Source of the DNA: Hemiscyllium ocellatum
Lineage: Eukaryota
Assembly: GCF_020745735.1 (NCBI RefSeq)
Contig: NW_026867467.1
Coordinates: forward strand, 1,406,200 to 1,470,199
Direction: 5' to 3'
Length of the DNA stretch: 64,000 nucleotides
Position 1 is the stretch's first letter, and each line of letters starts with the position of its first letter. The notes under the pieces are model-generated. The model was not told the DNA's origin, did not search any database, and saw nothing but the letters and a program-made list of their open reading frames with translations. The position numbers and the translations under genes were made by a program. This document shows positions 1 through 64,000 of the stretch, one piece after another.

Positions 1-852
1 GAGGAAGGAAGTGGTAGGTTACAGCGGGATATAGATAAGTTGCAGAGCTGGGCGGAAATGTGGCAAATGGAATTCAATGTAGCTAAGTGCGAAGTCGTTC
101 ACTTTGGTAGGAATAACAAGATGATGGATTACTGGGCTAATGGTAGGCTACTTGGTAGTGTGGATGAGCAGAGGGATCTTGGTGTCTATGTACACAGATC
201 TCTGAAAGTTGCCACCCAGGTAAATAGTGCTGTGAGGAAGGCATATGGTGTACTGGGCTTTATTGGCAGAGGAATTGAGTTCCGGAGTCCTGAGGTCATG
301 TTGCAGTTGTATAAGACTCTGGTGCGGCCTCATCTGGAGTATTGTGTGCAGTTTTGGTCGCCATACTATAGGAAGGATGTGGAAGCTTTAGAACGAGTGC
401 AGAGGAGGTTTACCAGGATGTTGCCTGGAATGGTAGGAAAATCTTATGAGGAAAGGCTGAGGCACTTGGGGCTGTTCTCATTGGAGAAGAGAAGGTTTAG
501 GGGAGATCTGATAGAAGTGTATAAGATGATTAGGGGTTTAGATAGGGTAGATACTAAGAACCTTTTACCGCTAATGGAGTCAGGTGTTACTAGGGGACAT
601 AGCTTTAAATTAAGGGGTGGTAGGTATAGGACAGATGTTAGGGGTAGATTCTTCACACAGCGGGTTGTGAGTTCATGGAATGCCCTGCCCGTATCAGTGG
701 TGAACTCTCCTTCTTTATGGTCATTTAAGCGGGCATTGGATAGGCATTTGGAAGTTATTGGGCTAGTATAGGTTAGGTAGGATTCGGTCGGCGCAACATC
801 GAGGGCCGAAGGGCCTGTACTGCGCTGTATCCTTCTATGTTCTATGTTCTAT
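1..852 (+). mobile_element. Young CR1-type LINE, 3' end (ORF2 C-terminus 40..771 open; TTCTATG tail)
   Basis: [19 protein letters not shown] and FFTQRVV motifs; 3' tandem tail; runs off the window start. Confidence 0.95.
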
Positions 853-1744
853 ATATGACAAACGGCATTGGACACATCACCGATTCCTGTATTTATCACA
901 AGCCTCCAGTCTGAAAAACAACACCCATTATGTGCAACAGATTCTGTCCAAATACGCATCGTACCAGCACATATACTCTGCTCTTCCAAAACAGAAACAA
1001 AAGCTGCTTTCACTTTGTAAAACAAAAAAAAGACACTGCTACTCTAGGGAAAGACAGAAGGAAATAAACAACCAAAAATTGGCTCTCGCTGTGCCAACCA
1101 ACCACTCGTGGGCATGGGCCACAGAGCACCAAAATAAAAATAAAGTCAAGGTCATCAAATAAAACAAACAACAAAAGAACAACTCGGATGCGGGGTCTTC
1201 TCATCACAAAATCTTAGTTTGCTCTCTCTCATGGATTATGTCTGACCCACTGAGATCTCCAGCATTTATTCATTTCAATGAATTTTTTTTTAAAAATCGG
1301 CTCTGCTTTGTTGACATTGAACACTCCTGAGAAAGGAATCTGGGAATGATTAAAAATTCAGAAGGATTCCTGTTCATTTCAACCAAAAATAACTTACCGC
1401 TCACACTGATCCCCATCAAGGGTTTCTGGGATAGTGACATTGCAGGACTTCAATACAAACCCCCTTGGCCTAAAATAGGGCAGCTTATCTGCGGTGAGGT
1501 CCTGCAGTGAGGTAGATTCAGAGCGATTTTGTTGTAATGACATAGCCCCGCTCGACACAGGTTCAGAGGCAGAATGGGTCAGTATTCAAGCTGTTTGTCA
1601 TTAAGATGACCTACACATCGTTTCAGACCTGGTGAGGGATGGCGATGCACCTCTTGCAACTCAGAAAATGGTTACCTTTCTACAATCAAAGAGAAAGCGG
1701 GACAGTCATAGTAGAAGAAAGAGCATGAAGATCTAACTTGGAAC

Positions 1745-2362
1745 ATAATCCCTGAAAGTTGCCACCCAGGTTGATAGGGTTGTTAAGAAGGCATATTGTG
1801 TGTGAGCTTTTATTGGTAGAGGGATTAAGTTTCGGAGCCATGAGGTAATGCTGCAGCTGTACAAAACTCTGGTGTGGCTACATTGGGGTATTGCATACTG
1901 TTCTGGTCACCGCATTACAGGCAGGATGTGGAAGCTTTGGAAAGGATTCAGAAGATTTACCAGGATGTTGGCTGGTATGGAGGGAAAGGTCTTATGAGGA
2001 AAGGCTGTTTTCATTAGAGAAAAGGTTGAGAGGTAACTTAATTGAGCCATATAACATAATTAGAGGATTAGATAGGGTGGATAGTGAGAGTTTTCTTTCC
2101 TGGAAGGTGATGGCTAGCACGAGGGGACATAGCTTTAAACTGAGGAGTAAGACAGATGTCAGAGATAGTTCCGGGATAGGGACCTGGAATGCACTGCCTG
2201 CAACAGTAGTAGACTCGCCAACTTTAAGGGCATTTGTATGGTCATTGGATAAACATATGGATGAAAATGGATTAGCGTCAGATAAATAGGCTTCAGATTA
2301 GTTCCACAGGTCGGCGCAACATCAAGGGCCGAAGGGCCTGTACTGCCCTGCAATGTTCTATG
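1745..2362 (+). mobile_element. Decayed CR1-type LINE 3' fragment
   Basis: Frameshifted ORF2 C-terminus and the same 3' UTR/tail as 1..852. Confidence 0.88.
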
Positions 2363-2384
2363 ACTTGCTGCTGAAGCTGGGTAA

Positions 2385-2484
2385 ACCACAGGCACAATTG
2401 CTAGAGAAACTTAGCAGGTCTGGCAACATCTGTGGAGAGAAAGCAGAGTTAATATTTCAAGTCCAGTGACTCTTCATCAGAAGT
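2385..2484 (-). repeat. Penelope-derived terminal repeat with degenerate hammerhead motif
   Basis: Minus strand CTGATGA-A-GAGTC-ACTG-GACTT-GAA-ATAT-T. Confidence 0.55.
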
Positions 2485-2756
2485 AGTGAGATCAGATACT
2501 CTAAAATCGAGCTCAATGATCTATTCATTAGAAAGATGGAAGGGGAGGCAAGAGAAGAGGGGGAGTGGCTATTTTGATTCGGGAAAACATCACAACAGGA
2601 CTCAGAGAGGATGTTCCTGATGGATCGCCCAGTGAAACAATGTGTATGGATCTGAGAAAAAAAGAAAGGTTTGATCACTTTGATGGGATCGTACCATAGA
2701 TTCCCCAGTAGTCAGCGGGAAACTGAGGAGCAAATTGATGACTGACTGGTAAGAGA

Positions 2757-3008
2757 AGTCATAGTTTGAAGATATTAAGAGGAAAGTATAAAGGAGCCAT
2801 CAGAGGTGGGTTCTTTACGCAGAGAGTTGTGAATACATGGAATGCATTGCCAGTTGAGGTGGTGGAGGCAAAGTCATTGAGGACATTTAAGTGAATGCTG
2901 GACATGCACATGGATAGCAGTGAGTTGAGGGGTGCGTAGGTTAAGTTACTATATTTTACATTCGGATTAAATCTTGGCACAACATCGTGGTCTAAGGGCC
3001 TGTTCTGT
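2757..3008 (+). mobile_element. CR1-type LINE 3' fragment
   Basis: Similar to CR1 ORF2 end and 3' UTR. Confidence 0.8.
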
Positions 3009-3024
3009 GAGGCACTTTTTTTTT

Positions 3025-3338
3025 GATTAGACGAGATTACTTACAGTGTGGAAACAGGCCTTTCGGCCCAACAAATCCACACTGACTAGCCGAAGCACAA
3101 CCGACTCAGACCCATTCCCCTACCTTTACCCCTTCACCTAACACTGCAGGCAATTTAGCGTGGCCAATTCACCTAGCCTGCACATTTTTGGACTGTGGGA
3201 GGAACCCGGAGCACCCGGAGAAAACACACACAGACACGGGGAGAATGTGCAAACTCCACAGAGACAGTCGCCTGAGGCGGGAATAGAACCCAAGTCTCTG
3301 TGAGGCAGCAGTGCTAACCACTGAGATACCGTACCACC
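3025..3338 (-). mobile_element. tRNA-derived SINE (HE1/V-SINE-like)
   Basis: Head with A/B-box-like motifs (GGTATCTCAGTGGTTAGCAC...GGGTTCTATTCCC), TGCAC..TCTCCCCGTGTCTG core, LINE-like 3' end. Confidence 0.85.
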
Positions 3339-3972
3339 CATGTGTCTATGTTCTAAATATGCAGGGAGGTCGCTGATAGCTGTAAGAATAATAAAGTTAT
3401 AATAGAAAGAGATCTTAACTTTCCAAACATAGACTGGTAATGGATGGGAGTAATTTATTAAATTTATTCAAGAAAACCTTCTCAATCGATATGTAGATAG
3501 CCTCCGAGAGAAGGGGCAAAATTTAACGTCCTCTTGGGGAATAAGGCAGGGCAAGTCACTGAGATATTAGTGGGCAAACACTTACCACATCAGTTTTAAA
3601 ATAGCTATGGAAAAGAATAAGCCTGATCCAAAAGTTAAAGATTTTCAAATTGACAATGGGAATAATTCAATCTTTGGACATTCTAGCCTGTAAATATAAT
3701 ATGTTGAGTTTGTTTCCCAGTCTTTGATATTGTACATGAAGTGAGACCTCTCAGCACTCCGATCTCTGTTATTCTTTGTATGCCTGATGGATTATGTTCA
3801 TATATTTAATGTTTATTTCCACATTTGTGTTTGTAATTGTATCTTTAATATTGTAAAGTACAAATAGATTTCTGTCGTATATCAATCATACATAACCTGA
3901 ACTCTGTGGGAATATCTGTTTTAATTAAATAACTTGTGTGCATTCTGAACATGGAGTGAACCTACATGATGT

Positions 3973-4105
3973 AAAACAGAAAGTGCTGCAAATACTCAGC
4001 AGATCAAACAGCATCTGTGGAGAGAGAAATACAATGAATGTTTCTGGTCAATGACCTTTCATCAGAGAAAATGAGTGAGTATTTCTAGCAGTCTCTGTTT
4101 TTATT
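3973..4105 (-). repeat. Penelope-derived repeat with hammerhead-like motif (4036-4066)
   Basis: Minus strand CTGATGA-A-AGGTCA-T-TGACCA-GAA-ACAT-T. Confidence 0.5.
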
Positions 4106-4259
4106 TAATGTTCACAGCATCTGGACAATACAGATTTTCCAATTATAAACCTTCACAAAGTATTATTCAGTTGGTTGACGTGGGTAACTATTGAGAGATT
4201 AACGCCATCCTTTTTGATCTTATAGTCGCTGTGATTTGGAGGCTAGGATTTGTCTACAG

Positions 4260-4395
4260 CTTAAAAATGTGTTGCTGGAAAAGTGCAGCAGGTCAGGCAG
4301 CATCAAAGGAGCAGGAGAATCGATGTTTCGGGCATATGCCCTTCTTCAGGAATGTTTCAGCTCTGATCTCCAGCATCTGCAGTCCTCACTTTCTC
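4260..4395. mobile_element. Short non-autonomous Penelope-derived insertion with hammerhead motif
   Basis: 17-bp TSD CTAGGATTT(G/C)TCTACAG at 4243-4259 and 4396-4412; minus strand CTGAAGA-A-GGGC-ATAT-GCCC-GAA-ACAT-C. Confidence 0.8.
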
Positions 4396-5261
4396 CTAGG
4401 ATTTCTCTACAGAATGGCGTGCAGAGAATTGGAAATGACTTATTTCTCTGTTGCTCTGTTTGAATGTTAGAATATAAATATGTCACTGGACTGTGAGATC
4501 GGAGTGGGACTGAACACAGTCTCTGTTTGAGCCTGTGGTTTGATGATCTCTGTGTATCTCTGTATCTCTGTATCTCTGTGAGTGATAATGTACCGACTAC
4601 GGGAGCGAAGGAACCACCTGCATTATTCCTTGGATTGCAGGAGAAAGGTGGGAAGGAAAGCAGAAGGGAAAGTCTGTGATGGGTGGAGGGCAGGAGAGAC
4701 TTCAATGACGGAATGACCAAAATGGTGCAAGGACTGGGGTGGGCAGAAGAAATCAATAAATGAAGAAACAAAAGCTGAGGATCTTCAAAAGCTGTTGTCC
4801 AAAAGCAATCAAAACGAAAGAAAATGGTGACAGAAATAACAATTGGAGGTACTCTGTCATGACTTTGTTATTGTTTACAGGGTACACAGTTACTGAATGA
4901 ATTCTGTCTGGTTTCTCATCACCAACTCGTGTATGGCCAGTACTGTCAGTTTTAAAGTATCTTGTTTCAGCAAAAGGAGCTGGAGTCAAGCAGCCAATTC
5001 ATTGTTGGACAGAAATTCCATTCCAGCCCAGCTTCAGTGGGAAGACACAGGGAAACGTCCTCTCCCTGTTGATGTGATGGCCCCTTCCTCACAGGGCACT
5101 GTTATATCCTGGCAAATCTGCATTAAACAAAGGCAGACTGTGTCTGTTGATGAGCAACCTTTGTGCATGCGATGAGTCTCCTATTTGTGAACTGAATATT
5201 ACAGACACAGTTTGCAGTGAAGGGGCTGGAGGAGGATACAGGGATAGGGAATGGGGATAGG

Positions 5262-8200
5262 ACAGAACATAGAACATGGAACATTACAGTGCAGTACAGG
5301 CCCTTTGGCCCTCGATGTGGCGAAGTGTAAAATCAACCTGAAACTCATCTCACCTTCACAATTCCATTTTCATCCATGTTTATCCAATGAACATTTAAAT
5401 GCCCTTAAAGTTGGTGAGTCTCCTACTGTTGCAGGCAGTGTGTTCCATGCCCCCTACTACATTCTGAGTAAAGAAACTATCCCTGAACATCTGTCCCATA
5501 TCTATCATTCCTCAATTTAAAGCTATGTCCCCTTATGTTAACCATCACCATTCAAGAAAAAAAGGATGCCCTCTGATTATCTAACCCTCTGATTATCTTA
5601 CAGACCTCAATTAAGTCACCTCTCAACTTTCTACTCTCTGTCAAAAACAGCCTCAAGTCCTTCAGCTTTTCCTCATAACACCTTCCCTTCATACCAGGTC
5701 ACATTCTAGTAAATCTCATCTGAACCCTTTCCAAAGCTTCGGTATCCTTCCTATAATGCAGTCACCGGAACTTTACGCAGTACTCCAAAACCAGAGTTTT
5801 GGACAGCTGCAACATGACCTCATGGCTCCGAAGATCAATCCCTCCACCAATAAAAGCTAATACACCATATGCTTTCTTAACAACCATATCACCCTGGGTG
5901 GAAACTTTCAGGGATCTATGTTTGGGGACACCGAGATCTCTCTGTTTATCTACACTGCCAAGAATCTTACCATTAACCCAGTACTCTGTATTCCTGTTCC
6001 TCCTTCCAAAGTGAATCACCTCACACTTTTCCACATTAAACTCCATTTGCCACTTCTCAGCCCAGCTGTGCAGCTTATCTATGTCCCTCTGTAACCTGCA
6101 ACATCCTTCGGCAATATCCACAACCCCACCTACCTTAGTGTCATCCGCAAATTTACTAACCCATCCTTCTATGCCCTCATCCAGTTCATTTATAAAAATG
6201 ACAAACAGAAATGGGCTCAAAACAGACCTTGCAGTACCCCACTAGTAACTGAACTCTAGCGTGAACATTTCCCATCAACCACCACCCTTTGTCTTCTTTC
6301 AGCTGGCCAATGTCTGATCCAAACTGTTAAATCACTGTCAATCCCATGCCTTCGTATTTTATGCAATAGTCTACCTTGGGGAACCTTATCAAACCCCTTA
6401 CTGAAATCCAAATGCACCACATCAACCACTTTACCCTCATCCAGCTGTTTGGTCACCTTCTCAAAGAACTCTATAAGGTTTGTGTGGCATGACCTACCCT
6501 TCACAAAACCATGTTGACTATCCCTAATCAACTTATTCCTTTCGAGCTGATTATAAATCCTATCTCTTTTAATCATTTCCAGCACTTTACCCACAACTGA
6601 AGTAAGGCTCACTTGGAGAAAATTACTAGGGTTGTCTCTACTCCCCTTCTTGTACAAGGGGACAATACTTGCTATCCTCCAGTCTCCTGGCACTATCCCT
6701 ATTGACAATGACAACATAAAGTTCAAAGCCAATGGCTGTGCACTCTCCTCCCTGGCTTCCCAGAGAATCCAAGGATAAATACCATCTGCCTTAAGAGACT
6801 TATTTATTTTCCTACTTTCCAGAATTGCTAACAACTCCTCTTTGCAAACCTCAATCCCATCTAGTCTAGTCACCTGCATCTCAGTATTCTCTGAGACAAC
6901 GTAGTCATTTTCCAATGCGAGTACATTGAAAAGAATTCAGTTAGCGCTTTTCCTATCTCCTCGGACTCCATGCATAACCTCCCACTACTGTCCTTGTTTG
7001 ACCCTAAACTCACTCTAGTCATTCTTTTATTCTTGATATACCTGTAGAAACCTTTAGGTTTTTCCTTGATCTGACCTGCCAATGACTTTTCACATCCCCT
7101 CCTGGCTCTTCTTAGCTCTTTCTTTAGGTCTTTCCTGGCTAACCTATAACTCTCAAACACTCTAACTGAGCCTTCACATCTCATCCTAACATATACCTTC
7201 TTCTTCCTCTTGACAAGAGATTCAACTTCTTTTGTGGACCACAACTCCCTTACTCAAACACTTCCTCCCTGCCTGACAGGTACATACTTATCAAGGACAC
7301 GCAGTAGCTGTTCCATGAATAAGCTCCACATTTCAATTGTGCCCATCCCCTGAAGTTTCCTTTCCCATCCTATGCATCCTAAATCTTTCCTAATTGCACC
7401 CTACTTGCAACAGTTATACCACTGCTATAACTCTTGCCCCTGGGATATACCTAACCCTTTCCATTGCTAAAATAAACACAACCAAATGTGGGCACTATCA
7501 CCAAATGCTCACTAACCTCTGAATCTAATACCTGGCTAGGTTCCTTACCCAGTACCAAATCCAATATGGTCTCGTCCATTGTTGGCCTGTCTACATACTG
7601 TGTCAGGAAAACTTTCTGCACACATTTGACAAAAACTGATCCATCTAAAGTACACGAACGATAGTATTTCCAGTCAATATTTGGAAAGTTAAAGACCCCC
7701 ATAACAACTACCCTGTTACTCTCGCTCCTATCCAGAATAATCTCTGCTCACCTATCCTCTCCACCTCTGGAACTATTTGGAGGCCAGCAGAAAAGTCCCA
7801 ACAAGGTGACATCTCCTTTCCTGTTTCTAAGCTCAGCCCATACTACCTTAGTAGACGAGTCCTCAAATGTACCTCCTGCCACTGTAGTACTGTCCTGACA
7901 AACAATGCCACACCTCCCACTCTTTTACCATCTTCTCTGTTCTTACTGAACCATCTAAATCCCGGAACGTGCTCAAACCATTCCTGTCCCTGCTCTATCC
8001 ATGTCTCCGAAATGGCCATAACATCGAAGTTCCTGGTACCAACCCATGCTGCAAGGTCACCCACCTTATTCAGGATGCTCCTGACACTTCAAACCACTTC
8101 TTGCATGCCAATGCACTCTTGCAACCTTGAAACCATATTTCTGACCTCACCACTCTCAACCACTTGGACGGTGGAACTACAGTTCAGGTTCCCATCCCCC

Positions 8201-8960
8201 TGCTGAATTAGTTTACACCCTCCCGAAGAGCATTAGGAAATTTCCACACACCGCCCTCCTCCCCTGCCTAGGATATTGGTACCCCTCTGGTTCAGGTGGA
8301 GACCATCCTGTTTTCTCTAAATGATGTTGTTAGTGTTTATGTGGACCACCTTTGGGGGCTGCTACCCCTCCCCCTCAAGGATCCCAAAGACATGATCCGA
8401 GACATCCCAAACCTTGGCACCTGCGAGGTATCACACCAACTGTGAGTCTCTCTCCATTGGAACCTCCAATCTGTCCTCCTAGCTATGGAGTCCCCAGTGA
8501 CGAATGCTCTGCTCATCTCCCTGTTTCCCTTCTGAGCAACAGGAACAGACTCTGTGCCAGGGATCTGTATCCCATGGCTTACCCTTGGTAAGTCGTTTTC
8601 CCCCCCCTCCAATAGTATCCAAAATTTTATACTTGTTATTGAGGGGAATGGCCACAAGAGTTCCCTGCACTGTCTGCCTGGTCCCTCTTCATCCCCTAAG
8701 AGTAATCCATCTGCCTCCTTCTTGTACCTGAGGATCAGGTACATCCCTGTAACTCCTCTCAATAACTCCCACCACCTCCTGAATAATCCAAAGTTCAGCC
8801 AGCTCCAGCCTCAGTTCCCTGACGCAGTTTTCGAGATGCTGGAGTTGGGTGCACTTCCCGCAGATGCAGTCAGCAGGGACACTAGCGGTGACACTTACTG
8901 CCCACATTCTGCAGGAGGAACATTCAACTGCCCGAACCTCCATTCTCACTTATTCTGAAT
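5262..8960 (-). mobile_element. Near full-length decayed CR1-type LINE (ORF1 Zn-finger/esterase, ORF2 APE+RT)
   Basis: ORF1 start MEVRAVECSSCRMW..CICGKC, GDS esterase motif, APE motif DVMAISETW, RT motifs HGFVKGRSC, DFSKGFDKV, FADD; many stops and frameshifts; tail at 5262. Confidence 0.93.
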
Positions 8961-9109
8961 TCCCAGAGAGACGATTGAAAAAGAAACAATAAAAGAAACG
9001 AGTGATCTGGACATGGTTGCAATGATAAGGTGGTGTTCTGGGGTTATACAGATACATGGAAGTGTACAGGTCCTGGTGAAGATTATATTGATAGGGAAGT
9101 GTGTTATTA

Positions 9110-9957
9110 TTACTTATTTTCAGGGGGAGAGGGTGGAGCAGAACTGTAAGTATATAACTAACTGACTGCGGGGATTCACGGCCTTGTTTTCAGGGACAGA
9201 GGGTGGAGCAGAGCTATAAATATATAACTAACTGACCTTGTTTTCAGAGGTGGAGGGTAACGCACAGCTAAAAGTAAATAACTAACTGACCGTGGGGATT
9301 CACGGCCTTGTTTTCAGGGGTGGAGGGTAAAGTACAGCTAACAGTAAATAACTAACTGACCACGGGGATTCACAACCTTGTTTTCAGGGATGGAGGGTAA
9401 CATACAGTTAAAAGTAAATAACTAACTGACCGTGGGGATTCACGGCCTTGTTTTCAGAGATGGAGGGTAACGCACAGCTAAAAGTATACAACTAACTGAC
9501 CGCGGGGATTCACGGCCTTGTTTTCAGGGATGGAGGGTAACATACAGTTAAACATAAATAACTAACTGACCCCGGGGATTCACGGCCTTGTTTTCAGGGG
9601 TGGAGGGTAAAGTACAGCTAAAAGTATATGACTAACTGACCGCGGGGATTCACGGCCTTGTTTTCAGGGATGGAGGGTAACATACAGCTAACAGTAAATA
9701 ACTAACTGACCCCGGGGATTCACAGCCTTGTTTTCAGGGATGGAGGGTAAAGTACAGCTAAAAGTAAATAACTAACTGACTGCGGGGATTCACGGTCTTG
9801 TTTTCAGGGGTGGAGGGTAATGCACAGCTAAAGGTATATAACTGACTGATTGCGGGGATTCACGGACATGTTTTCAGGTGTGGAGGGTAAAGTACAGCTA
9901 AAAGTAAATAACTAACTGACCGTGGGGATTCACGGCCTTGTTTTCAGGGGTGGAGGG
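9110..9957 (+). repeat. 70-bp tandem array, about 12 units
   Basis: ACTAACTGAC recurs at 9281, 9351, 9421 ... 9911 (period 70); the first two units are divergent. Confidence 0.97.
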
Positions 9958-11187
9958 TGTTATAAGTGACTTCTGTCTAGGTATTCTAAATTTCCGGAGA
10001 ATAGTCCCTGACACTCGGCTAACTACTCTACACTAGGGCTATGGTTCAGCTCAACTGGGTTCTGCCTCCACACTCTGCCGACCGCATACTGTCCTTTAAC
10101 CCTTGACTTCAAGGGAGACTGTCCACAAGGTCCCGTCCTAGGAGGCGAACTCCAAGCTGTCAGCACCAGCCCTTATCCCCTCCGGCTACCGCTTTTCCCG
10201 TGGCAAATCGAAATGCTGCGAGACACACAAATGGAGCAAAGGATGTTTATTCAAACTTGCAAGTTTGGACGTCTTCCAAAAGGACTTAGGAAGAATCGCG
10301 CGGAAGGGTTTTACAGCAGTAATATTTATACATTATTCTTACATTTGAAAACATTAGTGACAATTCCATTGGTTAAAACATTTCACGCTTTTCTCTGCCA
10401 ATTCTTTAATTAAATGTTATATTGTTTTTAACAATTCTGCTGGTTAAAGCATTTCTTGGTTATCTGCATGTCATAAAAGGGCTTCTATTGTATTTTGCCC
10501 TCTGTGTCTAGCTAAAGCATTCCTTGGTATCTTGCCCAAGGTTACCATGTTCCTGACATAACAGCGGTGACTTCTGGTTCATGTTCCCATATGGCCTAGT
10601 TGAATATCAGTCTCATAATTAGCCTTTACTCATTAAACCTCAGTTTTAGTACAGAAATTACCTTACACATANNNNNNNNNNNNNNNNNNNNNNNNNNNNN
10701 NNNNNNNNNNNNNNNNNNNNNNNNNNNNNNNNNNNNNNNNNNNNNNNNNNNNNNNNNNNNNNNNNNNNNNNNNNNNNNNNNNNNNNNNNNNNNNNNNNNN
10801 NNNNNNNNNNNNNNNNNNNNNNNNNNNNNNNNNNNNNNNNNNNNNNNNNNNNNNNNNNNNNNNNNNNNNNNNNNNNGTATGTGTGAGGTGTGTTTGTGTA
10901 TGAGGTGTGTGTGTGTGAGGTGTGGAGAGTGTTTGTGTGTGAGGTGTGTGTGTGTGAGGTGTGTGTGTGTGAAAGGTGTGTGTGTATGTGTGAGAGGTGT
11001 GTGTGTGTATGAGGNNNNNNNNNNNNNNNNNNNNNNNNNNNNNNNNNNNNNNNNNNNNNNNNNNNNNNNNNNNNNNNNNNNNNNNNNNNNNNNNNNNNNN
11101 NNNNNNNNNNNNNNNNNNNNNNNNNNNNNNNNNNNNNNNNNNNNNNNNNNNNNNNNNNNNNNNNNNNNNNNTACATTAACCATATCA
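9958..11187 (-). mobile_element. ERV 3' LTR (contains two assembly gaps)
   Basis: TGATAT...ATAACA termini; TATAAAT (~10330), R-like GCGCGATTCTTCC, AATAAA at 10251-10246; follows the PPT. Confidence 0.75.
10672..11171. other. Assembly gaps (N 10672-10876 and 11015-11171) flanking a TG-rich simple repeat (10877-11014)
   Basis: Seen directly. Confidence 0.99.
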
Positions 11188-11204
11188 ATCCCCCCTGTCT
11201 TTTT
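11188..11204 (-). promoter_or_regulatory. Retroviral polypurine tract
   Basis: AAAAAGACAGGGGGGAT between the env stop and the TG that starts the LTR. Confidence 0.85.
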
Positions 11205-11955
11205 ATACAGTCTGTAATTTCTGCAGCATAATCATGGCCTGTCTATCCCAATCAGCCTCAGGATCGTCCGCATTAGTCTGGAGGTGAATGCCCACTACTG
11301 TACGCGGGTCGCCCTTCATCAGGGCCGTCTCAATAAGGCGGGTAATCAGGCCCCGCAGACAGGGAATTATACAACAGCCCAAAGCGACTAAAACCCCTGT
11401 TACCACTAGAAGTGTAATCACTACTGAGACCACCACCCCCTTCCATTTACCGAACCACCGCTCGAGCCAGCCAGTCCAATCAGTATTTACACCTGAATTC
11501 TCAGCTATTTCCTCGGCCAGCGCCTGGAGACCCTCCAAGGCACGGGTGACCGAGCCGTCAGGGGCCGTATTTTTGGGAATAAAAGTGCAACATTGAGAGC
11601 CGATCATGGCACAAACACCCCCCTTTTCAGCTAGGAGCATATCCAAGGCCAGCCTATTTTCCCAAGCCATACGACTGGTGGCATCCAGTTGTTCCGCCAG
11701 GCCCTTTACTGCATCCCTAGTATGGTTAATAAATCGTGCTTGGTTATAATAAATGTAGTTTATCCAATCGACATTCTTGTTAATAGTGACCCACCAGAAC
11801 AGGGACGACTCAAAGCCTGCTGCAATTTGGTTACGAGCTTTGAACTCATCAGGCACCCACCTAGGGACCCCTATTGAATCAAGATAAATCTTATCATCAA
11901 AAGAAGTGGGCAACAGCGACCTCCTATCCCTTCCCTTTCTCCCGACTATCTGTTC
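11203..11955 (-). CDS. env: Endogenous retrovirus env, TM subunit (gamma-type), 5'-truncated
   Basis: RDRR furin site (11931-11920), immunosuppressive-domain-like ENRLALDMLLAEKGGVC, CX6CC motif (CAMIGSQCC), hydrophobic TM anchor, cytoplasmic tail; open from 11955 to the stop at 11203. Confidence 0.93.
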   Translation of the reverse strand, partial: EQIVGRKGRDRRSLLPTSFDDKIYLDSIGVPRWVPDEFKARNQIAAGFESSLFWWVTINKNVDWINYIYYNQARFINHTRDAVKGLAEQLDATSRMAWENRLALDMLLAEKGGVCAMIGSQCCTFIPKNTAPDGSVTRALEGLQALAEEIAENSGVNTDWTGWLERWFGKWKGVVVSVVITLLVVTGVLVALGCCIIPCLRGLITRLIETALMKGDPRTVVGIHLQTNADDPEADWDRQAMIMLQKLQTV

Positions 11956-14254
11956 TCACATTGGTGAGTTTCTGTATCCCATGAGGTAGATTCAATGCAG
12001 TCAGTAATGAGAAATAAAGCAGATCAAATATAATGTTGTTAATTATTATTAGGTCAATTAATAGGGATAACTATATGCTGTTCTATGAGCCTCAGGATTT
12101 AAAAGCCTTTTCAGTGGAGCCACTGCTGATTTACCCAACGGGCTATCCTGGTGAACTCACTGATACGGAAACCTCTATAATCTGGGACAATGATGAAATA
12201 CAAACTGACTGGAACCGCAACTTAGCAGAAAAACTAGGGAACAGAGAGAGATTGGGGCCGAAGCTCAGAACACAGAGGCACTGCAAACCCACACACCCAC
12301 TGACACAGCTTCTCGAGATGGGTTATGATGTGGTTCTGCACTATTCAGTTCTGATCTATGATCGGAACCAATGCTTCTCTGTCAAGCCGATGTGGTTTAT
12401 GGATAAAAATAATGTCTGCTAAAAGGCAACTACAAAGCTCTCTTGCGATAATGTGACACAGAATCAAGTGAAATGTGGAGTATCTCCTTTTGGGGCTTCT
12501 TGCATCCTTTCAAGTGGCAGCTGAATTTGGTGATCAGGTATCAGTTACTATCGAATTGGATGAAATCTTGTTAGTGGTTCATTTATTTACATTTCCCTAT
12601 CTCTGAGGTTTGCCCCATTTCTTTATTAAAGAGCCAATGTGTGTGAGATCTCTTTAGGGCTGTCCATAGGATAGCCGTACTCCTGCCACTGAGCAAATGC
12701 ATATTGATATCTGCCTTTAAAAACAATCTGAATCTATGGTCACATACTGGTGTAGGAACTGAGTGGGGCCCAGAACAGAATGAGCAACTCTTCATCTGCT
12801 GCAAACCAATGTGGGCAGCTTTTCAAACTGTCATTATCACAAGGGTGTTTTTGGTGCCATATTCACTATTCAGAATAACAATTAATTTTCCTGTTCGTGC
12901 AGCATTTCTCTCTATTACTTTACATAACAGTGTGCTGTGTGTATGTGCACGTAGTTCGTTTCTATTTATTCCTGTTCCTCAATGGCTTTGAAATTGTTGC
13001 TGTATAGGATCAAAGGTAAAGTAATGTCTCCACAAGGATATTGTTGCTGGTTTCCCTCTGAGACCAGTGCAGAACTTTACCAGTTCATTGTCGGCCTGAT
13101 ACATTATAGTGAAGTTTCACTCTGCCAGCTGGGACAACATGGACATTTGAGTATTGATGAAAATAAAGTGTTTTTTTATTGAAGTCTTTAGTATTGTACT
13201 TATCAGGACACTCTCAAGAATACCAATGGTAAGGGAGAAAGCATTTAATCTGTCTGGGTAATGAGTGCTGATTGGTAAAGGCATGGAGAATGGACCAGGT
13301 GATGATTGGCAGTTAACTGCCAATGCTTGTTGTGATTTGACTAAATTGGTGATGGCCATTCTCGGACTCATTTGGCAGGGCAATACCTTGACCACTCAGG
13401 CAACCTGCCAATTGCAAACTTAACAAAGTTTAGCTGTTAACTGTCCGTCACCATCTGACCAGTCCATTTCCACTGGGGACATCTCGATCAATCATTGTGC
13501 ACTTTCCAAAGCATCAGAACTTGTTCAGTGTAAAATGTTGTTTCCCTTAATATCAAAATCCTTGCAGCTATCCTGATGTATGCAAGACAAAAAAAAAAGA
13601 GCATGTCCTATTTTATATCAATATCCAATTTCTATATTTGCAAACAACCGTTTGAATATGGGAACCTTTTGTTAATGGAGTATCCAACATCCAGCTGATA
13701 TCATTAAAATGGAATCTAGTTTTCGAATTTGAAATGATTTAACCCCCTGACAAGCCCACTTTGTACATGCAGATCCTTTTTGAATATTGTATCAGTCTGG
13801 CTGTTGAAAGACAGCTTTGGAAAGTTGTTTATTTCTGTTAACTTCTATTAAAGGAATTGCTGAAACGGTGGATAATGCATTCTATTGCAGTTACAAAACT
13901 GAGATATCTTGTGAAATCAGGAGATGTGCACAGTGCAAATAAAAATCCCATTTAATGCTGGCCTGGACAAGACTGGTAAACTTAAACTTGTGCTTATAGA
14001 GAAAGGACTGAGATCTTAACTGGCTCATTATCATCGAATGTATTGAGTTTAAACTTATGTCTATCTCTAAATTCTTCAAGGCCTTGATCCACGCTGTCTC
14101 TTGTACCCCTTATATACACACTCTGTTCTTTGGTTCTCTGATTGCTTTATATCTTTTTGTCCATGAGTATGGTCAAGCCCCCTTAATTAGCTGTACTTTA
14201 CTGATAAACTTCCTTACATGCCCTCTGGTACTCATTCTCACTCGAATGCTGAAT

Positions 14255-14990
14255 ATAGGGTTAAAGGCAGGATTCTTGGCAGTGTGGAGGAACAGAGGGA
14301 TCTGGGTGTGCAAGTACATAGATCCCTCAAAGTTGCCACCCAAGTGGATAAGGTTGTGATGAAAGCATATGGTGTTTAGGCTTTCATTTACAGGGGAATC
14401 GAGTTTGAGAGCAGCGAGGTTTTGCTACAGCTCTACAAGTCCCTGGTGAGACCACACCTGGAAAATTGTGTCCAGTTCTGGTCACCCTGCTATAAGAAAT
14501 AGATAGAGGCTTTGGAGAGGGTGCAAAGAAGGTTTGCCAGGATGCTGCCTGAACTGGAGGGCTTGCCTTATGAAGAAAGGTTGAATAAGCTCAGACTTTT
14601 CTCTCTGGAGAAGGAAGAAGAGAGGAGACCTGATTGAGGTATACAAAATAATGAGAGGAATAGATAAAGTCAATAGCTAGAGAATTTTCCCCAGGGCAGG
14701 ATTGACTGGTACGAGGGGGGTCATAGTTTTAAGATATTAGGAGAAAGGTATAGAGGAGATATTAGAGTAGGTTCTTTACACAGAGAGTTGTGAATGCATG
14801 CAATACATTGCCAGCGGTGGTGGTGGAAGCAGAGTCATTAGGGACATTTAAGTGACTGCTGGACATGCACATGTTTAGCAGTGAGTTGAGGGGTGTGGAG
14901 GTTGTTATATTTTACATTAGGATTAGACCTCGGCACACTGTTGTGGGCCAAAGGGCCTGTTCTGTGTTGTATTTTTCTATGTTCTATGTT
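14255..14990 (+). mobile_element. CR1-type LINE 3' fragment
   Basis: ORF2 C-terminal similarity and TTCTATG tail. Confidence 0.88.
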
Positions 14991-16757
14991 AAAGCATCTC
15001 ATAAATGTGAGTATTAATATCCACTTTGGCAGATTTAATTGATTTTCATTGGAATGTATCTGCCAAACCTTTAGCAAAATTGAATCAGCAAACAGCTTCA
15101 AACTGTGCATACGTCCAACTCAAAACATTGCTGCTCCTCATTAACTTTTTCAAATGCACTGCTCCATTCCAAATAGCGGACCACCCGTTCCCATTCATAG
15201 AAATGTGTTTCTGACGGATGGAAGTGGTTGTTTCTGTACTTCTGCCATTTTTATTGAACTCATCTCAAGTTACACTTTAGAATTTGACTGTCAGGCCAAG
15301 ACTGTTTGTGTTAAGCTTTAACAATTTTGACCAGGTTGCCAGCTCTTCATGTTCTTGAATATTGGAATGGGACTGGGTTCTATCAGCCCTCTAGGGACAG
15401 GCTGCAAGGTCATTAGGTGGATAATAGGGTGGAAGATGATAAGGGAAGGAAGGAGTTTCCACCTCCGTAGTATGTTATTGATCCCAAATTCGGGAAAGGA
15501 TGACCACTCAGGTGGTCAATGTAGAGTGTGTTCCAGCCAATGCTGGCAGTTTATTAGCAGTAAGGTCCTCCATTGTGTGGGAGACCTCCCCCTGCATCCT
15601 AGTGACACACCTGGAGGATGTCCCTCCTAATGAAGTACCTTGTGGCTCACAACAGGGTATCCCATCTGCACACTGGAACAGTCTCCTGTCCATGGTGGCG
15701 ATCACTACGGGAACTGGAAATCAGAGTAAGTGGGTGAAAGAAGCCGTGAGGGCGAGAGTGTTCACAACATTCCCAGGACCAGGTTGGCAGCTCCTACTGA
15801 GGCCATTAATAAGTCATTAAGATCCCCCAATTGGTGCAAGGACGATGGGTTAGTCCTACTCCTAGTAAGAGGACTGTGATTCCTGCTGTTTCAGTGCTAT
15901 CAAGCAAATCGTGAAGTGTGGCCATGTGATAAAATCATTTACATTCAGTGCTGGATACTTGAGACTTTTTGTGAGAAACTTTATAACTCTTCTAAATGTT
16001 CTTAATGCACTTTTTGTTTCATGCAATGGTGATTTTCTACATAGGATTACAGAGGGAAAACAGACCATTTGGCACAATCAGTTTATGCCAGTGCTTATGT
16101 TCTACTCAAGGTGTTTCACATCTTTCCTCATCTAAATCGCCTGTTGCAATTCTCTATTCCCATCCCTTCCTAGTGCTCGCCTAGTTTCCTTGAAATACAT
16201 CTAAACTATTGATTTCAACTATTCCGTCTGGTCACATATTCCCCATTCTCATCATTCTTTCAGTGAAGAGGTTTCTTCTGAATTCCCTTTTGGACTTCTT
16301 GAGGTACCGTCTTATATTGACAGCCTCGAGTTATATTCTATCCCACAGTGAAATGTTTTCTTTGTACCTTCTCTTTTCAAAACCTTTCTTAATTTTCGAA
16401 CTGTCAGCCTTCTTTTCAAGAGAGAAGTGAACAGCACAACAATTCTTCCTGGATATACACAGCCAGAAACTTGTGGAGCTTTCTCATAAATCATCTCTTT
16501 ACTCTCTCTCATACATTCTATAATATGTCAACTCGAACTGCAAACAATACTCTTAATTATAGTCAACCAAATTTTTATAGTGACCCTACTTTCAAATCTA
16601 TCCCTTTAGAGATAAAACTTGGTACTTTGTTTGCATTTTTATGGCCTTTGGAACCTGTGGTGAAATTGTTAGTGACTGATGTAATTGTCTGAAATCCCTT
16701 TGTTTGTCTCCCTCACTTAGACGTGCATCTTTGAATAAGTGACCTGCACATTATTCC

Positions 16758-17445
16758 AAGGCCCCAAGGGATCCTTCCATATCCACCACAAATTCACCTG
16801 CACCTCCACACACATCATCTATTTCATCCGCTGCACCCGATATGGCCTCCTCTATATTGGGGAGACGGGCCACCTACTTGCGGAACATTTCAGAGAACAC
16901 CTCTGGGACACCGGACCAACCAACCCAACCACCCCGTGGCTCAACACTTTAACTCCCCCTCCCACTCCACCAAGGACATGCAGGTCCTTGGACTCCTCCA
17001 TCGCCAGACCATAACAACACGACGGTTGGAGGAAGAGCACCTCATTTTCCGCCTGGGAACCCTCCAACCACAAGGGATGAACTCAGATTTCTCCAGTTTC
17101 CTCATTTCCCCTCCCCCCACTTTGTCTCAGTCGAATCCCTCGAACTCAGCACCCCCTTCCTAACCTGCAATCTTCTTCCTAACCTCTCCGCCCCCACCCC
17201 ACTCCGGCCTATCACCCTCACCTTGACATCCTTCCACCTATCACATCTCCATCACCCCTCCCCCAAGTCCCTCCTCCCTACCTTTTATCTTAGCCTGCTG
17301 GACACACTTTCCTCATTCCTGATGAAGGGCTTATGCCCGAAACGTCGAATTTCCTGTTCCTTGGTTGCTGCCTGACCTGCTGCGCTTTTCCAGCAACACA
17401 TTTTCAGCTCTGATACTCCAGCATCTGCAGACCTCACTTTCGCCT
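16758..17445 (+). mobile_element. 5'-truncated Penelope-like element (GIY-YIG endonuclease region + terminal repeat)
   Basis: FTCTS..IIYFIRC...YIGETG motif; 13-bp TSD TGCACATTATTCC at 16745-16757 and 17446-17458. Confidence 0.88.
17315..17350 (+). ncRNA. Minimal type I hammerhead ribozyme motif
   Basis: ATTC-CTGATGA-A-GGGC-TTAT-GCCC-GAA-ACGT-C-GAAT: core, stem II, palindromic stem III, ATTC/GAAT stem I. Confidence 0.75.
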
Positions 17446-18034
17446 TGCACATTATTCCTACCAAGATGTAATACCTTACCTTTATCTGTGTGGATCTTCA
17501 TTTGCTAATTATTTGAACATACCGTAAATTAATTAATGATCTCTTGCAACTTCTTGTAGTCCTCAGAATTGGCTACATTTCAACATTCCTTTCCAATTTC
17601 ATGTCATTGTATTGCTAATTTTTTGTCGTAATTAGATGCAATATTTAATTTGCAGTTTTACTTTATTTTGTTTTGAATTTTTAGAGAGGTGCAGTAATCC
17701 ACACATTAACTACAACAACTAAATGTAGAATGACAGATAGATAAAAATTATTACAAACACTGGACTAATTAATAGACTCTATTAACTTCATGGTCAAAAC
17801 AGGGAATTATTTTTTACACGAATGATATGGTGCACTATCTGTAGTACAATAACTTTTTGTCCATTTTTTTGTTGTAGTTTATTTTTCAGGTCTTTCCATA
17901 CACACCATAAATTGAAAAGGCACCCATCCTCCATTTTAAACTAAATGATAATGAAAAAACAACATTTATATTAAATGCAACATGATTTATGAAGCCAATC
18001 CTCTAGGCTTATACATATTCACAGCCATGTAGAG

Positions 18035-18480
18035 TTATATAGGGAGAGGCTGAATAGGCTGGGGTTGATTTCTCTGGAGCTTTGGAAGCTGAGGGGTGAC
18101 TTTATAAAGGCTTATAAAATCATCAGAGGCATGGATACCGTGAATAGGCAAGGTTTTTTCCCTGAGATGGGTGGAGTCTCATCTAAACCTACACTCATGA
18201 GTCTAGGTTTAGAGTGAGAGGGGAAAAAGTTGAAAGTACCTAAGGAGTAACTTTTTCATGCAGAGGGTGGTGTGTATGGAATGAACTGCCAGAGGAAGTG
18301 GTGGAGGCTGGTGCAATTTCAACATTTAAAAGGCATCTGAGTGTGTATAAGAATAGGAAGGGTTTAGAGGGATATGGGCCAAGTACTGGCAAATGGGACT
18401 AGATTAGTTTAGGATATCTGGTCAGCATGGGCAAGTGAGACTGAAAGATCTGTTTCCAAGTTGTACATCTCTATGACTCT
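18035..18480 (+). mobile_element. CR1-type LINE 3' fragment (second subfamily tail CTATGACT)
   Basis: ORF2 C-terminal similarity and 3' UTR. Confidence 0.8.
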
Positions 18481-21226
18481 GTGATCTACCCCTTTGCTCT
18501 TAATGTACTAGTCGAATCTCTTTGGATTATCTTGAACATTATCTGCCAAGGCTATCTCATTTTCCTTTCTTGCCCTCCTCATTTCCCTCTTTAGAATGTC
18601 CCTGCCCCTCTTTTACTCTTCGAGATTCACTGAATCTTACTTATCTATATCTAATATATGATTCATTCTTAATCTGAACCAGATTAAGAATGAATATCTT
18701 TATTCATTCTGAATATCTTTATTCCTCCAGTGTTCCCTCCTCTTACCAGCCTTATCTTCACACTAACAGGAACATCATACCTCCGAACTCTCGTTATCTC
18801 ACTTCTGAAAGCTTCACTCTTGCCGGCCGTCCCTTGAGCTGCAAACAGTCTACTCCAATCAACTCTTGAAAGTTTTTGTCTCATACTATCAAAATTTGCC
18901 CTAGTTCAATTAAGAACTTTAGCTTATATATAATGCCAATCCTTTCCATAGATATTTTAAACTAATCGAAATATGACCCGGGCCCCAAAAAGCTCCCCTA
19001 CTAACCATTCAGTCACTTGTCCTGCCTTATATCACAAGAGTAGGTCAGGTTTGCTCTTTCTGTGAGAGTTACATCTGCATATTAATGAAGAAAATTGACT
19101 TTAGCACTTACCACATTCCTCACCATCCAAACTCTTAAGATCATGACTGTCCCACTTTATGTTTGGAAGGTTAAAACTTGCGATTATTGCAATCCTATTA
19201 TTCTTACATATAAATAAGATCTCTCCACATATTCATTACTCAATTTCACTCTGACTACTGGGGGGACTATTACAATTGCATCAAAGTAACCATGCCCTTC
19301 TTATTTATGAGTTCCATCCACATAGCTTCAGTGGACCATCCCTCAGAAATACCTTGTGTTAGAACAGCAGTAATGTATCACCACAAGAAAAAATGACTCC
19401 AATCTCCTTCTAGCTCTTCCTACTTCTGCCGTATCTTTGATGGTGGGAGGGGCTTTGAACATAAATTATTCAATTTACTGGTGATGGTTAGTAGCAGAAA
19501 ATAAAGAGACTGTGGGGGACTTGGGTGATGGGAAATAAAAGGTTACATTGTGTGGAAAGAAAATTCTGGATATAAACAAGAATTTTAAAAAACGAACTCC
19601 ACTCTGTCTGCCCAGCTCTTGCCTTCACCTCTGTACCTCCAGAGTACTTTCCTTTTATTTTGATGAGTTCAAGTTAGTCTCACCCGCTATTTTGTACTTG
19701 CCAACCATTTGTTAACGGGTGTTTGCTGTTACAGAATGTAGGCTGCCTTACTGTGTACGTTCTCAGAGTTCAGTGTTTGGAGTCCTTGTTGTTTCAACCT
19801 GTGCTTTGGTCCATCATGCAAAATTACAGAAAAATATTAACAGCAATTTAAGGTAAAATGTTAGGATATTGGAAGAACAGCTAAGAGCATCAAGTTTGAC
19901 AGAGGGGTTGTGGGAAAGGACATGGAAAGCAGCAGGGTTTCCAGAACTTCTGATCTTTGTCTTCTCTGATCGAAATCAACCTGTGATTTATCATTTTTGA
20001 GGATTGTTATTCATTAATATCGGTGTGTCAGATAGATCTCCGTCTCAGGGAGGGGTGACGTGCTTCTTTGTTTTGTGATGAACTCAGAGGAACATACAAT
20101 AGTAAGGGGGTAAACCCAAAGGGGGTGAAGGAGCAGAGGATCCTCCATGTGTATGTGCACAAATCAGGGAATGTACCATGATACGTGGACAGAAGAGCAA
20201 CTAAACCCTACTTCATCAATAACACCGTAGAGAACAAACACAAAGCAATTATGTTAAACTGAAATCAAACAGTCTCTTGTCTCACCTGGAATGTTGCATC
20301 TAGTTTCAGGGGCCACGTTTTTGACAAAAGGCAAAATTATGAGATTGGGTGCGTGACTGATTCACAACACTATTCCCGGGATGATGCACCTCACCAACTC
20401 TGAGAAATTGAGAATGTTCTCCTCTGCTGATAGTTTCCAGACTCTGTGAACAGTTGCTATGATTGGTTCCCAACTCTGTCTTGCATCATATAGATCCCAA
20501 TGGCTGAATATTTCAGGGACTCATGAGCTCTGACTTGCCTGATCAACATCGACCTCTGATTTATTATTTTTGAGGGTTGCTGTTCAGTAATATCCCTGTA
20601 TCAGATAGATCCCAGTCTCATTCCCTGGGATTTGACAGGTGTGGTGTGTCAAATAGATCCCAGGAATAGTGCTCCATGAGATTTATGTGTGAGGAAAAAC
20701 TCCAGTTCTGAGAATCCGCCCTTGGATTGTGCACGTGTTGTGTCTGACTACCTGACTGAACGTTGACATTTTTGGCTGATGAATGCTTCGTTGGGCGCTT
20801 TAGGTGGCGATTTATGCATTACTAACCCAGGCTGTCCGGACATTGGGAGTACATGTAGTTTAGACGGTGTAGAGTAAACTTTCAAACTCCTTTGCCTGCC
20901 TTTTATAGGCTTCTGGTGGAGCAAAGCTCCTCATTTGTATCATTACGTGACCCGAGGCCGTGACCTTTGGTGCATAAGAGGAAATGTTCTCTAATCATTC
21001 TGCCTCTGGAGTGTTCCATCAGGCATATCGTGTGAAAGATGCATTTACATTAGTGGGCGGCATGGCAGCGCAACATTAAACTAAATGACTGGATGAAACA
21101 CAACCAAACAGAACAAGTGAAAGTATTTGGCTGGGAAAGGAGTAGGATGTGGGAAAATGTTTGATTACTGGCTGGCCTTGAAGAAAGAATTAAGCAAACT
21201 CAAGGTTAGTGCATATTCATTCGAGA

Positions 21227-21232
21227 TTTATT
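21227..21232 (-). terminator. Probable poly(A) signal for membrane mu mRNA
   Basis: First AATAAA on the minus strand after the TM2 stop, about 430 nt downstream. Confidence 0.6.
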
Positions 21233-21661
21233 AACCATTTCAGAAAGCATTTTTATCCAAAAAGTTGATGTAAAAGCTAACAGAAGTGAATATAATGGTT
21301 GGGTGCCACATTGAGACGAGAACACATGCGCTGTGAGGTGGGAATTTTCTGTACATCAGTAACAGTCACAAGAAAGGGAATACAAAGGCTCATCAGAAAG
21401 GGTAGGCAACCATTCTGAGTAAGGAACAAATAAAAACAAAACAAATGGGCTTCAAACAACAGGGAAGCTACAAATTCTTCCAACCACAACCATTTCAAAG
21501 ATATCAAAGTAAAAACGAAAATCCATCAATTATTGTCTCAGTTACACACTGATAAACTGAAGTGATCTCACTGTGAGAGTCAGCAACAGGACAGATTGTA
21601 GATTGGGAATTCAGAGACCTTGATAAGCAGATCAGGAAAATCAAAGGGGTCCACAACTCAT

Positions 21662-21670
21662 TCACTTAAC
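21662..21670 (-). CDS. IGHM: IgM TM2 exon coding part (VK*), giving a KVK cytoplasmic tail
   Basis: TTTCCAG|GTT AAG TGA, phase 0 with TM1. Confidence 0.9.
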   Translation of the reverse strand, partial: VK

Positions 21671-21809
21671 CTGGAAAAGAGAAATAAAGCAATGACACAG
21701 ATATTTATGATCAGGGACTTTCAGATTTAATGTTTATTCAATGGCACACTTAGAGATTTCACAAAACATATTGGGCTGTTTGGCATGAGAAAGATGTGAT
21801 TATTCTCAC

Positions 21810-21937
21810 CTTCACCAGAGTGACGGCAGCGCTGTAGAAAATACTCAGGAAGAACAAGGTGATGAACGTGGAAGCAGTTGTCCAGATGTTGCTGTTATCA
21901 TCCTCATAGTCTTCAATCCAAGTGCGTTCTATTGAAT
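21810..21937 (-). CDS. IGHM: IgM transmembrane exon TM1 (DSIERTWIEDYEDDNSNIWTTASTFITLFFLSIFYSAAVTLVK)
   Basis: TAG| acceptor in phase 1 with the Cmu4 internal donor; CART motif; AAG|GTGAGA donor. Confidence 0.96.
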
Positions 21938-22429
21938 CTATGAATATAAAGCCGAGAGAACGCATTTAGATCGTTTATTGATCCAGATCGATCTATGTGT
22001 ATCCAAGTCATGTAATTAGAGACCATTACATCTTCATAAAGCAGTCAGGTATTTCTCAAGTGTGACTCTTATCTGTATCCATCAGTGCATTATTGACTCT
22101 CAGCAAGAAATTACAAATACTGACTGCACATGTTCTTTCTTCATTGTCCATGTCAGAATGTTTTAAATTAATTTTCTTTTAATCTATTATTTAAGGATAT
22201 TATTATTTGAGGAATGCTTATTACGAATGATTATTTTAATTATATCATTATATTTTAAATATAGGCTGTGACAGCACTTTAGTTGAAAATTGTGGCCATC
22301 ACTGAATAAAAGTTCAAATGTGATTCTCACCTTTATGTATTGATGACCAATTGCTTGGCAAATCGTGAATATAAGTGACATCACAGTCAGGACATTGCTT
22401 CATATTTTTGTTTGTAGGATCTGTATATT

Positions 22430-23530
22430 TAGGAATAAGTTTTTGTACATGTGTCCCTTAATTTATTTGACCTACTGCTTGGTGTGTTTGGTTTCCCTTT
22501 AATGGTTGTGTATGTGGTTGAGTGCCTCTTACTTCACTCTTGCCCATGTTGGAGTCTGTGCATGAATAAACATATTCCTGTTCCTTTACTGCTAGTGTTC
22601 TCATGTGTTTGTGCACCGAAATTTTGGTCTTTTCACATTGTGTAAGCATCATTATGCTAATATGCCACTTCATTGTTGCCTATGCTTATCTTGAAATGTC
22701 TTTGTGAGTGTTCACTTTTCATTAGTGCTATCTAAAATGTGTGCTTATGTGTCTGTTTCAGGTCCTACCTAAACTAGGTTATTTTCATGTTATGCTTAAT
22801 AAATGTTAGCATGCAACGTCATGTTTTGATGGATGTTTATATTTATATGATGATGTCTGCTTGTGTGGCAATCTTTCCCAAACCATCTCCTGAGAAGCTT
22901 GTTTGTGTTAGTGTTTGTGGATGCTTGCTGATGCTTGTGCTCATTATCCTTATTTAATAAACGCCCCTCTATTTATTGATCTATGCACTTGTGTGTCTGC
23001 ATGTGAGACTCGGAATTTGTGTGTACGTGTGACATTGTATACATGCTGATCAATGTGGTTTAAAAATAACTAATTAAGCTGCCTCTGTCATCTTATGTTT
23101 GTGATTCTGAAAATGGGAAAATAATTATATTAATGTTTATCTCTGTGCACTTACGTGCCTGTATGAGTTGACATGTGGGAGGACATTTTTTGGAATTTGT
23201 ATCTGTGTGTTCATGCGTGTATGTCTGTACGCATTGTGCTGTATGAATGTATATGTATTCATGCCCATTTGTGTGTTACCGTGTGTCTATATTTCTCATG
23301 GTTATGTGTGAGTACTCCTGATCATTTGTTCAAATAATTTTCTTTCGGTGTATGTGAGTTTTTGTATGAGCTTAGGTGAGTGTTCAAGTACCACTTGCAT
23401 GTGTGGCTCTGTGCGAGTATGCATGTGTGACATCTTATCTGTATGCACATTTGAGTGTGCACATCAATATGTGTCTTTAGGTGAGAGCCCATATATGTGT
23501 CATTCCGTGTGTATTTGCGATCATCTCTCT
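22430..23530. repeat. Degenerate TG-rich (sense-strand CA-rich) low-complexity tract in the Cmu4-TM1 intron
   Basis: Dense TGTG/ATGTG/GTGTC motifs over about 1.1 kb. Confidence 0.6.
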
Positions 23531-24664
23531 GTATCTGTTCTTATACCAGACTGCAATTTTTATTATTCTAATTTATTGTTCTAATTTTAATGGATTGCCT
23601 ATAATTAGATTTGACCTTGGTGTTGTAGGAAACATTTCCCATCGTCGTGAAGAGATAAGCGTTTTATGAGCAACTCTTCTGTTGCAGTGATAGAATTTGT
23701 GTCTCTGAGAGAAAAGGCGTGAGTTCAAATCCCCACTGCCCCAGAGATAACATTTCTGAATATGTTTATTAGAAAATGTCTACTTGTGTTCTGTATGTGA
23801 AACAAAATGATATCAGGTATTCGAATACCAGAATTGATCCCATGTGCTCCAGAAAACTGAGACAAAACTACAGAATTCAAACCGGGACAATGCAAACACC
23901 AGTTTTGGATTAGGGGAATCAATGTTAATCATTTGTTAACAGAGCCCAAGCATGTCCAACATGTTTCAAAGGTATTATTTTGCATGGAAATGTTAAATCT
24001 TTGGACAGTAAGCAAGAAGCTGACTGTTCCTGTTAGTAACGGGGTTACATTACAGAGGACATCTACCATGAAAACTCTGCACAGGGAGCAAGAGGACAGA
24101 CCATTCATCGTTCCCCTCCCCTCTGCTCCACGACAACTTATCTGTCGATTCTCTTTGGTGTGAAAGTGAAGCTACATTCTGTCAACTCATGCACTGGTGC
24201 AAGATCCCTGGCAGTTCCCCAGAAACAACGGTTACATTCAAACTGTTCTGCACTCTTTACGATTGGTATGTTCCAATCAAATTTAATTTTAAAGTGTCTT
24301 AAATTTACATTTCCAATTGGTGCAATGTGGCAGTTTAAAACTGACATGAATTTTATAAGAATGTCCAATCAGGGGAATCAAGAACACCAAGTTCAAAACT
24401 CGTGCTCTACCCTGGACATAAAATGGACATTGTCAGATTTTGTCACAGAGGGATTTAGGATGGATAAGGTACTTGGCGGAATCCTGCAATGAGTGAGCTT
24501 TACTCTGTCTCTGACCCAGGGTGTATCTGAGCAGAGAACATTAACTGCACAAGACACTTGTCCTAGACCTGTTAATAACCCACTTTAACTACACAGATGG
24601 AATGTAAGTCAGAGTGAGAAACAACTCATTCAGTATTTAACTCACAACTGGAGGAAAAAGAAAC

Positions 24665-24670
24665 TTTATT
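24665..24670 (-). terminator. Poly(A) signal for secreted mu mRNA
   Basis: AATAAA about 37 nt after the secretory stop codon. Confidence 0.8.
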
Positions 24671-24706
24671 ACTTCTGTTGAATTATTAAATGCAACTTTG
24701 AGATTT

Positions 24707-25098
24707 TTATTGACATGAATTAACAGTGTCCATCAGTGCAAGTGAAATGTTTACGAAACTCGGTTTACCGCTGGATTTATCGACTGTTCTGTTGATGATC
24801 TTCAATGGAATCGCTTCATGTCCCACCACACAGGAGTAAGAAGCACCGCTGGCCCACTCCTCCGCTGTAATGGATAACAGGCTGTAGATGAAGAAGGAAG
24901 TGTTGTCACTCTCTGCCATCACCTCGGTGTTCTTGTAGTTACTGGGATTCACCGGCTTGTCATTGTTTGTCCACTTGACGAAGATCTCTCGGGGGGAGAA
25001 ACCTCTCACTAAACAGGTGAGGGAGAGAAACCTCTGTGCGGAGATTTCTTCTGTTGGTGGCAGGAGGACTGACACTGATGGCTCCAGCGGATTAATCA
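24707..25098 (-). CDS. IGHM: IgM Cmu4 exon plus secretory tailpiece (...[24 protein letters not shown]); internal donor for the membrane form after 24769
   Basis: CAG| acceptor at 25098; [11 protein letters not shown] motif; tailpiece with NIS glycosylation site and penultimate Cys; internal G|GTAAAC donor. Confidence 0.96.
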
Positions 25099-25545
25099 CT
25101 GCAGAATATTTGAGACAAATATAAATCAATCAAAAACATCCTGAACCAATATCACAATTTCACTCAATATTAAAATACGCCATTTTTAATTTGGGATTTA
25201 TTCACTTTTGTTTTCTAAAAGAGTACACATTCTGTTCAGTAAAAAAAGTAAAGTTTAATGTGAAAGTTGCCTCCATGTTTCCAGCCCACAACAAGGGCAT
25301 TCTGTCCAATTGTCATTGCTGATGGTGACATCACAACCCAGGTTTCTTCCCACCTTATCTGATTTAATCAGAATACAATATCCTTTGGTCCATCTTTTTC
25401 TTAATCAGCTACTTAGTTATCCTGCCTTCAGATGCATCATAAATGCTCCCAACGGTGTTTGTTCATTCCCAATCAAAGCCTGCCATTGATGTAACTGGAT
25501 CTGGATTACACATGGGATGCTTTGTGTTTTAATCTCACCGCTCAC

Positions 25546-25854
25546 CTTTCTCCTTGTGGATGGAGTCTCTCAGCGGAGTCGGTAGATTTTGATGGTTCAC
25601 CACACATTCAAAAGTAACACCACTCAGCCAGGCTTCAGTAGAAATGTCTAATTTGCTGATCACGCTGTCGGGATTCTGTCCAGGCTGGTCAGCAATCTCT
25701 GAGCTCAGAGGCTTCTTATCTTGTTTCCAGGTCACGCTGACTCCAGGAAGAAAATTGGACACAACGCAGGTTAACGTCACCGTCGCTTCCAGTAAGACTT
25801 GTTCGATTGGCGGTGGGAGGATTTTAACGGTGTGAGGGTGGCACTCGGTATCTT
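25546..25854 (-). CDS. IGHM: IgM Cmu3 exon ([32 protein letters not shown]...[22 protein letters not shown])
   Basis: 309 nt, TAG| acceptor, |GTGAGC donor, phase 1/1, C1-set motifs. Confidence 0.95.
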
Positions 25855-27832
25855 CTATGAAACAAAAATCAAAGTCAATGAAAAATGCCCCTTTATGATA
25901 CAAACACCTAATCTTCAGATTACTTCTTCACAGGGTGAAGACACCACCTTCGAAATGGCAACTCCAACCATTGCTGAAACAATGCTTACTCTTGTTGATG
26001 TATTTTGATTTGTGAAAGCATTTGTGATTACCTGTGACATACCCTGTGTAATTATTCCAAAAGAACACTGGCTTTGTAACAAGTGAAAGCTGTGAAAAAA
26101 GTAAAATCATCGAAGATACCATGATGTAACCCATGGAATTACCTTTCTTTCAGAGTTTGTCTCTCACTTAAGACCATCTATTGATACTTGTGACAAGAGT
26201 AATCTGAATATAATGAGTTCATTTCCATGTTCATAACCCTTAGGTGCAAGTGCTGCTGGTCACGCTGACTGCCAAATCACATCCCAAATTTTGGACAAAT
26301 TATAAGAAATAATAATTATTCTCTTTGCAGAGTTCTAAAGTGCTACAGGAGCAGTGAATATCCATGGAAATTCTGTTCATTATATTTAACGTGATCAAAA
26401 ATACTTTGCGTTATTGGTGTGATGTCATTCTCTAATTTATGTCATTGTTCCTCGTGGGCTGAGTTTGGAGTAGATCTGAAAACAAGGCACTGAGTACAGC
26501 ATTGGATATCGAGAAGGACACCCATCTCCTTAAGTCTTTCCCTCCATTCAGTTAGTTCATGACTGGTCTGTACTTTCACTTTATTTACCAAGCTGCATTT
26601 TTTAATTTCTTCATAGAGCAGGGGAAAAAAAAACAAACAAAAGTGTCTTAAATTAATCTACAAACGTGATGGAAATGTACACTAATTTTATAGACATCCA
26701 CTACCCACTGTGTAAACATCGCCACCCCAAACCAGGCTAAATCAGCCTGTCTCGAGTTCCTCGTTCATTCATCCCTATTGTAGCATTCTTACCAGAATTT
26801 ATTCTCCTGCCTCATCCACTAATTACAGAGAGCATCTTAAAGAGGCTCAGTGAGATCACGTTTATCCCAGTTCATCAAATGTGATACCCACTTGGTCTGT
26901 GGTCTGATCCCATAAATGAAATTAAAGAACTCAGTACCAGATAAAAATCGATGTCGTACAATGTCCAAGGCCAACAGGTCATTCCTGAGCAGGGAGTGAA
27001 GCATTGAACGCATTTTGATTTATTTTCAAGTTAGGGTCACTGCATATTTTAACCACGTCATTTTGAGACCACAACATCATAAGATAGAGGATCAGAATAA
27101 GGCTGTTCGGCCAATCCAGAGTTTAGATCAGAATGATGCTGGAAAAGCACAGCAGGTCAGGCAGCATCCGACGAGCAGGAAAATCGACATTTGGGCTAAA
27201 GCCATTCTATGGTCTTCTCCCCACAATAAACAAGAACCGATCCATCTCTGGCTTGAATATACACAATGGCCTGGTCTCCACAGCCCTCTGCAGCAACAAG
27301 TTCCACAGATTCATCACCCTCTGGCTGAAGAAATTCCTCCCCATCTCAGTTCTAAACAGTGCCCCTTTGACCCTGAGACTGTGCCCTTGGATCCTAGTCT
27401 CGCCTACCAGTCAAAACATCTATTTACATTCACTCGACCTCAGTCTCTCAGTATTTTCTATGTTTCAATTAGATATCTCTCCAATATCCCCCCTCCACCC
27501 CCAAACTTATCCTTGAAGCCACTACCAGGCAAGGATTCATCACTCTGAATGCCTCTCCCAGCATGGTCAGGCAACAAACTATTTAACAAACTATTTAACA
27601 AAGCTCACTGTCTATATATCTACCTTCAACAGAGAGGAAACATGCTTTTCTGACTTGCCAAAATGTTGAATTATGAGCAATGCTAATGTAACATTCAAAC
27701 TGAAATGAGATACGTGACATGCTGGGAAATGAGAAGCTGTACCGTGCTGTTTACTACGCCTGATAAATTAGTGTGTTTGATTCACATCAGAGTTCAGAGT
27801 GATTTGTAGCTCTCCCAGTATGTGTCTCTTAC

Positions 27833-28144
27833 CCTGGAGTGCGGTGATGTTTTTACTTTGAATGTTCTCTTCGTGAGTGACCTGGCAGGTATAGACTGCG
27901 CTGTTGTACCATTCACCATAAGGGACCATCAGCCGACTCGTCACCGAGAAGTTCCCGTTCGCCTCACACACGGGAGACGTGAAGAAGCCAGAATCCAAGC
28001 GTCGGCCATTTTTCAACCAAGTCACGTTGATTGCCTTCGGATGGAAATCGATGATTGAACAAACGACAGTTGCAAACTTGCTGCTTGCGATTTCTTCACT
28101 GGAGCTCACAGTTAGGAGAAGAGTTGGTGGGAGAGGACCTGTAC
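27833..28144 (-). CDS. IGHM: IgM Cmu2 exon ([43 protein letters not shown]...YTCQVTH...ITALQ)
   Basis: 312 nt, AAG| acceptor, |GTAAGA donor, phase 1/1, C1-set motifs; matches ORF 27768..28157. Confidence 0.95.
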
Positions 28145-28389
28145 CTTTAGGAAACACATCGCATAAATTATCTGATGAATTTCATAACAAATACAATCAG
28201 TTCTCATATATCAAGGTTTCTTGTGATTAATGGATACAAGAATCATAATTGTGCAGAGTGCTGGAGAAGCTGGGATCCACACAGAAAGATCATCAGGACA
28301 ATGTGAAAGGCTAAAATTATAGGACACAGCAAGGGAGTCAAGGAGGCATAGAAACTATAGGCCAGTAACATCAGAAGGAAGATAGCAAC

Positions 28390-31165
28390 ATTGGATGGTA
28401 TTCGTTTTAATGACAGAGTCTGATGATCAAGGCAGATGAATTACCGGCATAAATGAGGAAATGATGCTGTTGCTATCACGGAGACATATTGAGAGCGGGG
28501 CAGGAGTGGCTATTCAATTTTCCAGGATTTAGTGCCTTCAGGCGAGACAGGGAAAGATGGAAAAGGATGGGGGCAGGGGTTTGCGGCACGGAATGTTGCT
28601 TCTGTCACAATTCTGACAAGAGTATTTTAGGCTGTAAAGAGAAATGAAATCATAGATACCTCCTCGAACAAAGGCAAATGGACAGTACTTCAAAACCAAA
28701 ATACAGCAAACATAACTACTGGGAGAGCACGATAGGCCTTACTATAGGTCCAAAAGACCAAGTGCAAATACATGGATAAATTTCAGAGATATGTAAATTA
28801 AATAGGGGAATGAGAAGAGAGGTTTTTAACTTCCTCAGCATAGGCTTGGATATTCATTTTGTCCAACGTTTAGAGGGAGCACAATTCTGAAAATGCCCCC
28901 AGGAGAATATTTAAACAAAGTATGTGTTAATACAGAGAATTTTAATCCAGACCTTGCAAGAGAGGGGTGAACCTGAACTTAACTTTTGGGAATGAAGTCG
29001 ACCCAGTGGGTAAAACATCAATGGTGGTGCACTTTGCAGACAGTGATCGTAAATCAGTTGGATTTCAGATTGTACTGCAAAGGAATAGAAATTGGCCCAA
29101 AGTTCTGAAAAGGGGAAGGACAATTTTAGTAAGATCAGGTAATGACTTAACCAGAGTGGACTGGAAGCTGACACTTATTGGTAAATCTGAGTCAGAGCAG
29201 TGTGAAACATTTAAGAAAGAGACAGGAAAATCATAGGGAGGACATTTCTCAGGAAGCCACTGAATGGGACCAAGAATGTAACGTGCTCTGGATACCAAAG
29301 GGCATGGAGGGTGAGATAAGGAGAAACAAGGGAGGCTTCCTGTCTATACTGAAATCTCAAAACAATAGAAATTAGTATGGAGTACAGAACGCGCAAGGGG
29401 GAGTTTGAAAGACAAAGGAATTAGAAGAGCAAAAGGGACCATGAGAAAATAATAGGAGTCAAAATAAAGGAAAATATTTTTAAAAGTTACAGGCTCATTC
29501 ATAATAAAAGAATTATTCGGGAAACAGTAATGCCCATTAAGTGTTATTATTGGAGTGGAGCCGGAGGATTAGGTTGTGGTCAAAACGAATGTGTTGTGTC
29601 AGTGTTCACTAGTAAGAGGGACAATGTGGGGACAGAAATCATGGAGGAGTGTTGTGATGTACTTTCAGAAATTAGGGCACATGACGTGATGTTCTGTGTT
29701 GTCTTGCTAAATGAAAAGTGGTTATATTTCCAGGGCAGATGAAAAGTATACCAAGCGGTTGAGCGATGCAAGGGATGAAATAGTTGGGTCGCTAACAATA
29801 ATTTAGAATTACTGTCTGGCCACAGCAGTTGTGCCAAGTGAGTGTAGATCAGCCAACGTTGCACTGTTACGCAGGACAAAGGAAGGGATAAATAATGAAA
29901 ACACAGATCTGTCAGGCTAGTCTCAGTGGTAGGGAAACTATTGAAAAGTGAAATTAGTCTTCATTTGGAAGATAAATCAACAATTTTCAGCATAGTTTTA
30001 TTGAGAGAAAGTCATGTGTAACAATTTGATAGTAGTTTTCAGAGAGATAACTCGATGTCCAGATGATAGCAATAATCAGAGCCAATGGGATCCGAGTTAA
30101 TTTGACAGATTGGATCGAGAACTGGCTGAGTGATGGGAGCAGGGGATAATAGTCATCGGGTGTCTGGGTGACTGGGAATCTATGTCTCCTGGTGTTCTGT
30201 AGGGATTGGGGTTGATTTCCACGTTATTTCTCTTACATACCAATGATTGAGACTCAAATTTAGGAGGATTAACCAGTGAATTCACAGATGAAATGAAAAC
30301 TGTCATGTTGGTAAGTCATGAGCATTATGGCTTTAGATTGTAGGAGGATATAAAAGGGTTGGTTGTATGTGAAGAGAAGTTGCAAATGGAAATTATTCTG
30401 GATAAATGTAAGGTAATGTAATTCGGCAGAAGAATCTGTGAGGTATGACATTTTGAATGGTGGAACCCTGGAAAGGCCTGAGGATCTTTGGTGCATGTAC
30501 CCACCGATCCCCTATAGTACTGTGTCGTCTGGATAAAGAGACTAAGGAGGTGGGAGGATATTTGCTTTTATTAGCCTAGACATTGACAATGAAGAATCGG
30601 GAGATGATACTGGAACTTGATAGAACACTGGTTAGGCCATACTGAAGCGTTGTGTGCATGTTATCGAAAGAATGTGATTACACTGAAGGCATTATTGATG
30701 AGATTTGCCAGGATCTTGCCTGGGTTGGAGGGTTTTAGTTATGAAACTAGATGAGATAGACAGGGGTTTTCCTTGGAGCAGAGGAGAATTAGGGAGAAGA
30801 TTATCATGATGTCTAGAATTATTTTAGGCATAGACTGGGTAAACTGGATGAAACCTTTCCCCTTGATGGAGAGATCAATGCCTCAGGGGCACAGGGTGAA
30901 GGTAAGGCCAGGAGGTTCCAAGTGGATCTCAGGGGAAAACAAAATCAAACAGAGGGTGGTGTTAGCCTGGAGCTCAGCACCTATAAGTCATGTAGAGACT
31001 GAGCCCCTCATAATAAGTATGAAGTATTGAGATGCATCCTTGCAAGGGCAAGTCACACAAGGCAATGGATCATGTGCTGGCACATGAGACTGGAATAGTT
31101 AGGTGGCTGTTATTGATAGGCGTAAACTGGATGGATCAAAGGGCCTTTTTCCTGTACTGTATAAG
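28390..31165 (+). mobile_element. Old, heavily decayed CR1-type LINE ORF2 in the Cmu1-Cmu2 intron
   Basis: Residual APE and RT-like segments and a CR1-like 3' end, antisense to IgM. Confidence 0.7.
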
Positions 31166-31250
31166 GTGATTCTGTGAAAATGGTTATAAATAATGCCTTA
31201 TTCATATTAATGCCAGATGCTCTGTTTATCTCAGTTCCCACAATACGTAC

Positions 31251-31556
31251 CACATGGCATTTCTTTGCTCTTGTGTGACCCGCTGTGTTGAACCTCACAG
31301 TAGATTTTGCTGGGGCAATCTACCGCTGACCCGGGCAGGGTTAACTGGCTGCTCAGGGTGTAGGTTCCCTTCTTGTTTCTCACTGATGGGTAAGTCTTCA
31401 ATCCACCATTCGTGATTAGCACCCCACCTTTCTTCCAGGTTACCTTGGTGACGTCTGGGGAATAGTCCATCACCAAACAACCAAAGATTGTCGAACCGGT
31501 GCTGTGCTCCTCACAGGAGGAGACCAGGCCATAAAGCGTGGGGGGAGATGGTGTCT
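31251..31556 (-). CDS. IGHM: IgM Cmu1 exon ([18 protein letters not shown]...[17 protein letters not shown]...[18 protein letters not shown])
   Basis: 306 nt, TAG| acceptor, |GTACGT donor, phase 1/1, C1-set Cys-Trp-Cys pattern, typical shark Cmu1 N-terminus. Confidence 0.95.
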
Positions 31557-31889
31557 CTACAATAGAATGACCAATTGAGCATGTTAGTTTCTGTTAATTT
31601 GACCTTATCAGTTACTCAAATGTATCCTCAGCTGTAACCGTTTGCCAGTATGCTCCCGCTGAAGTCTGCAGCATAACTGGAGTTTATTTTTGTTTCCTAC
31701 CAGTTGCTGATCATGATCATTGGTTCCCTCTTGAGAAACATGCCCTCGACCTTGACCATTGCCATATAATTTAGGAAGAAGAACATCCTGATCCCACCCC
31801 AGTAACTGTTTGAAGATCTCACCAATTGACACTTTCATTGGATTGCTGTGAAGAGCAGAGAAGTTTCACAAAATACAAACCAAGGAAAT

Positions 31890-32218
31890 GCAGATTCATC
31901 GAAATTCTACAGTGTGTGCAATTAGGCCATTTGGCCCAACAAGTCCACACCCACCCTCTGAAAAGAAACGCATCCAGACCCATTCCTCTACCCTATTATG
32001 CTACGGTTAACCCTGACTAATGCATCTAACCTCCCAATCACTGAACACAACATTTGCAATTTCCCCAGCTTGTACAGATTTGGACTGTGGGAGGAAATGC
32101 ACACAGATATGGGGAGAAAGTGCCAACTCCACACAGACAGTCACCCGAGGCTGGAATGGAGCCAGAGTCCCTAGCACTGTGAGGCAGCAGCGCTAACCAT
32201 GGAACCAGCGTGCCGCCC
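31890..32218 (-). mobile_element. tRNA-derived SINE
   Basis: Same family as 3025-3338. Confidence 0.8.
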
Positions 32219-32284
32219 CACTAGGTACCGTGCTGCTGGAAATACCCAACAGCTGGCAGTACCCCCGGAGAGAAATCAGAGTGA

Positions 32285-32600
32285 ATCATAGAACATAGAA
32301 CATCACAGTGCAGTGCAGGCCCTTCGGCCCTCGATGTTGCGCTGCCCTGACATACTAATATGAAGCCCATCCCACCTACACTATTCCATGTACATGCATA
32401 GGCCTGTCCAATGACAACTTAAATGTACTTAAACTTGGCGAATCTACCACCATTGCAGGCAAAGCACTCCATACCCTTACTACTCAATGAGTAAAGAAAC
32501 TACCTCTGCTATCTGTCTTATACCTATCTCTCCTCACTTTAAAGTTGTGTCCCCTCGTGTTTGCCATCCCCATACTTGGAAATCAGGTCCAGTGAGCCTT
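32285..32600 (-). mobile_element. CR1-type LINE 3' fragment
   Basis: CATAGAACATAGAA tail and reverse-complement 3' UTR. Confidence 0.8.
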
Positions 32601-33049
32601 CCTCACTTATCAATGCAAGACAGAATGTTCTCTCTGGGAGGAAGGTCACTGCAGCAGCAGCAGCACAGGCAGGAGCTGTGCACTGGGACGGGGAGGATGG
32701 CTGCCACGGCTGAACTCAGGCCAATTGTCTGGAAGTTGAAACATCTAATTTACAATGATCTGAATTCTGGAGGCCTCTGAAAAATGGAGGACCATTAAAG
32801 TTCAGAGACTTTGGAGTGTTACAGCTGAGTATTTATGTAAATATGATTTGAGAAATGAACAAGTAATCTTTAACTTTAATAACTATCAAACTGATACGCA
32901 GTTCACCACCAAACCTCATCTCTCAGACTAACCACTGCACTTACTCTGCCTAGACCTAAATTTCCACTCACATTGACAAACCCCACCCTGCTATACACCC
33001 ATTCATGCCCGGAACACACAACCCCCTATCACACAAAACACATCCAAGG

Positions 33050-33725
33050 CAATCCATATTGACAGTGTAGCTGAGCAGAGAGATCTCGGTGCCCATGTAC
33101 ACAGATCCCTAAAAGTTGCCAGCCAGTTTGATAGAGTTGTTAAGAAGGCATACTTTGTGCTGGCTTTCATCGATAGAGGGACTGAGTTTCAGAACCACTA
33201 GGTAAGGTTGCAGCTGTACAAAACTCTGGTGTGGCTGCACTTGGAGTATTGTGTACTGTTCTGGTCGCCACATTATAGAGAGAATGTGGAAGCTTTGGAA
33301 GAGTTCAGAGGAGGTTTACCAGGATGTTGTTTGGTATGGCGGGAAGGTTTAATGAGGAAAGGATGAGGGTCTTGAGGCTGTTTTTGTTTGAGAGAAGAAG
33401 GTTGACTTAATTGAGACATAAAAGATAAACAGAGGGTGGACAGTGAAAGTCTTTTTCCTTGAATAGTGATGGCTAGCAGGAGAGGACATAGATGACAGAT
33501 GTCAGAGGTTGTTTCTTAACTCAGAGAGTGGTAGGGGCATGGAACGCACTGCCTGCAACAATAGTACACTCGCCCACTTTAAGGGCATTTAAAAGGTCAT
33601 TGGATAAACATATGGATGAAAATGGAATAGTGTAGGATAGATAGGCTTCAGATTTTTACACTGACCTGTGGAATCATCGAGGGCTGAAGGGCCTGTACTG
33701 CACAGTAATGTTCTATATTCTATAT
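33050..33725 (+). mobile_element. CR1-type LINE 3' fragment
   Basis: ORF2 C-terminal similarity and tail. Confidence 0.85.
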
Positions 33726-34344
33726 TCCAGATGGACATATGATCTCAATTCCTTTCAGTCATTTACACTCCTGCCGCCCTGTACCTGGTCCATGGTGAAC
33801 CTGGCCCTGACTGGACCTGACACCATCATTTCCACAACCTCTGACAAAAGCCCACTACCCAAGACATGACCTCAGCCCTTGATCACTGACCTCTCACCTT
33901 ACCCAAGACAACCTGTGCACAGTGCATCCTAGCTCCTTTGGCATCTGTGCTTTACAACCTACCATTTTGCCAGACTCTGAGCTTTGTATTTTGACAACAC
34001 GTCCACCTGTCACTTCATTACAGTGACCTTCCACCCCCTGAAACATCCTGGCACCCTGCCCATCTCTACACTAACCAGCCTGGCATCCTGCCCACCTCTC
34101 CATAAACCAGCCTGGCAAAGACAGACCTCCTGCATTTCAGCTCAAACTACCCCTCACCTACCAAGCACAATTCGACCAAATTATCCTGTGACCATTACCA
34201 TTTCCCTTGATGCCACCTTGCCAGACAGAGTGCACGCAAGCTTACCCAGCAGCCAGCCTACCAGCCCAAACTTTCCCACATGCCCAATCTAGCCCCTCAC
34301 TTGCTCACCACCTTCCAACTTTGAGCCTATCCACCATAAAGTCA

Positions 34345-34660
34345 GTGAGACATAAAGTCGTACAGCACCGAAACAGTTCCCTTGGTCCAGCCCATCCATG
34401 CTGACCAGAGTTCCCAAATTAAACTCATTCCACTTGCCTGCCTTTGGCCCATATCCATCCAGACCTATCCAGTTCCTGTAGCTGTTCAAATGGCTTCTCA
34501 ATGTGGGACCTAGCTCTGCATTTACCACTTCCTCTGGCAGTTCATTCCAATGTTTTGGACAATTACAACATGAAGCCCTAACTCCTGCACTCAGTGCTCT
34601 GACCAATGAAGGTATGTGCGCCAAACACCTTCAACACACTAGGTACTTGAGACAACGCTT
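34345..34660 (-). mobile_element. CR1-type LINE 3' fragment
   Basis: WNELPEEVV motif on the minus strand, 3' UTR. Confidence 0.75.
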
Positions 34661-35218
34661 TCAAGAATCTATGAGTCTTGAATCTATGAATTTCTGTGGT
34701 GGAGAATTCCAAACGAATTCACCATTCTTGTGTTGAACAGTAAACAATCAGGTTCAATGTTATCAGTGTGTTGGGAAGATTGATGAGCAGCAAGATTAAT
34801 GATGATCCCATGAATGGAATAGCCTTCTAGAGAGGCCGAGATGCCTTCTTCAGCTTCCATTTTGCATGCTGACATGTCCGTTCGGCAGCATATTCCAAAA
34901 TTGTGATCCTTGAGGATAAGGGCACACATGCATGTGAAGCTTTCCTCCATATCAGACTTCAACTTAACTCTCAACTATTTCCCTGCCCGTTTCCTCTTCC
35001 TCAATCACAGCCATGGGACTTACTTCCAAACAGCGCTGTGAATATGCTAATACCACACAAACATCAGCAATTCAAATAGACTGATGACAACTTGTTTCTC
35101 AAGGCGATATAAAAAGTCTGACACTTCCACACCTGTCTCGAGATTCAAACAACCACTAGAAGAATTGAAAATTATTTGAGGCACTTGTGTGTCTACACAA
35201 GATGACATGATTTCCTTT

Positions 35219-35396
35219 TTTTAAAAATCACACAACACCAAGAAAACTAGCTTTCGGAGTGACGCTCCACTATCACCTGATAAAGGAGCGTCACTCCAAA
35301 AGCTAGTGTGCTTCCAATTAAACCTGTTGGACTATAACCTGGGGTTGTGTGATTTTTAACTTTGTACACCCCAGTCCAACACCAGCATCTCCAAAT
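35219..35396. mobile_element. Short fold-back Penelope-type insertion, second hammerhead family (AGCT stem III)
   Basis: Head-to-head GGAGCGTCACTCC(G/A)AAAGCTAG copies; TSD CATG(A/G)TTTCCTTT at 35206-35218 and 35397-35409. Confidence 0.7.
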
Positions 35397-35495
35397 CATG
35401 GTTTCCTTTTGAGTGATTTGACTGTGTTTTCACTGAATGAACAGAGCTATTTCTTAATCATATAATAGGAATGAAGCTTCCCTCATTTTTAGCAA

Positions 35496-35696
35496 CTGCT
35501 GAAAATGTATTGCTGGAAAAGCGCAGCAGGTCAGGCAGCATCCAAGGAGCAGGCAGCATCCAAGGAGCCCTTCCTGAAGAAGGGCTCATGCCCGAAACGT
35601 CGATTCTCCTGCTCCTTGGATGCTGCCTGACCTGCTGTGCTTTTCCAGCAACACATTTTCAGCTCTGATCTCCAGCATCTGCAGTCCTCACTTTCT
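35496..35696 (+). mobile_element. Short fold-back Penelope-derived insertion with intact hammerhead core (35571-35605)
   Basis: 15-bp TSD CCTCATTTTTAGCAA; ~50-bp inverted arms; CTGAAGA-A-GGGC-TCAT-GCCC-GAA-ACGT-C. Confidence 0.85.
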
Positions 35697-38413
35697 CCTC
35701 ATTTTTAGCAAGGCAATCACACATTATATTTCTTGATTCCAGGGAAGTATAGTGTTAAATTAATGAAATATGATGATTGGGATGTTTCAATTGGAAATTG
35801 TCAGATATTTAAAGTTTACTTTCATGAGCAATTAATCCCAACCTCATTGTGTCACAGTACTCACAGGAATGTCTTTCAGAAATGGTGTCTCCCTTTGTTA
35901 TGGGCAGTCAAATCAGTAAATCTGGGATAGCTTTTGCTTGTTAAACAAAGGTGTTAAAGAGCTTTAGCCAAAGGGAGATCTGTGGATTGAGCTCACAGAT
36001 GCACCATGATCTAAGTAAGTGGGGGAACAACTAGAGGGGCTGAGTGCCCTCCTCTTGTTCCTACCTTCCTATCATTGTGTCATTCATTAAGCTAGCACTG
36101 GCCGTGAATACTTTTGATTAAAATATTTCGATAAATTAATTGTTTCACACATGCTTTAAAAAAAACTTCTGTTGATTATTTTGAACGGGATCACTGACAT
36201 TCTCTATTTGAGTGATCAAAATAACTTCCACCCAATTACAGCAGCCACTGCACTCTGCAGTGTGTTGTTACTTCATAATAGTTTCTTGTGAAACTACAGC
36301 TCGAGATCAGGGCACTCAAATTCAATAATATCTCTGAACATTTGCAATTTGTTCAAATGCATCCTTTCTCTGAAGAACGTGTTTAATCGAACAGAACGTT
36401 TTTCAATGAAACAACAAACTTTAAATGCTAGAAAACCAAAATAAAGACAGAAACGTCTGAAGAAACTCAGCAGGTCTAGCAGCTCCTGTGGAGAGAAGGC
36501 AAGGTTAACCTTTCCCATCCAGAGACCCCCTCTTCACCAAATTGTTTTCATGTTTTTGGCACAAGAGCTCACACCCGTTGAGATAAACAGTGATTCCGTT
36601 GGCTTGACTCCTGTTGAAAAAAGGATTCTTAGCAGAGGTACTGGATGGTCTGAGATAGCAATGGAAGACCAACTGAAAAGCTATCACCATCTGCTGCAAG
36701 TGTTGGATTCAACGGAAACCCCCACAGTACTGAACAATCAAATTCAGCTACAGCACTGGTTTAATATAAAGTAAAACAGCCTAAGCAAAATCTCATCAAA
36801 TATACTTTGAAAATGTTTCATTCGGGATTATTTATAAATGATATTGTTAGGACAGCAAGTCAAAAGCTGGGATTTCTTTGAGCACTTACTCCATTAACCC
36901 CATCTAGCGATGCCCAAAAGCTTGTGAACAAATATTGATCTGGAAAAAGCTGCTAACCACCAAAATTCTGTTTAATGTCTAAGAGACACAAGTCAGGACA
37001 GCGATTGAATAGATTTCAGTGGCCTCTGTGAGTGGAATTCCAACAAACACCCAAACATCTCAATCTGCTTTCTTGTACTGAAGTAACCTGATAAGAGATG
37101 GTGTTACATACCTCTCTAATAGGTTGTAAGTGAACACAGGCCACCTGGCACAGAATCAGGGACCCTACCACAACATCACAACAGACCTGAACACAATGAG
37201 CTCGACACTATCACGGAGAACACAGCTCACCTGTTTTGACAGTTTATAAACCATGTTAGTTATTAACACCTTCCAACAACCAGGGATTGTTCCAGAATGT
37301 TTGTACAATGAAAGTAACATTTCAACATTTATCCAAGAATACTTTGACAGCTGCTCCAAATTGTTCAAACTCAATGGGAACTACAGAGCAATAAAACTAG
37401 GAATTGCATTGCCATCAATTCACTGTCACTAGATTCCAACCTCGAACTCCCTTCCTCTTTCCCCTGTGAATGTTGCTGCACCAGACGGTCTACTTAGTTT
37501 GAAAAAGATTAAAATATTTTGAAGTGTAATAAGACCATCGCCAGTAACATTAAAAGCTGATAATAAGTTTTCAAATAATAAGATGCAAAAAAAATTCTGA
37601 TTTTACATTGTGCCATGAAACATCTCCTGCATAACTGAGGCACAAAGAAAATATGCAGCATATTTCCCTCTGCCTCGCTCAATCAAATATCTCTTGTTGT
37701 CAACAACCAATTTCAAAACTCTTGCTATCTGCCTTTTGTTCCTGAAACGTTCGTTCTGATTGGAACAACTTAGTCAGGGCTCTCAATTCTGAGGCACCTA
37801 ATCAAATATTGTATTTCTGGCAGATAAAAGTGGTTTTGAAGCGCGAGATAAAATTGAACTGTCTGAGATTCAGGTATCCGAACTGGACAATTTATAAATG
37901 GTCAGGACCGTGGACAAGTTAGTCAGAGATAACACTGAAACAAACTGTACAACAGACTTAATCCCAGAGGATACATTGCTCAACTCCTCACGTCAAATAT
38001 ATTCACTGTAATTGAATATTCATCAGAGGAACTAACCAGTGGATTAATGTGAACGAGAATGTGTTCACAATGAACATAAATAACCACTGAGTTCATAAAC
38101 TTAATAAGTCATTGTATTTAACAAAATTATTGAGGTGGGAAATATCGCCAATTAAAGCACAGATCTGGAGGAAATGGATTATTCTCTAAATTATTTTTAC
38201 ATATTCTTAAAACGTTCCTCGAATTGTGGAGATTTTGCATGCACTGCATAAATAATACTGCATTCCAGTGTGGAAAGCATTTCTGTTGAAGGAATTAGGG
38301 CAAGGTTATTTTCTTGTTAACTGCTTGTAATGAACTAAAATGTTGAAAAAGGTATGAATTGAAAACATGCTTCTGTCTGGAGTTGCCCACTTTAACGGAT
38401 GTCTAAGTAAATG

Positions 38414-38705
38414 TGGGCACTGCTGCCTCACAGATCCAGGTACCCAGGCTCGGTTCCAGCCTCGGGTGACGGCCTATGTGGAGTTTACACAATCTCCCCT
38501 GTGTCTGTGTGGATTTCCTCCCAAAATCCAAAGATGTGCAAGTCAGGTGAACTGGTCATGCTATATTGTCTATAGTGTTAGGTGCATCAGTCAGGGGTAA
38601 ATATAGGGTAGGGGAATGGGTCTGGATGGGTTCCTCTTCAGAGGGTCGGTGTGGACTTGTTGGGCCAAATGGCCTGATACATACTGCAGGAAATCTAATC
38701 TAAAT
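38414..38705 (+). mobile_element. tRNA-derived SINE
   Basis: Same family as 3025-3338, opposite orientation. Confidence 0.8.
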
Positions 38706-38944
38706 GATTGTTACACTGAACTAAAGTGAGCAGATTCCTTCAGATCGCTACATTGCAATAAATCGATCAAGTATATTAATTAAAATAAATATTACTCTAT
38801 TTTCAGTGTTTGAATAAACAATGTGCTCTGTTATCCTCTAGTTCATGTCTTCTGCAAATTTGTGAACTCTGCATACGCCTGAACACATCGATGTAAAATG
38901 AATTTTCTGCGTTTGCAGCAAGTACTCCCATGGTTTTAAGAGGA

Positions 38945-39288
38945 GAGTTCCTACAGTATGGAAACAGGCCATTTGGCCCAACAATTCCACACTGACCCTC
39001 TGAACAGTAAGTAGCCCACCCAGACCCATTCCCCCTAATTTATATTTGTCCTTGACTAATGCACCCTAACCTAGACATCCCTGAACACTAGGGCTGTGCT
39101 AAACTGCACAATCACCTGACCTGCACATCTTTTGGACTGTGGTAGGAAACCACAGCGCCCGAAGGAAACCCACACAGACACAGGGAGAATGTGCAAACTC
39201 CACACAGGCAGTCACCCGAGGGTGGAATCAAATTTGGGACCCTGGCGCTGTGAGGCAGCAATGCCAATCACTGAGCCACCATGCTGCC
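38945..39288 (-). mobile_element. tRNA-derived SINE
   Basis: Same family as 3025-3338. Confidence 0.85.
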
Positions 39289-40900
39289 CTGGAGTTCATG
39301 AGTGGATTACTTTAATTAATTCGAAATTTGGTTGGTCACATAATTCACTATAGCAGTTGTTTCCTGAAGAATGACTCTTCAGTTGATATTTTGTTGTAAA
39401 ATGTAACTATTTATTTAAAATGCACAGATTGGGAACACCTAAAGCACTGTGCAGGTTAAATAATTCAGTTAATGTTTTATTTTTATCCTGCAAATCCAGT
39501 TTAATCAGGGACATAACAATTAATTAACTCAAGTTATATGTGAAACTGATCAAAGCAGTGAAACTGATCTGTTCTTCATAGAATTGAGCAGAATTTCCAA
39601 ATGGTCTTTGCCAATGATCTTTTCCAGCCAGAAAAATATGTATGTAGTGTACAGCGGAATTGAAAGGTGTTTCTTGATCAATTATAGCACAGTCATGGTA
39701 TTTTTGCTCAAGAGCAAGAACAATTAGAACATTCGACTTTTGAAATTCTATTTATATTTCTCTATGACTTGTAAACTGTTTAAAGACAGACCTTGTGATT
39801 GAACTAGATAGTTGAGTTTCGAATTTGGATTGTAAAGCATGGATTAGATTAATCCTTAATTATTTATTTTAAGTAAAAATAGCACCTGAAGGTATCTGTT
39901 TTCCCTTCATTTCTAAAACCTGTGCGATTTGCCTTTCACTTTATCATAGACTTTATGAAATTTTAACTCGCATGCTGATTGCATTGAATGAGGAAAGAGC
40001 AGTTCACTGTCACCAACCGTGTTAACATTGCAAAAACAATGTAGAAACCAGAAACGGTTTCCCAAATATAACACATTTAATGTTACCCAAGCACAGTCCC
40101 TCCTCAACAGATCAACGATCACCAGATCACAACACGGTATGTTTGCAGCAGAACTAGCTCTGCAAACATTTTCGACAGAACCAAGGACATGATGTCACCT
40201 CACAAATAAAACCAAATTGAAGTCTAACAAAGCTGCTCAGAATCAAGCAAACTAATGATTAAATTGAATAGAAATAACAGGTCATAATAGCAACCTTGTT
40301 TTGAGGGGACTTAACACTTAAAGCTGTAACGTTTCTGGCAATAGTTCAATTTATTTCTAACCTGCACACCCTTCCTGATCATGACAATCTTGTGCAGCGC
40401 ACAGTAGAGTGGGGTTGAAGGCATATATTGATTAATCACCTCATGGTCAAAACAAAATTACTGAATGGACAAATATTACCACATTATAATTTTAAGTTAG
40501 TTTCAATTACGTGATCTGATCAATTCTGCAGTTTCAGATTTAGGTCCCAAATTTTATTTTGAATGAGGCTACTCAAAACAAAATTCAGTTCGTTTACAAT
40601 TAGAACGGAGTTTTTTTTAAAAGTCAATCCATTAAAAACTCGTTTTTTTTCATTTCTCACACATCTGGGTTTCTGCCTTAAGTTGTTTTTCAGACCGTTA
40701 CAAATGGATGTCCTGTTTTCAATCAAGCAGAGAAAAATATGTCATATAAGTTTAACAAATGCAGAAATGATTCATGAAAAACAAAAGAACTTCACAAATA
40801 TTGGTAATGAAAAGTATTCCAGAGAGTCAATCTCCTCACCAGAAAGAAAACTTCGATTCAGAAAGCATGAAAACGCAGATCAATTTCACAAACTGAATAA

Positions 40901-41185
40901 GAATCCAATCAACTCAATTCAACAGAATCAAGGAAAATAAAATCAGAATCCAATCAACTCAAAACAACAGATTTGAATGAAACATAATCAGAATCCAACC
41001 AATTCAATTCAACAGAATCAAATAAAACAATTTCAAAAGTCAATCAACACAATTCAACAAAACCAAGTAAAAACAAAGTCAGAATCCAATCAACACAGTT
41101 CAACCCGAATCAACTAAAACAAAGCCAAAATCCAATCAACTCAATTCAACAGTAAAACAAACTCCGAATCTAATCAACAGAATGC
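40901..41185. repeat. Degenerate ~45-bp tandem repeat in the J-Cmu1 intron (~7 units)
   Basis: GAATCCAATCAACTCAATTCAACAG-like units start at ~40901, 40946, 40991, 41036, 41082, 41128, 41166. Confidence 0.8.
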
Positions 41186-41696
41186 AATATAGCACCGCAA
41201 GAAACTTTGATGACAGTTTCTAACCTGCTTGTCATCAACAAAATTAACAAAATAAATGAGAAAATATAATCATGGTAAGAACATATATTCAAGAAATGAA
41301 TAATGATATTTTAGCATATTTTAGTCATGTTTGGTAATATCTTGAACATCTATGAATTCGTAGCATTTGTTGTTGATAATAAAACTCACAGTCAGGGTGT
41401 CACTGACATTAAACATTATTTATAGCTGACTGATTAAGAGACATTAGGTGTTTCAAGTAACCCAGCCACATAGAATGTCCATCTGATCAAAAAAAAGAGA
41501 TACACTGAGCAAATGACTCCATCATCACCATTTTAACTATTTGCTGAGCCTTAACTGAAGTCTATAATCAGTCTGAACAAAAATCAATCCGAACCAAACC
41601 AAACTCAGCACAGAATCTGAGTTTCATTTAATTCAGAAATTAGTCACATGAATAGAAAGTTTTTAAAAAGTCACTAAGAATGTTCAAAGTTCTTAC

Positions 41697-41755
41697 CTGA
41701 AGTCACTGTCACCATGGTCCCTTGGCCCCAGTAATCAAGATAGTACCAGCTATAT
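41697..41755 (-). CDS. IGHJ: D-like sequence fused to JH (YSWYYLDYWGQGTMVTVTS)
   Basis: WGQG motif, TMVTVTS end, phase-1 donor TCAG|GTAAG; ATATAGCTGGT lies between the heptamer and the J-like ACTATCTTGATTACTGG. Confidence 0.92.
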
Positions 41756-41783
41756 CACTGTGAGACACGTTGTGTCAAATACT
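41756..41783 (+). promoter_or_regulatory. Recombination signal sequence, 12-nt spacer, 5' of the D+JH segment
   Basis: Read away from the coding end: CACTGTG + AGACACGTTGTG (12 nt) + TCAAATACT (6/9 nonamer); no plausible nonamer at 22-23 nt spacing. Confidence 0.8.
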
Positions 41784-42086
41784 ATGACAGACTGTAAACT
41801 GTAAAATGCAAATAATTTCTTCACTTCCTAGAAAGCAGTGATTCAGACTCCTCTAAAAATGATTTGGTGCATTATTTCAGCTTTTACTATTCATTGTATT
41901 TTGAAAGCTTGGAATACTTTTCCAGGTTTGGTCTGCATTTAACTTGACAATCAACACGAAGAAGGTAGAAAACAATTATACATTTGTACAAACTAGCACG
42001 ACTGGATTGTGTTTAAATTGCATCTCACATTATTTCTCGCTCCTGCCACGGTAGAAATCACCAATTTGAGATAAATCCTTGTCAGT

Positions 42087-42124
42087 GGTTATTGTATGAG
42101 GATGTCGCTGTGCACAGCATTGTG
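42087..42124 (-). promoter_or_regulatory. Recombination signal sequence, 22-nt spacer, 3' of VH
   Basis: CACAATG + 22 nt + ACAATAACC (consensus CACAGTG / ACAAAAACC). Confidence 0.92.
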
Positions 42125-42430
42125 ACCCACTTGCACAGTAATAGATGGCGGTGTCTTCGATCTTCAGGTTAGTCATCTCCAACGCGAAAATGTTCTTTGA
42201 AGTGTCTTTGGACGCACTAAATCGACCCTTAATCGCTGGTGCATAGTTATTGCTGGATGAACTATAGTAGCTAACCAGCCACTCCAGACCCTGGCCGGGA
42301 ACCTGGCGGACCCAGCTCATGTAGCTGCTGCTGAGATCGAACCCGCTGGTTTTACAGGTCAGTTTCAGGCTGCCTGAGGGACGGCCAGTCTCTGCCTCTG
42401 GCTGGGTCAAAACAACCTCCGACTGGACAC
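42125..42430 (-). CDS. IGHV: Shark IgM VH exon ([49 protein letters not shown]...[11 protein letters not shown])
   Basis: Acceptor AAAG|GT at 42430; canonical V-domain Cys, WVRQ, GLEW and YYC motifs; open frame; followed directly by an RSS. Confidence 0.97.
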
Positions 42431-42535
42431 CTTTAAAAAAGACAAGAAATAAACCATGAGCATTACTTTTACATTCCTGAGGTAGACTAACATTGAGACA
42501 GCAACAAAGACAGACTTAAACAAAAAAACACTCAC

Positions 42536-42584
42536 ATGATAAGAAAGTCAGTAATAAACTGAGAAAAATTGTCGACACAATCAT
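42536..42584 (-). CDS. IGHV: IgM heavy chain leader exon (MIVSTIFLSLLLTFLS + 1 nt)
   Basis: ATG at 42584, hydrophobic signal peptide, phase-1 donor T|GTGAGT that joins in frame to the V exon ([10 protein letters not shown]). Confidence 0.93.
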
Positions 42585-42670
42585 TCTGATAACTTCTGGG
42601 AAGCGGTTCTGTCAAGATCTTTCTAAACAAAGCCGACCCAGGAGTGTTGAATTACGGTCCAGTGCCTAGG

Positions 42671-42677
42671 ATTTATA
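42671..42677 (-). promoter_or_regulatory. VH promoter TATA box; GGAA (Ets-type) cores just upstream (~42705-42728)
   Basis: TATAAAT about 87 nt upstream of the ATG; GGCGGAAG and CAGGAAAC on the sense strand; no ATGCAAAT octamer seen in the proximal promoter. Confidence 0.6.
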
Positions 42678-42949
42678 TGGCTATCGGAAAGGGCAGGCTC
42701 ACAGCTTCCGCCTGTTGGTTTCCTGCTGGAGACTGAGACTGGATCCTGGTCTCAGCTTGCACAGCCCCAACACATGGGCGCATGTCTTTACGAGGTTATG
42801 CTTAAACATGGATATATACACATCTTGGGATATTTATTTTGCTGAATAGCTTCTTTGGGAGTTTTTTTTTAAATGGTGGAAGTAAAATTGAGTACCTTCA
42901 GGTCTATTTCACATGATAGTTGCAAGTATTTTGTTTTAAAATAAATTCA

Positions 42950-43405
42950 TTCGGAAGTTAGCTCCCTTTATTTCTACATTCATTCACAAACAGATAAAAC
43001 TAAAATCGAAGTTCAAACGTATTACTAGCTAGGAAAACAATTGAGTTTTTTTTTCCAGGACACTGCCAGTCTCTGTCCCACTACAAAATAACATGTAATT
43101 CATACTAAACATTTCAAAATTCAATTTAGGCAACTGAATACAGAGCGTGTCCAAAGTGATTATATTCAGAATATTCAATTAGAAGTTAACTCCCTTTAAT
43201 TCTACATTCCACCACAAGCAGATAAAGCTAAAAAGAACTTCAATCATATTATTAACCAACAAAATGAGTGACTTTATTTTTGCTGTCACTCAACGTCTCT
43301 CTCACTTTACAAAATAACATCCCATGTCTAATCTGCGTTTCTAAATTCCATTTAGGCAACCTAATATGGAGCAGGACTAAAGTGATTATGTTCAGAATGT
43401 GAGTG
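42950..43405. repeat. Diverged tandem duplication (~229-bp period) upstream of the VH promoter
   Basis: AAGTTA.CTCCCTTTA..TCTACATTC at 42955 and 43184; TTTAGGCAAC and AAAGTGATTAT.TTCAGAAT also repeated. Confidence 0.8.
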
Positions 43406-44554
43406 GATATCACGAACCAGTTTGGACCCGGAGATTAGAAGCACCTCCTGACATTGCAGAATGTCTCTCCTTGCATCTTTTTTTTCAAATTTTTTAAAAT
43501 GCATAGTAAAGGAAAGCTGTGTGCCTGAGAAACAAAAAGTGAGTTGGCAGTGATACATAACACCTAGGTAAACTTTTGAAAGAGCATCTAATGAACTAGA
43601 ACAGGACAGTCCATACTTTTTTTAAAAAAATCCTCAACATCTAAACCATTGCAGGTAACTGTCTGGGTACATCAGGAGTGTTTGGTTAAATTAGAGAGTA
43701 TTACAATAATCATTACCACGAATGTAGGTTATAAACAGTACATTTCTCTGCTCACTGATAGCTCTGACAGGGGTAGTTAACTCGTAAAAATAAGCAGAAA
43801 TTCGCTGTTACACGACACCAGTGTTAACCATGTATAAAGGGCCCACTCAGTTTTAATGAGATAAATGAATCAGAGAATGGTGTACCAAGTGATGTGAGTT
43901 TGAACCAATTCAAGTTTGTTAATTTACTTTGAGATGATAACAAATGTTACTGCAATGTGGGATTTTGGATCCATTAACTTCATATTCAGGAGCTTTAAAG
44001 ATACTCAATAAACAGGCTGAACTAACCAGAATGTCACTGCATTCAATGTCCTGTTTCTGATAGTCATACAGTGAATGCTGTATTCAGTGACTTTCCTTTT
44101 TAAAGAAGAAATGCCAAGTGAAATGTATCCATTGTGATTAAATGGGAAAATATAGTTTGTTTGGTATGATTTTACTTTAGTTGATTCATTTTCCCTTTAA
44201 TCGGCCAGATACAATAGTTGGCAGCAATTAAGCTGACTGCAGAAAAGGTCCTTGAGTTTCCAGGTTCATTTACTGGAAGCAGGTGGAGTTTCTGCAGGGG
44301 ATCAAAGATATTTTGTCTCAGTGTTGACCAGTTGGTGGAAAGCAAACTGCAGACCATAACCACTGCCTCTGCAGAAACAAATCTACTCAGCAACAATACT
44401 GGAGAAAAGTTTATTTTTCAGTTTTGAAACTTGGAGAACTAGTCACTCCTCTCATTGAAGGAAATATTCGCAGAGTCTCAGACACAACCTAAACATCAAC
44501 AGTTCATTCGAGGATCACTACAGCACTGTTTAATATTGAGAAAAATTGATAAAT

Positions 44555-44860
44555 AGTCATAGAGTCATGGAGTGATACAGCATGGAAACAGACACTTCAG
44601 TCCAACCAGTCCATGCCAGTCATAATCCCAAACTAAACTAATCCCACCTGTGTGTACTTGGCCCATATCCTTCCAAACATTTGATATTCATTTACTTATC
44701 CAAATGTCTTCTATAGGTTGTAAGTATCCACCACCAGATCATCCCACACACAAACCATTCTCTGTGTAAAAAGTTGTCTCTGATATCATTTTAAAAATTT
44801 TTCTCCTCTCATTTTAAAACATGTTCCCTATTGTTGAAATCCCCCACCATAGGGAAAATA
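44555..44860 (-). mobile_element. CR1-type LINE 3' fragment
   Basis: Reverse complement of the 18035-18480 type end. Confidence 0.75.
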
Positions 44861-44863
44861 CAA

Positions 44864-47667
44864 CAATGTCTGGGTCAAAAATTGAAAACAATCCCAGCTC
44901 CAAACATTTACAAAATATTACTATGGATCTTCCTTGAGTCCAAAAAAGATTGTCCCCTTTGATCAATGATTTGTAAAATTTATTCGCGTATCTAATGTGA
45001 TGGACGTTTTCAAATAACTTCTGAAATGCAAGTGGTTCACATCAATCGTATTAAAGTGACATTTCGTGTGTGACCCCACACACATAAAAAACAAGTTTGT
45101 TGACATGAGTTGCTCTGAGGAAGTCTACGATGAATTCTTTTATCAAACAAAATCATTTCCAGTGTTGTGAGGGCTTGTCTATCTTCTGTGCAATGGTCTG
45201 AATTTTAAGTTGTGTCTGACTGCAGATGAAACTGGCTGCTCTGGGTAAAAGTACAGTTTGCGCCTTTCACATTGTTAATGTATATTGCTGACTTTAGTTG
45301 AATAAAGGGATGTTGCCCCAGGCATCGTCTGGCACCATTAATTAGACCATTAATTTCCACATCACTCGCCAGAGGATCAGGTGGAGTTTATTGATATGTG
45401 ATATTTTTGAAACGAAAGCTTCGCACATTTCCAGGATGAATCATGTAAATTAGAGCCATTCACCTTTCCACTCATGGCTTTATAAACTTATATGAGGTCA
45501 CCCCCCGAACTCTCACCCTCCAGTGAAACAAGTTCCAGTCTATCTGGATTTCCAACGGTAACTTTGTTCCCTCACATTCTGCTGTTAAAGATCCTCCTGC
45601 CACCCCAGGCCCACAGAGAGTGTCCCTTGATACTAGTTCAATGAAATGAAAGGAACTTGTCCCACCATATTGTTCAATTTTATTTGGCTTCAAACACCAT
45701 AAAAAATAAATGTTCATGTCATTGCTGATATATGGGAGAATTCCGTTTACACAGTATCTGCTGAAATACCTGCAGTACCATCCTGAATCTGGTTCGCAGG
45801 TTCACCTGTTGCTCACAAATGCAACCAGACATCAGGGAACAGTGTGTGGGATATAGGTAAAGTAGTGTTACTTCTGCAATTATAATTACTTATACAAAGT
45901 AAATGAACTCACACCAGTGTGTAATTGTTTCAGCCAAGAGCTGAGTCAACAAGAATGGAAACGATGTGGAGGAAATACATAATTGTTTTTGTATTCACTA
46001 AAATTGTATGCAAGAATGAAACGTGACTGCAAAACAATGGTAGATATTACAGACGAATAGATAAGATGCTGTGAGGGGAGGGAGTTAAGCTAGATACGCC
46101 TGTACAAACAATAGGTATAAACATCTGTTTCCCACTTTTACTGAAACACAGGAACAAACCCCAATTAAAAGGGTCATAAGGATCAGTATGGTAGGGGAAG
46201 GCACAGATGGAGGGAATAGATAATAGTGAAGAAAGGATATGCCTAACAATGGGCCACAGCGGGATGAGGTCAAACAGCCTTGTGAGGCCAGAAATAAGCA
46301 TTTTGTCACAGACAAGGCTGGATAAGGCAAGAGATAAACAGGAGTAATGGGTACCGGTCTTAGGGAAGTGGAAGATGTAAACAGGGGAGGAGCAATGAAA
46401 TAAAAAAATAGAAACCAAATTACATAAATATCGTGTATTAGTTGAATTCAGTGTGTGTGTCCCTGCCTTGTGGACATGGACATCACACCATCTTGCAAGA
46501 GTAAAGTAAAGGGCACCACTGATTCAGATTTTGTCTCGGACTGAAATTATTGAAGTGTGTGAGCTTTGTTTCTCACACCCACCCCACCACCCTTCCCTTC
46601 TGTACGTTTCACTTTGTGAAATCCGTGTTGTCAATAATCAGTTAAAAGAAAGATTTTTAAAAACTTTCTTAATTCATCTTGCTGATCTTGACTGAGTAAA
46701 GGTATGTTGCTGTCAGCGTTTCTGGGGAACATGTCTGCATTTTTTTCATGTCAGTTTACAATGATATTAAGTCAAGAATTGTCAAAACGTCCTGAGAAAC
46801 AACGTTTAGAAATGGGCGTTCTGCCCCTACTTTTTTCCCCATAAGCCAGGATTTACAGCATTGGAGATCATATCTATGTTGATAATGGATTAGACCCTAC
46901 ACAATGTTCCCGAATGTTTACTTCAAGTGCTATCACCTGCAGGGTTATGGACAACATGCTATAAAGTGGGTGTTGGCTGGAAGGTTCTGTTTTCACATGA
47001 TACAGGTGTGATGGGCGAAGTGATCTCTCTCTGTCGTGAAAACTTCATCTTTCCTCAATTCATCTTTCCTACTTTGTCTCGTTCAGAGGCTCTAATTCAC
47101 ATGAATCATACCGGAAATATTCCAAGCCTTCGGTTCAATGATATTAATAAACTCCACCTGACTCTCCAGCTAGCAATGTGGAAATTAATGGTCTAATTAA
47201 TGGTGCCAGACGATGCCTGGGACAACATCACTTTATTCAACTAAAGTCAGCAATATACATTAACAATGTGAAAGGCACAAACTGTACTTTTACCCAGAGC
47301 AGCCAGTTACATCTGCATTCAGATACAAAATTCAGACCATTGCACAGAAGATAGACGAGCCCTCACAACATTGGAAATGATTTTGTTTGATAAAACAGTC
47401 CATCCTAGACTTGCTTAGAACAACTCGTGATAACAAAATTGCTTGATTTTTTTTGTGTGGGGTAACACATGAAATGTTACTGTATTCCGACTGATGTGAA
47501 CCATTTGCACTTCAAGTTATTTGAAAACGTCCTTCAAAAAAAGATATGGGAACAAATTTTAGAAATCATTGATCAAAGGGATTTTTTTTGGACTCAAGGA
47601 AGATCCATAGTGATATTTTGTAAATGTTTGGAGCTGTGATTGCTTCAAATTTTTAACTAAGACATTG
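44864..47667. repeat. ~500-bp inverted repeat pair (44864-45362 and 47176-47667) around a ~1.8-kb spacer
   Basis: Collinear reverse-complement match along both arms, including an exact 42-nt match at the inner ends. Confidence 0.9.
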
Positions 47668-48204
47668 GCATACAGTGGACAACATCACAATTTGCTGTAA
47701 CATGAAACTCGCAACCACTGTGAACCATCGCCTGATGGTTCAGAATTTAACAAGGACCTAGCAAGGTTCGTGGAATGGACCGACGAGTGATACATGAAAA
47801 TTAACAAAGGCATTTCTGAAATGATTAATTTAGCTAGGAAGAATGTAGAGACTTCACATCTCTGTTTGCATTTCAATATACTATAAATTACTTTTCTATT
47901 ATATCCTAAAATACTCGAGTCTTTGTTCATATTTAATACACTCTATCTTGTTCCGGGGTTAAGATAGTTTCTTTATTTATTTCACTCAAGACTGGATGCT
48001 GTACTTTTGCCTCAGTATTGACCAAACTCGGTTTGGTGCCAGCTTATATCACTTGAGCTGCTTTTTCAGGAAGTGAATCTCTCCACCTGTTAAGTCAAAA
48101 TAATCTGTTCATGCTTAGATTGAAATAAATCCTATTAATATCATCCCAAATTCAGACTCGGTTATTTTGTATTTATTCATTGGAATTGAACAGGAATATG
48201 ACCG

Positions 48205-49241
48205 GCTGTTCTTGGTGGAGTGGGAGGGGGAGTTAAAGTGTTCAGCCACGGGGCCGTGGGGTTGGTTGGCACGGGTGTCCCAGAGATGTTCTCTGAAATG
48301 ATCCGCAAGTTAGTGTCCTGTCTCCCTGATGCAGAGGAGACCACATCAGGTGGAACAGACACAGTGGATGACATTTGTGGAAGTATAGATAAGTTTCTGT
48401 GGGATGTGGAAGGATCATTTGGGGCCTTGTCGGAGGTGAGGGGGAGGTGTGGGCGCAGGTTTTGCACTTCCTGTGGTGACAGGGGAAGGTGACAGGGGTG
48501 GGGAGTGGGCTGGTGGGGGGCATGGACCTGACGAGGGAGTCGTGGAGGGAATGGTGTCTCCGGAATGCAGATAGGTGTAGGGAGGGAAATATACCCCGAG
48601 TGATGGGGTCTGTTTACAGTGGTGGAAGCAGCAGAGGATGATATGATGTATGCAAGGTTGGTGCGGTGGAAGATGAGGACCAGGAGGGGTCCCTGTTGCG
48701 ATTGGAGGGATGGGGTTCAAGGGCATCATCGACCACGTGGGAGGGGAAATTGCATTCTTTGATAAAGGATCTGGGATGTTTTATGGTGGAACTGGTCCTC
48801 CTGGGAGCAGATGCGGTGGAGGCAGAGGAATTGAGAATAAAGGATGGCATTTTTACCTGAGGTCGGGTGGGAGGAGGTGTAGTCCAGGTAGCTGTGGGAG
48901 TCAGTGGGCTTGTAGTAAATGTTTAGTTGGTCACTGGAGATAGAGATGGAGAGGTCTAGGAAAGGGAGGGAGGTGTCCGAGATGGTCCCTGTAAAGTTTA
49001 GGTCAGGGTGGAAGGTTTTAGTAAAGTTGATGAACTGTTCAACCTCCTAGTGGTTGCATGAGGTGGCATTGATACAGTCATCAATGTAGCGGTGGTAAAG
49101 GTGGGCAATGATACCGGTGTAGCTGTGGAAGATTGACTGTTCCACATATCTGACGAAGAGGCAGGCATAGCTGGGGTCCATGGCTACCCCTTTGGTTTGG
49201 AGGAAGTGGGAGGATTGAAAGGAAATGTAGTTGAGGTTGAG
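48205..49241 (-). mobile_element. Decayed Penelope-like element (RT + GIY-YIG)
   Basis: QTKGVAM..SYACLF and YIDD RT motifs; downstream part similar to 16758-17000. Confidence 0.85.
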
Positions 49242-51793
49242 CATGTACTGCTTGGGTTGGCGTGACAGGAAGAAACTGAGGGCTTCGAGGCCTCCATCAT
49301 GGCGTTTGGATGTGTACAGGGCCTGGACATTCTGTTCATTCTGGGGCTTATCAATAGCTTGCAGTTATTATGGAACTGCAAGGGCAGTGGCTGGGAACTC
49401 GGAGAAACCAATGGTTCAGTCTTCTGCTTGAAGCAAATTTTGACCAGAACATTTAAACACCACAAAGCTCACTGTAGGAAATGCCAGTGCTGCAACTTGT
49501 AATAATATTTGAAACTTGGTTAAAAATAGGAATTTTTAGTTATAGTTTCTGAAATAATCAAGACAAGAATTAACTGTTAGAACAAGCTCTATCAAAGAGA
49601 GAAGATTTGCAAGGTTTGAAACCACACAGTGCTGTGGTTTATTTGAATTCAATGTTGGTCAGATTTAGATACAGCCAAGGTGATCTCTCCATATATTGAT
49701 TCTGTTAATCGGACACACCAACATACCTGTCTGTACTAAACTGTATTATTTGTTTAGTTGATCAAAATTTAGGAAATAGATCAAACAGAATGTATTTGGG
49801 TGGGAAGGTGATGGATACAGAAGACAGAATCAAAAGCTGGGAACATTAAATCTGAAGAGAGAGTAACAAGTAGTACAAGATCAAAGACATGGAAAGGTGC
49901 ATGTCAATGTGTTCCAGACGTTAGTGAATCGAATGAGCTTGTTAGATAGTCGAGAGACTCGTCCAACGACATCCTGGAATCAGACCGTGAAATAGAGATC
50001 GAAAGGTCGATTTGCAAATGTCACTTCAATGTGATCACTTCACACTCTGTGTCCTGATCTAGGCCACATTGGCAGATGTTTCTGCCAGATTGTATCCCCT
50101 GGGTTTATTTTCTGATCAGAAGTGAGATGTGTGGCTTGCTGCTGGCACATAGAAACAGGAAGTTGCGCGCCAGCTGAGAATGATACATCAGGCGCTACTT
50201 TCCGTATTATCAGCACAAACAGTCTTCCTACCTCTGAGGGTGAACACACTGACAGTGTCAAGAACAAACGGACAGTTTGCTGTTGGTCTCAACATTGTAT
50301 TCAATTCCATTCCCATTTTCCAGAATGAAGCAGAAGAGATTATTTCAGCTAGAGTAAATTATCTGTCAGAGAGATAAGAAGAGTTATCATCGGGTGAAAG
50401 GAGCGAAATGACAATATGTAGTTTCGCTCATAAACCTATGTTTAAAAGTAGAAAGCTTGAGGGAAGGTAATAAATAAATCTAAGAGACAGCATTCATTAA
50501 AAGTTGGAATTGTAACATTTAAGCAATAAAATTCAGCAGGGCTTTGGTGGAAGTGAGACCATCTGGGAAGTGGTTGATTCTGTTTTCCGCAGAGGCAATG
50601 AGATGTGCCATCGGGTGTAAAAAGTGGATGTGATGCTTCTTGACTTCAATCAGGTTTTTGACCAGATCTTGCATCTTCAATATACTAAGGGTTCATGGGA
50701 TCTGGTGCAGTTTGGCAAATGCATCGAAGGTTTATTTGTTGGCAGAAGGTAATGGTCGAAGGTAGTCATTGTGAAGACATCTTGTGTCCAGTGGCTTACT
50801 ATACGACTTGGTGCTGGATCCTTTGCTGTTTGCAGCGTATATGAACGATCTAGTCAAGAATGTAGCAATTTTGATCAGTAAGTTCAAAGATGAGGTGAAA
50901 AACGTTTGGTTTTGCAATTAATGAGGAGGAAAGCCAGTGTGACATCGATGACCTTGCCTGTTGGAGAGAAGAATTGAAAACAGAACATTATATCCTAAAG
51001 TCTGTGAAGTAAAGCATTTTCAAGACTAACAAATGAAGTGAATATACGATGCATTGTTGGAATCTACAAATACAAAGGATAAGCGATCTTCTGTTGTGCA
51101 TATCCACATCATGGAGTGTGGGTTGGAGTTATAGTCTGGAGATATTGTGGCTCGACCATTACTTTAGGAAACTGGGGTCTGAGCCTGCAGTGCTGCCACA
51201 TCAAGTCATGAACTAAAGTTGATAATTAAACAACTCATTGAAGGAATAAGCTCCACAGATATCCCCTTGCTCTGCTTTGGAGAGCACAACACATCAGCGC
51301 AAAAGTTAAGGTTGAAGCATTCACAGCAATCGTCAGCCAGAAGTGCCAATTGTCTGATCCATCTCGGCATCTTCTATAGATCACCAATATTACAGATACC
51401 TGTCTTCAGGGAATTCGCTTCTCTCCATGTGAAATCAAGGCACTGTTGGGCGGGGGGCACTGGTTACTGCAAATGCTATGGAGCCTGACAAAATTCTGGC
51501 AATAATACTGCTGACTTGTGCTAGCCAAGCACTCCCAGTACAGCTACAATACTGGCATGGACAATGTGGAAAATAGGCCAGGCATGTCCTGTGCACAGAA
51601 AATAGGTCAAACCACCGTGGCGAATTACTGCTCCATCAGTCCATGCTCAATCATGAGTTAGGTGTAGGAAGGTGCTTTCAACAGTGCTATCAAGCAGCAC
51701 TAGCTCAGTAATAACCTGCTCAGTGACATAAAATGTGGGTTACGCAAGGCCTACTCAGCTCATGACTGAATTACAGACTTGATTTAAACATGG

Positions 51794-52017
51794 CTTAAAA
51801 ATGTGTTGCTGGAAAAGCGCAGCAGGTCAGGCAGCATCAAAGGAGCAGGAGAATCGACGTTTTGTGCATAAGCTCTTCTGAAGCCTGATTCCTGAAGAAG
51901 GGCTTATGCCCGAAACTTTGATTCTCCTGCTCCTTTGATGCTGCCTGACCTGCTGCGCTTTTCCAGCAACACATTTTTAAGCTCTGATCTCCAGCATCTG
52001 CGGTCCTCACTTTCTCC
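51794..52017. mobile_element. Fold-back Penelope-derived insertion with two opposed hammerhead-like motifs
   Basis: TSD GA(C/G)TTGATTTAAACATGG at 51776-51793 and 52018-52035; long inverted arms. Confidence 0.85.
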
Positions 52018-52854
52018 GAGTTGATTTAAACATGGACAAAGAACTGAATTCCAGAAATGAGGGAAGAGTGACAGCCCTTCACATTAAGGTCACATTTGAC
52101 AGAGTGTGATATTATGGAGTCCTAGCAAAACTGGATTCAATGGGTATCAGGTGACAACCTCCCTGCTGCCTGCAGTCAGACCTCACACATTGGAAGGTGG
52201 CTCTGCTTGTTAGAGGGCAGTCGTCTCAGCCAAAGCAAATCTCTGTTGGAGTTCCTAAAGAAAGTGTCCTTGGCCCAATCATGTTCAGCTGCTTCAGCAA
52301 TGCCTTTCCCTCCCTCAGAAGGTCAGAAGTGAAATCTGCATTGATCTAGCATTTTTTTTGTGACTGCTCAGTCCACATTCAAATGCAACAAAATCTGGAC
52401 AATTTCCAGACTTGAGCTGACAAGTGGCAAATAGCATTCACACCACAAACCTGCGAGACAATGACCATTGACAATAAGAGACAATCTAACCAAAACCCCT
52501 TGACATTCAATAGTGTTACCATCACGGAATCCCTCACCATCGACATCCTGGGTTTTATTGTTCATTAGAAATTGAGCTGGACACTCCATATAAATACAGT
52601 GGTTGTAAGAGCAGGCCAGAGGCTAGGAATACTGCAGCGAGTAACTCACCCTCCTGACTTGCAAAGCCAACTGACTGTCTAAGAGACAGAAGTCAGGAGG
52701 GTAATAGCACAGCTCGCCCTTTGACTGGACAGGAGCACCTTCAACTGCACTCAAGAAGCCAGACATTGTCCAGGACAAAGCATCCCACTTGATCAGCAGC
52801 ACATCCACAAGCGTCCATTGCCTCCAAATCTGATGCTTAGTACCTGCCATATGC

Positions 52855-52945
52855 TGAAAAATGTGTTGCTAGAAAAGCGCAGCAGGTCAGGCAGCATCCA
52901 AGGAGCAGGAGAATCGATGTTTCGGGCATAAGCCCTTCTTCAGGC
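52855..52945 (-). mobile_element. Short Penelope-derived insertion with hammerhead motif
   Basis: Minus strand CTGAAGA-A-GGGC-TTAT-GCCC-GAA-ACAT-C; TSD-like TACC(T/A)GCC(A/G)TATGC flanks. Confidence 0.75.
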
Positions 52946-53179
52946 ATACCAGCCGTATGCACTATCTAAAATACTGCACTGCAGTAACTTAGCCACTTCC
53001 TTACACAGTACCTTCCCACTACCACTTGCATCTCGATGGATAAGAACAGCAGATACATGGGAACAGCACCACTGTAAGCTCCTCTCTAAACTACTCAGCA
53101 TCCTGACATGGAAATATATCATCGATCTTTTACTGTAACTGGGTCAAAATATGGAATTCCCTTCCTCAGGTCATTTTGG

Positions 53180-54689
53180 AAGATGTTATTTCGGAAAGGG
53201 TAGGTATCGGTCAGTCAAGGATAGTAGTGGGAAGTTGTGTGTGGAGGCGGAGGAGATTGGAGAGACATTAATCAGTACTTTTCATCAGTATTCACTCAGG
53301 AACAGGACACTGTTGCTGATGTGAATATGGAATCTTAGAATGGATGCCCTGGAAATATGCAGGGAAGAGGTTTTGGGAATATTGGAAAGGATGAATATAG
53401 ATAAGTCTCCTGGGCCTGATGGCATTTACCCCAGGATCCTATGGGAAGCTAGGGAGGAGATAGCAGAGCCATTGGCCTGGATTTTTATGTCGTCATTGTC
53501 AACGGAATAGTACCAGAGGACAACTATAGGCCAGTGAGTCTGACTTCAGTGGTGGCCAAAGTCTTAGAGAGAATGGTAAGGGATAAGATTTATGAACATC
53601 TGGGTAGGAATAACGTGATCAGGGATAGCCAGCATGGTTTTGTGAAGGGCAGGTCGTGCCTCACAAACCTTATTGAGTTCTTTGAGAAGGTGACTAAGGA
53701 AGTGGATGAGGGTAAAGCAGTAGATGTTGTGTATATGGATTTAGTAAGGCGTTCGATAAGGTTCCCCATGGTAGGCTAATGCTAAAACTTCGGAGGTATG
53801 GCATTGAGGATACATTAGAGGTTTAGATTAGGAATTGGCTGGCTGGAAGGAGACAGAGGGTAGTAGTTGATGGATTATGTTCATCTTGGAGCGCAGTTAC
53901 TAGCGGTGTACCACAAGGATCTGTTTTGGGACCATTGCTTTTTGTTATCTTTATAAATGATCTAGAGGAAGGACTTGAAAGCTGGTAAGCAAGTTTGCGG
54001 ATGACACAAAGTCGGTGGAGTTGTGGATAGTGAGGAAGGAAGTGTAGGTTACAGCGGGATATAGATAAGTTGCAGAGCTGGGCGGAAATGTGGCAAATGG
54101 AATTCAATGTAGCTAAGTGCGAAGTCGTTCACTTTGGTAGGAATAACAAATAAGACTCTGGTGAGGCCTCATCTGGAGTATTGTGTGCAGTTTTGGTCGC
54201 CATACTATAGGAAGGATGTGGAAGCTTTAGAACGAGTGCAGAGGAGGTTTACCAGGATGTTGCCTGGAATGGTAGGAAATCTTATGAGGAAAGGCTGAGG
54301 CACTTGGGGTGTTCTCATTGGAGAAGAGAAGGTTAGGGGAGATCTGATAGAAGTGTATAAGATGATTAGGGGTTTAGATAGGGTAGATACTAAGAACCTT
54401 TACCGCTAATGGAGTCAGGTGTTACTAGGGGACATAGCTTTAATTAAGGGTGGTAGGTATAGGACAGATGTTAGGGTAGATTCTTCACACAGCGGGTTGT
54501 GAGTTCATGGAATGCCCTGCCCGTATCAGTGGTGAACTCTCCTTCTTTATGGTCATTTAAGCGGGCATTGGATAGCATTTGGAAGTTATTGGGCTAGTAT
54601 AGGTTAGGTAGGATTCGGTCGGCGCAACATCGAGGGCCGAAGGGCCTGTACTGCGCTGTATCCTTCTATGTTCTATGTTCTATGTTCTA
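53180..54689 (+). mobile_element. Young 5'-truncated CR1-type LINE, nearly identical to 1..852 over the shared part
   Basis: RT motifs (QHGFVKGRSCLTNLIEFFE); 54032-54689 aligns to 1..850 with a 191-nt deletion and 1-nt gaps. Confidence 0.95.
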
Positions 54690-55000
54690 AAGGCAGCTTT
54701 CTGCCATCTTCTGAAGTAACGAATGAATAATGACAGTTTGAGAAAGTGGTTAAGGAGGCATTATGAGCATGTAATAAGCAATCGAAAGGTTTGGAGTAAA
54801 GTTCCAGAATCAAACTATACCATAGTAGTTTCAATTAATGAAAGAGTATGAAATGAAACTGCTGAAGTATTGAAGCATGTTACATGGTTCAGTATTGCCC
54901 TTCAGAGGAGGATGTGTGACCTTCCTACCTGGCCTGCCCTACCTGTTCAACAAAAAGGCGATGGTTCCTTTCCTGTGCCGAACCTGACTAAGAAACCCAT

Positions 55001-55218
55001 CAGGAGAAAGTGAGGACTGCAGGTGCTGGAGATCTGAGTTGAGAGTGTAGTGCTGGAAAAGCACAGCAGGTCAGGCAGCATCCAAGGAGCAGGAGAATCA
55101 ATGTTCCAGGCATAACAACTACATCAGGTATCTTAATAAAGGCCTTATGCCCAAAACGTCGATTCTCCTGCTCCTCGGACGCTGCCTGACCTGCTGTACT
55201 TTTCCAGCAACACAGTCT
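55001..55218. mobile_element. Degenerate fold-back Penelope-derived insertion
   Basis: Same arms as 51794-52017, more diverged. Confidence 0.75.
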
Positions 55219-58104
55219 CGACTGAGAAGCCATTTGGTTGTAATAAAGCTTCTTAAGAAAGATCAACCATAATTAGCCGAGCAAGATGGCAGGCCTCAAA
55301 AAGGGAGCTGATGACCACCTTCTTGGGATATGTGACTAACGCTTTCATAATTCAGTGAAGAATTCAACAAATGCAAATGACGGTGAGTCAGGCTCTTCAG
55401 ACAGATTTTAGATTGGTGATTGGATGCAAAGTCTCCTGAGATGTTGCTGTGAACAGCAAGAGAGTTCTTGCCAGTATTCCACTCCAATATTTGTTCATGA
55501 TGTAAAGTGTCAGATTCATTGCATTTCTGTGCTTTCTGTGCATTTCCAACATTCGGATCACAGTGATGATATCATGAGACCAGTATTCTCGAACTCCAGT
55601 TTGATGTTGAATGGACAGGGTTTGGATCATCGTTTGCCCAGAGTGAAATTTGAATTTAAAGAAATCCTGGAATCAGAAAGGAAGGCAAATGATGACCATG
55701 TAACCCGAGTCAATGGAAAAATACAAAAACAGCTGGTTCACGAATGACAAGGCATCTGTCACATCTACATGGTCTGGCCGACATGAGATTCCAGACCCAC
55801 TGGGAAGTAATTGACTGTGTTCTGAAGTGGCTTTAGCAAGCTATTCAATGGGCAGTTGGGGATAGGGACTCATTGCTGACCCTTACCATTAAGTAATACG
55901 TGTAACGAAACCTCGTAACAACTATATCAATTAAATGTAATTGTTGCGGCAGTTCCTGTATTTCACGTGAATATTCTAAATTTGCAGAATTTTCAGCACT
56001 GAATTGTTAACCTAAATAAAAGTTTTAAATTATTTATCTTTCAGAAATAAATAAAATCTGTTGCAATTCGGCTTCATAAATTTTTATTCACTTCTGCAAA
56101 TGGTCAACATTCTTAAAATAAACTTGTTTCGATTTGAAACTTACCAACAAATCACTTCATTCACCTGGCTTTGCTGCCATCATCACTTCCTTGAAGCCAA
56201 TTAAGCATTTATGTAAATAAACACAGAAATAGAATTCTCAGAATAGATTACAGAACCACAAAACCCTCATTTATATTTCCCCACAAGCACAGCACACGAA
56301 TTGTGGAAAAAATGCAAATAACTCAATGGATTCCAATACTAATTGATGTTAGGACTTTTTAATACATAAGTTGTATGATTGTTGAATGACAGAGGTATCA
56401 ATTGTCATGTTTAGTCAAAAAACTATAATTAAGAGATACATTGGCACAGCTAATATTTCTGTGTCTCTTTTTCTCTCTTCCCCTCCTGCCTTCCCCCTTT
56501 TTTCTTTATCTCTGATGCCTTGTTTTGCCTCTCCACAATCGGACAATGTTTTCCCCCATAACATGAAGCCAACACCTCACCAACATTGCCTCTCAGCCAA
56601 ATTCATCCATTTCTTTCGAGAGATTTGAGTCAGGACAGCAAGATTTTCTCATAAATCTGTCTGAGCATTGAGTGATCTGGAAATGCTTGATAGGAATGAG
56701 GCTGCAAGACTTTACTGTGTTAGTGTTTTCATTGTATCTCTGCACTATTATTCTTGTCTGAGGAATGTTTAATGGTTCAATGTAATGCATATTTATAATT
56801 AACCTTACGCTGCACATCTCATGGAAGGTTTAATATTATAGAGGTCAATTTATTCTGTATCGACTCTGGGAGGATTTTTTTTAGGGAATCCTGGATGCAG
56901 CTCTACTCTGTGTCTAAACCAAAATATATTTGACATGATTGCATTGGACAACACAATATAGAGGGAGACTTACCCAGCACATTACATGAGCTGTACAATC
57001 ACAGAAAACATTTGATGTAGCCGTGTAAAGGGGTTTGAACTCCTACCCACTGTCTTTCTGATTTTGAAATGCTTGACACCAGAATAAAAGGGAACAACAC
57101 TATGCATCGAAACTTTGTTATACAAGTAGACTATCATTTACAGGCACAGACATACGCACACACATAAGCAAATCATCTCTGAACAACCCTTGCAGTGTTT
57201 AATGGATGAGTACTGAGAGAGCTTTAATATGCAATGTGTGTGTATTCCATGCAACACATGCTGACAGTGTGCTTGATATGGTAGTTTAAATGTAGTTTTG
57301 ATCTGTCTTTAACCTTTTCTGTGACAGCCGTGGTTGTGTTTGACAAATATTTAACAGAACTGAAGGACTATAAATGTAGTCACTGCATTAGAGGCAGAAT
57401 GCAATGCCACCAAACAGTGAGAAAGATGATCCCTGTCTTTTTTCATGATGAGGGGGGATTGAAGCAGCTGGGCTTCAAACATGGAGGTTAATTTAGATGA
57501 GACCTATATAATTCTGAAAAGACTAACTTAGAGCAAAGGTCAATGAGAGGGAACCAGAAGCGGTCTGTTCAGCCAATGGGGTTTGGGCTTCCAAACAATG
57601 ACATCATAGCTGAGCTGATAATCCTCACCTCCATTTTTACAGCGTTTAACTGTAAGCATTGATTCAATTCCCAAATCAAAACCTGCCCATTTCAGCCTTC
57701 AGTGTTCTATGGAAACAAATTCCACAGATTCACTACATTCTGGGAGACAAAATTCTGTTCTGCCTGACATTTGTGACCTCTAATTCAGAGAGTTTACTCA
57801 CTGGCCCGAACCTCTCCCACAAGGGGAAACTACATTTCTGCATTTACACCATCAAGTTTCCTGAAAATAATAGATGTTTCAGAATGTCACCACTGAATCT
57901 TCTATGTTCTAATGAGTATAGGCCCAAACGACTCAGTCTCTACTCTCAAGACAGTCCCTCCATCCTCAGGATCAGTCGACTAAACCTCGTGTGGATTGTC
58001 TCACAGTCCAGTGTACCTTTTCTTTGTGAGATGAGTCCCAAGAACAGTCCATCGTATTTCAGCTGTGGTAAAAATAGAGCTTCTTTTCAGTTTTAACAAA
58101 CATT

Positions 58105-58905
58105 ATAGTCATACAGATATCAGGCACAGAAACAGACCCTTCGGTCCAACTGCACTGCCCAGATATCCCAACCTGACTGAGTACCATTTGCCAAACATTT
58201 GGCCTATCTTTCTCTAAATGTTCCCTGTTCATACACCCATCCAGGTGCCTTTTAAATGCAGTAATTGAACCCACCTCCACCACTATCACTGGCAACTGTT
58301 TCCAGTCACACACGTGAAAAGGTTACCCCTCAGGTTCTTTTCAAACGTTTCTCCTCTCACCTTAATCTGCTGTCCTCTAGTTTTGGACTCTCCCACTCGA
58401 GGAAAAAGGCCTTGGCTATTCACCATATCAATGCCCTGCATGATTTTATAGGGTCTTGTTCAGGCCACTCCTCAGCCTCCTTTCCTCTCACTGTAGGGAA
58501 AAGAAAAGCCCCAGCCTATTCAGCTTCACCTGAAACCTTAAGCACTCCAGTTCCAGCATCATTCTTGGAAATCTTTTCTACATCCCCTCAAGTTTCACAA
58601 AATCCTTCACAGAAATGGTCAGCCAGATTTGTCTGTAATAATTCTAAACGTGGCCTCACAAATGTTCTGTACAGCTGAGAGATGACATCTCGACTCCTAC
58701 ACTTAATGTTATGACCAATGAAGGAAAGCATGCCAAACACCTTCTTCCCCACCCTGTCTACCTGCAACTCCACTTTCAAAGAATGATGCATCTGCTCCCT
58801 TTGGTTTCTTTGCTCAGCAACACTCCCCAAGGCCCAGCCATTAATTGTATAAGTCTTGCCCTGGTTTGCCTTACAAAAATGCAGCACCTCACATTTATTT
58901 AATAA
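58105..58905 (-). mobile_element. CR1-type LINE 3' fragment
   Basis: QLYRTFVRPRLE motif and 3' UTR on the minus strand. Confidence 0.8.
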
Positions 58906-60148
58906 AGTTTGGGTTCATGAAAGGCAGGTCATGTTTAACTGATTAATTGGAATTCTTTGAGGTCATAATGAGCGTGGTAGACAATGGGGAACTGGTGAAC
59001 GTGGTGTATCTGGATTTCCAAATGGCATTCAGCAAGGTGCTGCACAAAAGGCTGCTGCATAAGATAAAGATGCACAGTGTTACAGGCAATGCATTAGCAT
59101 GGACAGAAAACTGGCTAACTAACAGAATGCAAAACATGGGGATAAATGGGTGTTTTTCTGGTTGGCAATCAGTGGCGAGTGGTGTGTCTCAGGGATGAGT
59201 GTTGGGACTGCAATTGTTTACAATTCAGGTCGATTGCTTCGAGTTAGAGATCCAAGTGTAGTGTGTTGTAGTTCGCAGAAGGCACTTAAATGAGTGATAG
59301 AGCAAAGTGTGCAGGAGGATATAGACAGGTTAAGTGAGTGGGCAAGAGTCTGGCAGATGGAGTACAATGTTAGTAAACGTGAGGTCATCCATTTTGGGAG
59401 GAATAATAACAAACAGAATGCTGCTGTGCAGGGGGACTTGGCTGTTCTTGTGCATGAAACACAAAAGTATAGTTTGCAAGTACAGTAGCTAATTAGGAAG
59501 ACAAATGGAATAGTGTCCTTCATTGGCAGTGGATAGAGTTTAAAATTAGGACTTTCTGCTGCAGCTGTATAGGGCGCTGGTGTGACCATGCCTGGAGTAC
59601 TCTGTACACTTTTCATCACCTTACATGAGATGGCATTGGGGTGGGGTTTGCTGAGGAGGTTGATTATGTTGATTCTGGAAATGAGGGGGTTGGCTTGTGA
59701 GGAGAGATTGAGCAGACTGGGATTATACTCATTGGAATTCAGAACAATGTGGGAGGGGGGTTGTAAAATTATAAATGGGATAGATAAGACAGAAGCAGGG
59801 AGGCTATTTCCACTGGTGGGTGAAATTAGAACGACGGGGCATAACCTCAAAATAAGGGCAACAGATTTAGGACTGAGTTGAGGATCAACATCTTCACCCA
59901 AAGGGTTGTGAAGCTGTGGAATCCCCTGCCTAGTGAAGCAGCTGAGGCCAACCTGTTGAATGTTTTAAAGGTAAAATAGATTTTTTAACAGTAAAGGAAT
60001 GGAGGGTTATAGTGAGCGGGTGGGTAAGTGGAATCTTAGTCCATTGAAAGATGATCCATGATGATATTGAAAGGCAGAGCAGACTCGTGGGGTCAGATGG
60101 CCTACTCCTGATCGTATTTCTAATGTTTGGATGTTGTTATGTTCTAAC
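58905..60148 (+). mobile_element. Decayed CR1-type LINE RT/3' part
   Basis: VVYLDFQMAFSKV and GVSQG motifs, C-terminal similarity. Confidence 0.85.
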
Positions 60149-60289
60149 AGGCCTCCAATCCAAAACGTAATGCTCTCTGACTACTAAGTAAAAACTGAAA
60201 GAGCAGTGGATGCTGTGTATCAGAAACAAAAACGGAAACTGCTGGAAATGTTCAGAAGGTCTGGCAGCATCTCTGGCGTGAAAGGCTCA

Positions 60290-62700
60290 CCAGTTTATGG
60301 TTCCCTGGCTTTTCCATACAACTTTCTTCAATAATGCTGCCACATTAGTCACTCTCCAGTCTTCTGGCATCTCATCTATGATTATCGATGATACAAATAT
60401 CTCAGCAAGGGGTCCACGAATCTCTTCCCTAGCTTCCCACAAAGTTCTGAGAAATACCTAATCAGCTCTCCAGGATTTATTTCCATTTTTTACTTTAAGA
60501 CCCCCAACACCTCCTCTTCTGTAAGATGAACTCATTTGATCTTTAAGGGCTGTATTCTCTTCTTAGTTATTCTTTTAACCTTAAAATAATTTTAGAATCT
60601 TTTCGGATTCTCCTTAATTCTATTTGCCATGCAATTTCATGCCCCCTTTTTTCCCTCATGATTTCCTGGTGAAGTATACTCCGACTGCCCTTACACCCTT
60701 CTCAGGATTCACTCAATCCCAGCTGTCTATATCTGATGAATGCCCCCTTCGTTTTCTGGACAGGAGTTGCAATTTCCCTCATCATTGAGCTTTTCCCATG
60801 CCTTGCCCTTCACACAAACAGAAACATACCATCACTGAACTCTCATTGTCTCATTCTTAAAGGCCTCCCACTTGTCAGTCGTCCCTTTACCTGTGAATAA
60901 CCTCCCCCAACCAACTTCTCAAAGTCTAATACCATCAAAACTGGCCACACTCCAATTTGAAACTTTCATTTTTAAATCAATTCTATCCTTTCTCATCATT
61001 ATTATTAAACAATAGAATTATGATCACTTTCCCTGAAGCGTGCCCCTACAGACACCTCAGTCACTTGTCCTGCCTTGATTCCCAACAGAAGGTCAAGTAT
61101 TGCGAACTGTCCAGTAGGTCCATCCACATATTGAATAACAATGTTTTCTTGTACAGACTTAACCAATTTCTCCACATTCCAAGATCTTAACACTACCCCA
61201 AACTCTGGTTGGAAAGTTAAAATTCCCTACCATTATCCTCTTTCCTTACAGATAGCATAATCGCTTGTAATTTTCCCACTGACTATTAGGAGGCCCATTT
61301 TACAATCCCAGCAAGGTCATCACCTCTTTCTTATTTTTAAGTTTCATCCATATAACTTCACTGGGCAGTCTCCAAGAAATATCCTCTCTACATCCAGCTG
61401 TAATGTTCTTTCTAACCAAGAACACTCCTCCATCTCCTCTCTTGCTCCTCTGTCTATCCATTCTATAACATCTGTATCCTGGAACATTAAGTTGTCAGTC
61501 CTGTTCATCCCTGAGCCACATTTCTGTAATGGTAATGTTATCCTTGTCCCACATTCCCATCTATGCCCTATGTTCATCTGTCTCACATGTCAGGCCTCTT
61601 CCATCGAAGTAAATGCAGTTTAACGTTCTTGCTTTGCTCTTGCCAAACTGTTGTCTGCCTTGACCCCGAGAATTGCTCACAGCATCTCACCTCAAACACT
61701 TCTCTTTTCTCACTATCTTGTTAGTTCCCACCATCCACCTTACTAATTTAAAACCTTCAGCATACTGCTAGCAAATTTCCCCACAAGAATATCGGTCCCC
61801 TTCCAAGTCAGGTCCCTCTTATATAGGTCATTTCTATCCCTGAAGAGATCCCAGTGATTGAAAAATGGGAATCCTAACCCCTGCAGCAGTTCCTCAGCTA
61901 CACATTCGCTGCTCTATCTGACTGTTCCTAATCTCAATATTCCATTAGTTTTTAAACAAACCCCAACATGACATTTGCCATCTTTATTGACAGTTGAAAT
62001 TAAAAGCTAACTTTTTGTGGTTCGGAGATGCAGACTCCCTGTAGATTTCTGAATTCAATCTCTACCTTGCCTGTTAAAATGCACAAGTTCACTGTTTATG
62101 TCTGTTCTCATTTATTTAATCCACATTACATTAATGTGCAAAACTCCTTGTTCACTCCCATCCTATCTGTATCGCTCCGCAAACTTCTTTTTGTGTCATA
62201 CTCACCACTTGTCTCCGCTCCAATTTTTGTGTCATTCGCAAACTTGCCTACAATATACTCACTTTCCTCATCTAAGTCATCAAAATACTTTGTAAATTTT
62301 TTTGTCCCCCAGAACAGATTTATGTGGTCCTCCACACTTTGACATCCTGTAAAATAAAACACTTAATCAAACTTTTCGGATTGGGATTTCAAAAATCCTC
62401 TCTCCACGTTAATACAGTACCTCCAAAGCCAAGGCTCCTTTCTTATTCAGTAATCTTATGCATGGGTGCTATCAAACACCTTCAGAAAATCAAAACATAT
62501 TACAATCACCGTTTCCTCCATTTTCTCCAAGAATTCCAATACATTTATCAGGCAAGATTTCCATTTTGTAAAGCCATTCCCAGTTTTCTGCTGGAACATC
62601 CTTTTTTAAAGACTCCACCATTTTTTTCAATAAATGATGTTAAACTAAGTAGCCTCAGTCAATCTTTTGTGTGCCTTAACTTTTTATGAGTGAAGGTGTT
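60290..62700 (-). mobile_element. Decayed CR1-type LINE fragments
   Basis: APE-like QYVDGPTGQFAILDLLLG and RT-like KFANDTKIG segments. Confidence 0.7.
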
Positions 62701-62969
62701 GGTTGAAGGATCTACTATCAGCCGTCACTTCCACCTGCTGGAGAAGCACTGTCATCTACTGTGAAAAACTCAACAAATTGTGTCTATGTTCATTTACTGA
62801 GAAAGCAATTCCACAAATGTTCTAGCTCATCACCTTCTGCTGGTGGTCCCAGATTTTACGAAGCTATTCATTGAAAGTCGACAAGGCTAATTAACATCAA
62901 ATCAAGATCAATAATTGAGCAGAAATATCTCAATTCCTGGTCACGTATTTTTGTTCATCTCTTTTTAGG

Positions 62970-64000
62970 ACATTAGCTTTGACAATGTGGAGACTGTATG
63001 GGTGGAGCTGTGAAATACCAAGGGACAAAAAACATTAGTGGGTGTCATAGACAGACCCCTAGACTGCAGTGGTCGTATCGGAATAGTATTAAACAGGAAA
63101 TTAGCCAAGCATGTGATATGGAGACATCTGTGACCATGGGTGATTTTAATCTGCATCTAGATTGGACAAATCAAATTAGCCACAATGTCTTAGAGGAAAA
63201 ATTCCTGGAGTACATACAGGATGGTTTTCTTAACCAATATGTGGATGAACCAACTAGAGAGCAGGCCATCTTAGACTGGGTACTGTGTAATGAGAAGGGA
63301 ATCATTGCCAATCTAGCTGCGTGAGACTCCTTGGGGATGAGTGACCATGACATGATACAACTTTTTTTATCAAGATGGAGAGTGAGCCAGCTGATTTGGA
63401 GACTAGGGTGCTGAATTTTAATAAAGGAAACTATGAAGATATATAAGGCATGAGTTGGCGTTGATAGATCAGTGAAAGTTGCTTAAAGGTGTGACAGTAG
63501 ATAGGCATTGGCAAATATTCAAGGAAATCATGGGGGAACTGCAACAGCTATTTATTCCTGTCTGGTACAAAAGCAAAATGGGTGACAGGGCCAATCCATG
63601 GCTTATAAAGGAAATTAGATAGCATCCAATTGAAGGAAATAGCATAGAAATGGGCCAAGAAAAATAACAGGTCTGATATTTGAGAGCAGTTTCGAATTCA
63701 GCAAAGAAGGACCAAGGGATTGATTAAGATGGGGAAAACACAGTACAAAAGAAAGTAAGCTTGCAGGGAACATGAAGACTGATGCTACAAGGTTCTACAG
63801 TACATGAAGAGAAAGAGATTGATGAAGACAAATGTTAGGTCCCTATAGATGGAAATTGGGGAAATGTATAACAAAGGACAACGAACAGCTGAGCAATTGT
63901 ATACATCCTTTAGTTCTGTCTTCACAAAAACCGACAGTTATACAGGAGGTGGGTGAGGCTGCAGTTGGAGCATGTGTTCTGTTTTGGTCACCTTGCTCAG
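62970..64000 (+). mobile_element. Decayed CR1-type LINE ORF2 endonuclease region
   Basis: MGDFNLHLDW, FLNQYVDEPTREQAILDWVLCN and SDH motifs. Confidence 0.85.

Follow-up and report, generated by a model that had tools for sequence, protein, structure and literature searches.

The 64-kb stretch of DNA analysed here (the window) carries on its minus strand one IgM minicluster, made up of a split leader, a VH, a J, four Cmu exons, a secretory tail and a TM1 exon. This cluster is very probably a partly joined VD1-D2J minicluster that descends from a V-D1-D2-J ancestor through two inherited joins of the V(D)J type. V is fused to a D1 remnant that retains the D1 3' RSS, D2 is fused to J and retains its 5' 12-RSS, the V-D1 DNA, the D2-J DNA and four RSSs are gone, and the DNA between D1 and D2 is kept. 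The architecture can be read directly, each piece has an identified homolog, and the exons and splice sites are intact. A split leader and a V-set exon akin to shark IgM VH, followed on the same strand by one J, four C1-set exons, a Cys-bearing secretory tail and a TM exon, place the cluster among the IgM miniclusters. The whole 64-kb window holds one V end and one J motif.

All features of the cluster given below lie on the minus strand. Leader exon 1 (42536-42584) was read directly, with the ATG at 42584-42582 and a gtgagt donor at 42535; the leader MIVSTIFLSLLLTFLS matches that of Chiloscyllium punctatum P0001. A leader intron of 105 bp separates it from VH exon 2 (42130-42430), which comprises the end of the leader and V through TGT GCA AG and matches the Pfam V-set domain (E 2.6e-17). 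Taken together with the D1 remnant, the V exon (42430-42125) ends TGT GCA AGT GGG T, and its stop-free translation is that of a typical shark VH with the end YYCASG. The D1 remnant itself is TGGGT (42125-42129), an intact D1 3' end. Directly behind it lies an RSS assigned as the D1 3' RSS by flank identity (42087-42124), with the heptamer CACAATG at 42124-42118, a 22-nt spacer at 42117-42096 and the nonamer ACAATAACC at 42095-42087. The D1-D2 intervening DNA (41784-42086) was recognised by blastn against unrearranged C. punctatum clusters and in a MAFFT alignment (A1). It is followed by the D2 5' RSS (41756-41783), also assigned by flank identity, with the nonamer AGTATTTGA at 41783-41775, a 12-nt spacer at 41774-41763 and the heptamer CACAGTG at 41762-41756. 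The D-like stretch ATATAGCTGGT (41755-41745) adjoins this heptamer and runs uninterrupted into the J sequence ACTATCTTGATTAC TGG GGC CAA GGG; it consists of the D2 remnant ATATAGCTGG plus one T. JH (41697-41744) is untrimmed and in frame with D2, has its Trp codon at 41730-41728 and ends in TCA G at 41697, followed by gtaaga with the donor gt at 41696. In the J frame the fused D2-J reads YSWYYLDYWGQG. An in-frame TGA stands directly before the D2-J coding DNA, which excludes a D-mu-like open frame.

To look for further signals, we scanned 41600-42250 with a relaxed RSS definition (a CAC heptamer with at least 5/7 matches, a nonamer with at least 6/9 matches, and spacers of 11-13 or 21-24 nt). 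The scan returned two sites, the D1 3' RSS and the D2 5' RSS, and revealed no further RSS or hidden D in the 355-bp D1-D2 spacer. The preliminary description, made from this DNA by itself, had noted between VH and JH only two RSSs, with 22- and 12-nt spacers, no free D, no 22/23-RSS on JH, and a D-like stretch fused in open frame to JH; all of this was borne out. Across the 64-kb window, 77 loose RSS-like motifs occur, compared with about 40 in shuffles. Since loose motifs are this common, motif counts alone prove little, and the support for the two RSSs comes from homology. The D1-D2 spacer also contains a perfect octamer, ATTTGCAT (41806-41813, minus strand), 44 bp upstream of the D2 heptamer. 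No other perfect octamer occurs within 41000-44000, and the bamboo-shark paralogs have ATCTGCAT at that site.

The constant region begins after a J-to-Cmu1 intron of about 10.1 kb. Cmu1 (31251-31556) is an open frame with an ag acceptor, a gtacgt donor and a Pfam C1-set match (E 9.7e-15); Cmu2 (27833-28144) and Cmu3 (25546-25854) are likewise open with splice sites (C1-set E 7.9e-19 and 5.2e-14); and Cmu4 with the secretory tail and then a stop (24707-25098) is open as well (C1-set E 2.2e-22). The secretory tail that closes the Cmu4 exon is of the mu type and has a Cys as its penultimate residue. TM1 (...NIWTTASTFITLFFLSIFYSAAVTLVK; 21810-21937) was located by a motif scan and its splice sites; the site of the nurse-shark membrane primer mem1 lies at 21921-21938 and differs from the primer at 3 positions. 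Three nurse-shark primers in all match the window, each with 1-3 mismatches, so the DNA is probably not that of nurse shark. Acceptors and donors of the Cmu exons are normal and all phases match, in agreement, as far as TM1, with the earlier remark that all C, secretory and TM exons are intact. The V protein is 88% identical to C. punctatum chiPu_0018445, 79-82% to Scyliorhinus torazame, 77% to horn shark HV01 (HV01_HETFR) and 72% to a whale shark VH, and no database protein was nearer to it than 88%; the cluster is accordingly that of an orectolobiform shark near the bamboo sharks. This V has SSSYMS as CDR1 and YYSSSSNN as CDR2. The window also holds some repetitive DNA. About 550 bp beyond J, the J-Cmu intron contains a 45-bp AT-rich tandem repeat of 5.7 copies (40896-41152), which four C. 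punctatum clusters (L001-L004) have in the same position. A 70-bp tandem array of 10.3 copies with 88% matches occupies 9236-9958. GC skew is strong at 6001-8000 (-0.41), 16001-18000 (-0.32), 48001-50000 (+0.35) and 60001-62000 (-0.30).

The assignment of each segment rests on comparison with the bamboo shark C. punctatum. Our reference set was the DNA around five of its VH genes (L001-L005), two of which, L001 and L004, are unrearranged. Both belong to the same subfamily as the window cluster, with about 90% identity across the whole 8 kb. In L004, V with a 23-spacer RSS is followed by D1 (ATGCGACAGCGGGT) between a 12-RSS and a 22-RSS, then by D2 (ATATAACTGGGGTGA) between a 12-RSS and a second 12-RSS (CACTGCA-12-ACAAAAACC), and finally by a 23-RSS and J (ACTATCTTGATTAC...). 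L001 has V, D1 (ATACTACAGTGGGT), the start of D2 (ATATAGCTG) and J as in L004. Three blocks of the window align with L001 by blastn: the V block (42862-42130 with L001 3720-4479, 88.8%), the block from the D1 end through its 3' RSS, the D1-D2 DNA and the D2 5' RSS to the D2 start (42131-41747 with L001 4919-5304, 93.3%, E 1e-164), and the J and intron block (41744-41500 with L001 5505-5749, 96.7%). The same D1-D2 block matches L004 4841-5213 at 91.2%. What the window lacks is any counterpart of L001 4480-4918, which holds the V RSS, the V-D1 DNA, the D1 5' RSS and the 5' part of D1, and of L001 5305-5504, which holds the D2-J DNA and the J RSS. Both gaps fall exactly at RSS borders, and L004 and alignment A1 agree. 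No match to the excised V-D1 or D2-J pieces, as would be left by reinsertion, was found elsewhere in the 64-kb window.

Neither reference cluster is undamaged. Comparison of L001 5296-5330 with L004 5204-5410 indicates that L001 is without the D2 3' end, its 12-RSS and about 190 bp beyond; a D2-to-J join is thus impossible there as assembled, and the loss could be genuine or stem from a mistake in the draft assembly. In L004 the V heptamer (4480-4487) is dead, with CGCAGCG in place of CACAGTG, and the V exon has a 1-nt frameshift; this cluster is a pseudogene that retains the complete V-D1-D2-J layout. This damage leaves the segment assignment unaffected. Identity to the window is 89-93% for L001 and L004, and 86-92% between the two. 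They are as distant from the window as from each other and therefore look like paralogs, and no orthologous locus with which to date the two joins was found among the C. punctatum loci compared. Homology extends upstream of V, where window 43627-42877 is 84-92% identical to L001. In this upstream region a 226-bp unit occurs twice (42954-43398, 75% identity), at least 370 bp upstream of the V start codon, and the duplication is common to L001, L002 and L004. Two of the stretches with strong GC skew share sequence with L005: L005 5503-5973 aligns with window 48224-48690, and the first 200 bp of this piece align a second time, inverted, with 16961-16758, suggestive of a dispersed repeat.

The spacers alone, 22 nt after V and 12 nt before the fused D-J, would also fit an unjoined V facing a pre-joined D1-D2-J (V-DDJ), as the preliminary description had pointed out. 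A further layout to consider is a V facing a native single D joined to J (V-DJ). The flanks decide against both. The sequence 3' of V matches the D1 3' RSS flank at 54/60 positions in L001 and 55/60 in L004, as opposed to 24/60 and 21/60 for the V RSS flank. Likewise, the sequence 5' of the fused D-J matches the D2 5' RSS flank at 59/60 positions in both L001 and L004, and the D1 5' flank and the J RSS flank at 14-18/60 and 25-28/60, respectively. The RSS behind the window V has a 22-nt spacer, the length of the D1 3' RSS, and the spacer of the L001 V RSS is 23 nt. The 355-bp window spacer is itself D1-D2 intervening DNA, with 93% identity to L001. Moreover, the V end diverges from its paralog TGTGCAAGAGAC exactly at the start of the D1 end TGGGT, which adjoins the homologous 22-RSS in L001 and L004. 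The nurse-shark primer 'RSS-D1', which detects sequence 3' of D1 in that species (PMC2435157), has a single match in the window (42094-42111, 3 mismatches, 0.01 expected by chance), and this match falls inside the spacer stretch of the 22-RSS 3' of the D1 remnant. Taken together, a V-DDJ or V-DJ layout is hardly credible: what V carries is not its own 23-RSS facing a D1 5' 12-RSS. The earlier suspicion, drawn from the likeness of AGTGGGT to a D1 3' end, that V is pre-joined to D1 has thus been upheld, and its preference for VD1-D2J over V-DDJ is settled by the C. punctatum comparison, as is the origin of the spacer, for which it had called for alignment to unrearranged clusters.

Three other configurations were considered and rejected. 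A fully joined VDJ of the IgM1gj kind is ruled out, as 369 bp with two RSSs separate the coding blocks. The presence on native J segments of a 12-RSS with the ATATAGCTGGT extension, named at the outset as the finding that would overturn the reading, is also ruled out, since all five bamboo-shark J segments compared have a 23-RSS at the J start; in each of them the CACTGTG of the 23-spacer RSS stands directly at ACTATC or ACGACC. Finally, a cDNA retro-copy is excluded by the presence of the leader intron and of the D1-D2 spacer.

With unrearranged paralogs as close as about 90% identity at hand, both junctions can be resolved to single bases. At the V-D1 junction the paralog V ends in TGTGCAAGAGAC and the window V in TGTGCAAG, which is followed by TGGGT, the last 5 nt of L001 D1 ATACTACAGTGGGT. 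The window V end is therefore short by about 4 nt, or by 2 nt if the junctional AG (42131-42130) comes from D1; this AG could stem from V or from D1, and either fits. D1 lost 7-9 nt at its 5' side and kept its 3' end TGGGT intact, and the junction is explained without any added base. At the D2-J junction, ATATAGCTGG (the corresponding D2 of L004 being ATATAACTGGGGTGA) is followed by a T and then by J from its exact germline first base: over the 36 nt compared, the window J equals the germline J of L004 from the first base after CACTGTG. The extra T may be a variant D2 end, a 1-nt P nucleotide of the untrimmed J (T|A) or an added base. Judged by their sequence, both junctions look like ordinary coding joints, with V trimmed, J untrimmed, at most one extra base and no remnant of an RSS.

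Somatic VD-DJ intermediates have been documented in nurse shark, in B cells as well as thymocytes (PMC2435157), and the joins in the window might likewise have arisen in two steps in lymphocyte DNA; alternatively, the layout might be a collapse of the assembly. We consider either origin improbable. A consensus assembly represents the majority of cells, of which a single lymphocyte clone is a tiny fraction, and the near absence of added bases at both junctions (at most one, and no N nucleotides) would fit joints made without TdT better than those of adult lymphocytes. An assembly collapse would not give deletions that end exactly at heptamer borders. In addition, an independent assembly, that of C. 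punctatum, contains three partly joined clusters (L002, L003 and L005). In these three of the five C. punctatum clusters the configuration is VDD-J (L002 5669-6100, L003 4444-4900, L005 4447-4900): fused V, D1 and D2 are followed by CACTGCA-12-ACAAAAAC(A/C), or ACAAAAGCC in L003, then by about 400 bp of D2-J DNA and a J with a 23-RSS.

An inherited VD1-D2J layout has precedents. Germline IgH configurations of cartilaginous fish include 'VD-J, VD-DJ' and 'VDJ' (reviewed in PMC5192425), and horn shark and skates are long known to have IgH clusters joined in part or completely, according to the reports cited in PMC2193156, where joined genes are ascribed to RAG activity in germ cells; the occurrence of germline-joined Ig genes in cartilaginous fish, mentioned in the preliminary description, is thus already in the literature. 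The window cluster shares with the joined IgM clusters of horn shark and skates the minicluster layout, the fused segments, the loss of inter-segment RSSs and DNA, the remaining RSSs in place and the leader intron. It differs from them in being another cluster of another species and in having junctions that can be assigned base by base, a task described as difficult for horn shark H-chain genes (PMC2193156). The somatic '2R' VD-DJ of nurse shark (PMC2435157) resembles it in the joined V-D1 and D2-J and in the D1-D2 spacer with a 22/12 pair, but arises in single somatic cells and usually with N additions, whereas the window VD-DJ comes from an assembled genome and is explained without N nucleotides. 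IgM1gj of nurse shark, as presented in PMC5192425, is similarly a pre-joined IgM heavy-chain gene with a restricted binding site; it is fully joined, does without RAG and carries three C domains, in contrast to the one RAG step left and the four C exons of the window cluster. The NS4 VJ light-chain genes of nurse shark (PMC2193156) are comparable in that germ-cell RAG joints were inferred and recognised via split paralogs, but they have a single join and no D, whereas in the window heavy chain two of three joins are made. As for related species, our literature search turned up one paper on pre-joined D segments in the IgNAR clusters of bamboo shark, and nothing on how the IgM clusters of bamboo or epaulette sharks are configured. 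Separately, the whale shark (Rhincodon typus) gene model P0009 reads through YYCARDWGGSLHYWGQETMVTVT and, at the protein level, looks like a fully germline-joined VDJ. The phenomenon is long known in sharks and skates, and the window cluster is a fresh, clean example that leaves the known picture unchanged.

The course of events leading to the VD1-D2J cluster can be proposed as follows. An ordinary V-D1-D2-J cluster would have undergone two coding joints of the V(D)J type, which were then inherited. The V-to-D1 join would have taken out the V 23-RSS, the V-D1 DNA, the D1 5' 12-RSS and the 5' part of D1 (7-9 nt); the D2-to-J join would have taken out the last few D2 bases, the D2 3' 12-RSS, the D2-J DNA and the J 23-RSS. 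Left between the fused blocks would be the D1 3' 22-RSS, the D1-D2 intervening DNA and the D2 5' 12-RSS. We infer RAG action in germ-line cells as the source of both joins. The 22/12 pair that remains is the legal pair of the ordinary D1-to-D2 step, so that one RAG join would suffice, and the two RSSs stand in deletional orientation. A single deletional join excising 369 bp (42124-41756) would complete the VDDJ exon. With 10 nt on the V side and 25 nt on the DJ side, 35 nt lie between the Cys and Trp codons; a blunt join is thus out of frame, and +1 or -2 nt at the junction restores the frame, as had been pointed out from the start. About a third of the joins would be in frame. The resulting CDR3 would be largely fixed, approximately ASG-x-YSWYYLDY with 11-12 residues, and variable around one position at one junction.

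The remaining RSS pair may be competent. The 22-RSS heptamer (CACAATG) deviates from consensus, as does the 12-RSS nonamer (6/9); the 12-RSS is base-for-base the same as in the C. punctatum paralogs, and the 22-RSS retains CAC and 8/9 of its nonamer. The gene, in turn, may be transcribed and used. It is also quite conceivable, at somewhat below an even chance, that the layout is real and inherited and the cluster a silent relic, whose intact exons merely reflect its recent origin. The pN/pS of the V exon against its paralogs is 0.57-0.71, which says little for or against constraint, and two sister clusters in C. punctatum are damaged, L004 by a frameshift and a dead heptamer and L001 by the absence of the D2 3' RSS. 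A relic is harder to reconcile with the seven exons (leader, V, four C1-set exons with the tail, and TM1), about 1.8 kb of coding sequence, that are open with good splice sites, with the conservation of the two RSSs just described, and with the V-upstream DNA (43627-42877) being 84-92% identical to L001. The stronger claim, that the cluster is a maintained and expressed 'one-join' IgM gene with a CDR3 nearly fixed in the germline, and one example among the many partly joined states that bamboo-shark-like genomes would contain, strikes us as tentative and rather unlikely.

Germline-joined antibody genes are the main evidence for RAG action in shark germ cells, and they are candidates for innate-like antibodies of fixed specificity. 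Among them, the VD1-D2J cluster of the window is unusually clean, in that every base of its junctions can be assigned and its remaining RSS pair and mapped exons are intact. It is therefore suited to testing whether half-joined heavy-chain genes are used and how far their repertoire is restricted. Should the cluster prove to be a maintained, expressed 'one-join' gene among many partly joined ones, this would suggest frequent, possibly ongoing RAG activity in the germ cells of the lineage, and selection for semi-innate heavy chains.
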